A stretch of 64,000 nucleotides of DNA from an uncultured bacterium (GTDB lineage: Bacteria; Patescibacteriota; Minisyncoccia; Phycocordibacterales; PALSA-1337), in assembly GCA_903839725.1 (NCBI GenBank), contig CAIMDG010000001.1:235315-299314 (forward strand). The letters are read 5' to 3'. Position numbers and translations under genes: made by a program. Below are positions 1 through 64,000 of the stretch, one piece after another; position 1 is the first letter of the stretch; each line of letters begins with the position of its first letter. Under the pieces are notes generated by a model. The model saw nothing but the letters and a program-made list of their open reading frames with translations, made no database searches and was not told the DNA's origin.

Positions 1-93
1 CTTCTACAATGGAACTCCGGCCCCTCACCGAGAAATAAGCTGGGATAACATCGTCCTCACTCGCGCGCACCCTTGAAAGGTTCGCGCGATTTT

Positions 94-711
94 TTATTTG
101 TACCTCTTTTTGATCTCTTCAAAAATCTCCGGAAATTCTAATTCATTGAAATGGTTTTGGTCTTTAAAGGTATGCGCCACAGCACTTGGAAAGAGTTCTT
201 TGTATGTTTCGAAATCACTAAATGGAACGACGACATCATCGGTACTGTGGAATAATACAATATCTTTAACTTGATTCGTGACACCACTTATATCATTTCC
301 AAAAATAAAGTTGGTATTGTACGTATGTTTCTTATTCTTACCATCATACGGCACAGCGACGAGAATAAGAGCTTTGATCTTCTTGGGAACAACATTCTCA
401 GAGAGATATTTGATCAAGAATAAACCACCCAATGAATGACCAACGAACGTAGCATCATCTTTCAAAAAAGGAATCATCCGTTCAAACCACGCTTTCCATT
501 CTTCATAACGAGCGTTCTCTTTGTTCGGCATGCGTGGTGCAAATACTTCGAAGTGTGGTCCGAGCTTTTCTTGGAGTGTATCAGTCCATTTGTGAGATGG
601 TTTGAAATTGGAAACTATAACCGCCTTTGTTTTGAGACGATTCAAAAAGTCCTCGCGAGTATCGAGTGCATGACCGCCGTGAATGAGGATGATTTGGTGA
701 GGCATAGCCAT
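94..711 (-). CDS. alpha/beta serine hydrolase, YdeN/RBBP9-like
   Basis: VGHSLGG nucleophile-elbow motif and an IILIHGG start. It is a paralog of the 53827..54393 product. The ORF-track 5' extension to 951 runs through a 46-bp palindrome and is judged non-coding, so the start was placed at MAMPHQ. Confidence 0.6.
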   Translation of the reverse strand: MAMPHQIILIHGGHALDTREDFLNRLKTKAVIVSNFKPSHKWTDTLQEKLGPHFEVFAPRMPNKENARYEEWKAWFERMIPFLKDDATFVGHSLGGLFLIKYLSENVVPKKIKALILVAVPYDGKNKKHTYNTNFIFGNDISGVTNQVKDIVLFHSTDDVVVPFSDFETYKELFPSAVAHTFKDQNHFNELEFPEIFEEIKKRYK

Positions 712-906
712 ATTATGACATTTTCTAGATGTATTTGCTTGAATTAAAAACTTTTTATCTCGCCTATTTGATAATTTTGTGATATAATTTAGTAACAACT
801 TTATGTTTTCTAATAAATCATTCGGATCAAGACCCTCCACATTTTTAACATTAGTTAGATTTATTCTTGCAGTACAAATTATGGCCCTATCATTGACTTT
901 CGTGTT

Positions 907-952
907 CATGAGGAATACAATAGTCCCAATTGGGACTATTGTATTCCTCATG
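907..952. repeat. 46-bp perfect palindrome catgaggaatacaatagtcccaattgggactattgtattcctcatg
   Basis: Read directly from the sequence. It is intergenic, upstream of the hydrolase gene. Confidence 0.9.
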
Positions 953-1005
953 AAGTGTGGATAACTTGCTAAATTAACTTTCTTAGTCTATACTATTTAT
1001 GTACC

Positions 1006-1045
1006 GAAAAAGGGCGTCGACCGATAGGACGATCGCCCTTTTTCA
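1006..1045. terminator. bidirectional rho-independent terminator hairpin (aaagggcg..cgcccttttt)
   Basis: 8-bp GC stem flanked by an A-run and a T-run. It lies downstream of the minus-strand gene ending at 1055. Confidence 0.6.
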
Positions 1046-1054
1046 TATGTCCTA

Positions 1055-1804
1055 TTAAGAACCCTTCTCTACGAAAATATTAAAATTCCGATTTCGAAAT
1101 CCATCACTAAGCTTATTTACTCCTAAGTTTTTCTTTAAAAAATCCACAAGTTCAATTTTATAGGTAGACCCAGAAACAATTTTTTGAGATAGCTTTAAAT
1201 CATAAGTAATAGCACCTATCAATAAATCGACAACTTGAAGTAAATCATTTGACCTAGAATCAAATCGACAGACTCCGACAAGAGCCAGTCGTTTTTTGGA
1301 AAGATTAAAATTTTTTCTAGTATTTACCTCAAACTTGATTTCTTTAGGAACCGTTACGTGATCAGCAATCAGCACAAGAATCTCTTTTTCCGCCAACGCA
1401 ACTCCTAGTAATTTGAGAGTTATTTTTTCATATGCATTCCATTGATCAGAGTTAAAATGAAGCTTAAAATAATCACTATCTTTTTTAGTAGTGTAAGAGT
1501 AAAAATTAATGCTCTTAGTATCAAATAAGGCACCAATAGCAAACTTAGCAAATTCAATATTATGTTTTGTCAGCTGATTAAATTTCATTTCGTCATGAAA
1601 ATTACGCTTATTACGCTCATACATAATTCTACTTTGTAAATAATATGGCTGACTCATTTTTAAGATACCGACTGTGAAAAAGGGATCTTTTGGATCACTT
1701 AAATTGCCAGTCTCATCAAGAAAACAAAATTTTGTCCAAATATTATCGTAATCTGAGAGTTTAAGATCTTCTGTCCTCACTACTTTGTTATTCTTGAAAA
1801 ACAT
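1055..1804 (-). CDS. DUF3800-like protein with a conserved DE motif near the N-terminus
   Basis: N-terminal CFLDETGN motif and C-terminal LQVVDLLIGAI, in the 249-aa size class of DUF3800. The assignment is from memory and was not searched. Confidence 0.4.
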   Translation of the reverse strand: MFFKNNKVVRTEDLKLSDYDNIWTKFCFLDETGNLSDPKDPFFTVGILKMSQPYYLQSRIMYERNKRNFHDEMKFNQLTKHNIEFAKFAIGALFDTKSINFYSYTTKKDSDYFKLHFNSDQWNAYEKITLKLLGVALAEKEILVLIADHVTVPKEIKFEVNTRKNFNLSKKRLALVGVCRFDSRSNDLLQVVDLLIGAITYDLKLSQKIVSGSTYKIELVDFLKKNLGVNKLSDGFRNRNFNIFVEKGS

Positions 1805-1817
1805 AATGTATACTTGA

Positions 1818-3899
1818 TTATACTACTTTTTTCTTTCTTTTACCTTTCTTCCCCGTCACATCAACCCCATATTTCTCCTCCAACTTAAACAACTCATCTC
1901 GTATCAGCGCCGCAGTCTCAAAATCTAAAGCCTGCACAGCCTGCGCCATAGCTTCTTCCTTCTGCTTCATCAGTAACTTTGGGTTGGACTTCGCGAGATC
2001 TTCATCAAGCTTCACGAGTTCATACACAGCTTTATCGTGCTCACTGCGCAACTGATCAGTGATGTCATGAATTGCCTTTTTGATAGTTTGTGGAGTAATA
2101 CCGTGCTTGGTATTGTACGCAACCTGGATTGCACGACGACGATCGGTCTCGCGAATGGCATTACTCATAGAGCCGGTCATATTGTCAGCATAGAGGATAA
2201 CGCGACCAGCTGAGTTACGAGCCGCACGACCAATGGTCTGAATGAGTGATGTCTCTGAACGTAAAAATCCTTCTTTATCAGCATCGAGAATACCGATGAG
2301 TGATACTTCTGGCAGATCGAGACCTTCACGGAGGAGGTTAACACCAACAAGAATATCATACTTCCCTTTGCGGAAATCAGTAAGAATAGTAATGCGTTCA
2401 ATGGTTTTAATATCACTGTGGAGATATGCAGCCTTTATTTTCTTTCCTGCCTGCGCAGGCAGGTCCTTTATAAAATCTGTCAGGTCTTCCGCCATCTTCT
2501 TGGTCAATGTTGTAGCAATCACACGATCACCGATCTTGATTGTCTTCTCAGCTTCTTCGATGAAATCGAAAATCTGACCCTTATAGCCCTTACTCTCACG
2601 AATCGGACGAATATCAACCACTGGATCAATCAACCCTGTTGGACGAATGACCTGTTCAACAACCTGCTCACTATTGGCAGCTTCATATTTTCCTGGGGTT
2701 GCCGAGGTATATATCATCGGACCGATGCGCGCCAAGAATTCATCGAACTTCAACGGACGATTGTCTTTGGCTGAAGGCAAACGAAAACCGTGTTCAACCA
2801 GAGTCTCTTTACGTGAAGCATCACCGGCAAACATGCCGTTTAACTGAGGAATAGTTACGTGTGATTCATCGACAACGGTCAGGAAGTCAGGCTTACCATT
2901 CTTGTCCTTAGGAAAATATGCGAGAAGTGAATCGGGTGCTTCACCAGGCATTTTGCCAGAGAAATGGCGTGAATAGTTTTCAATACCATTGGTGTAGCCA
3001 ATTTCTTTAATCATCGAGAGATCGTACTTCACACGACGCTTCAGACGTTCAGCTTCGAGATTCTTGCCAGCTTTTTCGAGAACTTTGAGACGATCAGCGA
3101 GTTCAGCTTGAATAGTCTTCACGGCCTTTTCACTTTGCTCATCACTTGAAATGAAGTGCTTTGCAGGAAATATAAAAATATCTTTGTGATCATTGCGCAC
3201 AGACCTTGAAACGGGATCAAGTTCAACGATGTGACTAATCATGCCGCCTTCATATTCGATACGATACACAGTTTTTTCATTCACCGGCATAACTTCGAGC
3301 ATATTACCGAGTGCACGGAAATTACCAGACTTCAGATCAGCATTAGTACGTTCAAAATGAATATCGATAAGTTTACGAATGAGTTCAGCACGCGACAATT
3401 CCATGCCAACTGAAAGTTTAAGATTCACCTTCTGATATTCTTCAGGACTTCCTAAACCATATATACAAGAAACAGATGCAACAATGATCACATCTTTACG
3501 AGTGAGCAATGCTTGTGTCGAAGCGTGACGAAGACGCTCGATCTCTTCATTGATCATCGCTTCCTTCTCAATATAGGTATCAGTCGCTGGCATATACGCT
3601 TCTGGCTGATAGTAGTCGTAATACGAAACGAAATAGTGCACAGCATTATTCGGAAAAAATTCACGATACTCTTGAGCAAGCTGAGCGGCGAGTGTTTTGT
3701 TATGAGCAATAACCAAGGTTGGCTTATTGTAGTTTTTGATCACATTGGCCATAGTAAAGGTCTTTCCTGAGCCAGTGACTCCAAGTAGAGTTTGACGTTT
3801 GAAACCCTTTTTAAGGCCTTCATTCAGGCCTGAAATAGCCTTTGGTTGATCACCGGCTGGAGGAAATGGTGTGGCAAGCTTGAACATAGATTCAGACAT
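1818..3899 (-). CDS. uvrB: excinuclease ABC subunit B UvrB
   Basis: GVTGSGKTFT Walker A, helicase motifs and a C-terminal UvrB/UvrC-interaction coiled coil. Full-length at 693 aa. Confidence 0.95.
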   Translation of the reverse strand: MSESMFKLATPFPPAGDQPKAISGLNEGLKKGFKRQTLLGVTGSGKTFTMANVIKNYNKPTLVIAHNKTLAAQLAQEYREFFPNNAVHYFVSYYDYYQPEAYMPATDTYIEKEAMINEEIERLRHASTQALLTRKDVIIVASVSCIYGLGSPEEYQKVNLKLSVGMELSRAELIRKLIDIHFERTNADLKSGNFRALGNMLEVMPVNEKTVYRIEYEGGMISHIVELDPVSRSVRNDHKDIFIFPAKHFISSDEQSEKAVKTIQAELADRLKVLEKAGKNLEAERLKRRVKYDLSMIKEIGYTNGIENYSRHFSGKMPGEAPDSLLAYFPKDKNGKPDFLTVVDESHVTIPQLNGMFAGDASRKETLVEHGFRLPSAKDNRPLKFDEFLARIGPMIYTSATPGKYEAANSEQVVEQVIRPTGLIDPVVDIRPIRESKGYKGQIFDFIEEAEKTIKIGDRVIATTLTKKMAEDLTDFIKDLPAQAGKKIKAAYLHSDIKTIERITILTDFRKGKYDILVGVNLLREGLDLPEVSLIGILDADKEGFLRSETSLIQTIGRAARNSAGRVILYADNMTGSMSNAIRETDRRRAIQVAYNTKHGITPQTIKKAIHDITDQLRSEHDKAVYELVKLDEDLAKSNPKLLMKQKEEAMAQAVQALDFETAALIRDELFKLEEKYGVDVTGKKGKRKKKVV
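2446..2463. repeat. 18-bp perfect GC-rich palindrome CCTGCCTGCGCAGGCAGG inserted in frame in uvrB (encodes LPAQAG)
   Basis: Identical copy at 8389..8406 in rpiB. The AT-rich context makes it stand out. Confidence 0.9.
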
Positions 3900-4675
3900 G
3901 TGAATACTATAGCGTGTTTTCGGAACTTATGGAATTTGAAAATAAAAACCGCGGAATCTATATTGCAGATTCCGCGGTGCATTGCTCAAACCAACTATGC
4001 TCATAGTTCGCACACGTGCGACAAATTAATCGCTCGGACCACCAAACCCTTCACCCGAATGCTCGGTGGTGTTGATACCCGCTTCCGCAGAAACAAATAA
4101 GGGAACCTTGGCTTCAAGAGCCACAGGAGGAGGAAAGAAAATTGCCCTGATTTCCGCCCTCGTCAAGCTATTCTTGACCCAAGCATTGTGGATACGACGA
4201 TAGTCTGTCCCGTAATACCACCCGACGATGCCACGCTTCTGACGAGCCATGACATTGCTACCAGTGGTTGAACCGATCCTTGTCCGACATGGCCGCACGC
4301 CTTCTGGCAATACAGCCGGTGATGTATCTAGTTGCATAATGGTATGTATTTGTCCAAAGAACCAACTTCACTTTGTATTTCTTTCCGCACTCACGGTAGA
4401 AAAAGCGAACGGACCCCTTTGTTTGGGGCCCGTATCTGTAATCAAGAGATGATATTAATTACACAGACTGGACCCAAACAAGCATATCCTTTGCAAAGGA
4501 ATGCTTATAAGTTGAGACCACGTGTGTAATCCATATATTCATGTAAAAAGTATACATCAGCGTATATTGAATGCAAGTGGATTACAAAATATTCATTTTA
4601 GCAATAATGGACTTCAAATATTGACTAAATATAATGATTATAGTATGGTTCAGTAAATCAAAAGAAAGACATTGA

Positions 4676-4861
4676 ATGAAAAAATCTTGTCCAATAATTG
4701 AGGTTGGTAAAATTAATGCATCGGTAGCTCAAAGACGTGGCGGTCATGTGAATATAATAACAAGGCCATTAAAAGAAGCTCTGAAAGGAGCGGCTCGCCT
4801 GGCAAAACATCAATATGGTGAAACTTCACAAACTTTCAAATCAATCGCCTGTCGAATGTAA
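4676..4861 (+). CDS. small hypothetical protein (61 aa)
   Basis: ORF followed by a plus-oriented intrinsic terminator at 4888..4915. No recognisable domain. Confidence 0.25.
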   Translation: MKKSCPIIEVGKINASVAQRRGGHVNIITRPLKEALKGAARLAKHQYGETSQTFKSIACRM

Positions 4862-4887
4862 ATACACCTTATTCTCTATCATTACAC

Positions 4888-4915
4888 GCCGAGTCTAACT
4901 CGGCCTTTTATTTGA
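4888..4915 (+). terminator. rho-independent terminator (gccgagt-cta-actcggc + TTTTATTT)
   Basis: Stem-loop followed by a T-run on the plus strand only. Confidence 0.5.
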
Positions 4916-4921
4916 AAATAA

Positions 4922-5917
4922 TTATTTCCTCAGCATAACCTTACATGCAGCAGCATATATATCTTTTTCACCCATACCATAGTGTTCAATGAGTTCATCT
5001 GGTGTGCCTGACTGACCAAATTGGTCTATGACGCCAATGAATTCGATCGGTACTGGTTTGTGTGATGCGAGACATTCCGCAACAGCAGAACCCATACCTC
5101 CAGCGATCTGATGTTCTTCGACGGTAACAATTGCGCCGGTCTGATTTGCAAGCTGAACAATAGCATCAACATCAAGTGGTTTGATTGTTGCCAAATTTAA
5201 AACAATAACAGCCTTACCTTCTGCTTCCAATTTCTGCGCAACCTTAAGTGCTCGATGAAGTAATGCGCCCGTAGCAATAATCCCCACATTGAAACTTGAT
5301 CCTTGAGACTTGAACATTACTTCCGCTTTTCCTATCTCAAATGGTGTATCTTCAGTCGTGATGATCGGTGTCTTCTCGCGAGCAAGACGAATATACGTTG
5401 GCTCTTGTGTTTGTGCTGCAGCAATGGTTGCCTTACGTGCTTCGATAGCATCACAAGGTGAAATCACTACCATACGAGGAATAACACGCATGAGGGCAAT
5501 ATCTTCAATGGCTTGATGTGTTCCACCATCAGGACCAACAGAAACACCCGCATGTGAACCTGCAATTTTTACTGGTACATTATTGTAGGCAATCGTTGTA
5601 CGGATTTGTTCCCAATTCCTGCCCGGACTGAACATTGCATACGATGTCATGAATGGAATCTTGCCCATAGCAGCCATACCTGAAGCAACTCCTGCGAGAT
5701 TTTGTTCTGCAATACCCATCTCGATGAATCGATCTGAAAACTTCTGCTTGAATCCAGTCATCATCGTCGAATCAACAAGGTCCGCACATAATCCTACAAC
5801 ATTTCTATTCATCTCAGCAGCCTTCAATAACCCTTCACCAAAACCTTTGCGAATAGGAACTTGTTCGACATCTGTGTCGAAGATTTTTGAATTGAGTTGT
5901 TGAGATGGATTGATCAT
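4922..5917 (-). CDS. tkt: transketolase, C-terminal (pyrimidine-binding) subunit
   Basis: Transketolase Pyr and C-terminal domains (GSHAGVSVGPDGGTHQ...). Split-gene arrangement with the N-terminal subunit upstream. Confidence 0.9.
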   Translation of the reverse strand: MINPSQQLNSKIFDTDVEQVPIRKGFGEGLLKAAEMNRNVVGLCADLVDSTMMTGFKQKFSDRFIEMGIAEQNLAGVASGMAAMGKIPFMTSYAMFSPGRNWEQIRTTIAYNNVPVKIAGSHAGVSVGPDGGTHQAIEDIALMRVIPRMVVISPCDAIEARKATIAAAQTQEPTYIRLAREKTPIITTEDTPFEIGKAEVMFKSQGSSFNVGIIATGALLHRALKVAQKLEAEGKAVIVLNLATIKPLDVDAIVQLANQTGAIVTVEEHQIAGGMGSAVAECLASHKPVPIEFIGVIDQFGQSGTPDELIEHYGMGEKDIYAAACKVMLRK

Positions 5918-5923
5918 GTAAAA

Positions 5924-6184
5924 TTAGAGTGTATTCAAGAAACCGAGACTTATCAAAGAAAATATAACGAGAAGAGCACCTTCGATTTTTCGTATTCTAA
6001 AATCACTTTTTGCATTGGCACCTTTGTAACTTGGCTTTTTATTCAAGGTGAGAACGACTCCAAGGGCAAAACTTACGACCAAGAATGTCCACAAACCAAC
6101 ATTGATTACATTACTTGTAGAAATAAGAACGACTGCAAGAATAAGGAAACAAAACTTGAGAGTGATTTCAATTGGTCTCATCAT
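5924..6184 (-). CDS. small membrane protein (2-3 TM) between the two transketolase subunit genes
   Basis: Hydrophobic ORF of 86 aa, tightly packed between 4922..5917 and 6210..7082. Confidence 0.4.
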   Translation of the reverse strand: MMRPIEITLKFCFLILAVVLISTSNVINVGLWTFLVVSFALGVVLTLNKKPSYKGANAKSDFRIRKIEGALLVIFSLISLGFLNTL

Positions 6185-6209
6185 ATATGTAATAAATTTA
6201 TATTAATAA

Positions 6210-7082
6210 TTAACTATGGTCCGAATTACTAACTCTTCCACCAAGCGTCCTCACCGCATCCAATGCCGTCTTGATTTCTTCGGGCGTTGTCGGAGGCTTC
6301 CCGTGCCATTCAAACTTACGTTCAAATGCTGGAATACCCTTTGATGGAATAGTATAGGCAATGATCACTGAAGGCTTATCAAATACTGCTTGAGCCTCTC
6401 CAATTGCACGATCAATGTCGCGGAAATCATGACCATTAATCTCTTGTACATGCCAATTGAATGATCTCCACTTGTCAACGAGTGGATTGAGTGGCATCAC
6501 ATCTTCGGTAAAACCATCTATCTGAATATTGTTACGATCGACAATAACTGTAAGATTTTGTATCTTCTCTTTTCCTGCAAGCATGATAGCTTCCCAGTTA
6601 TTTCCTTCATCAAGTTCACCGTCCCCCACCAAACAATAGAATTGTTTTGTGGAAGAACGTCCATTGTCGAGACGGTCTGCGAGTGTCATGCCAACTGTCT
6701 GTGAAATGCCACAACCGAGAGGGCCTGAAGAAGTTTCGAGCATTGGTAACCATTCACGATGCGGATGACCCTGAAGACGTGAGCCGAACTTACGTAGGGT
6801 CATCAATTCTTCAACCGGAAAATATCCAGCATGTGCCATTGTTGCATATAGAACTGGACAAATATGTCCATTGGAAAGTATAAGACGATCACGATATTCC
6901 CATGAAGGATTCTTCGGGTCGTGTTTGAGTGCATGAAAATACAAATACGCAAAGATATCAGCCATATCGAGTGGACCAGCGGTGTGGCCGGACTTTGCTT
7001 CAATCAACATTTCAACAATAGAACGACGAATGTCGCGGGCTTTTGATTCAAGTTGCGTAACTTTTTCAGAGGTAAGTGCCAT
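6210..7082 (-). CDS. tkt: transketolase, N-terminal (TPP-binding) subunit
   Basis: GHTAGPLDMADIF and CLVGDGELDEG TPP-binding motifs. Start set at MALTSEK; the longer ORF-track extension covers a palindromic repeat. Confidence 0.9.
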   Translation of the reverse strand: MALTSEKVTQLESKARDIRRSIVEMLIEAKSGHTAGPLDMADIFAYLYFHALKHDPKNPSWEYRDRLILSNGHICPVLYATMAHAGYFPVEELMTLRKFGSRLQGHPHREWLPMLETSSGPLGCGISQTVGMTLADRLDNGRSSTKQFYCLVGDGELDEGNNWEAIMLAGKEKIQNLTVIVDRNNIQIDGFTEDVMPLNPLVDKWRSFNWHVQEINGHDFRDIDRAIGEAQAVFDKPSVIIAYTIPSKGIPAFERKFEWHGKPPTTPEEIKTALDAVRTLGGRVSNSDHS

Positions 7083-7111
7083 GTCGGGTATATTATACCA
7101 TGGAAGCGATA

Positions 7112-7209
7112 CAAATCCGCAAATGCATGCGAATGACGCAAATAAGCGCACCAAAATCTAAAATAGAGTGTGATTCATTCGCATTATTCGCATGCATTTG
7201 CGGATTTGC
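7112..7209. promoter_or_regulatory. long inverted repeat (caaatccgcaaatgcatgcgaat ... attcgcatgcatttgcggatttg) upstream of tkt; member of the AATGCGAAT palindrome family
   Basis: 23-bp perfect arms with a ~50-bp spacer, read from the sequence. Related sites at 7913..8001 and 41737..41797. Confidence 0.6.
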
Positions 7210-7216
7210 ATCGCAA

Positions 7217-7900
7217 TCATTCCTGTAAATATGGCAATTTCTTAAATTGATCGATAGCTTCAACAAAATTGTCACTATTGAATATAGCTGAACCGACAAT
7301 CAAACGATCAACACCTGCTTTGATCAGGAGTGGACCGGTTTCAAGAGAAACTCCCCCATCAACAGAAACAGTGAGAGATGGATACATAGCTTTTACCGCT
7401 TTAACTTTTTCTATAACACGCTCATCAAAATCCTGACCTTGAAAACCGACATGTGTAATTCCCATACATTGCACGAATTGAATCTTCTCTTTGTAGTGTT
7501 CAATAACATCTATTGGCGTATCGATATTCAAAGCCAAACCAACTTCAACACGTCCAGTGAGCATATCAACTGCTTCGGTGACACTACCTGTTGCCTCGAC
7601 GTGAATGATGATACGAGTTGCGCCAGCACGCACCCAGTCTTCAACAACTGTTTCTGGCTTATTTGCCATGAGATCAATTTCAAAATTTAATTTCTCCCAA
7701 CCAGGCAAACCTTCTTCTTCAGTCAGCATCTTTTCGAAGGTGTCATCACGCTTCTTATACGGCCATGATGGCGCAGGAGTAAATTGTCCGTCACATACAT
7801 CGATCTGAACAGTCTTCACAAAATCTCTAACCAAACCGATTTTTTCTTCGAGTTCAGCGAAGTCTTTAGGGAGTATTGCGGGGATGATTTCTACTTTCAT
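7217..7900 (-). CDS. rpe: ribulose-phosphate 3-epimerase
   Basis: Typical Rpe TIM-barrel sequence (VDGGV near the C-terminus), 227 aa. Confidence 0.9.
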   Translation of the reverse strand: MKVEIIPAILPKDFAELEEKIGLVRDFVKTVQIDVCDGQFTPAPSWPYKKRDDTFEKMLTEEEGLPGWEKLNFEIDLMANKPETVVEDWVRAGATRIIIHVEATGSVTEAVDMLTGRVEVGLALNIDTPIDVIEHYKEKIQFVQCMGITHVGFQGQDFDERVIEKVKAVKAMYPSLTVSVDGGVSLETGPLLIKAGVDRLIVGSAIFNSDNFVEAIDQFKKLPYLQE

Positions 7901-7912
7901 GTGTGTATTTAA

Positions 7913-8001
7913 TACGAATCTACGAATAATGCGAATCTACAAATTATTAATATGCGAATTGTTTGCGTTATTTGTGGCATTCGCATCATTTGTAGATTCG
8001 T
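7913..8001. promoter_or_regulatory. palindromic motif pair acgaatctacgaataatgcgaatctacaaat / atttgtggcattcgcatcatttgtagattcgt upstream of rpe
   Basis: Near-identical to the pair at 41737..41797 upstream of prfA. Confidence 0.6.
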
Positions 8002-8006
8002 TGAGA

Positions 8007-8495
8007 CTACTCAATATTATCTATCTGCTCAATTCTTCTCTGGTGTCTCTCATCTCCACTAAATGGAGTTTCTAGCCATGATTCAACTGCATCACATGCT
8101 GCATCTTGCTCAACATATAATGCTCCAATTGAAAGAATATTTGCATCATTGTCATTTCGAGTATGTCTCAAGACCTCTTGATTACCCCCGTACCATACTG
8201 CTGTGCGTACTCCAGGAAAACGATTTGCGACAATAGCTTCACCTTCTCCTGAAGCGCCAAAGATAATAGCCTTGGTCTCACCCTTCAAATCCTGTGCAAC
8301 CTTCATCGCGGCTGCTGACATAAAAATAGGATAATCATCACCAGGAACGAGTTCATGAGCACCTACATCAAGTACTGTATACTTTTTGCCTGCCTGCGCA
8401 GGCAGGGCTTGCAAGAATGATTTAACAGCTTCTTTGAGAGCAAAGCCAGCATGGTCAGAAGCGAGGATGATAGTTGGGGTTTTTGAAGAATTCAT
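8007..8495 (-). CDS. rpiB: ribose-5-phosphate isomerase B (RpiB/LacAB family)
   Basis: ILASDHAGF ... GALYVE ... RHQRRI motifs. Carries the in-frame 18-bp palindrome insertion LPAQAGKK. Confidence 0.9.
   Translation of the reverse strand: MNSSKTPTIILASDHAGFALKEAVKSFLQALPAQAGKKYTVLDVGAHELVPGDDYPIFMSAAAMKVAQDLKGETKAIIFGASGEGEAIVANRFPGVRTAVWYGGNQEVLRHTRNDNDANILSIGALYVEQDAACDAVESWLETPFSGDERHQRRIEQIDNIE
8389..8406. repeat. second copy of the 18-bp palindrome CCTGCCTGCGCAGGCAGG, in frame in rpiB
   Basis: Identical to 2446..2463. Confidence 0.9.
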
Positions 8496-8533
8496 ATGTA
8501 GAAGTAATATAGCACCTATTTAAATAATATGGG

Positions 8534-8812
8534 TTATTTTAGAAAATGAAGATACATTATAATAATCACAGGAACAATAAAACCAATTAAAGAAGATACT
8601 GCAAATTTATTACTTACAGGTGTTTTTATTGAGACACCAAGACTTATAGCACTAATAACTGTACCCAAAAATGAAAGGGTCAGTGCTATCAAATTTGAAT
8701 TAGAAGCAGCTCCGCCGAGACCTGAAGATAATAGAATGATAACAAAAGTCACTCCAATATATATAAAAGCGAACATATTTACTAAGACACCTAAAACTTT
8801 TAATGGATTCAT
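8534..8812 (-). CDS. small membrane protein
   Basis: Three hydrophobic segments. No recognisable domain. Confidence 0.4.
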   Translation of the reverse strand: MNPLKVLGVLVNMFAFIYIGVTFVIILLSSGLGGAASNSNLIALTLSFLGTVISAISLGVSIKTPVSNKFAVSSLIGFIVPVIIIMYLHFLK

Positions 8813-8824
8813 AAATTTGAATGA

Positions 8825-8908
8825 TTATACCAACCTCCCCGCCTTAATCACATGCTCCACGAGGGTATACGTATAACATAGTTCATTATCGTACCACCTC
8901 AGCATCAT
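8825..8908 (-). pseudogene. remnant of a GAPDH C-terminus (WYDNELCYTYTLVEHVIKAGRLV*)
   Basis: The translated minus strand closely matches the last 24 codons of the intact gap gene at 9432..10463 (WYDNEMGYTYTLVEHVIAAGRLI*). The nucleotides are also similar. Confidence 0.7.
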
Positions 8909-9081
8909 GGACATATTTTATCACAATTTTAGAAAAAACTCCCCACGCTCACCTCTTGAAGATCCGAGGATTCAGATACTCAAGAGGTGGCGTGTTGGTG
9001 TTCTTATTTCGTTATCAAAGTACATTTAAATCATAAGACTATTCCTGATGAATAGCAAGAATACTCGGTACAAGAGTGAGG

Positions 9082-9423
9082 TTAAACAAAAAACTGAAAT
9101 CCGTAAGCTAATATTATCAATATATAGAATATTATCCTCACGATCGACCAGATCAAGCGATAGTTAGAGAAATTCTTTTTTGCAATCACAAGATAGGTTC
9201 CACAAATGAGAAGTATTATTGCAACCCCAACTATGTATAAATTGCTAGCACTTGCAGAAGATGCATGCCTATCGACTAGACCCAGATTTGCCAGCACAAA
9301 CATGAAGGGTACTTGTATTGCAGTTCCAACAAAAGGAATAGGAATAAGAGAAAGTATGATAAAAAAAGTACCAAATACTTTTTCTATTAAGAGAAATGGT
9401 GAATATAGTTTATTTTCATTCAT
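9082..9423 (-). CDS. membrane protein, hypothetical
   Basis: Four predicted TM segments. Confidence 0.4.
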   Translation of the reverse strand: MNENKLYSPFLLIEKVFGTFFIILSLIPIPFVGTAIQVPFMFVLANLGLVDRHASSASASNLYIVGVAIILLICGTYLVIAKKNFSNYRLIWSIVRIIFYILIILAYGFQFFV

Positions 9424-9431
9424 AGTATTAA

Positions 9432-10463
9432 TTAAATTAATCTACCTGCAGCAATAACATGTTCCACCAACGTATACGTATACCCCATCTCATTGTCATA
9501 CCACGCCAACACCTTGACCAAATTACCACCAACCACACGAGTCATTTCCAAATCAGCAATAGATGCGTGACGATTGCCAATGATATCATGTGAGACCAAT
9601 GGTTCTTCAGTAACTGTAAAAATATTTCTCCAACGATCCTGAGCTGCGGCTTTTTTGAGAAGAGTGTTAACTTCTTCTGCAGTTGTATCCTTCTTGGAAA
9701 TAAAGGTGATATCAACGATAGAACCGGTAATTACAGGAACTCGGATAGAAATACCATCAAACTTACCTTCGAGTTTCGGCATGATCTTGGTTACCGCTAT
9801 AGCGGCCCCTGTTGATGAAGGCACCATATTTTGTGCTGCAGCACGTCCTTCACGGAGATCTTTCTTCGATGGACCATCAACCAAAGCTTGCGAAGCAGTA
9901 TACGCATGAACCGTATTCAAGAGTGCTTTTTCGATACCAAGTGTCTCATCAAGAATAGCAATGAGTGGACTACCTGCATTCGTAGTACAAGAAGCATTTG
10001 AAGACACTTTGCATGTTTCGAGCTTGTCTTCATTCATAGACATGAGGATAGTCTCACTCTTTACCACAGCATCCGGAGCATCCTTGGTTGGAGCTGAAAC
10101 AACGACACGCTTTGCACCAGCGGTAATGTGAGCTTGAGCTTTATCTCCAGAAGTAAATAAACCAGTTGACTCGACTACAACATCAATGTCCATAGCTTTC
10201 CATGGAAGTTTGGTTGGATCCTTTTCACTCGTGAATTGAACTTCTGCCCCATCGATAATAAGAGAATGATTCTTTTCATTGATTGAAATATCAAATGAGC
10301 TCACACCATATGCAGTATCGTATTTGAGCAAATATGCCAAACTTTCGAGGCTTCCGAGGTCATTCACTGCAACGATCTCTATTTCATTACGCTGACGAGC
10401 AACTTTAAGGAATGCGCGACCGATACGACCAAACCCATTGATTGCTACACGTGTTTTTTTCAT
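9432..10463 (-). CDS. gap: glyceraldehyde-3-phosphate dehydrogenase, type I
   Basis: NGFGRIGR NAD-binding motif and SCTTN catalytic Cys. Confidence 0.95.
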   Translation of the reverse strand: MKKTRVAINGFGRIGRAFLKVARQRNEIEIVAVNDLGSLESLAYLLKYDTAYGVSSFDISINEKNHSLIIDGAEVQFTSEKDPTKLPWKAMDIDVVVESTGLFTSGDKAQAHITAGAKRVVVSAPTKDAPDAVVKSETILMSMNEDKLETCKVSSNASCTTNAGSPLIAILDETLGIEKALLNTVHAYTASQALVDGPSKKDLREGRAAAQNMVPSSTGAAIAVTKIMPKLEGKFDGISIRVPVITGSIVDITFISKKDTTAEEVNTLLKKAAAQDRWRNIFTVTEEPLVSHDIIGNRHASIADLEMTRVVGGNLVKVLAWYDNEMGYTYTLVEHVIAAGRLI

Positions 10464-10626
10464 ATAAAGATAATATTAGGCTAGTGGGTATATTTTAGCA
10501 TATGATTGCGACAAATAGCGCATCCTCAGTTATAGACAGTCTGCCCCTATATTTCTATAAGAAAGGTGCTAGACTAGATTTCGGATCGGTCTGGAATGGT
10601 TCCAGTACCAATACTCTTCAAAATCT

Positions 10627-11067
10627 ATGTCAAAAAAGTTTGTCTCTCACCAAACGGACATTGTTGAAACGGTGCTCAAAAGACTCAAAAATATTTGGGC
10701 ACAGAGTAAATCTCTTCGACTGGTTCATTACCAACGAATTTCCAACAAAACAGTTGGGCTCGAAGGTATCAATCGAGCATTCGACATCAAACTTGCCGGT
10801 GGACAAAGGCTCAAACTTGCTGTTCTTGATTCCTGGAATCAACACGACGATTTATTGAGACAATGCAAGGCGCGTGACGAATTTATTCCGCTCCTCGTTG
10901 ACACGGGTCACGAAAAAGAAGAGACGCTAATTGAGATGCTACTCGCTTTGTTTCGCAGTGCGGCCAAATTCATCAAACGCCACATTCGTAAGCATCGCCA
11001 CGTTCGTCCAGGACGTTCGACGGACAACTACATCCAACAGAATCATGCGCCATGCATGGCACACTGA
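10627..11067 (+). CDS. hypothetical protein
   Basis: ORF with an intrinsic terminator hairpin at about 11087..11120. No domain recognised. Overlapping alternative ORFs exist. Confidence 0.3.
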   Translation: MSKKFVSHQTDIVETVLKRLKNIWAQSKSLRLVHYQRISNKTVGLEGINRAFDIKLAGGQRLKLAVLDSWNQHDDLLRQCKARDEFIPLLVDTGHEKEETLIEMLLALFRSAAKFIKRHIRKHRHVRPGRSTDNYIQQNHAPCMAH

Positions 11068-11136
11068 CACTTTCACCAAAAACCAAAGCGGGCCCTTCAC
11101 AGAGTGCGCTTTTTCATATCAATAGTTATATAAAAT

Positions 11137-12192
11137 CTACTTTTTTTTCGAATAACTCTGCGCCAATTTCTTCACCAATCCTGGACCTTCGAAGATCATT
11201 CCTGAAATAAGCTGTACCAGATCAGCGCCAGCATCAAACTTTTCTTTGGCGGTTTCTGGCGACATCACACCACCGACTCCAATAATAGTGAGGGATTTTC
11301 CATATACTTCACGAGTCTTGTAAATCAAATCTGTTGAAAGGTGCGTACAAGGCTTACCAGAAAGACCACCCTTATATGCAACGGGTGCTTCTTCGCGAAC
11401 ATCGAGCCATGAATAATCTTTATTGAGATTTCCAATCACTACCCCTTTCAATTTGTGAGCAACAATCACTTTTAGTAGAGCATTGAAATTATCCCACGGT
11501 AAATTGATCGGCATTTTTATATATACCGGCTTCGAACATGGAATGGTTGCAAGTGCGGATAGCAAACGCTCCAATAATTGAGGTTCAGAAAATGATTCAC
11601 CACCAAATGCATTTGGGCATGAAATATTGATCGTATAATAATCTCCGACTCCCTCTTCATTCAAGCGCTTGAATGAATATACGTAATCCTCTATACCAGC
11701 TTGAATCGGCACAGATTGTGCATCATTGGTGCGAGCAATCGAAACTCCTACAACAAAACTTCGTTTCTTTGTGCTATGTACACCTCTACGCTTGAGTCTT
11801 GCAATAATTGCATCAACACCTTCATTTCTTAATCCCTTATTCACCAAAATACTTTTTGATTCAAGTAATCGAGTCAAACGTGGCTTGGCATTACCTTCGC
11901 ATGCACGTGCAGTAACGGAACCAACCTCTTCACCGCCGAAACCGATATGTGACAATATGCGACTCAATCGGCCGTTATAATCAAAGCCAGCAGAAAGTAA
12001 GAATGGCGTGCGATATGTAATACCATCAATTGTCTTCGAAATATCACGGCCATGATACCCATATACGAAACCGATCAAGCCCCGAGTTACTGGGTTAGTA
12101 CCAAAAAATTCACCACACGAAACAAAAAAATCATGTACAACCTCTGGGTCAAATTTAAATAGAAGCGGTTTGAGGAAATGTGTATACAACAT
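11137..12192 (-). CDS. pyrD: dihydroorotate dehydrogenase (quinone), class 2
   Basis: N-terminal membrane-association helix and the class-2 DHODH TIM-barrel sequence. Confidence 0.85.
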   Translation of the reverse strand: MLYTHFLKPLLFKFDPEVVHDFFVSCGEFFGTNPVTRGLIGFVYGYHGRDISKTIDGITYRTPFLLSAGFDYNGRLSRILSHIGFGGEEVGSVTARACEGNAKPRLTRLLESKSILVNKGLRNEGVDAIIARLKRRGVHSTKKRSFVVGVSIARTNDAQSVPIQAGIEDYVYSFKRLNEEGVGDYYTINISCPNAFGGESFSEPQLLERLLSALATIPCSKPVYIKMPINLPWDNFNALLKVIVAHKLKGVVIGNLNKDYSWLDVREEAPVAYKGGLSGKPCTHLSTDLIYKTREVYGKSLTIIGVGGVMSPETAKEKFDAGADLVQLISGMIFEGPGLVKKLAQSYSKKK

Positions 12193-12249
12193 ATGTCGAT
12201 ATAATATATCATATAAATGCGTTATACTATGTCACATATCTACTAATTT

Positions 12250-12861
12250 ATGGATCAACTGCCTAACATCGCCAATTGGATTATTCATTTTGGAACAGCT
12301 CATGAATACCTCGTCTATCTCCTCATAGTTGTTGTGGCCTGTGCCGAAGGACCATGGATCTCATTGATTCTCGGTGTTTTGCTTCGACTAGGATTCTTCT
12401 ACTTCTGGCCAATATACATAGCACTCATGCTTGGTGATCTTATCGGTGATGTTATCTGGTATTACATTGGGAGAAGATACGGACATTCATTTATTGGTAA
12501 ACATGGGCATCGTTTCAGTATTACGGAAGCAGGAGTTGAACGTATGACTCATTTGTTCCACAAACACAAAGATGTTGTATTATTCCTCTCAAAGATTTCA
12601 AACGGTCTTGGTTTTGCTATTGTCACTCTCATGACTGCAGGAATGATCAAAGTACCTTTTGGTAGATATATTCTGGTCAACATGATTGGACAACTCGCTT
12701 GGACCGGATTCTTACTCGGTGCTGGTTACTTCTTTAGTAATCTATACATAACGATTGACAATGTACTTGGTAAAATATCAATTACCGCGGTTATTATAAT
12801 TCTCGTCTATTTCGGCTATAAATACTTCAAAACACTTAAAGCTAAAGCTCAAAATTTGTAA
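12250..12861 (+). CDS. DedA/VTT-domain membrane protein
   Basis: GDLIGDVIWYYIGRRYG and LSKISNGLGFAIVTL motifs typical of DedA. Confidence 0.6.
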   Translation: MDQLPNIANWIIHFGTAHEYLVYLLIVVVACAEGPWISLILGVLLRLGFFYFWPIYIALMLGDLIGDVIWYYIGRRYGHSFIGKHGHRFSITEAGVERMTHLFHKHKDVVLFLSKISNGLGFAIVTLMTAGMIKVPFGRYILVNMIGQLAWTGFLLGAGYFFSNLYITIDNVLGKISITAVIIILVYFGYKYFKTLKAKAQNL

Positions 12862-12870
12862 TTCACTTAT

Positions 12871-13584
12871 ATGATCTCTATTATTATTCCTACATATAAC
12901 GAAGAGAAGTACATTGAAAAAAGTCTTGCGTGCTTTAAAGAAAAAATGACTATTCCTCATGAAATAATTATTTGTGATGATAGAAGTACAGACGCAACAG
13001 CTGAAATTGCGAGAGAATATACTGACAAAGTCATTGTAGCTGACATAAAACATCCAACAATAGCCGCGAATCGAAACGCTGGAGCAACATCTGCTCGTGG
13101 TGACATATTCGTCTTCATGGACGGAGATAGCTTCATCGAAAACCCTGATGTATTTTTCACACGTGCACTTCATCATTTTGATGATCCTAAAATTGTGGCT
13201 GTAACTGGGGCACTCAACATTTTTCCACACGTAAAAACATCGAGTGACATTGTTATGTATGCAATTTTTAATTTTGTACACTACGTAAAAAATAATATAT
13301 TACATAGTGGTGAATCATCTGGAAAATTTCAAATGATACGTAAAAGTGCTTTTGAAAAAGTAGGAGGCTTTCCTGACCTAGTTACTCGTGAAGATGCTCT
13401 TATGTTCAAAAAATTAGCAAAAATTGGCCGAACAGTGTATGACAATAATCTTGTAATTCTTCACAACGGAAGACGTGCACACAAGTATGGATGGCCAAAA
13501 TTATTGAGTATTTGGGTAGTGGAAACTCTCTGGGTAGCGTTCTTCAAGAAAACCTTAATTAAAGAATGGACCGCAGTCCGATAA
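12871..13584 (+). CDS. glycosyltransferase family 2
   Basis: IIIPTYNEE start and a DxD-containing GT-A fold. Confidence 0.75.
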   Translation: MISIIIPTYNEEKYIEKSLACFKEKMTIPHEIIICDDRSTDATAEIAREYTDKVIVADIKHPTIAANRNAGATSARGDIFVFMDGDSFIENPDVFFTRALHHFDDPKIVAVTGALNIFPHVKTSSDIVMYAIFNFVHYVKNNILHSGESSGKFQMIRKSAFEKVGGFPDLVTREDALMFKKLAKIGRTVYDNNLVILHNGRRAHKYGWPKLLSIWVVETLWVAFFKKTLIKEWTAVR

Positions 13585-13591
13585 TACATAT

Positions 13592-14290
13592 ATGAAAGCC
13601 TCTGTCGTCATTCCTGCACATAATGAAGAACAAAATCTAGCTCACACTATTCGAGCAGTTTTGGCACAAGACTACCCAAACTTTGAGGTTATTGTAGTAA
13701 ACAATGCAAGTATAGATGCAACTGAATCAATTGCACGTTCATTCCCTGTCATCGTAGTAAATGAGACTCGAAAAGGCTTGCTATGGGCACGTGAAGCAGG
13801 CCGAATAGCTGCCACGGGAGATATTATCATCAATATTGATGCGGACTGTCTCCCTGAAACAGATTGGCTCTCTCGAGGAATGGCACATTTCAAGAAAGAT
13901 CACATTGTCGCAGTAACTGGGCCATACGACTATCATGATGGCGGATTCTTTTTCAGGAATAGTTCACTGATCACTCAAAAATACATATATAAATTGATGA
14001 GTCTTGCATTGCAAGCTCCTGGTATCAAAAAAGGTGCAGTACTTATTGGTGGCAATAATTTCATACGCTCACATGTCTTGAACAAAGCTGGTGGCTATAC
14101 CACATCGATCCTTTTCTATGGAGAAGATACTGACACTGCAAAGAAGATCGCAGAGCACGGTAAAGTTGTATTCAATCCATCACTTCACATGAAGACCTCG
14201 GCTCGAAGATTCAAATCAGAAGGTACTATCCATCTGATGCTCAAATATTGGTATCATTTCTTCAAAACAATATTTGGTAACAAAAAATAA
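13592..14290 (+). CDS. glycosyltransferase family 2
   Basis: VVIPAHNEE start and IDADC DxD motif. Tandem with the previous GT2. Confidence 0.75.
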   Translation: MKASVVIPAHNEEQNLAHTIRAVLAQDYPNFEVIVVNNASIDATESIARSFPVIVVNETRKGLLWAREAGRIAATGDIIINIDADCLPETDWLSRGMAHFKKDHIVAVTGPYDYHDGGFFFRNSSLITQKYIYKLMSLALQAPGIKKGAVLIGGNNFIRSHVLNKAGGYTTSILFYGEDTDTAKKIAEHGKVVFNPSLHMKTSARRFKSEGTIHLMLKYWYHFFKTIFGNKK

Positions 14291-14312
14291 AACCGCTTTC
14301 CGCGGTTTTATT
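14290..14312. terminator. bidirectional terminator aaaaccgc-tttcc-gcggtttt
   Basis: Perfect 8-bp stem with flanking A- and T-runs. Confidence 0.6.
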
Positions 14313-14329
14313 TACTATATGTAGACTAT

Positions 14330-15139
14330 CTATTTTTTTGTTGAAGAAGCCATGCTTGTTGATTCAACTGGAGCAGTAATTCCTTTCAGATTATTCTTGA
14401 TGATCTCAATATCTTTGCGTGCGGCGACCAAATCTTGTTGTGCGGCTTGGATCTTTGTTCTTGCATCCTGCAATGCCGTCTTATTTGCATACAATGTACC
14501 TCTATCCTTTATTTCGGAGGTGAGTTTCGTAACAATATCAGTTGCCGCATTCGCTTGAGTTGTTGCATCAGCCAATTTTGCTTTGAAATCAGAAAGGGTT
14601 GATTGCAAACTACTCTTACCAGCAATGCGACTTTCAAGTTTTACTCCTATAGCATTCATCATTGAGACAACTGTTCCTACACGATCAGCTGCGGCGAGAA
14701 CTTGAATCTTGGGAACAACGAGAGCAAAAATTCGAGTTGAAATGAGTGATTCTGACGCATCTTGATTTGATGTGGAAGTCGAAGTTGTAGTGGACATCTT
14801 CGTCTTGAATGAATCAAGAACAGTCATGTCATTCTGCAATTCAGTGATCAAAGAGGTTCTATTGGCATCAGAAATATTTTTCATATTCTGAATGCGTAAA
14901 ATGAGTGCCTGTATGCCCGCTTTACGAGCATCAACAGTGCTCGCTTCACGTTCCTGTGTTTTCTCGATACGCTGTATAGTAGTTGTTGCCACTACTGACC
15001 GTTCACTATTACTTACATTTACTGATTCGGACTTCATCCCTTTGACAGGCGTTGCGGCTTGAGAAAATGCAGGAATCAATATTGATGCAATGGCGACACT
15101 GGTAACTATTGTTGTAACACTTTTTGTATAGAATTTCAT
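14330..15139 (-). CDS. secreted coiled-coil protein with signal peptide
   Basis: N-terminal signal peptide (ASILIPAFSQA), Ser/Thr-rich linker and long heptad-like repeats. Confidence 0.5.
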   Translation of the reverse strand: MKFYTKSVTTIVTSVAIASILIPAFSQAATPVKGMKSESVNVSNSERSVVATTTIQRIEKTQEREASTVDARKAGIQALILRIQNMKNISDANRTSLITELQNDMTVLDSFKTKMSTTTSTSTSNQDASESLISTRIFALVVPKIQVLAAADRVGTVVSMMNAIGVKLESRIAGKSSLQSTLSDFKAKLADATTQANAATDIVTKLTSEIKDRGTLYANKTALQDARTKIQAAQQDLVAARKDIEIIKNNLKGITAPVESTSMASSTKK

Positions 15140-15161
15140 AGAATGTGTATTAGACTGATAA

Positions 15162-15422
15162 TTATTGGATGGCCTGACTTACATTCGAAGCATCAATATT
15201 GAGACGATTTAGCTGAGCATCGATAGCAGTCGTATCTTGATCAAGTCCTTGATTTGATGAATTCGCCGCTGAACTCATAGCAGGTACATCTTTATCAAAT
15301 GTATTCTGATGGTTTGAAATTGCAGGAACAACATTACTTGGACTCATGAAAGCGATGATTGCGAGAACGATTACAATCACAACTACTACAACACTTATGA
15401 TTATTTTTGTATTTTTAGACAT
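15162..15422 (-). CDS. small membrane-anchored protein
   Basis: One TM segment (IIISVVVVVIVIVLAIIAF). Confidence 0.4.
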   Translation of the reverse strand: MSKNTKIIISVVVVVIVIVLAIIAFMSPSNVVPAISNHQNTFDKDVPAMSSAANSSNQGLDQDTTAIDAQLNRLNIDASNVSQAIQ

Positions 15423-15541
15423 AGAGATATGTAAACTACTAATAAATTATGTAGGATAATTATATCACCTATAGAGAATCTCGACTATACAACAAAAAAG
15501 GCATTGAAATGCCTTTTTTGTACAATGTTTGAATAATTGTA

Positions 15542-16963
15542 TTAAACGAATGTAAGTGCCTTACCTGTCTTATTCGCACGGCCGGTACGACCAATACGGT
15601 GAACATAGTCATCATATGTCGCAGGAAGATCATAGTTGATCACATGACTCACACCTGAAATATCGAGACCGCGAGCAGCCACATCTGTAGCCACAAGAAT
15701 CTTTGAATGATGGTCTTTGAAAAGCTTCAATGCTTTCTGGCGTTGACCATGACTCTTATTACCGTGAATGGATTCAGCAGCAAACCCACGTGAACGAAGT
15801 GTCTCTGAGAGACGCTCCACGCCGTGTTTTGTTTTACCAAAAATGATAACTTTGTCGAATTCTGGTTTTGCGAGAAGTTCATACAACACATCATTCTTGG
15901 TCTTTCCGCCAGGGACGCGAATAATATCTTGATCGATACGATCAGATGTATCCTGTGTTTTTACAGAAATAGATACTGGAGTTTTCAAGAATTCAGAAAT
16001 CAATGTTTTGATCTCATCTGACATTGTCGCTGAGAAAAAGAGTGTGTGCTTTTCCTTTGGCATACGAGATACCATGTAACGAATATCTGCAATGAATCCC
16101 ATATCAAGCATACGATCAGCTTCATCGAGAACGATGGTGCTGTATTCTGCAAGACGGATCTTATTGCGCTCTATAAGGTCACGCAAACGACCCGGAGTTC
16201 CAATTACTACATTGAATGAACGTGAAAGAGCGGCCATTTGAGGACCAATACTTGCACCACCGACACAACAGACTGCCCACATACCGAGATGAGGAGCAAA
16301 GCCCTTGAATTCTGTTTCAATCTGGATTGCCAATTCACGAGTAGGAACAACAACGATAATCTTTTGTTTTGGGTTCGCAAGTAATTTGTTTATAAGTGGA
16401 ATGAGAAATGCTGCTGTCTTACCTGTTCCAGTATTTGCAATGCCAACAACATCTGATCCGCGGAGAATGTGAGGAATGATCTTATCTTGAATCGGTGTTG
16501 GTACGAGATATCCACGACCAAGAATATTTTTCTTGAGACGTTCATCGATCATGAAATCTGTAAATTTGTGTTCAGGTACGAATACTTCTGACTGTTCAGT
16601 AATAACAGCTTTCTTGATAAATTTAGAAATATCAATACGTTGAGAGAAGCCTCCACGACCTCCGCGCGAACCTCCTCCACGACCACCACTAAAACCACCA
16701 CGATTGTATGATGGCTTTGAATGAGATGCGCCTTTATATCCACTTGAAGATGGACGATCTCCATGAGATCCGGTACTGCTACGACCCTTATAGCCACCTG
16801 TATGAGGCTTAGAAAAACGACTTGGGGCTGAAGCTCCAGGGGTTGATATAGAATTGAATTTTCGTGCTGCGAATGGGCGTGAATGAGCGGAGCTACGAGC
16901 TACGGTATTTTTATGCCCAAGATACTTACCGCCAGAAACTGGCTTATGGTGTTTGTGTTCCAT
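15542..16963 (-). CDS. DEAD-box ATP-dependent RNA helicase with N-terminal RGG/low-complexity region
   Basis: Q-motif, GTGKT Walker A, VLDEAD, SAT and HRIGRTGR motifs. Confidence 0.9.
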   Translation of the reverse strand: MEHKHHKPVSGGKYLGHKNTVARSSAHSRPFAARKFNSISTPGASAPSRFSKPHTGGYKGRSSTGSHGDRPSSSGYKGASHSKPSYNRGGFSGGRGGGSRGGRGGFSQRIDISKFIKKAVITEQSEVFVPEHKFTDFMIDERLKKNILGRGYLVPTPIQDKIIPHILRGSDVVGIANTGTGKTAAFLIPLINKLLANPKQKIIVVVPTRELAIQIETEFKGFAPHLGMWAVCCVGGASIGPQMAALSRSFNVVIGTPGRLRDLIERNKIRLAEYSTIVLDEADRMLDMGFIADIRYMVSRMPKEKHTLFFSATMSDEIKTLISEFLKTPVSISVKTQDTSDRIDQDIIRVPGGKTKNDVLYELLAKPEFDKVIIFGKTKHGVERLSETLRSRGFAAESIHGNKSHGQRQKALKLFKDHHSKILVATDVAARGLDISGVSHVINYDLPATYDDYVHRIGRTGRANKTGKALTFV

Positions 16964-17190
16964 TATATTATTGTAGGGCGCATATAGCGGCCCAATTACT
17001 GTCTTTATCCCCCGAGACGGCCTATTTCAAAGACAGTAAGGAGATTCTTATTAAGACTAGAATTATATACTATCTGTTTGAAAAAGTCAAATATGATATC
17101 TGCATGGTATTCAAAATTATGCTTGACATACAGCACTACTCGCTATACATTTCTAAATGACAGCACAAACCCTTAACCACATATTTAGAT

Positions 17191-17358
17191 ATGAATACAG
17201 AAGACCACGAAGATCAGATGCGTAAACGTCGTTTTTACCTCTTCATCGCCACCATTATTTTGATGTTTATTTTGGCGACAACGATTAGCAACATCGGCAA
17301 AAAAGGCAACTTCAATGACGGCGTGAGCACTGTTCAAACCAACGCGCCGGCCAAATAA
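17191..17358 (+). CDS. small membrane protein (55 aa), not in the ORF track
   Basis: ATG ... TAA ORF encoding a basic N-terminus plus one TM helix (FYLFIATIILMFILATT). A strong terminator follows at 17380..17409. Confidence 0.4.
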   Translation: MNTEDHEDQMRKRRFYLFIATIILMFILATTISNIGKKGNFNDGVSTVQTNAPAK

Positions 17359-17379
17359 TTCTAGCCACCATCAACCCCT

Positions 17380-17409
17380 GCACTCCGCCCTTCGCGGAGC
17401 GCTTTTTTT
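17380..17409 (+). terminator. rho-independent terminator gcactccgc-ccttc-gcggagcgc + TTTTTTT
   Basis: 9-bp stem with one mismatch, followed by T7. Confidence 0.7.
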
Positions 17410-17453
17410 CTACAAACTAGATAATCAACAAACTTATAGGATATAATTCACAC

Positions 17454-18179
17454 ATGATTGACCTTATATCCTGTACAAGCAAGCAAGAAGCTTCATTTCT
17501 AGCTAGTATGGAATTAAGTTCCCTACTTGGTGAACTGAAGAAAAATCAACAACCAACCTTACTACTTCTATCTGGAGGATCAGCTTTTTCACTCACTGAA
17601 ACTATAGATGGAAGTGCGCTTGGAAATCACATGACAATCGGTGTCCTGGATGAACGCTATAGTGCAGATCCAGCGATAAACAATTTTAGCCAACTCATCA
17701 CAACAAAACTCTACACGGCAGGAGTTGCTACTGGTTGCTCTTTTATTGATACTCGAATACAACACAACGAATCGCAACAAGAACTATCAGTACGATTCGG
17801 CACAGCTCTCAAAGAATGGAGAAAAGCATATCCACAAGGAACAATACTTATTACACAAGGCATTGGACCAGATGGTCATACTTCAGGAGTACTTCCATTC
17901 CCTGAAAATCCCGTCCTATTCAAGACATTGTTTGAAAATTCTGATTCATGGACCGCTGCATATGATGCGACTGGAAAGAACCAGTACGCACTGCGTGTGA
18001 CGACCACACTTTCATTTCTCAAAGAAGTTACTGCTTCAATTGTATTTGTATGTGGAACAGACAAGACCGAGGCTCTCAAAAAGGCTCTCAACCCAGAAAG
18101 TGTACCCGAAATTACTCCCGCACGAATCATTCAGGACATGAAGCACGTCTCTATCTTTACAGATATCAAACTTCAATAG
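17454..18179 (+). CDS. pgl: 6-phosphogluconolactonase
   Basis: GIGPDGHTSGVLP motif of the 6PGL/NagB fold. It converges on a 6PGDH-like gene. Confidence 0.75.
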   Translation: MIDLISCTSKQEASFLASMELSSLLGELKKNQQPTLLLLSGGSAFSLTETIDGSALGNHMTIGVLDERYSADPAINNFSQLITTKLYTAGVATGCSFIDTRIQHNESQQELSVRFGTALKEWRKAYPQGTILITQGIGPDGHTSGVLPFPENPVLFKTLFENSDSWTAAYDATGKNQYALRVTTTLSFLKEVTASIVFVCGTDKTEALKKALNPESVPEITPARIIQDMKHVSIFTDIKLQ

Positions 18180-18209
18180 ATACTAAATTTGAGAGTGGAA
18201 GTTTTCTAA

Positions 18210-19169
18210 CTACTTTTTACTTGTACCTTTTACCTTTTTACTTGACCCTCCGTGAATCGCATGTCCCCCAAACTGCTTGCGAAGAAGTGCAACTATTTTA
18301 TTTGAATATTTTTGCTGATTCTTTGGATCCACTGATTCAGTTCTTACTTTGAGAGAATCTTCGATGACACGAACATCAATACCAAATTCTTTGGCAGTTT
18401 TAATAGTCCACTCAGCTTCCCCATTTGAATCAATTTTTCCTGATGTATTCTTGATATCTTCGTCAGCAAAAATATTTGCACAGAGGTCTATAAGCCATGA
18501 ACGTACAACAGATCCCTTTTGATAGACACGTGTTACATCAGCCAAGTTGAGCTTGAATGGACTCGCTTCGAGTACCGCATATCCTTCACCAATAGCTTCC
18601 ATCATGCCGTATTCGATACCATTGTGGACCATCTTGGTGAAGTGACCGGCACCCGTTGTACCAAGATATGCGTAGTTATCACCTGCAGAAAGCGCCTTGA
18701 ATATTGGCTCAACGATAGGCCACTTTGCTTTGGGGCCGCCGATCATCAGTGCAAAACCATTCTTCTCACCCCATACGCCGCCTGATGTACCAGAATCAAA
18801 GAAATGAATACCTCTCTTGGCGAGAAGTGCTCCACGACGAACTGACTCCTTGTAATATGAATTACCTCCATCAATCACAATGTCACCTTTCTTGAGATAT
18901 TTACCGAGATATTCTTTTCCAAAGATAAATTCCTCAGTGAAAGCATGTGGAAGCATAACCCAGAATATTCGTGGACTCTGTGAGTGCATCTTCACCGCTT
19001 CATCCAAATCTGACGTTGCCCAAATTCCTAACTTTTTCATTTCAGTCACAGGTTCAGCCGAACGATTCCAAGCATGAACTGCAAAATCAGCTTTATGTAA
19101 TCTGCGAGCAATCTGTGCGCCCATGCGACCAAGACCAAAAATGGTAATTGAAGGGTGTGTGTTTTTCAT
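18210..19169 (-). CDS. gnd: 6-phosphogluconate dehydrogenase, decarboxylating, short (YqeC-type) form
   Basis: IFGLGRMG Rossmann start and the 6PGDH NAD-binding and C-terminal domains. 319 aa. Confidence 0.8.
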   Translation of the reverse strand: MKNTHPSITIFGLGRMGAQIARRLHKADFAVHAWNRSAEPVTEMKKLGIWATSDLDEAVKMHSQSPRIFWVMLPHAFTEEFIFGKEYLGKYLKKGDIVIDGGNSYYKESVRRGALLAKRGIHFFDSGTSGGVWGEKNGFALMIGGPKAKWPIVEPIFKALSAGDNYAYLGTTGAGHFTKMVHNGIEYGMMEAIGEGYAVLEASPFKLNLADVTRVYQKGSVVRSWLIDLCANIFADEDIKNTSGKIDSNGEAEWTIKTAKEFGIDVRVIEDSLKVRTESVDPKNQQKYSNKIVALLRKQFGGHAIHGGSSKKVKGTSKK

Positions 19170-19197
19170 GAGATTTAGTATATATCATTATGTCTAT

Positions 19198-19347
19198 TTA
19201 TCCACCATTTTCAAAATTATCAATACATTCTGGATACACGCAATTAGAGCTCGGAATTACTTTATTATAGTTATAGTAATAGACAGCAATAATAGAGATT
19301 ATCACAACAAAAATTACGATCCCTAATATTATTTTTTTGAATTTCAT
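19198..19347 (-). CDS. small signal-anchor protein (49 aa)
   Basis: MKFKKIILGIVIFVVIISIIAVYYY... reads directly upstream of gnd. Below the ORF-track threshold. Confidence 0.25.
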   Translation of the reverse strand: MKFKKIILGIVIFVVIISIIAVYYYNYNKVIPSSNCVYPECIDNFENGG

Positions 19348-19403
19348 ACATATATTATACTACTAACAAAAAAGCTCGTCACCCAATGAGTGACGAGCAC
19401 GAA

Positions 19404-19994
19404 CTATGAACCCTGATACTTCCGCCAATATGGCAACCAATCAGACTTGAAGAGACCGAGAATGATCTCGTCCCAATATCGACCATTTACGAAACGATGA
19501 CGACGAAGTCGGCCTTCGACACGATATCCGCAGTGGAGACTATACGCCAAACTGCGTTCATTGAATGCATAGACGTGCGACACCAACTTACGGAGATTGA
19601 GATCATTGAATGCATAGTTGAGAAGTGCCATCTTGGCATCTGTCCCGAATCCTTTGCCCCAATATTCTTTTTCTCCGATGATAGCCCCTGTCGTGGCAAT
19701 GCGATGTTTCCAATCAATACGATGTAACCCAATATTACCAATTAGTTTTCCTTTGACTTCGATGCCGAGCACAATATCGGTTTGAGACCTCTTTTCCAGA
19801 GATTGAACCCAATTGCGCTCAGCACTCTCATTCAAGGGAACTGAGTTTTTGATGAACTGACGAACTTGCGGATCATTGATCCAACGAGTTAGTTGCGACA
19901 CATCATTTTCTGAAAGAGGCCTGAGAATGACTCTCTTGCCTTTCAGAAATATGACTGGCTGTTGCGGTTGAACTGCAGGCTTGTGTGTTTTCAT
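19404..19994 (-). CDS. GNAT family N-acetyltransferase (RimJ/RimL-like)
   Basis: GNAT acetyl-CoA-binding motif (EYWGKGFGTDA). Start set at MKTHKP. Confidence 0.7.
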   Translation of the reverse strand: MKTHKPAVQPQQPVIFLKGKRVILRPLSENDVSQLTRWINDPQVRQFIKNSVPLNESAERNWVQSLEKRSQTDIVLGIEVKGKLIGNIGLHRIDWKHRIATTGAIIGEKEYWGKGFGTDAKMALLNYAFNDLNLRKLVSHVYAFNERSLAYSLHCGYRVEGRLRRHRFVNGRYWDEIILGLFKSDWLPYWRKYQGS

Positions 19995-20283
19995 AGGTGT
20001 ATGTGGCTGTAATGAACTAATTATTTTGCTGGTTATATCCAGACTGTTTGAAAATATGGGAAACAAAAATCCCGACTTCCATCCAGTCGGGATTTTTCTA
20101 AAGGAGGAATTGGATTTATACCAACGTGTACATAGAAATATCACGACTAGAAGCAAGCATCTGCGTATCGGCAGACACGAGGATATAACCGGTGTTGAAT
20201 ACCGGGTTACATCTCTTATTCATGATATGAATATGTTTATTCATAGATATAATCGTACATTGGCAAGATACTTGTGTCAATAT

Positions 20284-20850
20284 CTAATATTTCCTCACGA
20301 CACCCTTCACCACCGCACCAATCTTGAGGTCATATTCTGGGTATATATTCTTGAAATTTTTGTTGGCAGGCTCCAACCACACCTTGTTTCCTGTTTTACG
20401 ATAATATTTCATCGTCCACCCACCATCCACCTCAGCAATGACGATGTCACCATCTTTTGCGACAGTAGAACGCATAGCAATAACCAAGTCACCTTCTTGG
20501 ATACCTGCATCTATCATAGATTCACCTTTGACTTCGAGCATATATGAAGTTGACTTATCACTGATCAAATAGTCATCGAGACTAATCATATCGAGATCTT
20601 GTTCTTCAGCAGTAGTCGGAATACCCGCTTCAACCAAACCAAGAAGAGGTAATTCACCGATCATGCGCAATGGAGAAAGTCGCCCACTAGAATCTTTGGT
20701 CACAATGCCCTGTTCAACCAATTTGTTGATGAGCTTGTAGACCGCATTCTTGGACTTGAAACCGAGAATCTTCATAATCTCTGAGTACGTCGGCATACGA
20801 CGATTGTCTCGGTAGAATGAAAGTATTTTGTTCTGGTGTGATGAAGGCAT
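20284..20850 (-). CDS. lexA: LexA repressor (S24 peptidase)
   Basis: N-terminal winged HTH and C-terminal S24 domain with GESM and the catalytic Ser/Lys region. Confidence 0.85.
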   Translation of the reverse strand: MPSSHQNKILSFYRDNRRMPTYSEIMKILGFKSKNAVYKLINKLVEQGIVTKDSSGRLSPLRMIGELPLLGLVEAGIPTTAEEQDLDMISLDDYLISDKSTSYMLEVKGESMIDAGIQEGDLVIAMRSTVAKDGDIVIAEVDGGWTMKYYRKTGNKVWLEPANKNFKNIYPEYDLKIGAVVKGVVRKY

Positions 20851-20858
20851 ATATACTA

Positions 20859-21058
20859 TTAAAACATGAATGTGTGCATGAAGCTAAATGATCCAAACAT
20901 AGTTCTTTGTGGTGAAAGACGCTTGAGCTGAGCAATGAGGAACTTGTGACGACGAGCTTCACGGGCATATGATATCCCACGAATGATGCGGAGGTCTATT
21001 TCTTGGTTCAACTTATCGAGTTCACGACGAATGGTTTTGATTGTTTGGTGTTTGCTCA
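20859..21058 (-). CDS. small basic protein upstream of and co-oriented with lexA
   Basis: 66-aa ORF starting MSKHQTIKTIRR. No recognised domain. Confidence 0.3.
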
Positions 21059-21094
21059 TATGTGTAGGCTTAATTACTATGTGTATAGTATAGG

Positions 21095-21110
21095 TGAACA
21101 ATCGTTCACC
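21095..21110. promoter_or_regulatory. Cheo-box type SOS operator GTGAAC-AATC-GTTCAC
   Basis: Perfect GAAC-N4-GTTC palindrome about 40 bp upstream of the small-ORF/lexA operon. It matches the Gram-positive LexA box consensus CGAACnnnnGTTCG. Confidence 0.55.
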
Positions 21111-21331
21111 TGCAAGAGGTCAGGTGTGGATAACTCAAGAATACACTTGCATTCACACATAAATGTGTTATCATGGTTCCAGTAGCTCTTCACTTTCTGC
21201 CAACTGTAGGTCATCATAATGACCGAATAACGAGGCGCAGATGCCGCGCCTACAATGCCTTCCAAGGCAAGAGAAGTTGGTGGCAATCCAAACCACCCAG
21301 CACGAAGTCGTGCGGGTGGTTTTCTCTTATA

Positions 21332-22504
21332 TTAAAACAGTACCTTCTTTATAGCTTTGATAGTCGCATCAATGTCCCCTTTCTTTGACCATCTACCAAA
21401 TGAGAAACGAACCGAGGTAAGACTATCGGCACCTATAGATTTCAAAACATACGATTCATCCTCATCGCGTAGACAAGAACTTTTTGTAGAACAAGCGATT
21501 CCTTGAACATTGAGCTGAATAACAAAAAATTCATTGTCGATACGAGGAATAGAAACGTTCACGATATGCATTCCTGCACCGTTCACTTTCACTCCTTCAC
21601 GAACTGTTTGAATCTGCTTAATAAAATATTCACGTAGTTTACCAATACGAACTACTTCTGATTCACGCTCTACCGCCGCAATAGTAAGTGCTTTCGCAAA
21701 ACCCATAATTGCAGGAATATTTTCTGTACCTGGCCTCATTCCTGCCTCCTGACCTCCGCCATGAGTAACGTTCGCGATCGGTGTATTGCGCTTGATATAG
21801 AGAGCGCCAATCCCGCGTGGACCATATATTTTACTACTATCAAGTGTAAGGAGATCCACACCGAGTTTTTCTACATTCAATTCTTCATAGAGTGGTGCTT
21901 GTGCGGCATCAGTGTGAAAAATAGGATATTGGCATAACTGGAAATTGAATGGACTTTGTTCAGCATATTGCTTACGCGCGTTACGAACAATCTTGGCAAT
22001 CTCCCGAATCGGTTGTACAGAACCAATTTCATTGTTTACTGTCATGACCGAAACAATAACAGTATTCTTTTGTATCTTATTTTTGAGATCAGCGAGATCA
22101 ACAACGCCATGAGCATCAACGGCAACAACATCAAAAGATACATCGTACTCATTCAAGAAATTTGCACATTCACGCACTGACGAATGTTCAATAGCGCTAA
22201 TGACTACATGCATCGCTTCATATGGTACACCTTGAGCGCGCAGAGCTTGAATAGTACCAATGATGGCAATGTTATTTGCTTCAGTACCCCCAGAGGTAAA
22301 TGTTATTTCATCACTATGCGCATGAATGAAATCAGCGACTATGTTACGTGCATCTTGCAATGCTTTCTTTGCAGCAACACCTTCTGAATACAAAGATGAT
22401 GGATTGGCATACTTGTCCGAAGAATACAAAGTCACCTCGCGAATAACACGAGGATCTATAGGCGTTAATGAGGCGTAATCGAGATATATTCTGCGCTTGA
22501 TCAT
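21332..22504 (-). CDS. cysteine desulfurase (class V aminotransferase, NifS/IscS-like)
   Basis: PLP-fold sequence with SGGTEANN and a C-terminal active-site Cys region. Start set at MIKRRIYLDYAS. Confidence 0.8.
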   Translation of the reverse strand: MIKRRIYLDYASLTPIDPRVIREVTLYSSDKYANPSSLYSEGVAAKKALQDARNIVADFIHAHSDEITFTSGGTEANNIAIIGTIQALRAQGVPYEAMHVVISAIEHSSVRECANFLNEYDVSFDVVAVDAHGVVDLADLKNKIQKNTVIVSVMTVNNEIGSVQPIREIAKIVRNARKQYAEQSPFNFQLCQYPIFHTDAAQAPLYEELNVEKLGVDLLTLDSSKIYGPRGIGALYIKRNTPIANVTHGGGQEAGMRPGTENIPAIMGFAKALTIAAVERESEVVRIGKLREYFIKQIQTVREGVKVNGAGMHIVNVSIPRIDNEFFVIQLNVQGIACSTKSSCLRDEDESYVLKSIGADSLTSVRFSFGRWSKKGDIDATIKAIKKVLF

Positions 22505-22539
22505 ATAAATAAAATGTAGCATTAATTGAAAGAAGAACC

Positions 22540-22648
22540 AATAGGGGCACATGTACTTATTTTCTGCACAAGTTTAGAGACATGTACATTACATCGCGTA
22601 CCTCAATGTTTACAAACTTGTGCAGAAAATAAGTACATGTGCCCCTAT
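22540..22648. repeat. hairpin module E1: 36-bp perfect inverted arms around a 38-nt loop
   Basis: aataggggcacatgtacttattttctgcacaagttt - loop - aaacttgtgcagaaaataagtacatgtgcccctatt. Confidence 0.9.
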
Positions 22649-23046
22649 TGGTTTTTGATGTGGTATATGAAAACGCCACCACTTCTGGCAAGTGGCGGCG
22701 TGGTCCAAGGTTGATTCGTCCTCGCGGACGAATTATACATCAGATAGGTTGGGTTTGATTGCCAACCTCGTTTTTGATTGAAACTCAACGTATCAATGTG
22801 CGCCAGGGCACACGCCAGAATCATCCGGAAGTGCTCATGCATGGCCGCCGTGAATTCACGGGGTCTTGCAGAATTCCAACGGAAAGAGTGATACGTTGCA
22901 CCGATGCTCTGGGTAAACCAGAGTGTGCAAGCAGCTCCTACATACAGGAGCGGAAGAACATCAGTTGTGAAGATATTCATACCTAAAAAAAGTCTATAAC
23001 AAGGAGCATGTAATTGCAAGATGATGTAATACATAGCGACTAAGAA
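22649..23046. other. GC-rich (about 50 %) non-coding core with multiple stable hairpins between modules E1 and E2
   Basis: Contains a hairpin plus T-run at about 22746..22778, a ccgtgaattcacgg palindrome and a gctcctacatacaggagc hairpin. ORFs here have no protein-like features. Confidence 0.5.
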
Positions 23047-23156
23047 AACGGGGATGTATACACACTTTTTCTGTACAAGTTTGTAAACATTGAGGTACGC
23101 TGTGTAATGTAAGTGTCTCTAAACTTGTACAGAAAAAGTGTGTATGCACCCCCGTT
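23047..23156. repeat. hairpin module E2, an inverted copy of E1 with the loop conserved and arms diverged compensatorily
   Basis: The E2 loop is the reverse complement of the E1 loop (2-3 mismatches). The arms differ from E1 at many positions but remain self-complementary. Confidence 0.9.
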
Positions 23157-23202
23157 CTCTCCAACGATTCCTCAAAACAAAAATATATCGTATACTGGTG
23201 AT

Positions 23203-23688
23203 ATGAATTTTCAAACATTACTCAACAACCCACTTCTCATTGCCGTTATCATTCTTGCGATTGTAACCGTCATACTACTTGTATTACTTATCCTCATTCA
23301 TCTGAAACTCAAAAGATTTCTCGTCGGCGTTGATGCGCAACATATCGGAGATTCACTCGTAAATGTGTCTTCTGATGTTCGTGAATTGCAAGAATTCAGA
23401 ACTGAGCTCGAAAAGTATCTCACAGAGGTAGAACGTCGACTTAAAAAGAGTATTCAATCAGTGCACACAGTTCGTTTCAATCCATTCAAAGGTACTGGTG
23501 GTGGAGGCAATCAAAGCTTTGCTACCGCGTTTATCAACGAAGAAGGTGATGGTGTTGTTGTATCGAGTCTCTATTCTCGTGATCATGTAAGTGTATTTTC
23601 AAAGCCAGTCAAGAAACATGCTTCTGAATACGAATTGTCAGATGAAGAACGTGAAGTATTGGATGGTGCAAAGAAAGGATTGAAATAA
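23203..23688 (+). CDS. membrane protein, DUF4446-like
   Basis: N-terminal TM helix then VRFNPFKGTGGGGNQSFATAFINEEGDGVVVSSLYSRD, resembling DUF4446. From memory. Confidence 0.45.
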   Translation: MNFQTLLNNPLLIAVIILAIVTVILLVLLILIHLKLKRFLVGVDAQHIGDSLVNVSSDVRELQEFRTELEKYLTEVERRLKKSIQSVHTVRFNPFKGTGGGGNQSFATAFINEEGDGVVVSSLYSRDHVSVFSKPVKKHASEYELSDEEREVLDGAKKGLK

Positions 23689-23756
23689 ATATTATAGATT
23701 TGGCAACAAAAAAGAGGGTACTTAGTTCCCCTCTCGTGTTTCGAGTAACTACTGAA

Positions 23757-24104
23757 TTACGACAATTCTTCAAAAAAATTCGCGAGCAAACTTACTGGTT
23801 TCTGCTTATGTGCATTGCGAGGTATCTTCACGGGCACAGCCGGACATGTGATCGAGCTGGTCATGGGGACTTTCTGCAGAACACCAAATTCATTCTTGAG
23901 CCGATTAATGAATGAGCGAATCTTGTAGATGTCGCGCTCTTCGGTATCCTTGAATTCAATCGAAGGTTGCTTGCTAAACGAGTATCCAAAACTGATATTG
24001 ACGCGCTGCGACAAGCGAAACGATCGACGAAGGACCATTTCCCGGATTTGTTCAGCAATCTGTTTACCACGACGTTGACCGAAGCCGACGACAAGAATCT
24101 TCAT
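23757..24104 (-). CDS. hypothetical protein
   Basis: ORF of 115 aa starting MKILVVGFG. No assignable domain. Confidence 0.3.
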   Translation of the reverse strand: MKILVVGFGQRRGKQIAEQIREMVLRRSFRLSQRVNISFGYSFSKQPSIEFKDTEERDIYKIRSFINRLKNEFGVLQKVPMTSSITCPAVPVKIPRNAHKQKPVSLLANFFEELS

Positions 24105-24211
24105 AAATTTTATGTGTATGTTGTAGGTGAACTGCGTTGTTTAGTTAAAAATTACTATCTAAATAGTGAATTGTCAATAATAGCCTTTTCTGGTATGATG
24201 AATTTTCTATT

Positions 24212-25786
24212 ATGCCTAACAAAGATCAGCACAACCTGATTAGCCAGCCTGCGCGTGCAGGTCGCCCTCCTGTGGTTGTTATCATGGGTCACATTGACCA
24301 TGGTAAATCTACCCTTCTTGACTATGTACGCAAATCACACATCGTTGATGGTGAAGCAGGCGGTATCACACAACACGTTGGCGCGTATCAAGCAGAGCAT
24401 GTTGGAGCTGAAGGAAAAAAACATCTCATTACATTCTTGGATACACCCGGTCACGCAGCATTTTGTTCTATCCGTGAACGTGGTGCGCACGCAGCTGATG
24501 TGGCTATTCTCGTCGTATCAGCAGAAGATGGTGTCAAACCTCAAACTATCGAAGCGTACAAAAATATTAAAGCTGAGAAAATTCCCTACATTGTTGCTAT
24601 CAACAAGATCGACAAGCCAAACGCTGACATAGATCGCACAAAACAAAGTCTTGGTGAAAATGAAATATATGTTGAAGGTTGGGGTGGCGATATTCCCTGC
24701 GTTCCTATTTCTGCCTTGAATGGAACAGGTGTTTCAGAACTTCTCGATATGGTTATGCTTGTCGCAGAACTTGCTGACCTTTCTACTGATGCAAATGCAT
24801 CTGCATGTGGTTCGATCATCGAATCAGAACTTGATACACGCAAAGGTATTTCAGCAACACTTCTTATTAAGGATGGTACGTTAACCACAGGAACGGTAGT
24901 TGTTGCCGGTGGAGCATATGCACCAGTAAGATTTATTGAAAATTTCAAAGGTGAAAAGATTACTTCAGGTATTGCTTCAATGCCAGTTCGTATTCTCGGT
25001 TGGAATACTATACCTGCATGTGGAACAGACTTCATAACCGTAAAGACAAAGAAAGAGGCTGAGAAGATGGTTAGTGAATTTGAGGCTGAAGCTCGTCGCT
25101 CATCTTCAAAGACAGCTATCAATGTATCTGCGAAGAAGACTGAACAAGTTGGAGATGACAAGACTCCTCAGATTGTTATTATTCCTTTTGTTATCAAAAC
25201 TGACGTGATCGGTTCTCTCGAAGGTATCAAACATGAGCTCGCAAAAATCAAACAGGACAAAGTTGTCATCAAAATAGTTTCTGAAGGTATTGGCGAAATC
25301 AATGAAAATGATGTGAAGATTGCTGCTGGTGATCCAAACCTGATGCTTATTGGTTTCAATGCTGCACCTGACAAAAAAGCCGCAACTATGATCGAACGTT
25401 CTCCTACACCAATCCAGATCAAAAATTTCTCAATTATCTATGAGTTAACGAACTTTATTCAAGAACTTGTTACTTCAAAAATTCCAAAGGAATATATCGA
25501 AGAAGTCACTGGTCGTGCAAAAATCATGGCAGTATTCTCAAAGGACAAAGATAAACAAGTCGTTGGGGGTAAAGTTGAGACAGGTACGATTGAAATAGGT
25601 AGCGATGTCCGTATCATGCGTCGTGAGACCGAGATAGGTCGCGGAAGAATCCGTGAATTACAACAGCAAAAAAAGAAAGCTTCTGAAGTTCGTGAAGGAT
25701 ATGAATTTGGTACGCTCATTGATGCCAAGATTGAAATCGCGCCAGGAGATAGAGTTGAAGCCGTAAAAACAGTAGAGAAGAAATAA
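24212..25786 (+). CDS. infB: translation initiation factor IF-2, lacking the long N-terminal region
   Basis: G domain starts 20 aa from the N-terminus (GHIDHGKSTLLD, DTPGH, NKID). C-terminal domains are present. 524 aa. Confidence 0.9.
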   Translation: MPNKDQHNLISQPARAGRPPVVVIMGHIDHGKSTLLDYVRKSHIVDGEAGGITQHVGAYQAEHVGAEGKKHLITFLDTPGHAAFCSIRERGAHAADVAILVVSAEDGVKPQTIEAYKNIKAEKIPYIVAINKIDKPNADIDRTKQSLGENEIYVEGWGGDIPCVPISALNGTGVSELLDMVMLVAELADLSTDANASACGSIIESELDTRKGISATLLIKDGTLTTGTVVVAGGAYAPVRFIENFKGEKITSGIASMPVRILGWNTIPACGTDFITVKTKKEAEKMVSEFEAEARRSSSKTAINVSAKKTEQVGDDKTPQIVIIPFVIKTDVIGSLEGIKHELAKIKQDKVVIKIVSEGIGEINENDVKIAAGDPNLMLIGFNAAPDKKAATMIERSPTPIQIKNFSIIYELTNFIQELVTSKIPKEYIEEVTGRAKIMAVFSKDKDKQVVGGKVETGTIEIGSDVRIMRRETEIGRGRIRELQQQKKKASEVREGYEFGTLIDAKIEIAPGDRVEAVKTVEKK

Positions 25787-25791
25787 ACTAT

Positions 25792-26115
25792 ATGAATCAA
25801 AAAGATGAAAAAATAAAAGAGATTATCCGTGAATTGGCAGCCACATATTTTTCGCGTGAATCAAATCGCCAATCACTCATCACTATTACCGATGTTGAAA
25901 TGCATAGTTGGGGTAGTAGAGCGGTGATACTCATGACGGTCCTACCTGAAGAAAAATCTCAGATCGCTCTTGAATTTGCACATCGTCAGCTCAATGACTT
26001 CCGTCAATACGTAAAAGATAATTCACGTCTCGGTAGAATCCCCTTCTTTGATGTTCAAATAGACATCGGCGAGAAGAATCGTCAAAAGATAGACGACTTA
26101 TCAAGAAATGTGTAG
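25792..26115 (+). CDS. rbfA: ribosome-binding factor A
   Basis: RbfA KH-like fold sequence. Position after infB is conserved synteny. Confidence 0.85.
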   Translation: MNQKDEKIKEIIRELAATYFSRESNRQSLITITDVEMHSWGSRAVILMTVLPEEKSQIALEFAHRQLNDFRQYVKDNSRLGRIPFFDVQIDIGEKNRQKIDDLSRNV

Positions 26116-26199
26116 TATAATCGTAAATATTAAAAATTAAATCTCAAATCTAGCCTCTTATATTTGAGATTTAAGATTTGATATTTGAGATTGCTCTAG

Positions 26200-26271
26200 G
26201 GCCACGTAGAAAAGTGGTAATTCGGAAGTCTGCAAAACTTCTATGCGCGAGTTCGATTCTCGCCGTGGCCT
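26200..26271 (+). tRNA. tRNA-Cys (GCA)
   Basis: Manual fold: acceptor ggccacg/cgtggcc, anticodon loop ctGCAaa, T-arm gcgag-ttcgatt-ctcgc. Confidence 0.8.
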
Positions 26272-26355
26272 CAAATCAGTAGAAAAAATTGGAATATAGA
26301 TTTATAAAAATCTGTATTTTTTAGTATCTGCAATTATTCATCTAACATAATATTA

Positions 26356-26877
26356 ATGCGAAAAAGAAGTTGGACAAAAGAAGATCTCGTAAAAGCGGTA
26401 ATAGAATCGAAGAGCGTGAGACAGACTATATCAAGGCTAAACCTTGTTGAAGCTGGTGGCAATTATAATCAAGTTAAGAAGTATATTAAATTATACAACT
26501 TAGATACATCACATTTTACTGGCTACACATGGAACAAAGGTATGTGTGGACGATATATGCCACTTATACCACTATCAAACATCTTAATAAGACATAGTGA
26601 ATTTCAAAGTTATAAACTTAAGAAACGTCTCTTCATCGAAAAAATCAAAACTCCCCAATGTGAAAACTGCGGTTGGGCAAAGAAATCAGAAGATGGTAGA
26701 ATCCCTCTTGAGCTTGACCATATCAATGGAGACAAGTACGATAATCGTATTGAGAACCTACGGGTTCTTTGTCCAAATTGTCATAGCTTACAACCTACAC
26801 ATCGAGGTAGAAATAAACACAAACGCCCGGGTGGTGAAATTGGTAAACACGTAACACTTAAAATGTTATCTTCGTAA
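26356..26877 (+). CDS. HNH endonuclease, homing-endonuclease-like freestanding type
   Basis: N-terminal SWTKEDLVKAV...GGNYNQVKKYI...DTSHF module and C-terminal HNH (LELDHINGDKYDNRIENLRVLCPNCH). The last ~53 nt of the ORF overlap tRNA-Leu. Confidence 0.8.
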   Translation: MRKRSWTKEDLVKAVIESKSVRQTISRLNLVEAGGNYNQVKKYIKLYNLDTSHFTGYTWNKGMCGRYMPLIPLSNILIRHSEFQSYKLKKRLFIEKIKTPQCENCGWAKKSEDGRIPLELDHINGDKYDNRIENLRVLCPNCHSLQPTHRGRNKHKRPGGEIGKHVTLKMLSS

Positions 26878-26908
26878 GGAGTTGTGGGTTCGATTCCCAC
26901 CCCGGGCA
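26825..26908 (+). tRNA. tRNA-Leu (TAA), type II with long variable arm
   Basis: Acceptor gcccggg/cccgggc, anticodon loop ctTAAaa, long variable arm, T-arm gtggg-ttcgatt-cccac. Confidence 0.8.
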
Positions 26909-26976
26909 CTCTGAATTTCATATATATTGTGAATATCTTTATAAACATTCCATTCTAAATTTGATATAATTTTTAT

Positions 26977-27213
26977 ATGAATAAAAAATCTTGTGAAAGT
27001 TGCTCTATGCCTTTTTCAAAAGATGTGGGCATGCGAGAGTCAGATCGATATTGTAGTCACTGTTTTAATCATGGCAAACTATGTTATGAAGGTAATGATT
27101 TGAAAGAGTTTCAAAGAGCATGTTACGAAAATATGGTCAAAGGAGGAATGAATACATGGAAAGCAAGATTATTTACTTTTCTGATTCGTTTTGCACCTCG
27201 TTGGAAGAAATAG
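26977..27213 (+). CDS. zinc-ribbon domain protein
   Basis: CESC ... CSHC pairs. 78 aa. Confidence 0.5.
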   Translation: MNKKSCESCSMPFSKDVGMRESDRYCSHCFNHGKLCYEGNDLKEFQRACYENMVKGGMNTWKARLFTFLIRFAPRWKK

Positions 27214-27651
27214 AAGAGGGTCAGGAGTTTCCTCCTGACCCAATCGACAGTTAAGTGGCCAATCCACTCATGTTTTTACGAGACTTTGTCCAGTTCTCAC
27301 CGGTTTTAGATGCAACTCATTTTCGATTACTGGTGTAACCGATCTCGAGGGGGTCATTCGGCTATTTTGGGTTGTCTGTCGGACAACACGTCTTATGGCC
27401 AACATAATTCTTCATAAATGACTACTGCCATAGTCATGTAATACGTCCAGAAGAATACTTGTGCCTGCGTCTTCCCCCGCCTGTTCCTGAGGGTTATCAT
27501 CTAACCCAAATCTAGATGTAATTATACACATAGCTACTATTTTTGCAATTACTTTTTAAGCGTCATATATGCATATACTCCTCAATTGACATTTCCTACA
27601 AAAGGAATAGATTTTAGGTAGCACACATGTGCTCATTGAAAAAGGAATCTT

Positions 27652-28215
27652 ATGTTTACACTCAAAGTCGGTGACTGGGTTATTCCCACAGCAGGACTCT
27701 TACCTATCGATTCGGAACAGCAACACAGGACGAAAGAACGGCGTAGTATCACTACGACGGAGCCGCTGCAGATCGAGTCAATTCCAGTCACGAAAAAAGA
27801 CGAAGAACAGTTAAAATTTCAGGGCATCAGAGGTCAGTTTTTGGCTTGCTTTTTCCAGCCGGTAAACAAGACTGCGATCACTATGCAGGGTAATGATCAA
27901 GGAAAACAAAATATCCTGTCACTTATCAAGGCGCATGGGGTGCAGAAAAAATCACCGACAATAGAAGTTGAGGTTGTGGTGAATGGCCGAACCTTTACAT
28001 TGTTAGGTTCGAAAGAACAAATAGTGGACATGGGCCTGACGTCGGTTGTATTGCTCTCCCCTGAAAGCACTCCAGATAATTTTATTTCTGCGACAACGGC
28101 CCCCAAGGAATTCGAGCTGGCGTTAGGTAAACTCGTCACTGGCGGCACTAAATTTTATACAGTGCTCCAGTCATCATGGGCTTTACCGGCGTTCATATGG
28201 GAGATTTGCCCATAA
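27652..28215 (+). CDS. hypothetical protein
   Basis: 187-aa ORF in a locally GC-elevated segment. No recognised domain. Confidence 0.4.
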   Translation: MFTLKVGDWVIPTAGLLPIDSEQQHRTKERRSITTTEPLQIESIPVTKKDEEQLKFQGIRGQFLACFFQPVNKTAITMQGNDQGKQNILSLIKAHGVQKKSPTIEVEVVVNGRTFTLLGSKEQIVDMGLTSVVLLSPESTPDNFISATTAPKEFELALGKLVTGGTKFYTVLQSSWALPAFIWEICP

Positions 28216-28394
28216 CGCCGAGGTCGTGATAGACTGCGTTTTCGACCAAATCCCTTTGTGATAAAACAGGACCATGGCATGAATCAGTTGGTAGTTGCAT
28301 AGAAGTAATGGCCTGAGAAACCATTACGTCACAAACAAGGTTTGGTAAGGAGTCCAGCGGGAGATTGATTTCCATCAATCTTCCGCTTTCTTAT

Positions 28395-28985
28395 TTATTT
28401 AAAGAAACTTTTTCGATGAATAGGAAGCTGTCCGTATTTTTTTATTGAAGCATAATGCCTTTTTGTTCCATACCCTTTATGTAGTTCAAAACCATATTCT
28501 GGATGTTTCTTACTAAGTGAATTCATTTTCCTATCGCGTAATACTTTTGCACAGATTGAAGCGAGTGCAATAACCATCTCTTTTTCATCTCCCTTAATAA
28601 TTGTCTTTTGGTTAATATATTCCACAGGTGCTTTGAGACCACCGTCGAGTAATACTTTTGCTTGAATAGGTCGAATTCCTAAACCATTCAATGATGTACA
28701 TAATGCTTTTTTTATCGCGTACGACAATCCTTTTACATCAATGATCTTTTCACTTTGAAATGTAACGTGAAAATCGACAAGGCCTACCCTTGTCGCTTCT
28801 TGAATAATCTTAAACCATTTCCCTCTTTGTTCTTCAGATAATTGTTTTGATTCCTTGACGCCACGAAACAATTTCTTCGCTTCAGGTTTCAAAAATACAA
28901 AAGCACCAACAGCAACTGGTCCTGCAATAGGGCCACGGCCAACTTCATCAATACCAATCGTATATCTAGGTTTATTCTGTAACAT
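28395..28985 (-). CDS. rnhB: ribonuclease HII
   Basis: GIDEVGRGPIAGPVAVGA catalytic motif. Confidence 0.9.
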   Translation of the reverse strand: MLQNKPRYTIGIDEVGRGPIAGPVAVGAFVFLKPEAKKLFRGVKESKQLSEEQRGKWFKIIQEATRVGLVDFHVTFQSEKIIDVKGLSYAIKKALCTSLNGLGIRPIQAKVLLDGGLKAPVEYINQKTIIKGDEKEMVIALASICAKVLRDRKMNSLSKKHPEYGFELHKGYGTKRHYASIKKYGQLPIHRKSFFK

Positions 28986-29055
28986 ATATTATATGTAAGC
29001 ATACTACAGATTCGTCAAACTTTTCACTTTTCACTTTTCACTGTAAACTGTTCCT

Positions 29056-32000
29056 ATGTCCCGCTTCAGCCACCTCCACGTCCACTCCCACTATTCTTTG
29101 CTTGCGGCACTACCAAAAGTTGATGATTTGGTAGATGAAGCCAAGAAACTCGGCATGAAGGCATTAGCACTTACTGACAATGGTAACCTCTATGGTGCTA
29201 TTGAATTCTATAAAGCCTGCACGAAAAAAGAGATCAAACCTATCATTGGTGTCGACTTTTTTGTCGCCATCCGTTCACGCACAGATCAACAGGCAGGAAT
29301 AGACAACCGTCGCAGTCGTCTCGTCCTTCTTGCTATGAATGAAAAGGGGTATCAAAATCTCATCCAACTCGTTACACTCTCACACCTCGAAGGTTTCTAT
29401 TACAAGCCTCGTATCGACCGCGAACTTATCGAAAAATACAGTGAAGGTCTTATCTGTATTTCGCCTTCATTCGGAGGGGAAATATCACAATCCCTCAAAA
29501 GCAGAAATCAAGACAAGGCCATAGAAGTAGCCACGTTCTATAAAAAAGTATTTGGTGACAGGCTATATATCGAAATAAGTCGACATCCTGAAATCGATGA
29601 TCATGAAGGAAATATGAAAACCTTGGCCACCTTCGCAAAAAGCCAACAGATTCCAGTATGCGCCGCACATGATGTGTACTATCTCAAACCAGAAGATCGT
29701 TTTGCTCGTGAGACACTTGTACGCGTGAATTCTCACAGTGATTCATCTGATCGTATTTCTGACAGTGATGAAGATGATTTTTCCTTTATTTCACCTGAGC
29801 GAGCTGAAGAACTATTCAGGGACATGCCTGAAGCTCTCGACAATACCCAGAAAATAGTTGATTTATGTAATCTCACCATGGAACTGGGTAAATGGGTCTT
29901 CCCTGCATTCACCGTAGAAAGTGGACGAACACCAGATGATGAATTGCGTCATGTGGTATTCGAAGGATTTGCTCGACGTGGTATCGAAAAAACAGATGAA
30001 CTCGTGAAGCGTGCGGAGTATGAACTCAAAGTCATCAAAGACAAAGGGTATTCTCCATACTTCCTTGTGGTGGCGGACATGCTTCGGTTTGCCAGAGAAA
30101 ATGGCATATTGAGTAATATCCGCGGATCAGTTTCTGGATCGATGGTCACGTATCTCGCAGGTATCACCAACATAAACCCGATTGAATATGAAATTCCCTT
30201 TGAACGCTTCCTGAATCCTGAACGTCCATCTGCTCCTGATATCGACATGGACTATGCTGACGATCGTCGCGATGACATGATTACCTATGTCCGTGGAAAA
30301 TACGGCAAGGATCACGTCGCTCAAATCGGAACATTCGGTACCATGGCTGCTCGTGGTTCAGTTCGTGACGTCGCTCGTGCTATGGGATTCCCCTACGATG
30401 TTGCTGATCGTATTTCAAAGATGATTCCTATGGGTGCACAAGGATTTCCCATGACTATTGATCGTGCCTTGAATGAAGTACCTGAGCTCAAAGAAATCTA
30501 CAATTCTGAACAGGATACTCGACGTATTATTGATATGGCAAGAAAGATCGAAGGTTGTGCGCGTCACATCGGTGTGCACGCTGCTGGTGTGGTTATTTCT
30601 CCGACTGCACTTACCGATTACACCGCACTTCAGTTTGATCCAAAAGGTGAAGGCAAAATCATCACCCAATACGATATGTACTCGATCGAAGAAGCTGGTC
30701 TTCTCAAGTTCGACTTCCTTGGGCTCAAAAACTTAACTATTATTGCCGACAGTATTGATCGCATCGAAAAGCTCACCGGTATCAAAGTTGATTACGATAC
30801 TATTCCCGTCGATGATACAAAAACATTCGAAATGCTTGCTCGCGGAGAAACTGCCGATCTCTTCCAGTTGAACGGTGACGGTATGACTAGATTCCTGAAA
30901 GACTTGAAACCAACAACCATTCACGACATCAACGCTATGGTGGCACTGTATCGTCCAGGTCCTATTCAGTTCATCCCGGAATATATTGCCCGCAAACACG
31001 ATCGATCACTCATCAAATATCTTGACCCTGCACTCGAGACAATTCTCGACAAAACATATGGCATTCTCGTGTATCAAGACGACCTCTTGATGATGGCTCA
31101 CAAGCTCGCTGGATATAGTTGGGGTGAAGTGGACAAGTTCCGTAAAGCCGTTGGTAAAAAAATTCCTGAAGAAATGGCGAAGCAAAAAGAGAAATTCATC
31201 GAAGGTTGTGTGAAGCACAGCAAATGGTCAGAGAAAAAAGCTAAAGAAGTCTGGAAATGGATTGAGCCATTTGCAGCGTACGGTTTCAACAAAGCTCACT
31301 CAGTATCATATGGTCGCGTCGCATATATTACTGCATACCTCAAAGCGCATTTTCCTGAAATATATTTGTCGGCTGTCCTTACATCTGAACAAGGTGAAAC
31401 TGAAAAAGTTGCTGAAACTATCGCTGAATGTAAGCGCATGAATATTCCTGTTCTTCCTCCTGACGTGAATGAAAGTTTCAGTCAATTCACTGTGGTCAAG
31501 ACTCTTGCAGAGGTCTCTCCAGAGCGGGCGCCAACTCCAAACCAACCGGCACAACATGTGCATGTGGGACGACCTTCGGAAGGAGCGAAGGCGAATCAGC
31601 AGATTCGTGCTTGGCCGACTGAGAATGAGGTGCTGGCCGAGCACGGCCAGACACCGTTCGTCCCACATGCACATGTTGTGCCGGTTGGTTCTTATCGCAT
31701 TCGTTTCGGTTTGGTAACGATCAAAAACTTCGGCCAAGGAATATCAACCGGCATCACCGATGAACGCAAGCGAGCTGGAAAATTCAAGTCATTGAATGAC
31801 TTCCTCGATCGCGTCAAAGACAAAAACCTCAATAAAAAATCTCTCGAAGCCCTCATCAAATCTGGAGCCATGGATTGCTTCGGTATTGATCGCGGTGTCA
31901 TGATGGCGAACCTCGATCTCATTCTTGATTACAACAAAGAAAATGCAAATCAGCACAGTGATCAAACATCCCTCTTCGGCATGTTCACCAATGCCTCTGA

Positions 32001-32418
32001 TGTACCAACTCTTCGTCTCATCGATGCGCCTCATGCCACAATGCGCGCCAAACTCGCATGGGAAAAGGAATTGCTTGGCTTGTATGTTTCAGGACATCCC
32101 CTTGAAGAATACCGCGAAATAATCACCAAAAGAGATATCGACATCAAACGAGCTCTTGAAACCGGCAAAGAAGGTGGCACTGTGGTATTGGCAGCCATGA
32201 TCAATGATGTGCGCCTCATTCAAACAAAAAAGAATGAAACTATGGCATTCATTACTATTGCTGATTTTTCCGGAGAATCAGAGGCCGTTGTATTCCCTCG
32301 CGTCTACAATGAATTCAAAGCACTTATTGCTCCTGATATTTGTCTCGCAATCAAAGCAACAATTAATTCAAGAAATGGAGAAAAAGGATTTATTCTGGAA
32401 CGATTAAAAAAACTATAA
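29056..32418 (+). CDS. dnaE: DNA polymerase III alpha subunit
   Basis: PHP domain (HLHVHSHYS), palm, fingers and OB domains. It contains an about 55-aa in-frame insertion encoded by a GC-rich palindromic element at 31540..31690. Confidence 0.95.
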   Translation: MSRFSHLHVHSHYSLLAALPKVDDLVDEAKKLGMKALALTDNGNLYGAIEFYKACTKKEIKPIIGVDFFVAIRSRTDQQAGIDNRRSRLVLLAMNEKGYQNLIQLVTLSHLEGFYYKPRIDRELIEKYSEGLICISPSFGGEISQSLKSRNQDKAIEVATFYKKVFGDRLYIEISRHPEIDDHEGNMKTLATFAKSQQIPVCAAHDVYYLKPEDRFARETLVRVNSHSDSSDRISDSDEDDFSFISPERAEELFRDMPEALDNTQKIVDLCNLTMELGKWVFPAFTVESGRTPDDELRHVVFEGFARRGIEKTDELVKRAEYELKVIKDKGYSPYFLVVADMLRFARENGILSNIRGSVSGSMVTYLAGITNINPIEYEIPFERFLNPERPSAPDIDMDYADDRRDDMITYVRGKYGKDHVAQIGTFGTMAARGSVRDVARAMGFPYDVADRISKMIPMGAQGFPMTIDRALNEVPELKEIYNSEQDTRRIIDMARKIEGCARHIGVHAAGVVISPTALTDYTALQFDPKGEGKIITQYDMYSIEEAGLLKFDFLGLKNLTIIADSIDRIEKLTGIKVDYDTIPVDDTKTFEMLARGETADLFQLNGDGMTRFLKDLKPTTIHDINAMVALYRPGPIQFIPEYIARKHDRSLIKYLDPALETILDKTYGILVYQDDLLMMAHKLAGYSWGEVDKFRKAVGKKIPEEMAKQKEKFIEGCVKHSKWSEKKAKEVWKWIEPFAAYGFNKAHSVSYGRVAYITAYLKAHFPEIYLSAVLTSEQGETEKVAETIAECKRMNIPVLPPDVNESFSQFTVVKTLAEVSPERAPTPNQPAQHVHVGRPSEGAKANQQIRAWPTENEVLAEHGQTPFVPHAHVVPVGSYRIRFGLVTIKNFGQGISTGITDERKRAGKFKSLNDFLDRVKDKNLNKKSLEALIKSGAMDCFGIDRGVMMANLDLILDYNKENANQHSDQTSLFGMFTNASDVPTLRLIDAPHATMRAKLAWEKELLGLYVSGHPLEEYREIITKRDIDIKRALETGKEGGTVVLAAMINDVRLIQTKKNETMAFITIADFSGESEAVVFPRVYNEFKALIAPDICLAIKATINSRNGEKGFILERLKKL
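31540..31690. repeat. ~150-bp GC-rich nested palindrome inserted in frame in dnaE
   Basis: 33-bp perfect inverted arms aaccaaccggcacaacatgtgcatgtgggacga / tcgtcccacatgcacatgttgtgccggttggtt with inner palindromes. About 58 % GC against about 38 % for the gene. Confidence 0.85.
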
Positions 32419-32427
32419 AGGCATAAT

Positions 32428-32458
32428 AAAATCCCGAGAAGTGCATCTCGGGATTTTG
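32428..32458. terminator. terminator aaatcccgaga-agtgca-tctcgggatttt
   Basis: 11-bp perfect stem plus T-run. Downstream of dnaE. Confidence 0.7.
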
Positions 32459-32471
32459 ATTTTAAGCACAA

Positions 32472-32756
32472 TTATTTTGTGAGCTCTTTGATAAGACTGC
32501 CTGCGTAGCGGTCTTCTATGCTCGAATAGTAGATACCCATGGGGTTGTGTATCGTCAGCTCACCTACGGTAATGATACCGGTGACATTTCCTGTAAAAAT
32601 AACATTGCTCAAAAAAAGCTTACTGACAAAAATGTTGTTGAAGTCAATATCACCAGTAACTTCGACATTCTTGAACTCAAACAGATGCATATGCTCTGAA
32701 TCCTGACCAGCCCGACACATCATAGCCATAAAGGCTTCTGCGGTCATAGTTTTCAT
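32472..32756 (-). CDS. hypothetical protein, possibly bactofilin-like beta-helical
   Basis: Repetitive V/I-x-G-x-V/I pattern. Weak. Confidence 0.3.
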   Translation of the reverse strand: MKTMTAEAFMAMMCRAGQDSEHMHLFEFKNVEVTGDIDFNNIFVSKLFLSNVIFTGNVTGIITVGELTIHNPMGIYYSSIEDRYAGSLIKELTK

Positions 32757-32805
32757 ATATTCCTACTTTCAAGCTACTTCATGCAGACATATTTTGCAAA
32801 TACAA

Positions 32806-32835
32806 AAAACAGTGCCTCTTTCAAGACACTGTTTG
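32806..32835 (-). terminator. terminator for the ABC transporter gene (aaacagtg..cactgttttttg on the minus strand)
   Basis: 8-bp stem plus T-run on the minus strand. Confidence 0.5.
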
Positions 32836-32853
32836 CGAATAGGCGACGAGTAT

Positions 32854-34728
32854 TTAGCCGATGCGATGCTTATCTTCAGTATACATTCTTGCAAATGCAC
32901 CTTGTTTCGCCATAAGCTCGGCAGGGGTTCCTTGCTCAACGATTTCGCCCTTACCCATCATGATGACTTTGTCACAACGTTCAGCGCGTGAGACGTGGTG
33001 CGTGATCATGACGACGGTTACATTCTTGAGCTTGAATACCTGGTCAATGACTTTCTTTGCCGAATCAGGATCCAAATTGGAGTCCGGTTCATCGAGAATC
33101 AAGATCGGTGTCCGACGATAGTGCACACGCGCCAATGCCAATCGCTTTCGTTCTCCGCCGGAGAATTCAAGACCATCGAACTGCGTGCCGATTTGAGCGT
33201 CATATCCCTTCGGGTTGTCACTCACCACTTCGTCAAAATGCGCGAAGCGTGCAGAGTTCGTAACGTCTTCAGGATTGATCGTTTGACCAAGTCTCGACGA
33301 AGCGATTTCACCAGCTATCGAACGTTCAAGCACGGTAAAGTCTTGGGTCAAAGCGGAGATGACTTCATTCCAATCTCTTGGTTTGATATTCCGCAGATTG
33401 ATTCCGTTTGCAGTTATCGAGCCAGACGATGCATCGTAATATCTACACAACAATGCTTGAAGCGTAGACTTACCATTACCACTTCCTCCGACGATGGCCA
33501 CCTTACTTCCCGGCTCGATCGTAAAGCTTACATCCTTGATCGCCAGTGTGTCTGACGTTGGATACGCGAAGCTCACATGGTCGAATACGATACGAGGGAT
33601 GCCTTCTAGACCAGGACGTCCAATGAATGGCGGAATGACCGGCGACTCCGTGACAATACTTGATTTCATGCCAAAGAATTCCTTCTCGATCATGATGACA
33701 CCTTTGGCATTGTTCCACTGGTCAGCCACCATACCGACGATTGATTCGAGGCTGACCTGGAATGTGCGCGCGGCAGCAATAATAATCGTAAGCGTTCCGA
33801 TTCCAAGATCATACGCAGCAGTGGACCATATTGCATAGACGATAACTCCACCAAGCCCAAGAAACATCACCAAATTGGCGAGTAGTTTTTTCTTGAGACA
33901 CGTCATACGAATATGATCGTATTCATCGAGAATACCACCGACATTGATGTCGACTTCCTTGCGAAGAGCCGGCATCTGGTTGAACATGAGCGCCTGCATG
34001 AATGCAGTTGGCTGATTGTATGCTCTTTCGAGAACATATCGTCTCTTGTGTTTGGGCACAAAACCACGGAACAAGTCCCACCACATCTGCACCAAGCGGA
34101 ATTCGATGAATACCGCCGGCAATGTTGCGATAACGAGCACCAGTGCAAAAAGCGGCTGATACACAACGAGAGTTGCACCGAAAAGTGCAAATGATATGAG
34201 TGTCGTGAAGAGGTCGAACATCTGGTCCGAGTATACAATTCTCGTTTGCCATGATGAAGGAAGCTCTTCAATATTCTTCGTTAGATCATCAAACTCTTTG
34301 CTTTTGAACCGAGCAATGTCGAGGGTCGAACGATGCTCGTTGAGTTCACGACGATTGAAGAAATGTAACTCAATCTTCCACAAATTGGCGTAATACCATT
34401 TGATGCGACCGAGCACAACACCAACCAAGATAACAGTAAGCATAAATACACTTGGCCACAGGAGATCACTGTGAATGAAATCCGTGAATGAGTGTACAGA
34501 CTGATGAGATGCTGCGACACGCTGGGCAGCGTTGATGATCCAACCAGTTGCCTGAACAACCAAATACACCACGATGGTGTTAAAAAATGAAACGCCAATC
34601 AGGACCTTGGTAGCTTTTTTACTGTTCTTCCAACAAAACGCGAACGAATACCTTGTCGCCAAGAGTATCGTCGCTATGGTTTCTCGTATCTTATTCATAA
34701 GAATGAAGGGTTTATTGTTAAACTGCAA
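32854..34728 (-). CDS. ABC exporter, fused permease-ATPase (MsbA-like)
   Basis: Six-TM N-terminal domain. C-terminal NBD with GGSGNGKST Walker A, LSGGERKR signature and ILILDEPDS Walker B. Confidence 0.9.
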   Translation of the reverse strand: MQFNNKPFILMNKIRETIATILLATRYSFAFCWKNSKKATKVLIGVSFFNTIVVYLVVQATGWIINAAQRVAASHQSVHSFTDFIHSDLLWPSVFMLTVILVGVVLGRIKWYYANLWKIELHFFNRRELNEHRSTLDIARFKSKEFDDLTKNIEELPSSWQTRIVYSDQMFDLFTTLISFALFGATLVVYQPLFALVLVIATLPAVFIEFRLVQMWWDLFRGFVPKHKRRYVLERAYNQPTAFMQALMFNQMPALRKEVDINVGGILDEYDHIRMTCLKKKLLANLVMFLGLGGVIVYAIWSTAAYDLGIGTLTIIIAAARTFQVSLESIVGMVADQWNNAKGVIMIEKEFFGMKSSIVTESPVIPPFIGRPGLEGIPRIVFDHVSFAYPTSDTLAIKDVSFTIEPGSKVAIVGGSGNGKSTLQALLCRYYDASSGSITANGINLRNIKPRDWNEVISALTQDFTVLERSIAGEIASSRLGQTINPEDVTNSARFAHFDEVVSDNPKGYDAQIGTQFDGLEFSGGERKRLALARVHYRRTPILILDEPDSNLDPDSAKKVIDQVFKLKNVTVVMITHHVSRAERCDKVIMMGKGEIVEQGTPAELMAKQGAFARMYTEDKHRIG

Positions 34729-34952
34729 TAAATTCTATAATATACAATATCAGGAAACTAGACTTGATGTCAAACTAGTTTTATAGTGTAATTCACAATT
34801 TCTTGCATAAAATGACACATTCTGGTATAGTATATCTACTGACGAGAAATGACCTTCCCAAAGGCCATTTTTTGTTTTCTAAATTTTAAGACAAACTTTT
34901 TATATGCAATGATGGCGCCCTGTTGTTACAAGGCGCCATTCGCGATTGAGCT

Positions 34953-35414
34953 TTAATTAAAATATCTATCAAAGATCAGCTCACAGATCTTGATTTCCGA
35001 CTCGTTCTGCGGAATGTGAACATAGTTGGGGATGTAAACATATTCCCCTTCGAGCCATATCGGAACACTTGGAACGATTTGGGAAACTTCCCGACGAAGT
35101 GTTTCCGGTTCACAGAGCACCGGATTGATGTGTGATCCACGGAGCAGTGCGATACGGTTCACGATGTTCGCACTCTCTAGCTCAGCAGTGAACCTGATGA
35201 CCGTAAGTCTCTTGGTCATCTCCTCTATCGTTTGCTCGAGGATAGGCTCGGGCGAATCCGGATACAGCAAGCGAATCTGTTCTGGAGAGATCCAGATATT
35301 CACGTTAGTGTTCCGAGAAACCCGATCAAGGCGAAGCCTTTGAACTCTGTCGATAATGTGTGCACTTCCCGCGATTTTGGCGGAAGGCTTTATCACAATG
35401 TATTGTTTTTTCAT
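34953..35414 (-). CDS. hypothetical protein
   Basis: ORF. Start set at MKKQYIVIKPS. Confidence 0.35.
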   Translation of the reverse strand: MKKQYIVIKPSAKIAGSAHIIDRVQRLRLDRVSRNTNVNIWISPEQIRLLYPDSPEPILEQTIEEMTKRLTVIRFTAELESANIVNRIALLRGSHINPVLCEPETLRREVSQIVPSVPIWLEGEYVYIPNYVHIPQNESEIKICELIFDRYFN

Positions 35415-35539
35415 GTAGTATTCAGTTGTAACCGAGCGAACGGCGCTCAGTAGGTGCAGTTTGTTTGTGAGTATAATAACATTATTTTTATAGATAGTCA
35501 ATCCTCTTTACACTCCTATTCTATCTAGTATTATTATGA

Positions 35540-35760
35540 CTACAGAAGTTGTTGCAGCCACCATCTGCAATTGATCCGCCAACCGGCGAACAAGCCTAGA
35601 AGCCTAATCTGCAATACATAAAGAGTGCTCGTCATAGTGGCGAGAAACTCGGTGGAACCACGAGGTTTATATTAGATTCCCCGTCCGAGTATGTACGTGA
35701 ATTTTTTCGCGCACATACTCGGCCGTTTTTTGAATCTCAAAAATTAAAAATAAAATCTTA
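35540..35760 (+). promoter_or_regulatory. putative T-box leader upstream of thrS
   Basis: Contains aactcggtggaaccacgagg, resembling the T-box AGGGTGGNACCGCG. A terminator hairpin (gagtatgtacg..cgcacatactc + TTTTTT) follows immediately before thrS. Confidence 0.45.
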
Positions 35761-35772
35761 AAAATAAACACA

Positions 35773-37539
35773 ATGAACCAACCTAACGAACAACTCCAAC
35801 ATCTTCGTCACACGCTTGCTCATCTTCTTGCAGCGGCCGTATTAGAATTATACCCAGATACAAAACCAACTATTGGTCCAGCGATCGATACTGGATTCTA
35901 TTATGACTTTGAATTCAAGACACCCATCACCGACAAAGACCTGAAAGACATAGAAAAGAAGATGCGTAAACTTCTTCCTTCATGGAAAGACATGTCTGGT
36001 AAAGAAGTTTCAGCCGATGAGGCTCGTTCCACATTCAAGGACAATCAATACAAGATTGAACTCATCAATGATATTCTTGCCAAGAATGAAAAAATAACTC
36101 TCTACACTGCCGGAAAGTTCACTGACCTGTGTCGTGGTGGACACAATGAGAATCCAGCAAAAGACATTCCTTCTGATTGTTTCAAACTTTCGAGACTTGC
36201 AGGTGCATATTGGAGAGGTGATGAAAAAAATATACAGCTGACTCGTATCTATGGAATTGCATACGCAAACAAAACTGACCTTGAAGTGTATGAAAATCTC
36301 GTGAAAGAAGCTGAAAAGAGAGATCACAAAAAACTCGGTAGAGAGCTCGACTTATTTACACTTTCTCCCCTTGTTGGTCCCGGTCTCCCTCTCCTCAAAC
36401 CAAAAGGTATGGCGATTCGCAGACAGATAGAGGCATACCTTTGGGAGTTACATCGTGACAAAGGCTATGAATGGGTCTGGACTCCACATATCGCAAAAGA
36501 AGAACTGTATGTCACCTCTGGTCATGCGGCAAAATTTGGAAATGAACTTTTCCGTGTTACAGGAAAAGAAGAAAAGTTTATTTTAAAACCTATGAATTGT
36601 CCGCACCATATGCAAATCTTTGCTGACAATCAATTCTCATATCGAGATATGCCTGTACGCTATTTTGAACCAGCAACTGTATATCGTGATGAAAAAAGTG
36701 GTCAGCTCGGCGGGCTCACTCGAGTTCGCGCTATCACCCAAGACGATGGTCACCTCTTCTGTCGTGTATCTCAAATTCAACAAGAAGTGAGTACTATCGT
36801 GGCTATCATCCGTCAATTCTATACAACAATGAACCTGATGAATGAATATTGGGTAAGTTTATCCGTACGCGGAGAAGATCGTAGCAAATATCTCGGTACA
36901 GATGAAGCATGGGAAAAAGCTGAAGGCGCACTCGAACAAGCAGCTATCGCAAATAATCTTAACTATAAAAAAGTTATCGGGGAAGCTGCATTCTACGGAC
37001 CTAAACTGGATTTTATGTTCAAGGATGCAATTGGTCGTGAATGGCAACTCGCTACAATTCAGTGTGACTTCAACCTCCCTGAACGCTTTGATCTTTTCTT
37101 CACCAATGAAAAAAGCGAGAAGGAACGTCCTGTTGTTATCCATCGTGCAATATCAGGATCCCTTGAAAGATTCATGGGTATACTTATAGAACATTACAGT
37201 GGCAATTTCCCTCTCTGGCTCGCACCATCTCAAGTTGCCGTTATTCCTGTCGGTGAAGCTCATTTTACTGAGGCACAAAAAGTTCATGATCTACTCCGTG
37301 GCGTAATGATTCGTTCTGAGATCGACCTCTCGAACAATGGCTTCGGCAAGAAGATTCGTAATGCCAAGAATGCTCGCACCCCATACACCATCATTATTGG
37401 CGACAAGGATATGGAGGCAAAGAAAGTAACCCTTGAAAGTCGAGATCTAGCTGCGCAGACAGGCAAAGGTCAGATCGGTCAACTCGACGCGAGTGAGGTG
37501 CTGAAGAAATTGGTTGAGGAAATTAACGAAAGAAAATAA
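35773..37539 (+). CDS. thrS: threonyl-tRNA synthetase
   Basis: Class II aaRS motifs, ThrRS catalytic core and C-terminal anticodon-binding domain. Confidence 0.9.
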   Translation: MNQPNEQLQHLRHTLAHLLAAAVLELYPDTKPTIGPAIDTGFYYDFEFKTPITDKDLKDIEKKMRKLLPSWKDMSGKEVSADEARSTFKDNQYKIELINDILAKNEKITLYTAGKFTDLCRGGHNENPAKDIPSDCFKLSRLAGAYWRGDEKNIQLTRIYGIAYANKTDLEVYENLVKEAEKRDHKKLGRELDLFTLSPLVGPGLPLLKPKGMAIRRQIEAYLWELHRDKGYEWVWTPHIAKEELYVTSGHAAKFGNELFRVTGKEEKFILKPMNCPHHMQIFADNQFSYRDMPVRYFEPATVYRDEKSGQLGGLTRVRAITQDDGHLFCRVSQIQQEVSTIVAIIRQFYTTMNLMNEYWVSLSVRGEDRSKYLGTDEAWEKAEGALEQAAIANNLNYKKVIGEAAFYGPKLDFMFKDAIGREWQLATIQCDFNLPERFDLFFTNEKSEKERPVVIHRAISGSLERFMGILIEHYSGNFPLWLAPSQVAVIPVGEAHFTEAQKVHDLLRGVMIRSEIDLSNNGFGKKIRNAKNARTPYTIIIGDKDMEAKKVTLESRDLAAQTGKGQIGQLDASEVLKKLVEEINERK

Positions 37540-37550
37540 TACGTAGACAT

Positions 37551-37583
37551 AAAAACACCCGACGAATATTGTCGGGTGTTTTT
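37551..37583. terminator. terminator aaaaacacccgac-gaatatt-gtcgggtgttttt
   Basis: Perfect stem with flanking A- and T-runs. Confidence 0.7.
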
Positions 37584-37599
37584 ATGTAATTCAAGATAT

Positions 37600-38220
37600 T
37601 TAGATATGCTCTGGAATATTGTGTCCAGTAATAAACCACGTACTTGGTGTTTCAACCTTGGCACCTGTTTCGTCAATGATTGGTGTTTCAATAACTTTTC
37701 GATTTGACTCAGATAATTCTTGAAATTCTTTTGTACTTACAAAGCCTTTAAATACAAGGTATCTCAATGAATCCTTTGCCATTTCTCCTGTAATCTTATT
37801 GAATGTTGATTCAGGGTCGATCTTGGCAAGCTTATCGGCGAGTCCTCTGAACAATGTAATGTGGTCAATTCTTCCTTCACCGTAAAAAGCTTGTTTTGTG
37901 AGAGAATCAATAAGAACAAAGAAGGCTCGAAGTGCTCGTTGGTGACCGTCACCAGGGCCTCTGTAAAGATATACGTGTTCGTCATCAAGAGGGACACCAA
38001 AAGATTCACATACATCCTTTCGTACTTCCAAAAATTCAACAGCTTCTTTTGTAGCATCAATTCTTTTCTTTTCATGAACTTCATCGTGGAAGCCCTTGTT
38101 CAACTCAACAGATCTAACTTTTATACTGACATCATTAATAATATGCAATAACTTATCGTGATAATTAGAAGGCACTTCTGATGAAGAAGGTTGTAACAAT
38201 TCATATTTTTTCATAGTCAC
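37600..38220 (-). CDS. hypothetical protein
   Basis: 206-aa ORF. No domain recognised. Confidence 0.4.
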   Translation of the reverse strand: MTMKKYELLQPSSSEVPSNYHDKLLHIINDVSIKVRSVELNKGFHDEVHEKKRIDATKEAVEFLEVRKDVCESFGVPLDDEHVYLYRGPGDGHQRALRAFFVLIDSLTKQAFYGEGRIDHITLFRGLADKLAKIDPESTFNKITGEMAKDSLRYLVFKGFVSTKEFQELSESNRKVIETPIIDETGAKVETPSTWFITGHNIPEHI

Positions 38221-38265
38221 ATTATACCCTTATGAATCGGTGTAATCAAACCAATTTGAGTACAA

Positions 38266-38294
38266 CAAAAATCACCTCTTTCGAGGTGATTTTT
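38266..38294. terminator. terminator aaaaatcacctc-tttcg-aggtgattttt
   Basis: Perfect stem and T-run on both strands. Confidence 0.6.
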
Positions 38295-38341
38295 GTATAA
38301 ACATTTATTTTTGGAGGCTCACACTCGCTCAGTCTCTTGGA

Positions 38342-39382
38342 TTATATCTTCGACTTATTGAAGACGAGATAGAGAACTGTAGCAAAGAGAAGGAGGATAA
38401 TGAGTATCGCGATCCAACCCCATGGAACATTTCCAAGTGAGAACAAAGATGCGGCAGAGAGTGAGTTTCCAGCAGTAGTTGTATTTGAACTAACTGTTGT
38501 CTTTGTATTTGATGAAGCAATGTTTGAACCTGCTCCTGTACCACGAACTGCGAGTGTATTAGTACATGAACGAGTACCTGTCTTACCATCAGCTGATGTA
38601 ACGGTAACGATGGCATTCTTTTCACCAGTTGTACTATATGTTTTGATGACAGATTTCGCTGTACCAGTCAAAGCATCAGAACCAGTCCATGAATATGTGT
38701 ATGGAGCAACACCACCAGTAACTTCTACCAACCATGTAATAGGCTGATTAACTGTGATTGTTGCAGGATCTGAGTAACAACCGATCTGAAGATCTTGATT
38801 CGAGTTAGAAGTTGTAGTGTACTGATTTGAATATTGCTGGTACACAACAGGCTGTTGGTACTGATAATATGCGTAATTGTAATTGATACCTACACTTGTT
38901 CCACAACTCTGAGTAGTTGACTGTCCGTTTGAGTATACGGTAACAGTTCCATATTTCTGACCAGGATTTGAATAGGCATTCGTAACGTATTGACCTGACC
39001 CGTAGAGACCGTCAGTACCAGTCCATGAATATGTGTAATTTCCATTTCCGCCAGTAGCATACGCAGACCACGTTACAGAAGTTCCGACATAACCACTTGT
39101 TGTATTTGGGCTACATGAAACACTGAGGGCCTGATAATAGGTAGTTGGAGGATAATACACTGGTGGCTGTTGATAGACAGGTGGCTGATATACAGGATAC
39201 TGAGGACGTGTATTACATGAACCGAAACGGTCACAGTAATTGGAGTTATATTGATAACTTCCACATCCGCCATATGAGTCACACCCATGAGCCTGGGCAG
39301 GTGTAACTACCATGAACATGCCAAAGGCAAGCATGAATGCCACACTGAGGATGAGATATGTTTTATTGATTGTATAATTCAT
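38342..39382 (-). CDS. secreted repeat protein: signal peptide, Tyr/Gln/Pro-rich region, two PKD/Ig-like repeats, C-terminal TM anchor
   Basis: Signal peptide MNYTINKTYLILSVAFMLAFGMFMVVTPAQA. Two about 80-aa repeats (...TWSAYATGGNGNYTYSWTG... and ...TWLVEVTGGVAPYTYSWTG...). C-terminal hydrophobic anchor. Confidence 0.6.
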   Translation of the reverse strand: MNYTINKTYLILSVAFMLAFGMFMVVTPAQAHGCDSYGGCGSYQYNSNYCDRFGSCNTRPQYPVYQPPVYQQPPVYYPPTTYYQALSVSCSPNTTSGYVGTSVTWSAYATGGNGNYTYSWTGTDGLYGSGQYVTNAYSNPGQKYGTVTVYSNGQSTTQSCGTSVGINYNYAYYQYQQPVVYQQYSNQYTTTSNSNQDLQIGCYSDPATITVNQPITWLVEVTGGVAPYTYSWTGSDALTGTAKSVIKTYSTTGEKNAIVTVTSADGKTGTRSCTNTLAVRGTGAGSNIASSNTKTTVSSNTTTAGNSLSAASLFSLGNVPWGWIAILIILLLFATVLYLVFNKSKI

Positions 39383-39517
39383 GGTTTTAGGCGACATCCC
39401 TATTATTCTCTGGCCATATGGCTTAACAGAGGCGTACAATAGGAATATTCAGCGATTAAATATTGTAATACCAGTATTGTATACTATATTAGATAAAAAG
39501 TCAAGCCCCCCTCTATA

Positions 39518-39541
39518 TTGGTGCCAAGGACCAGGGTCGAA
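39518..39541 (-). repeat. partial duplicate of the tRNA-Phe 3' end (ttggtgccaaggaccagggtcgaa)
   Basis: 23/24 identical to the tRNA-Phe 3' end at 39588..39611, lying 45 bp downstream of the tRNA. Confidence 0.8.
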
Positions 39542-39588
39542 TGTCTCCCCTTTCGTATTGAATCACAAGACTATTCTAAAAGACGATT

Positions 39589-39664
39589 TGGTGCCAAGGA
39601 CCGGGGTCGAACCGGTGACCCTTCCCTCTTCAGGGGAATGCTCTACCAACTGAGCTACCTTGGC
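39589..39664 (-). tRNA. tRNA-Phe (GAA), CCA encoded
   Basis: Reverse-complement fold: gccaagg-ta-gctcagttggtagagc-attccc ctGAAga gggaa-g-gtcaccggttcgaccccgg-tccttggc-a-cca. Confidence 0.85.
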
Positions 39665-39674
39665 GTATAGAAAA

Positions 39675-39941
39675 CTATTTTAACAAACCTTGCAGTGAAC
39701 TAATTGCACTATGAGTTGTCGCTGCATCACCTTGAATCTTGCCATACAATGTGAAGATCATCTCTATATATGGTTGGATCACGTAGTATGCACCGAAACT
39801 CACTCCTATAATAATCACCCAGTAACATACGGTCATCAGAGTCGCAAATCTATTTGCGCGACGCAATGAATGAAGTATTTTATTGTTCTCTTCCGCGAGT
39901 TTATGTGTCCTCTCGAGAAGTGATCGCTCTTCTGGGGTCAT
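39675..39941 (-). CDS. small membrane protein
   Basis: Start at MTPEERSLL. One or two TM helices. Confidence 0.35.
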   Translation of the reverse strand: MTPEERSLLERTHKLAEENNKILHSLRRANRFATLMTVCYWVIIIGVSFGAYYVIQPYIEMIFTLYGKIQGDAATTHSAISSLQGLLK

Positions 39942-40080
39942 GGGAAATACTTTAACAGATATTGAGCCTTTGAGCAAAGATTTTACCGATAGCTCGAGCC
40001 TAAAAAATAGTGTACAGTTTATCTTGCAAAGTCTAGACTCAATCATATTTCGTCTTTAGACTTTAATTTTTTACTCATTC

Positions 40081-40152
40081 GCCCTTGTAGTTCAATGGAT
40101 AGAATCGTCCCGTCCTAAGGGATTGATGCAGGTTCGATTCCTGCCAAGGGCA
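40081..40152 (+). tRNA. tRNA-Arg (CCT)
   Basis: Acceptor gcccttg/caagggc, anticodon loop gtCCTaa, T-arm gcagg-ttcgatt-cctgc. Confidence 0.7.
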
Positions 40153-40262
40153 CATGTTACATAACCACTAGCGAGCTAACTGCTTGACTCGCGCTAAGGA
40201 ATCGAATTTTGACATATATTTACCGAAAGAGTAACCTTTCAATAGAATAAAACTACATATGT

Positions 40263-40670
40263 ATGAACACATCTCTTTCTGATCCAATCAGACACATTGT
40301 TGAAAAACGAGAAAAAATTGATGCAATCGACCGCCAGATTGCAGAGCTTATTTGCAAACGGTTTAAACTTGTCAAAGACATCGGCTCAATCAAACACGAA
40401 CACAAGCTTACTATTCACGACCCTTCACGAGAATCACGACAAATGAGTATTCTCGGAGGAATAGCTCGTGAACATAATGTTCCCCATGGTGTCGTTGTAT
40501 TCCCCTTCAAAATGGTGACGATCATGTCACGTCAGACACAGGGTGAAAAACGCACCGAACACATCACCCCTCGGTATTGTTGGTCCTGCGAATGGAGAAC
40601 GTGTGGACTCGATGATCCAGGCGGTAGTAGTTTCCGAATTTGCCCACGCTGTAGCATGCCCTTACTCTGA
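40263..40670 (+). CDS. chorismate mutase (AroQ class) with Cys-rich C-terminal extension
   Basis: IDAIDRQIAELICKRFKLVKDIGSIKHEHKLTIHDPSRESRQMSIL matches the AroQ helical domain. The tail holds CWSC ... CPRC pairs. Confidence 0.55.
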   Translation: MNTSLSDPIRHIVEKREKIDAIDRQIAELICKRFKLVKDIGSIKHEHKLTIHDPSRESRQMSILGGIAREHNVPHGVVVFPFKMVTIMSRQTQGEKRTEHITPRYCWSCEWRTCGLDDPGGSSFRICPRCSMPLL

Positions 40671-40688
40671 CTACTATTCACTTTCGTT

Positions 40689-40715
40689 ATACACGTCCTC
40701 GAGGCGTGTATTTTT
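40689..40715. terminator. terminator tacacg-tcctcgagg-cgtgta + TTTTT
   Basis: Hairpin and T-run between two convergent genes. Confidence 0.5.
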
Positions 40716-40726
40716 GTATACATTAT

Positions 40727-41719
40727 TTATTCCTCGTCATCAACATCCTCACCACCAGTTGTCTCTCCCCCGTTTTTCTCAAATTCCATCAATGCTTCAG
40801 TAATAGGATCAAATTTACCTAACAAAATTGCAGGAAGGTTGTGCCATGATTGCTTGATACGGTGATCTGTTACGCGATCTTGTGGGAAGTTATACGTACG
40901 AATCTTTTCTGAACGTGAACCGGTACCAATCTGACCCTTGCGGTTAGCTGCGAACTTCTGTGATTCTTGCTCTTCTTGCAAAGCCTCGAGCTTGGCAGTC
41001 AAAATAGAAAGTGCCAATTCACGGTTTGCACCCTGACTACGTTCTGCAGTCGAACGAACATCGATACCTGTTGGCTTGTGGATCAAACGCACAGCTGATT
41101 CCACCTTGTTCACGTTTTGACCGCCCTTGCCTCCAGCACGTGAGAATTCCATTTCAAGGTCAGCTGGATTGATGACAAACTTTGATTTCTTGCGAATCGG
41201 CATAATAGCAATCGTCACGGTCGAAGTATGTGTACGTCCCATCTTCTCTGTTTCTGGCACACGTTGCACACGATGCACACCTGTTTCCCAGCGAAGATTT
41301 TCAAATACATCCTTACCCTTTATTTCGAGTGAGGCTTCTTTGTATCCACCAAGATCATTTTTTGATTCATCGATAACTTTTGTTTTCCATCCTTTACTTT
41401 CAGAATATCTCTTGTACATGTCAAAAAGCTCTGCAGCAAAGAGTGCTGCCTCATCTCCTCCAGCACCAGCACGAACTTCGAGAATAATCTCTTTTGGTTT
41501 TTCATCTTCAACTTGATCAGATGCGATAATAGCCATCATCTCAGTTTCGAGAGACTTTTTTTGTTCGAGTATTGATGCAAGTTCATGTTCAGCCATTTCC
41601 TTGAATGAAGGGTCAGCTTCCAACATCGTACGTACTTCAGACTCATCTTTACTGAGCTTCTCGTACATTCCGGCCATGAATGCGGTCTTTGGGTTATTTT
41701 TGCAGATTTCTAAGTCCAT
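40727..41719 (-). CDS. prfA: peptide chain release factor 1
   Basis: GGQ motif and a PET tripeptide at the RF1 PxT position. Confidence 0.85.
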
Positions 41720-41736
41720 AGTGGTTTAAATATAAT

Positions 41737-41797
41737 ACGAATCAACGAATAATGCGAATGCAACAAATTTGTAGCATTCGCATTATTTGTAGATTCG
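41737..41797. promoter_or_regulatory. palindromic motif pair acgaatcaacgaataatgcgaatgcaacaaat / atttgtagcattcgcattatttgtagattcg upstream of prfA
   Basis: Nearly identical to 7913..8001. Confidence 0.6.
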
Positions 41798-41804
41798 AAT
41801 CTCC

Positions 41805-42059
41805 CTACTTCTTTGACTTTGCGAGACGATTCTTGAACTTTTCAACACGACCAGCAGTATCGATAGTCTTTTCCTGATTTGTGTAGAATGGGTGAGATGC
41901 ACTTGAGATTTCGAGATTGTAGACAGGATATTCTTTTCCATCAGTCCACTTTGCAGTTTCCTTGGTGTGAGCTGTTGAAGAAATCAAAAACTTAGCGCCG
42001 CTAGAATTGTCGGCGAAGATGACTGGGCGATAATTTTCTGGGTGTATATCCTTTTTCAT
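41805..42059 (-). CDS. rpmE: 50S ribosomal protein L31
   Basis: [10 protein letters not shown] start and typical L31 length. Confidence 0.85.
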
Positions 42060-42187
42060 AGTCATCATAAATTATCACAACTTGAGGTAAAGTGCAACTT
42101 TTCTTGTCCAAGGCCTGACTTCGGGCAGATTACTATAGGTATTATGGTCATTGTATGGTACTTTTAAGACACATATATCCTTCTCCT

Positions 42188-42691
42188 ATGCTTCATATCA
42201 AAGAAAAAAGCGTTCATGAAATATTCATCGCGAGTCTCGTTCTCAAAGGAATTGGTTCCGTATTGGAAATACTTGGTGGTGTACTTTTCATATTCACAGG
42301 GAAAATAACTGATTTTTTGACCAATCTTGCACAAACAGAATTACTCGAGGATCCCAATGATTTCATTTCGACTCAAATACAACACTGGGTTCCCTATTTC
42401 AATGGTCATCTACAGACATTTGGAGCAATGTATCTCCTTTCCCACGGTATCGTGAAGACATTCTTGGTCATCGGTCTGCTCCGCAATAAATTGTGGGCAT
42501 ATCCTGCGAGTATCACTGTGCTCTGTCTCTTCATCGTATATCAACTCTATCGTCTCACCTTCGGATATTCACTCTTCTTGATATGGCTCACCGTATTCGA
42601 TATATTCCTCATCTTCCTTACCTGGCATGAATACAAGCTTGTCAGTAAGCATCTTCCGCTTGATAAGGGGTACGTGAAGGAACTTCCATAA
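42188..42691 (+). CDS. membrane protein, DUF2127-like
   Basis: Four TM segments. The MLHIKEKSVHEIFIASLVLKGIGSVLEILGG start resembles DUF2127. From memory. Confidence 0.4.
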   Translation: MLHIKEKSVHEIFIASLVLKGIGSVLEILGGVLFIFTGKITDFLTNLAQTELLEDPNDFISTQIQHWVPYFNGHLQTFGAMYLLSHGIVKTFLVIGLLRNKLWAYPASITVLCLFIVYQLYRLTFGYSLFLIWLTVFDIFLIFLTWHEYKLVSKHLPLDKGYVKELP

Positions 42692-42758
42692 GGAGGGATT
42701 TTAGGGTAGTATATTTTAATTCCCTTCTGTGGTAATAAACTTCGCAGGAATAGGATAT

Positions 42759-42829
42759 TGCGGGATCGTCTAATGGTAGGACACGAGCCTTTGAAGCTTG
42801 TTATCTTGGTTCGAATCCAAGTCCCGCAG
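42759..42829 (+). tRNA. tRNA-Gln (TTG) with U1:A72 and G73
   Basis: Acceptor tgcggga/tcccgca, anticodon loop ctTTGaa, T-arm cttgg-ttcgaat-ccaag. Confidence 0.8.
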
Positions 42830-42934
42830 CAGTCATGTGGTAGGTTCGGGAGACCGAGACCTGTCAGTTAATTATGTTTTTGACAAAGCGTTAATTCGTG
42901 GCGTTTTTCGGCTTTTTGTGAGAAGATAGGCTTT

Positions 42935-43936
42935 ATGAAACCTGAGGAAAAATTTATCAATATCACTGATAATAAGACAAAGATCAAACAGCTAATCGAA
43001 GAATTAGTTTTGGCCCCTCGACTGAATGCCATTAAATGGTCTCAAATTACGAAGCAAACTCCAAATATCAAGATTGGATATCCTGGACAGCATTTAGCCT
43101 CATTGATTACTGGAATGCCAGGCGAAAGAACTGGTGCGCGTGGCAATGATCTAATTGACGGTTCAGAAGTTAAATCGTGTTCTCGTGTTGATCAACTTGA
43201 TGTCTGTAAGGCATGTAAGTCACCTGTATCAAGATCCGAGGAAATATGTCCTGCCTGTAACTCAAAGGATGTATCTAGAAAAGAAGATTCAAAGTGGTTA
43301 TTTACGATTAGAAACGAGAACGATCTTAAGGTTCTTATAAATGATGTTAAAAGAGTTGTTCTCCTGATCGCTGATTATCCAAATTTTGAATCAAATGATT
43401 TCAATACTCTTCGTTTTCAGGCCTACGAAATTTGGACTCAAAGTCCAAGAAATAAAAGATTTAGTGAGTTGATGGATAACTACTATCATAAGATATACCT
43501 AGGACATAAGACAAAAGATGCCTCAAAGAACCCTGCACCAAAGAATTTTTGGCCATACTCATATCAATTTTTCCTCTGTAACCCAATCCTAACTTTCTCT
43601 TGTATAGTTAAAGACGCTAATACTAAACCAAAAATTGATATTCAGCATTATATAGAACCGAACCAAGATCGATCAAAATTGGAGTCTGTACTTATGCCAC
43701 CGAATCTTCTTGGTGATCTTGAATTTGATATTCTCTTAAATAATGCAAAAAAGTCAGAGATAATTGATATGCTTAATATCGATAAAATACCAGATTTTAA
43801 ATCTATGAAGTTACCAGAGAAGAGAAAGGTCTTTAAGGGTATTGATGAGAAGCTAAGATTCTATCTCCCATTAAGAGATACTGATAAGATTTCTGAATCT
43901 AAATCTGCTTACGCTCGTAGAAAATTAGTCGAATAG
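42935..43936 (+). CDS. putative type II restriction endonuclease
   Basis: Convergent with, and overlapping by 12 bp, a DPPY DNA methyltransferase. Has a Cys4 cluster (CKACK ... CPACN) and acidic/Lys residues (GNDLIDGSEVK) that could form a PD-(D/E)xK site. Called mainly from context. Confidence 0.35.
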   Translation: MKPEEKFINITDNKTKIKQLIEELVLAPRLNAIKWSQITKQTPNIKIGYPGQHLASLITGMPGERTGARGNDLIDGSEVKSCSRVDQLDVCKACKSPVSRSEEICPACNSKDVSRKEDSKWLFTIRNENDLKVLINDVKRVVLLIADYPNFESNDFNTLRFQAYEIWTQSPRNKRFSELMDNYYHKIYLGHKTKDASKNPAPKNFWPYSYQFFLCNPILTFSCIVKDANTKPKIDIQHYIEPNQDRSKLESVLMPPNLLGDLEFDILLNNAKKSEIIDMLNIDKIPDFKSMKLPEKRKVFKGIDEKLRFYLPLRDTDKISESKSAYARRKLVE

Positions 43937-44884
43937 TTTTTTCTGACTCTGTAAAAATTTAATTCTTTCTTTTGCTTTTTTGACGTAATCTGGATCAATT
44001 TCTATACCTATAAATTTTCTATTTAATTCTATTGCAGCCAAGGCGGTTGAACCTGCACCTAAAAACGGGTCAAGGACTATCATGCCCTCATTTGTACTAG
44101 CTTTGATGATTCGCTTGATTAAATCAACTGGTTTTTGAGTCGGATGATATCTTTCTTCTTTGTAAAATTTGATATCTGTCCAAACATCGGTGACTCCCAT
44201 CTCTATATTAAAGGTCTGCCCAATTTCCTCGTAAGGCAACTTAAATTCAAGGGCTTTCTCAAGTTTTTCCCACATCTCCCTTGTAGGGACTTGTGCAAGT
44301 ATATTTTCTCCTGTGTATAGCGACCAGACACCGCCACCATTGATCTTAACCCCAAGTCGTTTGTTTATATCTAAAGCAGTAAGCCCAAGTTCCTTCTGTC
44401 TCTTTTTTAGGAAGTCTTTAATAAACGGCTTACTATCGTAGATAAAAAATAGAAGGCTCTCGGTTACATTTGGAAACATTTTATATCCTTTCGTTGCTCT
44501 TCCCCCAAGAGCCTGCATACCTTTATCAATTACAAGTTGTTGTCTAAAAGTAAATCCTAAGTCTAGTATGTCTTTGTATAAATATACTAGGTTTCTCATA
44601 TATCCAAATAGGTAAAGACTACCAGAAATTTTAATTATTCTTGATAGTTCAGTGAACCATTCGAAGCACCACTTAGCGTAGTCACTTTCAGTTCTCCATT
44701 GATAATCCCAATGCTCGTTTATGACTTTCCAGTAAGGAGGATCGAGAACTATTAAATCAACACTTCTACTCGGCATTTTTTTTAGTTCTTCAATACAGTC
44801 GCCACAAATAATAGAATTAACCTCTAATTGGTTAACTAATTTACTTTTTTCTTTCTTTATCTTCTTATTCGTTTTTGTTGGCAT
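43925..44884 (-). CDS. DNA methyltransferase, beta-class (N6-adenine or N4-cytosine)
   Basis: DPPY motif IV near the N-terminus and FLGAGST motif I near the C-terminus. Confidence 0.8.
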   Translation of the reverse strand: MPTKTNKKIKKEKSKLVNQLEVNSIICGDCIEELKKMPSRSVDLIVLDPPYWKVINEHWDYQWRTESDYAKWCFEWFTELSRIIKISGSLYLFGYMRNLVYLYKDILDLGFTFRQQLVIDKGMQALGGRATKGYKMFPNVTESLLFFIYDSKPFIKDFLKKRQKELGLTALDINKRLGVKINGGGVWSLYTGENILAQVPTREMWEKLEKALEFKLPYEEIGQTFNIEMGVTDVWTDIKFYKEERYHPTQKPVDLIKRIIKASTNEGMIVLDPFLGAGSTALAAIELNRKFIGIEIDPDYVKKAKERIKFLQSQKKLFD

Positions 44885-44924
44885 TGTTGTTGATATTATG
44901 GCTTATTTCTAAGGTTTATACAAT

Positions 44925-46250
44925 TTAGACTTCATTCAAATATAATGTTTTATTATTAAGTTTAATTTTACTTTTTAAACAACTGAGCAACTCGCGTTTT
45001 TCAAAACTTGTACCTTCTCTTAGGATATATTTTGCATAGTTTCTGATTTCTATGTCCGCAACCTTTATCTTCTCGGTTTTACCAAGAACACCCGACTGAA
45101 ACTTCTTGTATCTCTCAACCTCAGCTTTTATATGCTCCTTCATACCGATCTCATCTAGATTAAGGGTGTCAATCATTTCCTCAAATTGTTTGATAAGATC
45201 TTCTTCTCGGATATACCCACACTTACAATCTTTATCTGCAAACCTGCTACATCCGTAGTACACATATCGATGCACATTTCCGTTAGCTTGTTTCTTGAAT
45301 TTCTCATCAGCAGTTATACCTGATCCACATAATCCACACTTGATGAGTTTCGTGAAGGCAAATTCCTTATTTTCAACTCGTATAATCGACCGTTGCATTT
45401 TCTCTTGCACGATATCAAATAGTTCCTTGGTGATGATCGGTTCATGTTTTCCCGTATACCATCGACCACTATTCTTTGGGTACTCGAAGCTACCGTAGTA
45501 GAAGTGATTTTTGAGGAGAATGTACACGTTGCTTAGGGTAAGTGGTTTACCTGACTTCGCTTTGAATTTGATTTCGTCCCGAAGCCAATAAAATATCTTT
45601 TTCCCACTCACGCCCTCATATGCCACTCGTTCGAACATCTTCTTCATGATCGGTGCTCGTTGATGATCTATATAGACGACCCCTTTCTCATTCACGTTGG
45701 TGCTATTAATGTAGCCTGTAGTTGCTACAGAAGGCCATAGACCCATCTCACACTTCGTTTTCAATCCTCGCTTCACATTGATGCTCTTGTTGTCGTTCTC
45801 GAGCTTAGCTTGGGATCCAAGGATCATGAGTAGGAACTTCTCATTTGGATTGTTCGTAAATTTCTGACTGTGCGTTCGTATCTCTATGAGGAGCTTCTGG
45901 TCAAGCAGATCGACAAGCGCTCCAAGATCTCCGGCATTTCTGCTCAGGCGATCAGGGTGCCATGTAATAATGCCGTTGAACTTTCCGCTCCGTATGTCTT
46001 GAAGAAGTTGATTGTACACAGGCCGTTGCCCGCAATCCTTTGCTGAATGGGACTCGCGATATACTTCAACAATATCGAGTTCGTCCCTTTGGGCAGTAGT
46101 GATCATTTCTTTGATCTGCGAGTCGATTGAAAGCGCTTGCCTTTCCTCCGCCTCACTCGATTTTCGAGCATAGAGGCAGTAACGTATTGGTAACGGCTTT
46201 ACCTCAAGATTGCCCATATTACTCCTCAGACCTATTGTTTTTGTTTCCAT
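44925..46250 (-). CDS. large serine recombinase (resolvase catalytic domain plus recombinase domain plus zinc ribbon)
   Basis: YARKSS catalytic Ser region, recombinase domain and C-terminal CxxC ... CxC cluster. Confidence 0.8.
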   Translation of the reverse strand: METKTIGLRSNMGNLEVKPLPIRYCLYARKSSEAEERQALSIDSQIKEMITTAQRDELDIVEVYRESHSAKDCGQRPVYNQLLQDIRSGKFNGIITWHPDRLSRNAGDLGALVDLLDQKLLIEIRTHSQKFTNNPNEKFLLMILGSQAKLENDNKSINVKRGLKTKCEMGLWPSVATTGYINSTNVNEKGVVYIDHQRAPIMKKMFERVAYEGVSGKKIFYWLRDEIKFKAKSGKPLTLSNVYILLKNHFYYGSFEYPKNSGRWYTGKHEPIITKELFDIVQEKMQRSIIRVENKEFAFTKLIKCGLCGSGITADEKFKKQANGNVHRYVYYGCSRFADKDCKCGYIREEDLIKQFEEMIDTLNLDEIGMKEHIKAEVERYKKFQSGVLGKTEKIKVADIEIRNYAKYILREGTSFEKRELLSCLKSKIKLNNKTLYLNEV

Positions 46251-46364
46251 ACTTACATTGATGACGCAGCCCCTCTTGAGAGTCTAGGACGCATCTGTTG
46301 GTAACTTATTCAGGCTATAATAATTAGCTTTTAAAATTAGTATTTTTGTGCTATAACTGGCCTA

Positions 46365-48125
46365 ATGAAACTTAAGAAAGTCAACATATCGGGTTTCCGA
46401 TCAATAAAGAAAACTGAGATACTTCTTGTTGAAGAGAAGATGACTATTCTAATCGGTGCAAACGATCACGGAAAGACTAATATTTTGAGTGCAATTGAAT
46501 TTTTGAATGAGGAAAAAACTTTTGTTCCAGATGATATTAACTGGGATCTTGAGACTGATCCAGATATAACAATAGAATGGCATTTTACACCATCGAGCGC
46601 TGCACTTGAGAAACTTGCATCACTTGAACATCAAACTGTTGAAGGTGAAGAGAGGCCGCCAATGATTGAAACCAATAAAGAGAATGAAATAGTTTATTAC
46701 CGAAAACATAGCGATAATAAAATAAAGGTTAAAAGTGTTCCTGGTATAATCCCTGTAGCAAAAGAGGTAGATGTTTTACAGTTGAGACCACGTATTGAAT
46801 TATTTGCGCCTCCAACTGCGAACTTGAGAGATCAAGTAAACCTAGGTCAACTTGAAACTTTGGAATTTGAATTTATGCAAGGAATATTTAGACTTGCTGG
46901 TATTTGGGATGTAAGGAAGGATATTTTTGTACAAAATGATAAGACTTCAAAATTGCTTGATGAGGCGTCATTGAAACTTACTGAAGTCCTAAATACTAAA
47001 TGGAATCAAGGCAGAGATCTAAAATGGAAAATAGAGCACACAGGAACAAACGGTGATCATATAGCCATAAAGATTCAAGATCCCGCTATTGGGACAAGGT
47101 ATACACGACCCTCTCTTAGGTCGTCTGGTTTTCGTACCTATTTCTTGCTTTCAATGATTACTTATGCTCGAACTGAAAATAAGGTTGCAGATTCGTATGT
47201 GTATCTCTTTGATGAACCAGGCACATATTTGCATCCTCATGCTCAATTGGATCTACAACGTAGCTTTGAATCAATATCTGGAAAGACGCAGATTATATAT
47301 ACAACACATTCACTTTTTCTTATCAATAAAAACTATCCTGGTAGAAATCGTGTAATAAGCAAAGCGAAAGACGGCACTAAAATTGACCAAAAGCCTTTTG
47401 TAAAAAATTGGAAATCTGTCCGAGAGTCACTTGGTATACTACTTAGTAATAATTTTCTTATTGCTGAAAAAACTCTTCTTGTTGAAGGCCCTTCTGATGT
47501 GATTTATATTCTTCATGCAATTAAGAAACTTAAAGCGGCGGATGAAATAGACATCGATCTCAATGATCTAAGCGTTGTTGATGCTGGGACATCTGAAAAC
47601 TATCTTGCTATGGCAAAGTTGATGGTTGCTGAAGGTCGTGAGGTTGTCGCGCTTTTGGATGGTGATAAGAAAGGTGAAGAAATAGAGAAACAATTGAAAA
47701 AAGTTTGCGAAAAAGAAATTAAGGATGGGAAACTCCAGATTCTCAAACTCCCTAAGGATAAATCAATAGAAGATATATTCACTGATGTGTCTGTTACCAA
47801 AAAAGCAATTGAGGCACTTGCTACTGATCTTATTGGAATGGGTATTCGTAAGTTGAAAAACGGAATTAACCTTGCTGGCGAAGTTGCCAAAATCGCGCCA
47901 ACTACTACTTTAACACTCGGAAGAATCATAGATGAAAAAACAACTTCAATGTTTGATCCAGAAGAGAAGCTTTCAAAACTTTCTATCGCACTAAAATATG
48001 AGGATATTATGTCGGACTCGGTTGCACTACCAGATAATGCTAAAGAGCAGATAGAAAAAATTAAAGACAAACTTTCTCTTAAAAATGAGAGAAATGATGA
48101 AAAATCTATTTTTGAAGAGGTCTAA
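46365..48125 (+). CDS. OLD-family nuclease: ABC-type ATPase plus C-terminal TOPRIM (class 1 OLD / GajA / fused PARIS-like architecture)
   Basis: Walker A GANDHGKTN, Walker B YLFDEPGTYLHP. TOPRIM region with LLVEGPSDVIYI and LLDGDKKGEE. 586 aa. Confidence 0.75.
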   Translation: MKLKKVNISGFRSIKKTEILLVEEKMTILIGANDHGKTNILSAIEFLNEEKTFVPDDINWDLETDPDITIEWHFTPSSAALEKLASLEHQTVEGEERPPMIETNKENEIVYYRKHSDNKIKVKSVPGIIPVAKEVDVLQLRPRIELFAPPTANLRDQVNLGQLETLEFEFMQGIFRLAGIWDVRKDIFVQNDKTSKLLDEASLKLTEVLNTKWNQGRDLKWKIEHTGTNGDHIAIKIQDPAIGTRYTRPSLRSSGFRTYFLLSMITYARTENKVADSYVYLFDEPGTYLHPHAQLDLQRSFESISGKTQIIYTTHSLFLINKNYPGRNRVISKAKDGTKIDQKPFVKNWKSVRESLGILLSNNFLIAEKTLLVEGPSDVIYILHAIKKLKAADEIDIDLNDLSVVDAGTSENYLAMAKLMVAEGREVVALLDGDKKGEEIEKQLKKVCEKEIKDGKLQILKLPKDKSIEDIFTDVSVTKKAIEALATDLIGMGIRKLKNGINLAGEVAKIAPTTTLTLGRIIDEKTTSMFDPEEKLSKLSIALKYEDIMSDSVALPDNAKEQIEKIKDKLSLKNERNDEKSIFEEV

Positions 48126-48425
48126 ACATGACTGTTGGTAACTCGACTTCGCAACCCCTCTAATCTAAGCTAAGGTACAGGACAGATTTTGATATTTCTG
48201 GTATTATTATTTTACAACTGAATAAGTGACCTAACCCCTAAATAACCCTTTGTTTTCTAGGATATGGTCGAAAAGCCGTCCAAAGTAAAGAACTCCTAAT
48301 CAGAGCTACTTTGGACGGTCACATCTCGAAAGAGGTGTGGGCACTCCCTGCGGGGTTTGTCGGCCTGGTTAGGAGCTTTTTGCTATCTAGTTCTCGGTCA
48401 TTATTAGTAAAACCGTCCAAATTTT

Positions 48426-48884
48426 ATGAGTATATTTGAATTTGTCATACCTGTAGTTACTCTAGTTGTACTGACTGCCATCGTCGTATTAGCTGTTAAA
48501 GAAATTAGAATAAATAAGAAAGTTAAAATTCTTCTTAAAAGTTTGACTGTTAAGTATCAAGAAAGTCCTGCTTTGTACATTCAGGATCTAATTTCTTTAG
48601 AGACATACAAAAATAAACAGAAAGATATTGTTCTGATAAAAGCATTGGATATGCTAAAAAAGCAGAAAGAGTTTGCTGAACTAGCGCAGAAGAAGCAAAA
48701 TTATAAATCAGATTACACCTCTTTGATTTTAATATCAGTGTTGGTACTTATTTCTGCAATAGTTGCTGTTCTTTTATATATGCTTACATTGATTATCCCA
48801 GGATTGGTATTTAGTTGGATCTTCGTTGCTCTTGTTGTGTTAGTGATTGCGGTGGTATTTATTATTACGGCTTTCGTTTCTTAA
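48426..48884 (+). CDS. small membrane protein (N-terminal TM plus C-terminal double TM) downstream of the OLD nuclease
   Basis: Hydrophobic N- and C-termini with a charged middle. 152 aa. Confidence 0.45.
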   Translation: MSIFEFVIPVVTLVVLTAIVVLAVKEIRINKKVKILLKSLTVKYQESPALYIQDLISLETYKNKQKDIVLIKALDMLKKQKEFAELAQKKQNYKSDYTSLILISVLVLISAIVAVLLYMLTLIIPGLVFSWIFVALVVLVIAVVFIITAFVS

Positions 48885-49383
48885 TCTTCTCCCATATTTT
48901 TCTTTGCTTAGGTGTCTTGCTGAAGAATTCCTTTAGGTATTTCTGATGCATTTCTTCGGTATATTCATCTTGAGAGAATGCCTTGTGGAATTGTTTTGCC
49001 TCATCAAAATTATGAGGTGCAGGTGATCTGTAACCACACTCGCTACATACATCACCAGGTTCAAAGTTGTGTTTATGCTCCTTTGGGATAATGTACGCGG
49101 TTCGTTTCGGCATATATCTCGGATCATTGTTGTTGAGATAATACTGAATAGCTCGAAAATCACCCTCGTTCACGAGCTTGAGTAATTTCGATTCAGCAAT
49201 CTCCCCAGCATTCGCTCTTCCATGTTTAAGAGCCTCGTCAATCGCTTGGCGAAATTCTGGGATATCTTTGATCCATCTGTAGACTGTCGCTCTGGCAATA
49301 CCTGCTTTTTTACATGCGTAATTGATGAAGGGCTTTTCGGAAAGTATTTCTACAATTTGGTTTCTAGTAAAATTACTTTTCAT
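48865..49383 (-). CDS. HTH protein, phage terminase small-subunit-like
   Basis: ACKKAGIARATVYRWIKDIPEFRQAIDEA helix-turn-helix typical of terminase small subunits and phage regulators. Confidence 0.4.
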   Translation of the reverse strand: MKSNFTRNQIVEILSEKPFINYACKKAGIARATVYRWIKDIPEFRQAIDEALKHGRANAGEIAESKLLKLVNEGDFRAIQYYLNNNDPRYMPKRTAYIIPKEHKHNFEPGDVCSECGYRSPAPHNFDEAKQFHKAFSQDEYTEEMHQKYLKEFFSKTPKQRKIWEKIKKRKP

Positions 49384-50743
49384 CGACTTTACGTCGTTTC
49401 TTACCTGTTAGCTTCTCCCATCGATTGAGTGCCACTTCAGCATACACAGGAGACTTCTCCATGATGAAGCATCGACGCTTTAGCTTCGTACACGCAATAA
49501 GTGTTGATCCGCTCCCACAGAATGGTTCAAGAACCAGCTGGTCACGCTTAGTGAGTACTTTGATGTATGGAATCAGTATTTCAATTGGCTTAGTGCCGAA
49601 GATAATTCCTTGTCCTGATGATTTCTCATCCGCTGCATTGTAGTCAACAAAATCAGTCGGGCAATACTTCTTACCTTTACCATACGACTCCCAGTGAGGC
49701 TTACCCTGAATAGCGAAGAGGGCTGTCTCGTATTCATTTTGAAGCAATTCATCTGCCTCTACTTCAGGATCTACACCCCCACGTTCATTACTTGTACCAA
49801 CCATGGCAATATCATGCTTCGAGAAGAACTTATGAGCACCTGCGTATCCTTGATTACGGTTCGGAAGGTGCCAAACAATCATATTGCGTACCTTCCAATG
49901 TTTTTCCATTTCACCCCAGATAGTGCGGATATTTTTCCAGTTCTCGTAACAGATGATTGAGAAATTTGAAGCTTGTACTTTTGCGACATTTGCCATCCAA
50001 AGTTCAGTGAAGTTCTCAGGTAATGATTCAGTCTCAAGATATCGACGATTTTTCTTTGCGCCGAATCCTGTGGTTGCTTCACCATGTTTTGTTTTTCCAT
50101 GAAGATAGTCCAATATATAAGGTGGGTCAGTCATGACCATATCTATCTTGTTGTCTCCACAGAGCTTGAGTATATCCGCTTCAACAGTTGAGTCACCACA
50201 CATCAGTTTTGATCCATCAAGATCGTACACGTCACCTTTCTGTACTGTTATTGTTCCTATTTCAAGTTTGTCGAGTTCTTTTTGGAGATCGAATTGTTCC
50301 TCAACCGAGTCTTCTTCGAATATTGAATCGAGTTCTTCTGAAGCGAAGCCTATATCAGAAAGGAATGTCTCATCAAATTGAGCGAGCAAGTCAAAATCCC
50401 ATTCGCCCTGGTTTTTATTGAGGCGAATACAGAGTTCCTTTTCTTTCTCCAGATCAGGAATATTTATGTATACAACAGGTACAGTTTCAAAGTTAAGCTC
50501 TCGAAGAACTTTCGCTCTAAAGTTGCCTCCGATGATAATTCCTTTTCTTGTTTCGGCTGAGTTTACGAGCAATGGATCGACTACTCCATACTGTTCGATA
50601 CTTTGTTTGAGTTGAGCAGTTGCTTCTTCATCCCAGACACGAGGGTTGTAATCTGGAGAAGTGAGGGTTGATAATGGAACATACTCGATTTTAAGGTCAC
50701 GTTCGTGTGAACGTGCAGAGCTACCTACGTTTGTATTTTGCAT
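49373..50743 (-). CDS. ParB-like nuclease domain fused to a DNA methyltransferase
   Basis: N-terminal ParB/Srx fold (VVDPLLVN ... GNFRAKV). C-terminal beta-class MTase (MTDPPY, PFCGSGST). This architecture is common in phage orphan MTases. Confidence 0.75.
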   Translation of the reverse strand: MQNTNVGSSARSHERDLKIEYVPLSTLTSPDYNPRVWDEEATAQLKQSIEQYGVVDPLLVNSAETRKGIIIGGNFRAKVLRELNFETVPVVYINIPDLEKEKELCIRLNKNQGEWDFDLLAQFDETFLSDIGFASEELDSIFEEDSVEEQFDLQKELDKLEIGTITVQKGDVYDLDGSKLMCGDSTVEADILKLCGDNKIDMVMTDPPYILDYLHGKTKHGEATTGFGAKKNRRYLETESLPENFTELWMANVAKVQASNFSIICYENWKNIRTIWGEMEKHWKVRNMIVWHLPNRNQGYAGAHKFFSKHDIAMVGTSNERGGVDPEVEADELLQNEYETALFAIQGKPHWESYGKGKKYCPTDFVDYNAADEKSSGQGIIFGTKPIEILIPYIKVLTKRDQLVLEPFCGSGSTLIACTKLKRRCFIMEKSPVYAEVALNRWEKLTGKKRRKVDEK

Positions 50744-51151
50744 ACTAAAAGATGAAATTATTTAATAATTTCTCTGTAGTGGAATAAAAATATAGGGTGT
50801 ACCTTCCAGAGGGAGGAGATACGTATCGTGAAGTCTGTAAAGATGTTGCGGCTTTTGTTCCCGTACAACACTTTAGACTGATAAAACCTTATAACCCCTA
50901 AGGTACAGAACGTAGACGGAGACCGATACCACTATGGTCAGGAGCACACGTTACTGTTTGCTAGAATTATTCGAGATATTGTTCCTCGAGGTGTTACTAC
51001 GAATTCTTTGCTTAGAGTAAGTATATCAAGTAGATAATTTTGTAAAATAGGTACCTGTGGACAACTTTTCGCATGTGTGTTGTCGTATACACAGTGTATA
51101 AGGAGATGTTTTTATGCTCGCTTATAGCACCAAAAGGAATATAATTACCAT

Positions 51152-51460
51152 ATGAATACATATGATAAAAAACCTAAGCAAGTAGATACTGAGTTTGTTT
51201 TAACTGAACTCAACAAGATAAAACAAGCCATGAGCGAGCTCGATGAGAGAATGGATTTTCTTTATGCGAGTGTGTTGTTTCAAGAGTCGATAAAAATTAT
51301 CCAAACATACAAAACAGTTACAGCTTCAAAGCTTCAGCGTAAATTTAATATTGGATATTCAAGATCTTGTTATTTGATTGATATTCTCGAAAAAGAGGGA
51401 TATCTCAAATTGGATAAAAAGAATAAAGAGTCTAGGACGTATGTAGTCCAGACTAAATAA
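51152..51460 (+). CDS. stand-alone FtsK-gamma winged-helix domain protein
   Basis: VTASKLQRKFNIGYSRSCYLIDILEKEGYL matches the FtsK gamma KOPS-binding wHTH consensus. Confidence 0.6.
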   Translation: MNTYDKKPKQVDTEFVLTELNKIKQAMSELDERMDFLYASVLFQESIKIIQTYKTVTASKLQRKFNIGYSRSCYLIDILEKEGYLKLDKKNKESRTYVVQTK

Positions 51461-51552
51461 AAAGACACTATTTTATAACATGCCCGCACAGTGTCTCATT
51501 TGTCTCATTTTATCATTTCATATTTGTATTTATCTAGATTTTTGCTAGCGTA

Positions 51553-51987
51553 TTGATTATGGATATCAGTACCACATCACCGCTTGGAATAGACTTTCCA
51601 AAGCAGGTTGTAAACCTTCTTCTGAAGGGTTTTGACGACGGTAAAAAGCATGCCGCCCATGTATTGTGGGATACGGGTATGTCGATTCTTGGTCAGCATT
51701 GGATCGCTATAGTCCTAGTACTAGTTGTTGTGCTTTTCCTCTCAGGATTACAGGCTTTTACCACAAGGTGGTGGGGGTGGTTCGGAAGCGTGCTATATCA
51801 CTATTTCTATTTTGGAACTTTGTTTATTATTGGTCTGATCTGGGGTCCAGAAGTCTTCGTTAGCGATCTCTTTGGTGTGCTTGCTGTAATTCTCTATATT
51901 GTCTGCTTTTTGCTCGTTGGCAAGATATTGAGCGAGACTGGAATTCACAGAGGCCTACCAAGACGTGTCAGAAAAGGGCGACGCTAA
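51553..51987 (+). CDS. membrane protein (3-4 TM)
   Basis: Hydrophobic segments and a basic C-terminus. Confidence 0.45.
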   Translation: MIMDISTTSPLGIDFPKQVVNLLLKGFDDGKKHAAHVLWDTGMSILGQHWIAIVLVLVVVLFLSGLQAFTTRWWGWFGSVLYHYFYFGTLFIIGLIWGPEVFVSDLFGVLAVILYIVCFLLVGKILSETGIHRGLPRRVRKGRR

Positions 51988-52093
51988 ATGCTACAATATG
52001 CTTACGGTGTCTCACCCTCAAAGGTCCTATACCGGAGCGTCCAGCTAAGTTGAGCGCAGTTCGAGCGCTCAAGTCGTATTAAGATATATTATA

Positions 52094-52933
52094 ATGATCG
52101 TCCCAGAAGAAATTAAAAAATGTATTGCATTTATTTGCGAAGACTCTAAAGACGGACCTATTCCTAGAGCGACAGGTTTTTTCGTTTCAGTACCATCGGA
52201 AAAGTTTCCCGAGAAATACAATTGGCTATATTTTATAACGGCGAGACATGCTAGTGCAAAATTGAATGGAAACTTGTTGCTTCGATTGAATGGACTAGAC
52301 AACAAAGCAAAATATATAAAGATATCTGACGTGGCTTGGCACTTTCATCCAAATCATTCAAATGATCCTGTGGATGTTGCAGTTATATCCATTTCACCGA
52401 TACCAGATATTGACATGAAATGGTTTCCGGTAGAAGGGATTATGACCCCAGAACTTTTTGAAAAAGAAGGTGTGGGAATTGGTAGTGAAGTATTTATAAC
52501 AGGATTATTTAGTAAAGTCTCTGGAGAAAATAAGAATTCACCTATTGTTAGAATTGGAAATCTTGCAATGTATCCAGAAGAAAAGATTAAAACAAAAGAT
52601 TTTGGGGACATGAAGGCCTATCTAATAGAAGCAAGGTCAATAGGTGGTGTTAGTGGTTCCCCTGTATTTTTTTGTGCTGATCCATTTGCACACATACCGA
52701 AAGGCTCAATACTTTATGCTACAGGTAATAGTCGACCAAGATTTTTTCTGGGTGGATTAATACATGGTCACTGGGATATATCTGATGAGCAGGTTGATTT
52801 TGATACCTCTGTAGACAAAAATATAAACATAGGTGTGGCTAGTGTTGTGCCAGGTTATAAGATTAAGGAAACATTATTTTCTGATGAATTAATTCAAGAT
52901 CGAAAAAAGAAAGATGAAACATTAAAAGACTAA
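52094..52933 (+). CDS. trypsin-like serine peptidase (chymotrypsin fold), no signal peptide
   Basis: Catalytic triad candidates ITARHAS (His), DVAVI (Asp) and IGGVSGSPVF (GxSGxPv Ser motif). Confidence 0.6.
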   Translation: MIVPEEIKKCIAFICEDSKDGPIPRATGFFVSVPSEKFPEKYNWLYFITARHASAKLNGNLLLRLNGLDNKAKYIKISDVAWHFHPNHSNDPVDVAVISISPIPDIDMKWFPVEGIMTPELFEKEGVGIGSEVFITGLFSKVSGENKNSPIVRIGNLAMYPEEKIKTKDFGDMKAYLIEARSIGGVSGSPVFFCADPFAHIPKGSILYATGNSRPRFFLGGLIHGHWDISDEQVDFDTSVDKNINIGVASVVPGYKIKETLFSDELIQDRKKKDETLKD

Positions 52934-53043
52934 AAAATTGCGCTCAACTCGCGTCGATATGGTAAACTGAAACTACTTAAATCCGCCAATCTGGGCTTGA
53001 CCGACGACGGTTCTGGCTCGAGTCGGCCAGCCAAGCAAATTTT

Positions 53044-53784
53044 ATGAAATTATTATGTCTCAATACTTGGGGCTGTAGAGTTGATACTATATTTGATTAT
53101 ATTCAGAAAAATTCTGATGCTGAGATTATTTGTCTTCAAGAAGTCATAGAAGGAGGAGAAAAAGAAACAGAACGCCATGAAAAGACAAATTCATTTGAAA
53201 TGATCAGTAAACTATTACCTCATCATTCCGGATATTTTGCTAAGTACATACATGGATCACACTATGGTGAGGAACCGAAAAATTTTTCGTTTGGAATATC
53301 GACTTTCGTTAAGACTTCAATTAAACATAGTCTTTACAAGAACATTGAGCTATTAGATGCAGATAAAAAATGGAATGATTATTCAGGAAGATTTGCAGGA
53401 GGAGTTGCACAGGCTGTTACTGTTGGAGATTTTACGATTATCAATGTTCATGGACTATGGCAAGATCTCGTTATTGAAGACACTGAGGCAAAGATTGAAG
53501 AAAGCCACACGATACTCAGGCTTGCTAATGAAACAGCTGGAAAAAAGATAATTTGTGGCGACTTCAACTTGACCCAGAACACACGGCCGATAAAAGTTTT
53601 AAATGATGCATTCACAAATTTGATTGATGCCCGTAGTATTTCTGATACAAGGGGCCCATTATATAAGGGTACAAATAGATTCGCTGATTATGTTTTTGTT
53701 GATTCTCAGATTGAAGTAAAATTATTCGAAGTTCCAAATGTTTCAATTTCAGATCATTTACCATTAGTATTAGAATTCAAATAA
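53044..53784 (+). CDS. endonuclease/exonuclease/phosphatase (EEP) family protein
   Basis: LNTWG...ICLQEV N-terminal motif and C-terminal SDHLP. Paralog of 61209..61904. Confidence 0.7.
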   Translation: MKLLCLNTWGCRVDTIFDYIQKNSDAEIICLQEVIEGGEKETERHEKTNSFEMISKLLPHHSGYFAKYIHGSHYGEEPKNFSFGISTFVKTSIKHSLYKNIELLDADKKWNDYSGRFAGGVAQAVTVGDFTIINVHGLWQDLVIEDTEAKIEESHTILRLANETAGKKIICGDFNLTQNTRPIKVLNDAFTNLIDARSISDTRGPLYKGTNRFADYVFVDSQIEVKLFEVPNVSISDHLPLVLEFK

Positions 53785-53826
53785 GTTGTTAGGCTTGAAT
53801 CGCGTCGAAATGTTATAATACCAATT

Positions 53827-54393
53827 ATGAAAAGTGCAATAATAATTCATGGATATAATGATAAGACTGAATTTCTAGATGCGAGTCGCCCATCAGCATC
53901 TAATGACCATTGGATACCATGGCTTCAGAGAAAGCTATTATTAAATGGTATCGAGACTCAAACTCCTGAAATGCCTGGTTTTTACGAACCAAATTATGAG
54001 AAATGGAAAGATCTACTGGATAGATTACATCCTGATGAAAATACAATGTTAGTTGGTCATAGTTGTGGAGGAGGATTTCTTGTAAGATGGTTAAGTGAAA
54101 ATAATAAGAAAGTTGGCAAGGTTGTTCTTGTTGCTCCTTGGTTGGACCCAGAAAGCGAAATCGATCCAAACTTTTTTAAATTCAATATCGATTCAAATCT
54201 CGTCTCTAAGACTACTGGTCTAATAGTGATGTATTCAACTGACGATGCTTCAACTGTACTCAAAAGTATTGAAATACTCAGAGCGAAAATAAATGATGCT
54301 CAATTTAAGGAATTTGAAGGAAAAGGACATTTTGTGTTGAGTAGTCTGAACACGGAGAAGTTTCCTGAACTTTTGTCTATACTCTTAAATTAA
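53827..54393 (+). CDS. serine hydrolase, YdeN/RBBP9 family
   Basis: IIIHGY ... LVGHSCGG nucleophile elbow. 188 aa. Confidence 0.7.
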   Translation: MKSAIIIHGYNDKTEFLDASRPSASNDHWIPWLQRKLLLNGIETQTPEMPGFYEPNYEKWKDLLDRLHPDENTMLVGHSCGGGFLVRWLSENNKKVGKVVLVAPWLDPESEIDPNFFKFNIDSNLVSKTTGLIVMYSTDDASTVLKSIEILRAKINDAQFKEFEGKGHFVLSSLNTEKFPELLSILLN

Positions 54394-54495
54394 TCTAGCA
54401 CCCTACAATCTATTCAAATTAACAACCATTGCCAAAAGGTGAAAAATGTGTAGTATTAATTTTTAGACAAACAAAACAATAGAAGCAAATTAATT

Positions 54496-55416
54496 ATGCA
54501 CCTAAACATCTTTGCGGGTAAAGGTGGTGTTGGAAAAACCAACTGCGCTGTCTCACTTGCGCTTCACCTCTCCGGCTCAATGGATATCAAAACGGCTGTC
54601 ATCGACTATGATGGCGGTCACAGTGTTGCGAATACACTCGGCACAACCACACTTCTCTCGAGAAATATGGTGTGTCCGATGAAAAAGAACTTCGCGATTG
54701 CAATCGTTGAAAATACAGATTTTGTTGGAATCGCTGAGGCAATTACCAAAAAGTGGACCTTGAAAGAATACTTGGCACAGTTCCCTGGCGAGTTCGGCCT
54801 CATTCCACTTACGGACATGGTGAACGCTTTCTTTGGTGTTCTAACCGATACTGTGACATTGCAAAAGTTTGCGACTCTTATAACGCTTCTTGCTCAGCTT
54901 GAGCAGCGAGGCTATGAACGAGTAATCATTGACGTTGAACCGACTGCGGGAATGGAGCGTTTGCTCCTCAATGTGCAATCGACTGCACGAAGCCTGACAA
55001 ATCTGCAGAATCAAGGCATCATCTCTCTGTCAATGATTGGCGCGAAATGGCCCCACATTGCTGGTTACCTCAAAGGTGATTACATCAAACATGCCGATAA
55101 ACACGCGGCAAATATCCAGCATGTGGCGACATTACTTACAAACGCCAAATATATGATCGTTTCGACCCCTGAAGCAAGTCCGATCAACCAAACATTCGAA
55201 GTGCGCCGAATCATCGAAAAGTTTGGGGGCAAGGTTCATGGTTACGTGGTTAACAATCTACGCGGGGAGGCTCATGAAGCTTCGAATATTTCCCGCCTCG
55301 ATGCAGAAGGTCTTCCCGTTGTGAAGATTGGACGGCAAGCTGGACTTCATTCCGGCAAGGAACGCACTCCAATTCTTCTGAATATGGGCGCACTCATCGC
55401 TCGAGAGTTAGTCTAG
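54496..55416 (+). CDS. ArsA/GET3-family P-loop ATPase
   Basis: Deviant Walker A AGKGGVGKTN at the N-terminus. Confidence 0.5.
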   Translation: MHLNIFAGKGGVGKTNCAVSLALHLSGSMDIKTAVIDYDGGHSVANTLGTTTLLSRNMVCPMKKNFAIAIVENTDFVGIAEAITKKWTLKEYLAQFPGEFGLIPLTDMVNAFFGVLTDTVTLQKFATLITLLAQLEQRGYERVIIDVEPTAGMERLLLNVQSTARSLTNLQNQGIISLSMIGAKWPHIAGYLKGDYIKHADKHAANIQHVATLLTNAKYMIVSTPEASPINQTFEVRRIIEKFGGKVHGYVVNNLRGEAHEASNISRLDAEGLPVVKIGRQAGLHSGKERTPILLNMGALIARELV

Positions 55417-55507
55417 CGAGCGCGACAGTATCAAATTCCAAGGATGACAACGTCCTTGGTTTTTTATTTTATACCATCAAGTCGCGTCAATCTGCTATAC
55501 TACATAC

Positions 55508-56140
55508 ATGCAAGAACTCATCGAAGTATACAAACTAGACGGCACATTCATCGGAACTCAAGATAGAGACGATTTTTATACTGAAGCCAAAAAAGAATTT
55601 GCTCAAAGTGGTGCTATTTCTAAAAAAATAAAAACTATCAGAGTACTCCTGATGAATTCACGTGGAAGAATATACCTGCAAAAAAGAAGTGAATTAAAAA
55701 AGGAGAACTCAGGTTTATATGACAAAACTGTTGGCGGTCACGTTATTTTCAACAACACCCCAGAATTAACTGTGGTTAAGGAATGCGCTGAAGAATTGGG
55801 TTTTCCAGCAACAATTATCAATAATAATGAATTTGAACAGGCCGTTAAGTCGATTGATCTCAAAATAGTTGGGATATTAAAGAAAATTGATCACATTGAT
55901 AATTTTGAATCAACAAGACTTTTGAATGATGGACAGAGTTTTGTTCAACCCTATATTACTGATATTTATATCGGATATTACGATGGTGCTATACGATTTG
56001 CTGACGGAGAAAGTTCTGGAGTTGAGACATTTTCGATTAGTCAACTCAAGAATAATATAGCGAATCAACCTGGTAAATTTACTGAGGATTTGAAGTATAT
56101 GGTGGAAAAATATTCAGATGTACTCGTACCATTAATTTAA
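55508..56140 (+). CDS. NUDIX hydrolase
   Basis: Nudix box GGHVIFNNTPELTVVKECAEELG. Confidence 0.6.
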   Translation: MQELIEVYKLDGTFIGTQDRDDFYTEAKKEFAQSGAISKKIKTIRVLLMNSRGRIYLQKRSELKKENSGLYDKTVGGHVIFNNTPELTVVKECAEELGFPATIINNNEFEQAVKSIDLKIVGILKKIDHIDNFESTRLLNDGQSFVQPYITDIYIGYYDGAIRFADGESSGVETFSISQLKNNIANQPGKFTEDLKYMVEKYSDVLVPLI

Positions 56141-56147
56141 TAACCCC

Positions 56148-56573
56148 ATGCTTTACAGTGATTTATTGAAGACCCCACGATCCTGCCCATTTTGTGAATT
56201 CACACATAACAGAATTATCGATCACAATGATGACGTGTTCATGACCTACGCACTTGCTCCATACCACAAACATCATTTACTCGTTGTTCCCTATCGTCAC
56301 ATAGATGATTTCGAGAATTTAAGTCAGACAGAATTAGTATCAATCAATACACTATTACATAAAGGTATTAATTTGCTGAAAAAACTCAACTATCAGGATT
56401 ACACCATCGTTGTTCGTAATGGCAAGAAAACAGGCAAAACGATTGAGCACTTGCACTATCACATTATCCCTGTTGATGTCATCGGTGACCTCAATCACGT
56501 CGGTGAAGAAAGAAAAGTATTGTCTGAAGCTGAAATAGAAGAAATTCTTCGTGATTTTGATATAAAGCAATAA
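56148..56573 (+). CDS. HIT family protein
   Basis: Histidine triad HLHYHIIP. Confidence 0.7.
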   Translation: MLYSDLLKTPRSCPFCEFTHNRIIDHNDDVFMTYALAPYHKHHLLVVPYRHIDDFENLSQTELVSINTLLHKGINLLKKLNYQDYTIVVRNGKKTGKTIEHLHYHIIPVDVIGDLNHVGEERKVLSEAEIEEILRDFDIKQ

Positions 56574-56767
56574 CAATCTTGAGAGAAAAATCTAAGGGAC
56601 ATATTACGCAATGTCATATAGACACTTCATCATTGCTGTGGTAATTTCGATATAGAAAGCTTTTTACATATCGAGCATCACTGTTCGTGGCTTTCTACGC
56701 GGAAAAATACACAACGCATATGAAAACACCAAACCAACGTAAAAAACGGGTCTACTCGGAGGCGGAT

Positions 56768-57763
56768 ATGTCTCCTGTCAGTCCCCTTGCAAAGAAACAA
56801 CTCGCAGTGTTGGGCTTCGGCTCGCAAGGCCACGCCCATGCCCTCAACCTCAAGGATTCAGGTCACAATGTGATCATCGGCCTCTATCCGGGCAGCAAAT
56901 CCATCCAGGTGGCGGAGAGCAAAGGTTTTACTGTGCTTCCGGTTGAATCAGCGGTTTGTCAAGCCGACGTCATTTTCGTCGCACTGCCCGACACGAAGCA
57001 AGCCCGCGTGTTCGTGGAAAACATTTTGCCTCATCTGACGAAGGGCAAAACACTTTTGTTTTCTCACGGCTTCTCGATTCACTTCAAGACAATCATTCCG
57101 CCGAAGGGCGTCAATATTGTCATGGTGGCACCGAAAGGCCCGGGCCACGTCGTCCGCAGCCAATATGTGGAAGGCAAAGGAGTGCCGAGTCTCATTGCGG
57201 TTTACCAAGGCGGCACCAAAGCGAAGAACATCGCACTTGGATGGGCCCACGGCATCGGCGCCACTCGCGCAGGTGTTTTGGAAACCTCGTTCAAAGAGGA
57301 AACCGAAACTGATTTATTCGGCGAACAAACCGTCCTGTGCGGCGGCCTGAGTTCCCTCGTCATGGCCGGCTTCGAAACGCTGGTTGAAGCGGGATATTCT
57401 CCCGAAATGGCCTACTTCGAATGTCTGCATGAAGTGAAACTGATCGCCGACCTCATGAACGAATCCGGCATCGCTGGTATGCGGTTCTCAATTTCCGAAA
57501 CCGCGAAGTGGGGAGATGTATCCGTCGGCCCCAAGATCATCAATGCCGGCGTGAAGAAACGCATGGCGGTTGCTCTCAAGAACATCCAATCGGGCAAGTT
57601 TGCTCGTGACTGGATCAAGGAATACAACGGTGGCTACAAACGCTACGACGCATTACTTGCACGCGACGCAGGACACCTGATTGAGAAGACCGGCGCCCGT
57701 CTTCGCGGACTCATGCCGTGGATGAAAAAGCGTGCGATCAAGGGCGCCCAAGCGTCGTATTGA
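56768..57763 (+). CDS. ilvC: ketol-acid reductoisomerase, class I
   Basis: [14 protein letters not shown] Rossmann motif and KARI C-terminal knotted domain. GC about 55 %, far above the window average. Start chosen at MSPVSP; the ORF extends upstream to 56687. Confidence 0.85.
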
Positions 57764-57875
57764 TCACTACGGTTCCAAGATCGAATATGCAATTCCGCAA
57801 GGAATTGCATATTTTTATTTGTATTAAAAAAGCCGATCCTATTTCTAGAATCGGCTTCGAGTCATCTGATCTTGA

Positions 57876-58772
57876 TCAGTATGACGAGCTGTGTTCAGGT
57901 TCACTGGTGAACCCACTTCGATCTGAACCCGCCGGCGGTTCCGCAGGCGATTCAACTTCCGTTGACGACGGAGGTTGATTTGTTCCCCCATCGTTGACGA
58001 ACGGATCAACGATAACAGGTGGAGGTGCAACACCGACGTCAGCAGTAGCCGTAGCAGCTTCGGTGCTCGGAGGCGCGCTGTGCTGCGCCGCAACACCGAC
58101 AGTGTCGAGGCTTGCGTCTGCACCGCCACCGCCAGACCGACCTTCTCCGGGATGAAATCCTGGGACGTCTTGGTAGGCGTGATGATTGCTGCTGGACATG
58201 GAGTCATAGACCCATAACCAGAACCAGGGGTTAAACCCTGAGCTCGAGGTGTGATTACTCCAAGGAGTTGGAGTCGGAGCAATGAATACCTCCTTACTTG
58301 CCCTCACTGCCACGAGCGGTGCAACCGCACGAGCGAGCATTCCCCACTTTCTTTCTTCGATGTCCAACGACACGATTTTGTCGCGGCCGATGTAGTTGAG
58401 CAAATCAACCATGTCACCATTGCTGATGCGAATGCTCCCATTCGTGGGAAGCAAGTTGTCATCATCGTCCGTTTCCCCGGCATGAATGGCCAGGATGTTA
58501 CGGTCGTCGGGCGTATTCGAGACGCGGGTGGCTTCACCACTGACCGCTTCGAAGACCAGAACAGCCGGGCCATAGGCAGCAAAGAGCTCCTCATTGGTTG
58601 CCTGCTTGTTCAGGTTGATTTGTTTCAGTTTATAGGAGCCGAGCTTGGGTTCGTGCCCTTCAAAATCCGAGTCGCATGTGCCGACAGCGGTTATTGGGGC
58701 GGAGCCATCTCCAATGCTCAGTGTTCCTGCATACTGCCGATTACTGGGCAGTTGTAGTATTAGGGTTTTCAT
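57876..58772 (-). CDS. L,D-transpeptidase-like (YkuD fold) protein with Ser at the catalytic Cys position, Pro/Ser/Thr-rich C-terminal tail
   Basis: IHAGETDDDDNLLPTNGSIRISNGDMVDL aligns to the YkuD IHGT...GCIRM motif with C->S. Confidence 0.45.
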   Translation of the reverse strand: MKTLILQLPSNRQYAGTLSIGDGSAPITAVGTCDSDFEGHEPKLGSYKLKQINLNKQATNEELFAAYGPAVLVFEAVSGEATRVSNTPDDRNILAIHAGETDDDDNLLPTNGSIRISNGDMVDLLNYIGRDKIVSLDIEERKWGMLARAVAPLVAVRASKEVFIAPTPTPWSNHTSSSGFNPWFWLWVYDSMSSSNHHAYQDVPGFHPGEGRSGGGGADASLDTVGVAAQHSAPPSTEAATATADVGVAPPPVIVDPFVNDGGTNQPPSSTEVESPAEPPAGSDRSGFTSEPEHSSSY

Positions 58773-61041
58773 AATCTAGGATTTTCTTTTGGTTCACTGC
58801 AGTTGTTGTGACGCTCTTCCACATACGGGAGAGCTTTGAAACAAGACTTTCCAGGAAGCTTTCACTCCTGAGAAGTTTGAAGTATGTTTGCACCATGCAA
58901 TCCATACCAAATGATTGCTCGATATGAGCTCGACCATTCTGCCCGAGCTCACGTGCCAAGTCGCGGTCGATGAGGACTCTAACAATGGCTTCGGCAAGCA
59001 TGTTCGGTGATTCGTTTTCCAGGAGCAGACCAGTTTCACCATGAATGATCTGCTCGCGAGTTCCACCATCATCGTTTGCAATGCACGGTAGTCCTGCTGA
59101 GAGAGCCTCAAGCAGAGCATTCGGGCACCCTTGATGTTTTCCGAGAACAACGAAGACGTCGAATTCGGGAAGCTGTTGTACCGTATCGAATGAAGGGCCA
59201 TGAAAGAAGATCCGGCGTGCCGGCGCTTCCTTCGAGACTTTCTCCACCGATGCGGCATACGTTTCGAATCGCGGTTCTGCCGCGCCGAACACGTGAAGCT
59301 CCACATCAGGTATGCGCTCACGCACGATCTTCATAGCCTCGAGAATTTCGAGGAAAAATTTCGTGGGAGCTATGCGCCCGTTTACCACAACGCGGGGATT
59401 GCCCCGAATCGTATAATCCATTTTCGGCGCCGAATGAACCGGAATGCCGTTGGGGATGACCACTGTCTTGCGCGCGCAGGCTATCGGGCTTTCGCCGTCA
59501 TATTTAAGGACCATATTGTCCAGCCGAGCGTGGAATCTATTCTCGTCAAAGCAAATCATACGCTGGAATTCAGCCACGATCTGCAATTCTTCGAACGAAG
59601 ACCTGCCTGGGCTAACGTCCACAAAACGAACGGACGTGAACTCAAGCGATTTCATCACGAGGAGCTTTACCTTCGGATCAAGGTTCCAGAAGCACACGGT
59701 GCCGATCTGGTCGTTGGATATCTTCTGAACCAGTGCCTCGGCATGGTCGAATGGATCACGAGTTGCCGCCGTCCTCCGCACAATCACTCCGGAACCCGAA
59801 AGTTCCTTGAAGAAATGTGAGGCAGTGGAGTTTCCCGTAACCGCTACTTCGAGCCGTAACTTTTTATTGAGGCGCGTAACCAGATTAACGAGTGAGCGTT
59901 GTGCTCCGCCCGAATTCAGGTTTGCTGTCACAAACAAGACTTTGCCAGTCGTGAGGACCGGCCGTGCCAAGCTTGCGAGCGTCCAGAGACGATACGAAGG
60001 AAAGTTAGACCACGACGGCGCCGGAAACACAGACGACAGGGATCTTGCGATCTCCGTAGCCCACACTTCTGCAGACGCTTTCGGATCCATCAATGTCAAA
60101 CCTTCGTGACCAATCTCACCTTGTCCGCCAACTTTGCTCGCCACTACCGGTAGGCGCTGCATGAGCGCTTCCAAGGTAGCGACACTGAGACCTTCATAGT
60201 GGCTCGTGTTCAGAAACAAATCGAAGACTGAGAGGCATTGCGAGGCGTCGGGAATGAACCCGGGCATCGCCACGCGACTACGCAGTCCGAGCCGGTCAAT
60301 TTCCGCAATGAGTGCTTCCCATGAAGAACGTCCATCGCGACCGATTGGTCCGCCCACAATAACCAGATACGTATCCTTCATTCCCTGTAGTGCGTGAAGC
60401 ACGTTGAGGGCGAACGGATAGTTCTTTTGTGGTTTGACCGCACCGATCATGCCAATGACTGTTGCATCTTGGGGAATATTCCATGCCTTGCGGAACCGCT
60501 CCCGATTGCCAGGAACAGAACGAAGACGAGGAATGTGGCGAATAACCGAAACAGGAAGAACAGATCCGCATGCGCGGAGGTCTGCCTGACAAGCTTCGGA
60601 TACAGTGATCGCATAAGGTGAACTTTCGAGGCGTGAAGCCTCTTCGATCCACCCATCACGAGCATTTTGGAGCACGGGGACGATAGTCGCCCCATGAGCT
60701 GACAATGCATCGCGTTCATCTTTTTTCAGCAGGTGGCAGAGGCAAACAGAGCTACTGCTTGCCGCAAGCTTCTTGCCGAGTGATGTAAGCTTTGCACGAA
60801 TATCTGTTCCATGAAGTCGAGTGACTTCGATGAAGGATGGCACGCGCCATTCCTTTTCTTGATCTCGAAGGACGATGATGTGAACGTTCCAGCCGAGTGG
60901 ATGGATGCGGATAGCCCAATCAAGGACCATCTGCTCAGCACCACCGATCGCCAACGTGGCTATTGCCACAGTAAGCTGACGAGAAGCAGAAACAGCAAGT
61001 AATGGCTGCTCTGCTTGGGTATTTGCAATATGCAGTTTCAT
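58741..61041 (-). CDS. tandem double GT4 (GT-B fold) glycosyltransferase
   Basis: Two group-1 glycosyltransferase C-terminal motifs (...EGLSVATLEALMQRLPVVAS... and ...QGCPNALLEALSAGLPCIAND...). GC-rich. Confidence 0.75.
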   Translation of the reverse strand: MKLHIANTQAEQPLLAVSASRQLTVAIATLAIGGAEQMVLDWAIRIHPLGWNVHIIVLRDQEKEWRVPSFIEVTRLHGTDIRAKLTSLGKKLAASSSSVCLCHLLKKDERDALSAHGATIVPVLQNARDGWIEEASRLESSPYAITVSEACQADLRACGSVLPVSVIRHIPRLRSVPGNRERFRKAWNIPQDATVIGMIGAVKPQKNYPFALNVLHALQGMKDTYLVIVGGPIGRDGRSSWEALIAEIDRLGLRSRVAMPGFIPDASQCLSVFDLFLNTSHYEGLSVATLEALMQRLPVVASKVGGQGEIGHEGLTLMDPKASAEVWATEIARSLSSVFPAPSWSNFPSYRLWTLASLARPVLTTGKVLFVTANLNSGGAQRSLVNLVTRLNKKLRLEVAVTGNSTASHFFKELSGSGVIVRRTAATRDPFDHAEALVQKISNDQIGTVCFWNLDPKVKLLVMKSLEFTSVRFVDVSPGRSSFEELQIVAEFQRMICFDENRFHARLDNMVLKYDGESPIACARKTVVIPNGIPVHSAPKMDYTIRGNPRVVVNGRIAPTKFFLEILEAMKIVRERIPDVELHVFGAAEPRFETYAASVEKVSKEAPARRIFFHGPSFDTVQQLPEFDVFVVLGKHQGCPNALLEALSAGLPCIANDDGGTREQIIHGETGLLLENESPNMLAEAIVRVLIDRDLARELGQNGRAHIEQSFGMDCMVQTYFKLLRSESFLESLVSKLSRMWKSVTTTAVNQKKILDYENPNTTTAQ

Positions 61042-61208
61042 AAATCCTATGGGTTTTTGGGTTTCAAAGAGTCTGCCCGTAATTTGAGCATATTATAGCA
61101 CTAATGTCAACACTTGTACTACCTATAAAAAATGGTGGTTGAGCCACACCATACACATTCTTTTGGATAAAAATTATTCAATAAAAGTGGTACTATACTG
61201 ATACAAAT

Positions 61209-61904
61209 ATGAATATAAAAATCCTCTCATGGAATATATGGTGTGACTGTCATTTCGAGGCTGTTTCGGCCTTTCTCAGGGCATCACAAGCAGATATTAT
61301 CGGACTCCAAGAAGTCTCATTGATCGACCCTGAGCGTGACGTTGTTTCACTACTCAAGAATTTGGGATATGAATGCGTAACTGGACCTGCAGCTGAGTTT
61401 ACTGACAATAATAATCGTCATCATGTACTCAATACTGCCCTATTCAGCAAGTTCCCTATCATAGGATCGAAGATCCACCCTTTGAGAGCTGGCAAGAGAC
61501 CTTCAATCGTAGAAGCTCGTATACAAGTTGGTTCCAAAGAACTCGCCGTCTTTTCAGTACATCTTAAACATACGCACCAACAATTTGATGAGATACAAAA
61601 TGAACAAGTCAAAACTATTATGGGATTATTACCTCCGAAACAAGGCATCATCATGGGAGACTTCAATGCAATTCCAGACAGTACAAGCCTGAAGACTCTC
61701 ACTGAGAACTATGTACATACTGACCCAACATTTTCTCCTACATGGAGTATGTACCCTGAAGGATGCCCTGTTTGTAAACCCAATAAATTAGATACTCGCC
61801 TAGATTATATTTTAGTTAGTCCAGATATTGCGTTCACTTCTCCAGAAGTTGGAGCATCAGATGGTTCAGATCATTTGCCGATTTCTATATCAATCAAAAT
61901 ATAA
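61209..61904 (+). CDS. endonuclease/exonuclease/phosphatase (EEP) family protein
   Basis: LSWNIW ... IIGLQEV and C-terminal SDHLP. Paralog of 53044..53784. Confidence 0.7.
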   Translation: MNIKILSWNIWCDCHFEAVSAFLRASQADIIGLQEVSLIDPERDVVSLLKNLGYECVTGPAAEFTDNNNRHHVLNTALFSKFPIIGSKIHPLRAGKRPSIVEARIQVGSKELAVFSVHLKHTHQQFDEIQNEQVKTIMGLLPPKQGIIMGDFNAIPDSTSLKTLTENYVHTDPTFSPTWSMYPEGCPVCKPNKLDTRLDYILVSPDIAFTSPEVGASDGSDHLPISISIKI

Positions 61905-61922
61905 TTCAATACGCTCTAGTTA

Positions 61923-62987
61923 CTATTCTGTTGCTTTACAAATTAATTGTCTTACACACATTGTAGCGTAACTACCAGTAGGTAAAAGGAAAGTTAACTT
62001 AATCTTCTTCTTGCCTTTATTCATTTCATCATCTGCAATATCCAATACATATACTGCCGTAGTTGTAATAGCGCATCTTGTATTATCTTTTTTTGAAATT
62101 TTTTGATCATTCTCCAATCTATGTCCTGCACATGAGACTATATTTGGTGCTTTGAATATATTCCCATAAGGAATAAAAAGGTCACCTACGTTTTCAAAGT
62201 AATCAATACTACCCTTACAGTTTTCTGCGAGTACTTTTGAGACTTCTCTATTCCATAGGTAACTATCATATGATGACAGGAAGAAATTCACTTTTTTGGG
62301 ATTAATTGTGAGGAAAAAATCTCTAAAATCATCTTGCGTACTTTTCTTTGATGGAATAGTGTTTTCTGACAATCCTTTATTTCCAGAAAGTTTAAATTGT
62401 TTATATGCCTCTTTCCAGTCTTGATCAATTATAGCTTTCCCTATCAAATGGGTATTGTATGGACCCCCAGGCATACCGAATCTCTGAGAATCATAATAAT
62501 TTATAAAACTTACAAATTTATTATTTTTACAAAACTTCAAGACCTGTTCCGCAATTGTCTCATGTACATTTCTAACAACCAAATTAAATGAATTAGCATG
62601 TAGCATTTTTTCAGCTACAGGTGTATCCCCATAACCCATGATACGCTCAATCTTTATATATGAAGAAGGTGTTAAATTTTTTTTGTTAAATAAGGCGACT
62701 TGTGAACTATTCAAAACTTTTTTAAGTGACAAAATTTGCGCAGTAATTCCATCCTCATCTTTCAAGCCTTCTACATTTATATCTTCATTTTTTAATTTAA
62801 AAAAATCTCTAATTATATCTTGAGCATCAAAAGTCGAGAATCCACTCTTTTGAATCCATATATATGTATACTTGCCAGTCTTAGAAAAACGTGGGAGCAG
62901 AGGCACCTCAGTCACTTCAAAATCTTCATTTATAGTCTTTAGTCTATAATCTAGATTTTTTGCATTTTTTGATTTGTGTTGTCTCAT
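61923..62987 (-). CDS. truD: tRNA pseudouridine synthase TruD/Pus7 family
   Basis: NYYDSQRFG matches the TruD NYFGxQRFG catalytic motif. N-terminal EDFEVTEVP. Confidence 0.7.
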   Translation of the reverse strand: MRQHKSKNAKNLDYRLKTINEDFEVTEVPLLPRFSKTGKYTYIWIQKSGFSTFDAQDIIRDFFKLKNEDINVEGLKDEDGITAQILSLKKVLNSSQVALFNKKNLTPSSYIKIERIMGYGDTPVAEKMLHANSFNLVVRNVHETIAEQVLKFCKNNKFVSFINYYDSQRFGMPGGPYNTHLIGKAIIDQDWKEAYKQFKLSGNKGLSENTIPSKKSTQDDFRDFFLTINPKKVNFFLSSYDSYLWNREVSKVLAENCKGSIDYFENVGDLFIPYGNIFKAPNIVSCAGHRLENDQKISKKDNTRCAITTTAVYVLDIADDEMNKGKKKIKLTFLLPTGSYATMCVRQLICKATE

Positions 62988-63158
62988 AAGATTTCTAAAT
63001 GAAATCTAGCAAATGTTATAAATATTACCACACATATTCTAAATGGCAATAGGATACAAGACTATTTACATATAACACTTTTTATGTCCAATTACGCAAA
63101 TTTAAATACGTCTAAATCACACAAAAAATATATATTACTTACGAAGTAAAAGTTCACC

Positions 63159-63773
63159 CTATACTCCGTATTTCTTCTTAAAATCCCCCGCTACATATTC
63201 ATCGAACTCAAACACCCCATTCGCCTCTTTGTTAAGTATCGCTATATATTCAAAAAAACCTTTTTTATCATAAACAGTAAGGTCGAGTGATTCGCATATC
63301 TTTGTCAATTCCTCAGTAATTTTCTGTGCATCTTCGTTACCATGAGCCATCTTCTCAGCTTCAAAATAATAACTATGATTGGGTACTTCTACCAAAGCAA
63401 ACTCTACGTCTTTATATTCATAGACACGACTCTTTCTGTGAGCTAGTACACCTTTTCCAAAACCAAGATGACCAAATATCTCCACAAGAGTATCGAACTC
63501 TCCTGGTTTTCCGAGAACAGAAAGCTCTTTTCTTTGTTCCGATCCACCCCACTCTCCAATTTTAACAATAATTTCAGGTATTCCATTTGTCACACGAAGA
63601 CGTATATCTTTTTTTCTACTCTCAATTCCCCCAGGCAAAAAAGTTGAATAGTCAATCAGAATCCTATCTTTCTTCTCTTTAACTTTCCCATTTTTAGTAA
63701 AAAATGTAATAAGAGATTCGTATTGAGCCTTCGAAAGAGGACCGCGAATTTCAATTTCGATATTTTTTTGCAT
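63159..63773 (-). CDS. CYTH-domain protein (class IV adenylyl cyclase / triphosphatase fold)
   Basis: N-terminal IEIEIRG (ExExK-type) motif. Start set at MQKNIEIEIRG. Confidence 0.55.
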   Translation of the reverse strand: MQKNIEIEIRGPLSKAQYESLITFFTKNGKVKEKKDRILIDYSTFLPGGIESRKKDIRLRVTNGIPEIIVKIGEWGGSEQRKELSVLGKPGEFDTLVEIFGHLGFGKGVLAHRKSRVYEYKDVEFALVEVPNHSYYFEAEKMAHGNEDAQKITEELTKICESLDLTVYDKKGFFEYIAILNKEANGVFEFDEYVAGDFKKKYGV

Positions 63774-63860
63774 GAGAATAGTATAGTACAAATTTATATA
63801 AATAGCATATACAGAAAAAGGGCAAGCCGTAGGCTTGCCCTTTAGTGTATTTCGTCCTAC

Positions 63861-64000
63861 TTCTTGGGACAAAATCCTTTGACGAAAACCTTGCCACCAA
63901 TAATTTTATGAATTGGCCGATTGAATATCTGACCCGCTCGACAGAAAGGTGTTTTGCATTTGGGACAATTTAGATCCTTCTCAGTATGATCAGCAGTTAT
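63861..64000 (-). CDS. partial CDS (C-terminal 47 aa, ...NCPKCKTPFCRAGQIFNRPIHKIIGGKVFVKGFCPKK*), continues beyond the window
   Basis: Open frame to the window edge with a stop at 63858..63860. Cys-rich. Confidence 0.3.

What the first reader, a model, noticed from the sequence alone, without database searches (positions are those of the whole stretch)
42759..51150. Integrated island at tRNA-Gln carrying R-M, serine recombinase, OLD-family nuclease, phage-like HTH and ParB-MTase
Gene content switches abruptly at the tRNA-Gln 3' end from housekeeping to mobile and defence functions. These are a convergent RE-like/MTase pair, a large serine recombinase, a 586-aa ATPase-TOPRIM OLD-family protein (the architecture of P2 Old, Gabija GajA and fused PARIS), a terminase-small-like HTH protein and a ParB-MTase fusion typical of phages. 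A repeated motif AACCCCT..CTAAGGTACAG occurs in both large intergenic spacers of the island (48157..48185 and 50888..50908). A ccgtccaaa triple repeat with an inverted pair lies at 48270..48420. These may be regulatory or recombination sites of the element.
Basis: partly seen in the sequence, partly recalled or inferred. Interest (0 to 1): 0.65.

Follow-up and report, generated by a model that had tools for sequence, protein, structure and literature searches.

The report
Serine-recombinase defence island at tRNA-Gln
A mobile-element-derived island sits exactly at the 3' end of a tRNA-Gln gene in a Patescibacteria (CPR) genome; it belongs to a widespread family of serine-recombinase elements that carry anti-phage genes, often behind a structured RNA (LOOT) of unknown function.

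Summary
Every gene call holds: MamI-type REase and MTase, large serine recombinase (LSR), stand-alone OLD nuclease, TerS-like HTH, ParB-MTase.

ParB-MTase, HTH and LSR form a co-directional backbone that recurs in about 30 IMG/VR contigs and 80 metagenome loci. In 46 of 46 loci with a tRNA downstream of the LSR, its 3' end faces the LSR. The sequence right after the tRNA is conserved across tRNA types and is rare after control tRNAs. The window carries it at 42831-42870, so the R-M pair lies inside the element.

No empty site exists in the same species. The nearest species has tRNA-Gln without this terminus. Occupied and empty tRNA-Arg(CCT) pairs also diverge at the tRNA 3' end.

The right end is not fixed: at least 51987, probably about 54428.

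The window copy lacks the TerL-like gene present in 57 related loci. Cargo in relatives is type I and III R-M and other defence genes, not virion genes.

The "ccgtccaaa" repeats belong to a LOOT RNA (Rfam RF03000, 48228-48357). The first "AACCCCT..AAGGTACAG" copy lies in its conserved upstream block. LOOT occurs in 53 related loci and 0 of 1.2 Mb of control. Its architecture suggests a cis-acting leader of cargo genes.

The parts
42759..42830 (+). tRNA-Gln (UUG), the integration target. Its 3' end faces the recombinase gene.
   Evidence: ARAGORN; Rfam tRNA 63.7 bits. The same geometry is seen in 46 of 46 related loci.
42831..42870 (+). Element terminus abutting the tRNA (AGTCATGTGGTAGGTTCGGGAGACCGAGACC...). 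It is the proposed element-side arm of the tRNA-side junction.
   Evidence: The same motif class follows Gln, Arg and Lys tRNAs next to related recombinases. GACC within 35 nt occurs in 33/47 cases against 5/92 control tRNAs. It is absent after tRNA-Gln of L019.
42935..43936 (+). Type II restriction endonuclease, MamI family. Cargo in the slot between recombinase and tRNA.
   Evidence: Pfam RE_MamI 6e-39; PADLOC REase_II 3e-38.
43925..44884 (-). N6/N4 DNA methyltransferase, partner of the REase.
   Evidence: Pfam N6_N4_Mtase 8e-43; PADLOC MTase_II 4e-52.
44925..46250 (-). Large serine recombinase (integrase) of the element.
   Evidence: Resolvase + Recombinase + Zn_ribbon_recom; phrog_95 integrase 2e-63. 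The positions that are invariant across 37 homologs, including R29 and S31, are present. More than 549 relatives in metagenomes.
46365..48125 (+). Stand-alone OLD-family ATPase-TOPRIM nuclease. Cargo inserted between the recombinase and the LOOT unit.
   Evidence: AAA_15/AAA_21 + OLD-like_TOPRIM. PADLOC 'Old' 1.7e-30 is the best model. PDB 6P74 (OLD family) and GajA both match at about 1e-7. None of the ten ORFs between 42935 and 52933 matched a helicase family.
48139..48207 (+). Conserved promoter-like block upstream of LOOT.
   Evidence: The blocks CTGTTGGTAAC / CTTCGCAA / TAAGCTAAGGTACAG are conserved in L115, L117, L126, L142, L128 and L123. Promoter scan. Promoter function is inferred.
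48228..48357 (+). LOOT RNA core (Rfam RF03000). The P2 stem is 48276-48286 with 48308-48318.
   Evidence: 68.8 bits against a gathering score of 46.4, E 8e-11. Present in 53 related loci and absent from 1.21 Mb of control.
48365..48382 (+). 3' extension of LOOT. CTGGTTAGGAG pairs with 48293-48303 (CTCCTAATCAG) and is followed by CTTTTTG, which is terminator-like.
   Evidence: Own-locus duplex of at least 10 bp in 46/51 loci, against 17% for cross-type pairs. 84-92% of cells are paired, with changes on both sides in 10 of 11 pairs, on a MAFFT alignment. Part of the minimum-free-energy fold.
48413..48421 (+). Third CCGTCCAAA copy, 4 nt before the ATG of the next ORF. It is a copy of the 5' arm of P2 and could pair with the 3' arm of P2.
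   Evidence: An exact repeat of at least 8 nt lies in the same position in 33/50 loci, with different sequences in different loci.
48426..48884 (+). 152-aa membrane protein of unknown function, the only ORF directly behind LOOT here.
   Evidence: No Pfam, PADLOC or PHROG match. The hydrophobic N- and C-terminal segments are read from the translation.
48865..49383 (-). TerS-like HTH protein (backbone).
   Evidence: HTH_Tnp_1_2 4e-9; PHROG terminase small subunit 4e-9. It follows the ParB-MTase in more than 30 loci.
49373..50743 (-). ParB_N-N6/N4 DNA methyltransferase fusion (backbone).
   Evidence: Homologs up to 70% identical lie upstream of HTH and the recombinase in IMG/VR contigs.
50893..50930 (+). 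Motif copy 2 (AACCCCTAAGGTACAG, 50893-50908), followed by GGAGACCGATACC (50918-50930), a direct near-copy of the terminus 13-mer at 42848-42860. It may be a remnant of a LOOT unit or of an older junction.
   Evidence: Relatives L117, L120, L123 and L128 carry a complete LOOT unit in this position. No other homology was found. Unexplained.
51152..52933 (+). Probable third cargo slot: FtsK-gamma-like wHTH (51152-51460), TM144 (51553-51987) and a PDC-S45-like 279-aa protein with a GGVSGSP motif (52094-52933).
   Evidence: Pfam FtsK_gamma 5e-12; PADLOC PDC-S45 3e-14; phrog_7688. TM144 homologs lie near the recombinase in L167, L199 and L212.
53044..54428 (+). Possible distal part of the island: an Exo_endo_phos protein and a Ser_hydrolase. 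The right break of homology is at 54428/54429.
   Evidence: L230 (ArsA region, 80% nt identity) is homologous only from 54429 onward. GC is 0.355 over 53-54 kb. In L231, ArsA lies next to L31-RF1. Weak.

Best explanation
Window 42831 to at least 51987 (probably to about 54428) is an integrated copy of a widespread family of Patescibacteria integrative elements.

Backbone. Read on the minus strand, the backbone is ParB-DNA methyltransferase, then a TerS-like HTH, then a TerL-like ATPase/nuclease (present in 57 relatives, missing here), then a large serine recombinase (LSR).

Integration. The LSR inserted the element precisely at the 3' end of tRNA-Gln(UUG), within about 2 nt of the discriminator base. 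The tRNA stays intact and no repeat is needed.

Cargo. The backbone has three variable slots:
- Between LSR and tRNA: here a MamI-type type II R-M.
- Between TerS/TerL and LSR: here a stand-alone OLD nuclease, then LOOT RNA and a 152-aa membrane protein.
- Upstream of the ParB-MTase: here a wHTH, TM144 and a PDC-S45-like protein.

Function. The element works as a mobile defence island. Packaging-type genes without virion genes point to a satellite-like lifestyle. Having lost TerL, this copy is probably no longer self-packaging.

LOOT. The LOOT RNA with its own promoter heads cargo slots throughout the family. It most likely acts in cis on the downstream cargo gene. A long-range helix followed by a U-tract would act as a terminator. 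A copy of the P2 5' arm at the start codon would compete for the P2 3' arm and so gate translation.

Shown: gene identities, the conserved backbone, tRNA geometry, the conserved terminus, the LOOT association and the covariation.
Inferred: the act of integration, the satellite lifestyle, promoter activity and the regulatory logic.
For: Gene identities.

Backbone: ParB-MTase, HTH, (cargo), LSR on one strand in about 30 IMG/VR loci and in 30-31 of 80 metagenome loci. A TerL-like gene follows the HTH (phrog_38 7e-39, Terminase_6C 2e-8). It occurs in 57 loci and not in the window.

tRNA targeting: of 116 LSR copies, 46 have a tRNA downstream. All 46 are on the opposite strand, and only 1 locus has a tRNA upstream. 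The tRNAs are Gln (23), Ser, Arg, Asp, Asn, Trp, Lys and Glu. The gap is 89-208 nt in the minimal cases.

Terminus: conserved motifs directly follow the tRNA across tRNA types, in 22/47 cases against 1/92 control tRNAs.

Occupied and empty sites:
- tRNA-Gln in the window against L019 diverges after ...CCCGCAGCA.
- tRNA-Arg(CCT) occupied in L166 and L158 diverges at the tRNA end from the empty sites in the window and in L021-L032.

Cargo in relatives: type I HsdM/S/R, type III Mod/Res, PLD+SNF2, KAP NTPase and PDC-S11. No capsid, portal or tail family appeared among the recurrent clusters.

LOOT:
- Rfam match above the gathering score in the window and in 7 of 13 loci.
- Own covariance model: 12 hits in IMG/VR loci and 42 in metagenome loci, against 0 in 1.21 Mb of Patescibacteria control.
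- 33 of 53 copies lie directly beside the LSR gene and read away from it.
- Long-range helix plus U-tract supported.
- Copy of the P2 arm at the start codon in 33/50 loci.
- 107 of 620 pairs are G.U, so the pairing is specific to this strand.
Against: - No empty site was found in the same species. All 16-18 contigs that carry the flanking genes carry the island, so there is no sign of current mobility.
- The far end is not defined. No inverted or direct copy of the terminus rises above shuffled controls, in the window or in 36 relatives.
- L019 is not a clean empty site. It has other defence genes after its tRNA-Gln.
- No helper phage is known and no excised form was seen.
- TerL is missing here.
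- The right-boundary evidence rests on one short contig (L230) and on GC content.
- LOOT is typed as an sRNA in Rfam. 17 of 50 loci lack the start-codon repeat, and OLD and the R-M pair are not behind LOOT in this window.
- Whether this family is already described in literature outside the held library could not be checked.
Confidence: 0.8

Rival explanations
1. It is the decayed remnant of an ordinary temperate phage of a CPR bacterium. Integrase, ParB-MTase and TerS survive, the structural genes are lost, and defence genes are morons.
For: Relatives were binned as viral in IMG/VR. TerS- and TerL-like genes and a ParB-MTase are typical phage genes. TerL is lost in the window.
Against: Across about 116 loci with up to 10 kb on each side, the recurrent neighbours of the backbone are R-M and defence genes. 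No capsid, portal or tail cluster recurs. TerL is directly followed by the LSR and the element end, where a phage would place its portal and head genes. Some loci span only about 5-7 kb from ParB-MTase to tRNA (L118, L120, L147), but the distal end was not defined in any of them. Only cluster representatives were annotated, so rare structural genes could have been missed.
Confidence: 0.15
2. It is a static defence hot-spot next to tRNA-Gln, built by unrelated insertions. The recombinase is a domesticated or inactive gene, or an invertase, and the island never moved as a unit.
For: Every same-species contig carries the island. GC varies among segments. L019 has different defence genes at the same tRNA. 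Terminus-like fragments at 50918, 52053 and 52997 suggest piecemeal accretion.
Against: The backbone order, the tRNA orientation (46/46) and the terminus motif are conserved across many tRNA types and hosts. The LSR keeps every position that is invariant in the family alignment. The R-M pair lies between the conserved terminus and the LSR, as cargo does in relatives.
Confidence: 0.2
3. The repeated motifs (AACCCCT..AAGGTACAG and CCGTCCAAA) are recombination (att or res) sites of the recombinase.
For: They lie in the two long spacers. Copy 2 sits next to a 13-mer shared with the tRNA-side terminus. LOOT is usually adjacent to the LSR gene.
Against: The CCGTCCAAA copies map to the P2 stem of an Rfam family and covary as RNA with G.U pairs. 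Motif copy 1 is part of a block with promoter-like hexamers conserved in relatives. LOOT shows no excess identity or complementarity to the tRNA or terminus (own mean 7.5 nt, cross mean 7.3 nt).
Confidence: 0.07
4. LOOT is a trans-acting small RNA of the element, as typed in Rfam. It would regulate lysogeny, immunity or host genes, and would not act as a cis leader of cargo genes.
For: Rfam type 'Gene; sRNA'. A helix plus U-tract directly after the core would end a discrete RNA of about 170 nt. 17 of 50 loci lack the start-codon repeat.
Against: In 33 of 50 loci the 'AAAA + P2 5' arm' is repeated 1-9 nt before the next ATG, with locus-specific sequences. LOOT always reads into a variable ORF about 45-120 nt downstream. 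The two roles do not exclude each other.
Confidence: 0.35

Closest known systems
Large serine recombinase (serine integrase) elements: phiC31, Bxb1, A118, TP901-1, SCCmec Ccr
   Same: The Resolvase-Recombinase-Zn-ribbon architecture. The integrase gene lies at one end of the element. There are no long att direct repeats.
   Different: From my own knowledge, the well-studied serine integrases insert into protein-coding genes or gene ends. This family sits at the extreme 3' end of tRNA genes of at least 8 identities. Its backbone is ParB-MTase, TerS and TerL, and it often carries LOOT.
tRNA-associated genomic or defence islands and phage satellites with tyrosine integrases (P4-like elements, PICI/SaPI, PICMI)
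   Same: tRNA-adjacent integration, small size, packaging gene(s) without virion genes, and variable hot-spots filled with R-M and other defence systems.
   Different: The recombinase is a serine enzyme, not a tyrosine one. There is no duplicated tRNA 3' segment. Relatives carry both TerS-like and TerL-like genes. The host is Patescibacteria. No helper phage, primase/replicase or AlpA-type regulator was identified. Satellite status is an inference.
OLD-family nucleases (P2 Old and class 1 OLD; Gabija GajA; PARIS AriA/AriB)
   Same: An N-terminal ABC-type ATPase plus a C-terminal TOPRIM in one 586-aa protein. The best PADLOC model is Old. PDB hits to the OLD-family protein 6P74 and to GajA are equal in strength.
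   Different: None of the ten ORFs between 42935 and 52933 matched a helicase family, so it is not Gabija. The AriA models match, but below Old, and there is no separate AriB. Defence activity is untested.
LOOT RNA motif (Rfam RF03000; from the Breaker/Weinberg-group ZWD alignment collection that Rfam 14 imported)
   Same: A full-length match above the gathering score, with the P1-P4 helices and a GAAA tetraloop in P3.
   Different: Rfam lists it as a metagenome-based sRNA (PMC7779021). Here it is placed in a Patescibacteria genome and tied to an LSR element. It is extended by an upstream promoter-like block, a 3' long-range helix plus U-tract, and a start-codon-proximal repeat. The original supplementary description could not be read.
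MamI-type type II restriction-modification systems
   Same: RE_MamI endonuclease (6e-39) convergent with an N6/N4 MTase.
   Different: Its specificity is unknown. It is carried as cargo between the recombinase and the att junction.

Membership tests
Large serine recombinase (serine integrase) | N-terminal resolvase catalytic domain with the conserved Arg and Ser | tested here: met
   PF00239 2e-23. R29 and S31, in the motif YARKSS, are invariant among 37 homologs.
Large serine recombinase (serine integrase) | C-terminal Recombinase domain plus zinc-ribbon domain | tested here: met
   PF07508 1.5e-14 and PF13408 2e-10.
Large serine recombinase (serine integrase) | Catalyses attP x attB integration with a short crossover and no long repeats | not testable with these tools
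   Indirect evidence only: a conserved junction at tRNA 3' ends and absence of repeats.
OLD-family nuclease | ABC ATPase domain fused to a C-terminal TOPRIM domain | tested here: met
   AAA_15 3e-25, AAA_21 1e-15, OLD-like_TOPRIM 1e-7; PADLOC Old 1.7e-30.
Gabija (GajA/GajB) | Adjacent UvrD-like helicase GajB | tested here: not met
   The neighbours are the LSR and LOOT with the TM protein. None of the ten ORFs between 42935 and 52933 matched a helicase family.
PARIS (AriA/AriB) | AriA ATPase with an AriB TOPRIM partner or fusion as the best model | tested here: inconclusive
   AriA 4e-27 covers the N-terminus only. Fused AriAB scores 3e-14, weaker than Old at 1.7e-30.
Type II restriction-modification system | Adjacent REase and cognate-type MTase genes | tested here: met
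   RE_MamI and N6_N4_Mtase, convergent with a 12-nt overlap.
LOOT RNA (RF03000) | Covariance-model score above Rfam's gathering threshold over the full model | tested here: met
   68.8 bits against 46.4, model positions 1-121.
LOOT RNA (RF03000) | Helices supported by covariation among relatives | tested here: met
   P1 88% and P3 95% of cells paired, with changes on both sides. P2 reached 56% and P4 53% of cells paired on the sequence-only MAFFT alignment. Compensatory P2 variants are visible.
Intact prophage | Capsid, portal, tail and lysis genes contiguous with integrase and terminase | tested here: not met
   None in the window. None among the recurrent clusters of related loci.
Phage satellite (PICI/P4/PICMI-like) | Integrase plus packaging-redirecting gene(s), without virion genes | tested here: met
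   The family has an LSR, TerS-like and TerL-like genes and no virion genes. The window copy lacks TerL.
Phage satellite (PICI/P4/PICMI-like) | Induction and packaging by a helper phage | not testable with these tools
   No helper phage or excised form was identified.
tRNA-integrating genomic island (classical, tyrosine integrase) | Tyrosine integrase and a direct repeat of the tRNA 3' segment at the far end | tested here: not met
   The recombinase is a serine enzyme. No tRNA-derived repeat was found.

The most novel reading that the evidence does not exclude
LOOT is not a free-standing sRNA. It would be the cis-acting leader ('cargo gate') of a widespread and possibly undescribed family of satellite-like elements of Patescibacteria. 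These elements are driven by a serine recombinase and target tRNA 3' ends.

The unit would consist of a conserved promoter block, the ornate core, a long-range helix with a U-tract, and a start-codon-proximal copy of the P2 arm. Together these would form a terminator and translation switch. The switch would control expression of whatever defence or membrane gene is dropped into the slot behind it.
Probability: 0.4. Interest if true: 0.75.

Novelty: new variant of a known kind. Interest (0 to 1): 0.6.

Why it matters
Mobile elements and defence islands of CPR/Patescibacteria are poorly charted. This locus gives access to a family with more than 549 recombinase relatives in metagenomes and simple, recognisable anatomy.

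Three things follow if the reading holds:
1. A clade of serine integrases whose natural sites appear to be the 3' ends of tRNA genes of several identities. Serine integrases are widely used as genome-engineering tools.
2. A catalogue of cargo slots for mining new defence genes in ultra-small bacteria.
3. A genomic home and a concrete, testable mechanism for LOOT, an ornate RNA listed in Rfam as a metagenome-based RNA typed as an sRNA.

The island in this window is by itself an ordinary defence island. The value lies in the family it reveals.

Tried and rejected
1. att direct repeats derived from the tRNA. None was found in the window or in relatives.
2. A direct or inverted copy of the tRNA-side terminus, to locate the far end. 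In the window the best hits are a 13-mer at 50918 and weak inverted matches. In 36 relatives nothing rises above shuffled controls. A loose regex for the terminus is too common to help.
3. An empty site in the same species, via exact-protein look-ups of both flanks. Every contig carries the island.
4. Synteny in genus-level relatives. Only tRNA-Phe, g123, tRNA-Arg, RF1 and L31 are conserved. Beyond L31 the genomes are rearranged.
5. LOOT as a guide or bridge-like RNA that specifies the tRNA target. LOOT shows no excess identity or complementarity to the tRNA or terminus of its own locus. Rejected.
6. A TerL remnant in the window. None.
7. Exact and degenerate terminus patterns in IMG/VR, to catch an excised attP. 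There were 0 exact hits. The degenerate hits were the known L116 contig at a tRNA-Arg end and an unrelated sequence class.
8. Homology of the 50744-51151 spacer to relatives. None beyond the short motif.
9. The first covariance model (R1) used an RNAalifold consensus that missed P2. It was therefore used only as a detector.
10. The literature search found no description of this element family or of LOOT's function in the held library. The supplementary text of the discovery paper is not held.

Full report
**Organism and context.** The window comes from a Patescibacteria (CPR) genome. Its RF-1 protein is 84-95% identical to those of MAGs labelled Candidatus Taylorbacteria or Paceibacterota. Upstream of the finding lie housekeeping genes and tRNAs: tRNA-Phe, tRNA-Arg(CCT), chorismate mutase, RF-1, L31, a DUF2127 protein, then tRNA-Gln(UUG) at 42759-42830.

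  - a MamI-family REase (42935-43936, +);
  - an N6/N4 MTase convergent with it (43925-44884, -);
  - a large serine recombinase with Resolvase, Recombinase and Zn-ribbon domains (44925-46250, -);
  - a 586-aa ABC-ATPase/TOPRIM protein whose best PADLOC model is Old (46365-48125, +);
  - an HTH protein that matches six PHROG terminase-small-subunit families (48865-49383, -);
  - a ParB_N-MTase fusion (49373-50743, -).
- The motif AACCCCT..AAGGTACAG occurs exactly twice, with none expected.
- CCGTCCAAA occurs three times, one of them inverted.
- GC drops to 0.34-0.38 in most of 43-54 kb, against 0.40-0.43 in the flanks.

**Same species and nearest species.**
- Exact-protein look-ups of the OLD gene and of both flanks returned 16-18 contigs from several samples. 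All carry the island, so there is no empty site in this population.
- The closest other species (L019, RF-1 95%) has tRNA-Gln in the same place. Homology to the window runs through the tRNA and stops 2 nt after the discriminator base: ...CCCGCAGCA|GTCATGTGG in the window, ...CCCGCAGCA|TTTGAGAAA in L019.
- Downstream, L019 carries other defence-type genes: an HNH remnant, a 188-aa RloB-like ORF and a 423-aa AAA ATPase.
- More distant relatives share only the tRNA-Phe to L31 block.

**The island is a member of a large element family.**
- Searching IMG/VR with the ParB-MTase and the recombinase gave 16 and 35 loci.
- In about 30 of them, ParB-MTase, HTH and recombinase lie on one strand in that order, as on the window's minus strand.
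- In most, a roughly 500-aa ORF sits between HTH and recombinase. It matches PHROG terminase large subunit (7e-39) and the Terminase_6C nuclease domain.
- This TerL-like gene occurs in 57 fetched loci but has no trace in the window.
80 loci were kept.

**tRNA targeting.**
- Among 116 recombinase copies, 46 have a tRNA gene in the available downstream flank. All 46 are on the opposite strand, with the tRNA 3' end facing the recombinase. Only one locus has any tRNA upstream.
- The tRNAs are Gln (23, dominant among the closest relatives), Ser, Arg, Asp, Asn, Trp, Lys and Glu.
- In minimal cases the gap is 89-208 nt. In others it holds 0.8-8 kb of cargo, as the R-M pair does in the window.
- The sequence immediately after the tRNA is conserved across tRNA identities. 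One class reads (C)AGTCATGTGAGACCnnCGAG: the window, L177 and L162 (the last at a contig-end partial tRNA); Lys in L152; near-variants in L196 and L202 (Gln) and in L156-L158 (Arg). Another class reads TTTTTATCGnnnAGACCGA (Asp, Ser, some Gln).
- A GACC-containing motif lies within 35 nt in 33/47 of these tRNAs, against 5/92 control tRNAs from Patescibacteria loci. With a stricter pattern the figures are 22/47 and 1/92. This is therefore element sequence, not a generic tRNA trailer.
- The window carries it at 42831-42870, so the element abuts the tRNA and the R-M genes lie inside it.
- A second occupied/empty comparison comes from tRNA-Arg(CCT). It is occupied in L166 and L158. It is empty in the window (40081-40153) and in L021-L032. 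Divergence again begins right at the tRNA 3' end.
- No tRNA-derived or terminus-derived repeat marks the other end. That fits a serine recombinase.

**Cargo and nature of the element.** ORFs of the window and the 51 IMG/VR loci (805 in all) were clustered, and representatives were annotated.
- The recurrent neighbours of the backbone are type I HsdM/HsdS/HsdR, type III Mod/Res, a PLD+SNF2 helicase (DrmD-like), a KAP NTPase, a PDC-S11 candidate and similar genes. No capsid, portal or tail family recurs.
- Cargo sits in three places: between TerS/TerL and the recombinase, between the recombinase and the tRNA, and upstream of the ParB-MTase.
- Several contigs hold two backbones in tandem (L126, L129/L131, L139/L140).
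- Packaging-type genes plus an integrase, with defence cargo and without virion genes, resemble phage satellites more than prophages. This is an inference, because no helper phage or excised form was seen.

**Right boundary.**
- A TM144 homolog (window 51553-51987) occurs near the recombinase in three related loci.
- The 279-aa protein at 52094-52933 matches PADLOC candidate PDC-S45 and a PHROG.
- A contig with an ArsA gene about 80% identical at nucleotide level (L230) is homologous to the window only from 54429, the ArsA promoter, onward.
- In another relative, ArsA lies beside L31 and RF-1.
- Together with GC, this places the right end between 51987 and about 54428. That limit is tentative.
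- Terminus-like fragments inside this stretch hint at accreted remnants. They are GGAGACCGATACC at 50918, a type-C terminus at 52053-52082, and a hairpin ending in CCA at 52997-53034 that precedes such termini in L178 and L204. They remain unexplained.

**The repeats are a LOOT RNA.**
- Rfam finds LOOT (RF03000) at 48228-48357 on the + strand, at 68.8 bits against a gathering score of 46.4. The inverted CCGTCCAAA pair is its P2 stem.
- Rfam's own publication lists LOOT among metagenome-based RNAs (PMC7779021). Another paper notes its unusual covariation pattern (PMC7657543). The discovery paper's supplement is not held.
- LOOT passes the Rfam threshold in 7 of 13 related loci.
- A covariance model built from these 8 copies finds 12 copies in the IMG/VR loci and 42 in the 80 metagenome loci. 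It finds none in 1.21 Mb of Patescibacteria loci chosen by RF-1.
- 25 copies lie within 600 nt upstream of the recombinase gene and are divergent from it. 8 lie within 200 nt downstream on the same strand. 7 are divergent from the MTase. The rest have cargo in between, as OLD is in the window.
- In every case LOOT reads away from the backbone into a variable ORF. These ORFs include nucleases (NucS_C, VRR-NUC, PD-(D/E)XK, PLD), T5orf172, a type III MTase, PDC-S02/S11/S57 candidates, and many small zinc-ribbon or membrane proteins.

**An extended LOOT unit.** Comparing the flanks of the first twelve copies found, then of all of them, shows three additions.
1. An upstream block (CTGTTGGTAAC..CTTCGCAA..TAAGCTAAGGTACAG). 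A second promoter-like site, AGGACA-N17-TATTAT, ends 20 nt before the core. Its -10 element is conserved in relatives.
2. A long-range helix. The 5' strand and loop of P2a (48293-48303) pair with a segment just after the core (48365-48375), which is followed by CTTTTTG.
   - Own-locus duplexes of at least 10 bp occur in 46/51 loci, against 17% for cross-type pairs. There are 41 distinct sequence combinations and 107 G.U pairs among 620.
   - On a sequence-only MAFFT alignment, the tool counts 84-92% paired cells and changes on both sides in 10 of 11 pairs. That is comparable to P3. Pairing falls to about 47% when partners are slid by one column.
   - The helix is part of the minimum-free-energy fold (z = -3.2).
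3. A start-codon repeat. 'AAAA plus the P2 5' arm' is repeated exactly (at least 8 nt) 1-9 nt before the next ATG in 33 of 50 loci, with locus-specific sequences. In mismatched pairs the figure is 18%.

The window's third CCGTCCAAA (48413-48421) is this repeat. The arrangement matches the classical layout of anti-anti-sequester, anti-sequester and ribosome site, combined with a terminator. I therefore propose that LOOT acts in cis on cargo expression. A trans role is not excluded. A guide-RNA role for the recombinase is not supported.

**The second motif copy.** The copy at 50893-50908 has no LOOT behind it and no homology in relatives. It lies where L117, L120, L123 and L128 carry a full LOOT unit, so it is probably a remnant.

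**The OLD protein.** It is stand-alone, and no ORF tested in the island matched a helicase family. It matches the OLD-family protein 6P74 and GajA equally in the PDB. I file it as a class-1-like OLD on gene context. The class definitions come from my own knowledge. It is not Gabija.

**Verdict.** As a single locus it is an ordinary defence island and probably immobilised: TerL is lost and it is fixed in the population. What raises interest is the family behind it. That family combines serine-recombinase elements that occupy tRNA 3' ends in CPR bacteria, modular defence cargo, and a tight link to LOOT RNA with a testable cis-regulatory design. Whether any of this is already published outside the held library could not be checked.

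Noticed in passing
window 57000-61100: A block with GC 0.53 against about 0.40 elsewhere. It covers the 3' part of ilvC, a 298-aa ORF with no Pfam hit (57876-58772, -) and a 766-aa protein with two GT4 glycosyltransferase domains (58741-61041, -). It looks like a separate foreign insertion.
   Followed up: no
L019 1-2830 (closest other species): Downstream of its tRNA-Gln lie an HNH-endonuclease remnant, a 188-aa RloB-like ORF and a 423-aa AAA ATPase, which together form a split ATPase and TOPRIM-like pair. The DUF2127 gene of the window (42155-42691) is missing there except for its last ~15 nt.
   Followed up: partly
window 52053-52082 and 52997-53034: AGTTGAGCGCAGTTCGAGCGCTCAAGTCG resembles the tRNA-adjacent terminus of other elements (L180, L192). 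TTGACCGACGACGGTTCTGGCTCGAGTCGGCCAGCCA is a hairpin ending in CCA. In L178 and L204 such a hairpin directly precedes such a terminus, and it also occurs downstream of ArsA in L230. The two sequences flank the PDC-S45-like gene. They may be secondary att-like sites or remnants of tandem elements.
   Followed up: partly
window 51489-51511: A 21-nt sequence, AGTGTCTCATTTGTCTCATTT, between the FtsK-gamma-like gene and TM144. It is conserved on the same relative strand in L151, L126, L115, L158 and L194. Its function is unknown.
   Followed up: no
window 50918-50930: GGAGACCGATACC is a direct near-copy of the tRNA-side terminus 13-mer (42848-42860). It lies 10 nt after the second AACCCCTAAGGTACAG motif.
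   Followed up: partly
L138 12925-13260: Between tRNA-Gln and a PDC-S11-like gene lies a spacer of about 330 nt. By eye it contains inverted repeats and a terminator-like end, and it was not detected as LOOT. It may be a different leader RNA in the same role.
   Followed up: no
L126, L129/L131, L139/L140, L156: Two copies of the recombinase or of the whole backbone lie on one contig, 6-18 kb apart. This suggests tandem accretion of elements.
   Followed up: partly
L001-L011 (same-species contigs): Several assemblies break inside the MamI-like REase gene at different positions. The cause could be strain heterogeneity or low coverage there.
   Followed up: no
L166 4972-13395: A Taylorbacteria-like genome carries a related element at tRNA-Arg(CCT), next to homologs of the window's g123 and PKD-like genes. 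The same tRNA-Arg is unoccupied in the window at 40081-40153.
   Followed up: yes
L235, L237-L241: An unrelated sequence class contains ...GTCATGTGAGACCTTTCGAG... with no tRNA and no recombinase nearby. It may be a chance match or another context for the motif.
   Followed up: no

Follow-up and report, generated by a model that had tools for sequence, protein, structure and literature searches.

Classical genomic islands, which are integrase-borne and associated with a tRNA or tmRNA gene and direct repeats, are marked by sharp compositional deviation, foreign affinity and presence/absence variation between relatives. In Verrucomicrobiota, ketol-acid reductoisomerases (KARI, encoded by ilvC) of the Pedosphaerales/Limisphaerales type have a two-domain architecture, and on one contig of this type (P0004) gene calls place ilvN directly upstream of ilvC. 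SdgA/SdgB, with Ser-Asp repeats, and GtfA-GtfB, with serine-rich repeat adhesins, have a GT4 gene next to a gene for a low-complexity Ser/Asp-rich acceptor, and GtfA-GtfB brings two GT-B modules together as separate subunits. The YkuD-family L,D-transpeptidases/carboxypeptidases (Csd6, Pgp2, Tlde1a and B. subtilis YkuD) carry the catalytic motif H-x(n)-[ST]-x-G-C-[IV]-R with its nucleophilic Cys. A GC-rich stretch of about 4.4 kb holding three genes bears a likeness to each of these systems, and lies in a 64-kb stretch of DNA from an uncultured bacterium, all of which was analysed and is called the window here. The genes are those that a sequence-only reading had described, ilvC, a 298-aa protein and a double GT4, flanked by a gene of the HIT family on one side and one for an endonuclease/exonuclease/phosphatase (EEP) on the other, in a reduced genome of ~40% GC. 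The reduced gene content, and the label of a related locus (L008), suggest indirectly that the host is CPR/Patescibacteria-like and probably belongs to the Saccharibacteria. Positions in the window are listed below, together with comparisons to two related loci, L009 and L013.

56617..56719, plus strand: promoter-like region and 5' leader of ilvC, aligning with the region upstream of the L009 ilvC (81% identical)
56720..57763, plus strand: ilvC, class I ketol-acid reductoisomerase, 347 aa (Pfam KARI_N and KARI_C; NCBIfam equivalogs)
57783..57823, plus strand: intrinsic terminator after ilvC, a 14-bp stem then a T-run, with a perfect 13-nt inverted repeat; kept in L013
57876..58772, minus strand: 298-aa protein, YkuD-fold N-domain and conserved C-terminal tail
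57928..61137, no strand: segment absent from L013 by alignment (most of the 298-aa gene, and the GT4 gene)
58741..61041, minus strand: double GT4 glycosyltransferase, 766 aa, two GT4 modules (Pfam)
61042..61137, minus strand: upstream (promoter) region of the GT4 operon and right edge of the island; GC is already at host level, and similarity to L013 resumes at 61138

The composition of the island is foreign in GC, GC3 and tetranucleotides. Positions 56720-61041 have a GC content of 53.0% against 40.0% in the rest of the window (z = 6.7 relative to 524 windows of the same length elsewhere, of which the maximum is 45.6%), with a step up within ~100 nt at 56.7 kb and a drop at 61.0-61.1 kb. The sequence-only reading of a 4.3-kb island of about 55% GC was thus right about a sharp GC island and a little high in its percentage. 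Tetranucleotide distance to the window mean reaches its maximum, 0.038, at 57001-61000 and is at most 0.022 in every window that does not overlap the island. All three genes had been called GC-rich, and codon usage, taken as GC3, agrees: 0.63, 0.56 and 0.53, each above the maximum of 0.52 among the 56 other ORFs (0.35 ± 0.08). An abrupt 13-point step at each end, in metagenomic source material, is also what would be expected had a high-GC fragment of another organism been joined into a low-GC contig during assembly, an option raised from the sequence alone. Such a chimera is scarcely credible here, and the option is discarded, because five contigs, drawn from at least five different samples and from different sources (Logan, and ENA assemblies in two naming styles), agree at 99.98-100% identity throughout window positions 56001-61600 (5.6 kb), both junctions included. 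Moreover, this ilvC and this EEP gene are also joined in L013, a diverged relative, the DNA at both junctions is intergenic and includes a promoter-like region and terminators, and an identical GT4 protein occurs on 17 contigs, with the same arrangement at all places listed.

The product of ilvC is a class I KARI, with both Pfam domains (PF07991, E = 3.4e-65; PF01450, E = 2.5e-58) and whole-protein scores above the curated equivalog cut-offs (NF004017, 486.2 bits against 336; TIGR00465, 411.5 bits against 226). In an alignment with eight homologues the conserved motifs, which in KARI structures are catalytic and metal-binding, are all invariant, with H116, K139, D198, E202, E234, E238 and S259 among the invariant residues; judged in this way, the enzyme is intact. 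It resembles the Verrucomicrobiota enzymes (75-77% identical) in domain architecture, length class, scores that exceed the equivalog cut-offs, cofactor loop ('GLY-x-GSKS') and every invariant motif. The best named matches are Pedosphaera, Limisphaerales, Chthoniobacter and other Verrucomicrobia (75-78% aa), and these identity ranks and names point to an ancestry with Verrucomicrobiota-type KARIs. Among themselves these KARIs are 83-96% identical, and they share 78-81% with the L009 enzyme and 75-76% with that of the window; the window KARI differs by ~24% from the closest donors sampled, on a branch longer than any within Verrucomicrobiota. In contrast to those enzymes, it has a 7-residue N-terminal extension, found otherwise only in L009, and its gene stands alone with its own promoter, with no adjoining ilvN, in a reduced genome of 40% GC. 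The horizontal origin proposed earlier is therefore supported by the foreign composition of the whole island and by KARI relatives in another phylum; for the GT4 pair the evidence is composition and comparison with other genomes, its GC excess over the flanks being 13 points here and 0-5 points in nine others.

The control elements of ilvC are also conserved. Conservation between the window and L009 is higher in the leader than in the coding DNA; the leader contains a putative promoter read as TAGACA/TTGACA, 17 nt, TAATTT/TAGTTT, and a hairpin of -16.8 kcal/mol (z = -2.2), and an Rfam search with the leader gave no match. L009 has the same ilvC (81% aa) with the same leader and a different downstream gene, from which it appears that promoter and leader travel with ilvC and that the gene moves as its own unit. 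As had been noted before, other branched-chain amino-acid genes are missing from the surroundings: there are none among the ORFs that reach 150 aa in the whole 64 kb, or in the ~10 kb that follow on the right. The word 'lone' thus covers ~74 kb in a genome with contigs of up to 358 kb, and ilvBN, ilvD, ilvE or panBC could lie elsewhere in it. A literature search brought up no relevant work on KARI or ilvC in Saccharibacteria, Patescibacteria or CPR.

The second half of the island is an operon in which the GT4 gene overlaps the 298-aa gene by 32 nt. The GT4 protein matches PF00534 (Glycos_transf_1, 158 bits) and PF13692 (Glyco_trans_1_4, 148 bits), each in two stretches, and both of its modules carry the family motif. 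In module 1, E283-x7-E291 is conserved in 59/59 and 53/59 homologues; in module 2, Q637-x7-E645 is conserved in 59/59 at each position, the first Glu being replaced by an invariant Gln, and is counted here as an E-x7-E motif. The homologues are 50-61% identical and are scattered over CPR, Acidobacteriota and Desulfobacterota, and they single out no specific donor for the GT4 cassette. Against the NCBIfam models for SdgA and SdgB the protein scores 66.4 and 41.3 bits, far below the cut-off of 800, which places it outside both families.

The N-domain of the 298-aa protein (residues 1-160) is assigned to the YkuD beta-sandwich fold, with a PF03734 score of 19.1 bits, below the gathering score of 23.4 (E = 0.002). 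His97 of the catalytic motif is present, and the Cys position is occupied by Ser113 (TNGSIR). Among 30 motif-matched relatives, obtained by exhaustive representative search, this position is Gly in 15, Ser in nine, Thr in three, Asn in two and Cys in one; a word-indexed homologue search had returned only the protein itself. The family profile found only 4lzh in the PDB (E = 1.2), a two-sequence profile of the N-domain found nothing relevant there, and a single-sequence AF2 run gave a pLDDT of 31 and no usable model. An hhalign comparison with an approximate YkuD sequence brought the catalytic motifs into register at a probability of 6.9%, and serves as a lead only. The N-domain is read as a catalytically disabled YkuD-fold domain, and the earlier label 'LDT-like' stands for the fold and fails for the catalytic Cys and the Pfam gathering score. 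Unlike the YkuD enzymes, the protein has no evident signal peptide (by reading), its domain continues into an acidic tail that ends in Tyr, and its gene shares an operon with that of a cytoplasmic-type GT4. A LysM-bearing YkuD-like relative (P0297) was also seen, on a 1.5-kb contig.

The tail comprises NPWFWLWVY, GRSGGGGA, VIVDPF, an acidic/Pro/Ser linker and a terminal Tyr, ending here in SSSY and not in the usual G-T-[SA]-Y; 31 of the 47 family representatives end in Tyr, and neither Pfam nor NCBIfam has a model for the tail. A Tyr-terminated tail protein adjoins the double GT4 in 10/10 contexts, with N-terminal domains that vary, and the two genes overlap in four of the ten (by 32, 17, 26 and 4 nt), suggesting that the tail, and not the N-domain, is the constant companion of the double GT4. 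The arrangement recalls SdgA/SdgB and GtfA-GtfB, with the two GT-B modules fused in one protein. It differs from them in the motif P-x-I-x-D-P-F followed by C-terminal G-T-[SA]-Y, in the lack of secretion machinery with the pair, and in its occurrence in CPR, Acidobacteriota and Desulfobacterota rather than Firmicutes. By analogy, the GT4 would dock on P-x-I-x-D-P-F and glycosylate the Ser/Thr/Tyr-rich tail in the cytoplasm, a role for the tail that we infer from gene adjacency alone. Under this glycosylation reading the fused modules would modify a C-terminal acidic tail ending G-T-[SA]-Y, attached to interchangeable 'cargo': a dead YkuD fold, a zinc ribbon, a TPM membrane protein, or nothing. 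A literature search for a C-terminal-Tyr, GT or TPM system found nothing relevant.

The pair is present in other CPR genomes (L008, Saccharibacteria; L042, Lloydbacteria; L043, Patescibacteria) and lies 2-5 GC points above its flanks in all five CPR or CPR-like loci (these three, L011 and L045). It could be argued from this that the cassette is native to the CPR lineage, that its GC excess reflects Gly/Ala/Pro-rich products, and that only ilvC is foreign. That account is improbable, since the excess here is 13 points and extends to GC3 (0.53-0.56 against 0.35), the best GT4 match is only 61% identical, and the cassette is deleted from the nearest relative, L013.

The age of the island is indicated by L013, of which positions 1-700 correspond to window positions 57226-57927 (92.6% nt) and positions 723-1491 to 61138-61905 (88.3% nt). 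L013 therefore has ilvC (99.4% aa, 92.6% nt) and a ~50-nt remnant of the 3' end of the 298-aa gene, the rest being deleted, from which it follows that the island is older than the split of the two lineages. Similarity extends to EEP (88% aa) and to a 237-aa protein at 63159-63872 on the minus strand (84% aa). Between the two, ilvC has a dS of 0.245 and a dN/dS of 0.0099 over 537 nt, and EEP a dS of 0.468 and a dN/dS of 0.11. With a split at dS 0.25-0.47 and a KARI so far diverged from sampled donors, the suggestion of a recent acquisition does not hold. Because ilvC shows half the dS of EEP, a later exchange of ilvC between the two lineages is a possible alternative to strict co-descent. A search for empty sites yielded no true one: EEP homologues (38-60% identity) had no match to the island-flanking genes, and L013 alone was informative.

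The same comparison bears on the use of ilvC. With no other pathway gene within ~74 kb, and in CPR bacteria, which usually lack amino-acid biosynthesis, ilvC might be regarded as a decaying or non-functional passenger. This is very unlikely, given a dN/dS of 0.01 against L013 and 0.09 against L009, a full-length ORF with its motifs kept, its own conserved promoter/leader and terminator, and its retention while the neighbouring cassette was deleted. As L013 keeps ilvC under such constraint and has lost the GT4 cassette, ilvC is selected and the GT4 cassette dispensable. An intact KARI under very strong purifying selection is therefore useful, though no pathway partner is nearby. The lone enzyme may carry out NAD(P)H-dependent reduction of a 2-keto or 2-aceto-2-hydroxy acid scavenged from the host cell or the environment, candidate substrates being acetolactate or, in the manner of PanE, 2-ketopantoate. 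A role in pantothenate/CoA metabolism, suggested from the sequence alone, stands as a candidate.

In other respects than composition, affinity and presence/absence variation, the island departs from classical ones. No tRNA, integrase/transposase or flanking repeats were found in or beside the island in the window, the nearest tRNA being at 42.8 kb and the nearest recombinase at 44.9-46.3 kb (window positions), and the variation between relatives is an internal deletion, not an excision. The three genes are contiguous, with no host gene between them, and have similar GC (54%, 53%) and GC3, as would be expected had one high-GC donor recently supplied them all in a single block. Such a transfer is nevertheless quite unlikely, as the KARI relatives are Verrucomicrobiota and those of the GT4 pair are not confined to one phylum, ilvC is at none of the GT4 loci examined, and the ilvC unit occurs without the pair in L009 and L013. 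The divergence and age given above also oppose it, and the cassettes are convergent, each with its own terminator. The single-donor proposal thus gives way to the explanation judged likely here, in which the island is a fixed, old mosaic of two horizontal cassettes, separately acquired and back to back. The first would comprise a class I KARI gene with its own promoter/leader and terminator, self-contained and of Verrucomicrobiota-type ancestry, and the second a translationally coupled operon of the double GT4 followed by the YkuD-fold/Tyr-tail protein. Both would have been in place before the two sampled lineages split, one of which later lost the second cassette and kept ilvC. The GC of the island would since have been decaying slowly toward the host value; polarised changes in ilvC number 15 GC-to-AT against six AT-to-GC.

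A broader proposal, tentative and rather less probable, is that the genes for the double GT4 and the Tyr-tail protein together make up a system for protein glycosylation (or a protein-primed glycan) that is so far undescribed and is spread widely through CPR and other phyla, and, as a separate matter, that one Verrucomicrobiota KARI was taken over by an epibiotic CPR bacterium and domesticated as a stand-alone reductase. The deletion variant L013 provides a natural experiment showing which of the island's two halves selection maintains, and the double GT4 and Tyr-tail pair is a candidate for a new protein-modification system with a built-in substrate. Bacteria of the CPR/Saccharibacteria type are believed to draw their amino acids from their hosts, and a captured enzyme kept at a dN/dS of 0.01 points to a specific metabolic hand-off, possibly of a scavenged keto-acid, in pantoate synthesis or in redox balancing.

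The GC-rich island picked out by the sequence-only reading is a real compositional feature, far beyond chance, since its GC content, tetranucleotide usage and third-position GC (GC3) all lie outside the range of the rest of the window. At 1-kb resolution, GC is 52.6-53.3% inside 57001-61000 and 31-49% outside it. At 200-nt resolution, the left edge is a rise in GC from 0.34 at 56.6 kb to 0.52 at 56.8 kb, and the right edge a fall from 0.52 at 60.9 kb to 0.35 at 61.1 kb. The island as a whole (56720-61041) has a GC content of 53.0%, compared with 40.0% for the rest (z = 6.7 against 524 stretches of equal length outside the island, the highest of which reached 45.6%); the coordinates first proposed were correct and the GC estimate of about 55% was slightly high. 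The island also shows the largest tetranucleotide deviation, with a distance to the window mean of 0.038 at 57001-61000 and at most 0.022 in windows off the island, and the GC3 of its three genes is 0.63, 0.56 and 0.53, against 0.35 ± 0.08 (maximum 0.52) for 56 other ORFs. Raised GC3 (0.49-0.52 vs the mean of 0.35) is also seen in genes at 22645-24104, 27652-28215, 32854-35501 and 54496-55416, a set that includes a 624-aa ABC ATPase with the adjacent 182-aa protein and, three genes to the left of the island, an ArsA-like ATPase; such genes may have been acquired earlier and be more ameliorated.

The island contains the following features:

56720-57763, + strand: ilvC, 347 aa, with KARI_N and KARI_C domains, exceeding two NCBIfam equivalog cut-offs
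57783-57823: the terminator of ilvC, lying 3' of the gene
57876-58772, - strand: a 298-aa protein
58741-61041, - strand: a 766-aa protein with two GT4 modules

The longest ilvC ORF begins at a GTG at 56687, and the ATG at 56720 is the start used by gene callers and by the homologue on L009, a short contig with ilvC and its leader. All motifs invariant across KARI homologues are kept. The start of the 298-aa gene lies within the end of the GT4 gene, with an overlap of 32 nt, and the two genes therefore form one operon, convergent on ilvC.

The gene content of the window is reduced, which, taken with the Saccharibacteria label of the related locus L008, points to a host that is probably of CPR/Saccharibacteria type. 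The rest of the window encodes pentose-phosphate and glycolytic enzymes, DnaE, UvrB, a short IF-2, ThrRS and a release factor, together with restriction-modification genes, a serine recombinase and an OLD-family nuclease. The first impression that no other branched-chain amino-acid genes lie nearby holds, as no ilv, leu or pan genes were found in the rest of the 64-kb window or in the next ~10 kb. Elsewhere in the window, transketolase is encoded by two genes (4922-7154, -), one for an N-terminal 314 aa and one for the pyrimidine-binding and C-terminal 331 aa, both belonging to a cluster of pentose-phosphate genes alongside Rpe and RpiB; 6PGD and 6PGL are encoded farther on. An HNH-endonuclease ORF (26356-26877, +) lies between tRNA-Cys and tRNA-Leu, its 3' end overlapping the tRNA-Leu gene (26825-26909, +). 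A LOOT RNA (Rfam RF03000; 48228-48357, +; 68.8 bits vs a gathering score of 46.4) is located just 3' of the OLD-family nuclease gene (46365-48125), and the stretch around it, from 42.9 to 50.7 kb, resembles a mobile or defence island, with further genes for a ParB-methylase, a large serine recombinase and a MamI-type restriction enzyme with its methylase.

Two explanations had been offered for the abrupt change in composition, namely recent horizontal acquisition from a high-GC donor and an assembly chimera. The chimera is rejected, as five (L001-L005) of the 17 contigs examined with the identical GT4 protein, from different samples and sources, cover window positions 56001-61600, both junctions included, at 99.98-100% identity. 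Horizontal transfer is borne out by the foreign composition and by the nearest named relatives of the KARI, which are from Verrucomicrobiota. Neither the recency of the acquisition nor a single donor stands, however: the island predates the split from a diverged relative, and it consists of two separate foreign cassettes, of which ilvC is intact and under selection and of Verrucomicrobiota type, and the GT4 pair has different affinities.

The age of the island is indicated by this diverged relative, L013, which was found by scanning JGI metagenomes with the endonuclease/exonuclease/phosphatase (EEP) protein encoded to the right of the island. The EEP proteins are 88% identical and a 237-aa protein (window 63159-63872, -) is 84% identical. 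Positions 1-700 of L013 align with window 57226-57927 at 92.6% nucleotide identity, spanning the 3' half of ilvC, the terminator and the last ~50 nt of the 298-aa gene, and positions 723-1491 align with window 61138-61905. The ~50-nt remnant shows that the GT4 operon was formerly present in the L013 lineage, and that window 57928-61137 was deleted afterwards; from the remnant and the deletion it follows that the island is older than the split of the two lineages. Between window and L013, ilvC has a dS of 0.245, a dN of 0.0024 and a dN/dS of 0.0099, the last of which denotes very strong purifying selection, and the gene has been kept in L013 although its neighbours were lost. The host EEP gene has a dS of 0.468 and a dN/dS of 0.11; given its lower dS, ilvC may have been exchanged between the lineages after their split. 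When polarised with L009, the ilvC changes comprise 15 GC-to-AT and 6 AT-to-GC, an excess that fits slow amelioration. A second presence/absence change lies directly beside the island: a TruD pseudouridine synthase gene (61923-62987, -; segment 61906-63158), with host-like GC3 (0.24), is absent from L013, in which EEP is directly followed by the 237-aa gene.

The best KARI match outside its own 90% cluster is P0002, with 81% identity, encoded on the 1.5-kb contig L009. The remaining top matches are 75-78% identical, the named ones being from Pedosphaera, Limisphaerales, Chthoniobacter, other Verrucomicrobia and one Methylomirabilota. Among themselves, the named KARIs share 83-96% identity, against 78-81% with the L009 KARI and 75-76% with the window KARI; because they are closer to each other than to either, the window and L009 proteins, both CPR-context copies, appear to make up a longer branch that joins a cluster of Verrucomicrobiota type. 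On a donor-type contig, ilvN lies immediately 5' of ilvC. L009 and the window share ~100 nt of upstream promoter/leader and L009 has a different downstream gene, so that ilvC is a self-contained unit in its movement or rearrangement. The ilvC copy of L009 has a GC3 of 0.72 and that of the window 0.63. The 5' leader (window 56645-56705, +; L009 40-100) is nearly invariant between the two sequences compared, though the proteins are only 81% identical, and carries an AGAAAGC...GCUUUCU hairpin; the fold is modest (z = -2.2), and the leader matched no Rfam family.

Homologues of the double GT4 protein have 726-905 aa, are 48-61% identical to it and carry labels that include Vicinamibacterales, Syntrophobacteraceae, Candidatus Lloydbacteria and Patescibacteria, with the contig of one homologue, L008, labelled 'uncultured Candidatus Saccharibacteria bacterium'. 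The two halves are conserved about equally, with E283-x7-E291 in module 1 and an invariant Q637-x7-E645 in module 2. In all ten contexts studied (window, L008, L010-L012 and L041-L045), a nearby protein, two genes away in one case, carries the same C-terminal module, or tail. This often has a Gly-rich stretch, followed by (L)P-[LIV]-I-[VA]-D-P-F, an acidic/Ser/Pro linker of 30-60 residues and a terminal Tyr, mostly within G-T-[SA]-Y. The N-terminal part is YkuD-like in the window, L008 and L045, a zinc ribbon in L011, L012 and L044, and a TPM-type or other membrane protein in L041, L042 and L043; the 73-aa protein of L010 has none. What stays constant beside the GT4 is thus the tail. The pair is conserved, the two reading frames overlapping in four of the ten contexts, and is undescribed: no Pfam or NCBIfam model recognised the tail, and a limited literature search found nothing on it. 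In the nine other genomes, the GC content of the pair is 0-5 points from that of its flanks (2-5 points above in five CPR or CPR-like loci), and the window copy is 13 points above, an excess that supports a foreign origin of this copy from a donor of roughly 50-60% GC. In L008, genes for TPM-domain and LemA proteins (8193-9796) lie directly upstream of the GT4 gene, and a second Tyr-terminated protein, of 160 aa (13232-13714), follows the first. The L042 tail is carried by a 491-aa TPM-domain protein (5814-7289), and the TPM protein of L008 has a Gly-rich C-terminus similar to the Gly-rich motif of the tail.

An exhaustive search for the 298-aa protein family gave 47 representatives, 31 with the terminal Tyr and 28 with the DPF motif. 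The protein had been described as LDT-like, which is correct for its YkuD fold and incorrect for a canonical Cys transpeptidase. AF2 with a 42-sequence alignment gave pLDDT >90 for residues 1-160, and Pfam YkuD scored 19.1 bits, below the cut-off of 23.4. The catalytic His is retained; Ser replaces the nucleophilic Cys, which rules out the canonical enzyme, and most relatives have Gly, Ser or Thr at this position. Two relatives of the YkuD-like N-domain (P0297 and P0298; L047) share the catalytic site TNGS[VL]R with the window protein and carry C-terminal LysM repeats in place of the Tyr tail, which links the Cys-less domain to peptidoglycan binding.

The KARI may act on its own, as an NAD(P)H-dependent reductase/isomerase of an externally obtained metabolite, for which acetolactate and 2-ketopantoate are candidates. 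In enterobacteria and Corynebacterium, IlvC is able to take the place of PanE. The double GT4 may glycosylate the tail of its partner, a putative role modelled by analogy on SdgA/SdgB and GtfA-GtfB. The locus is notable for two things: a KARI gene that stands alone in a reduced genome under strong constraint, and a GT4/Tyr-tail pair that is undescribed.
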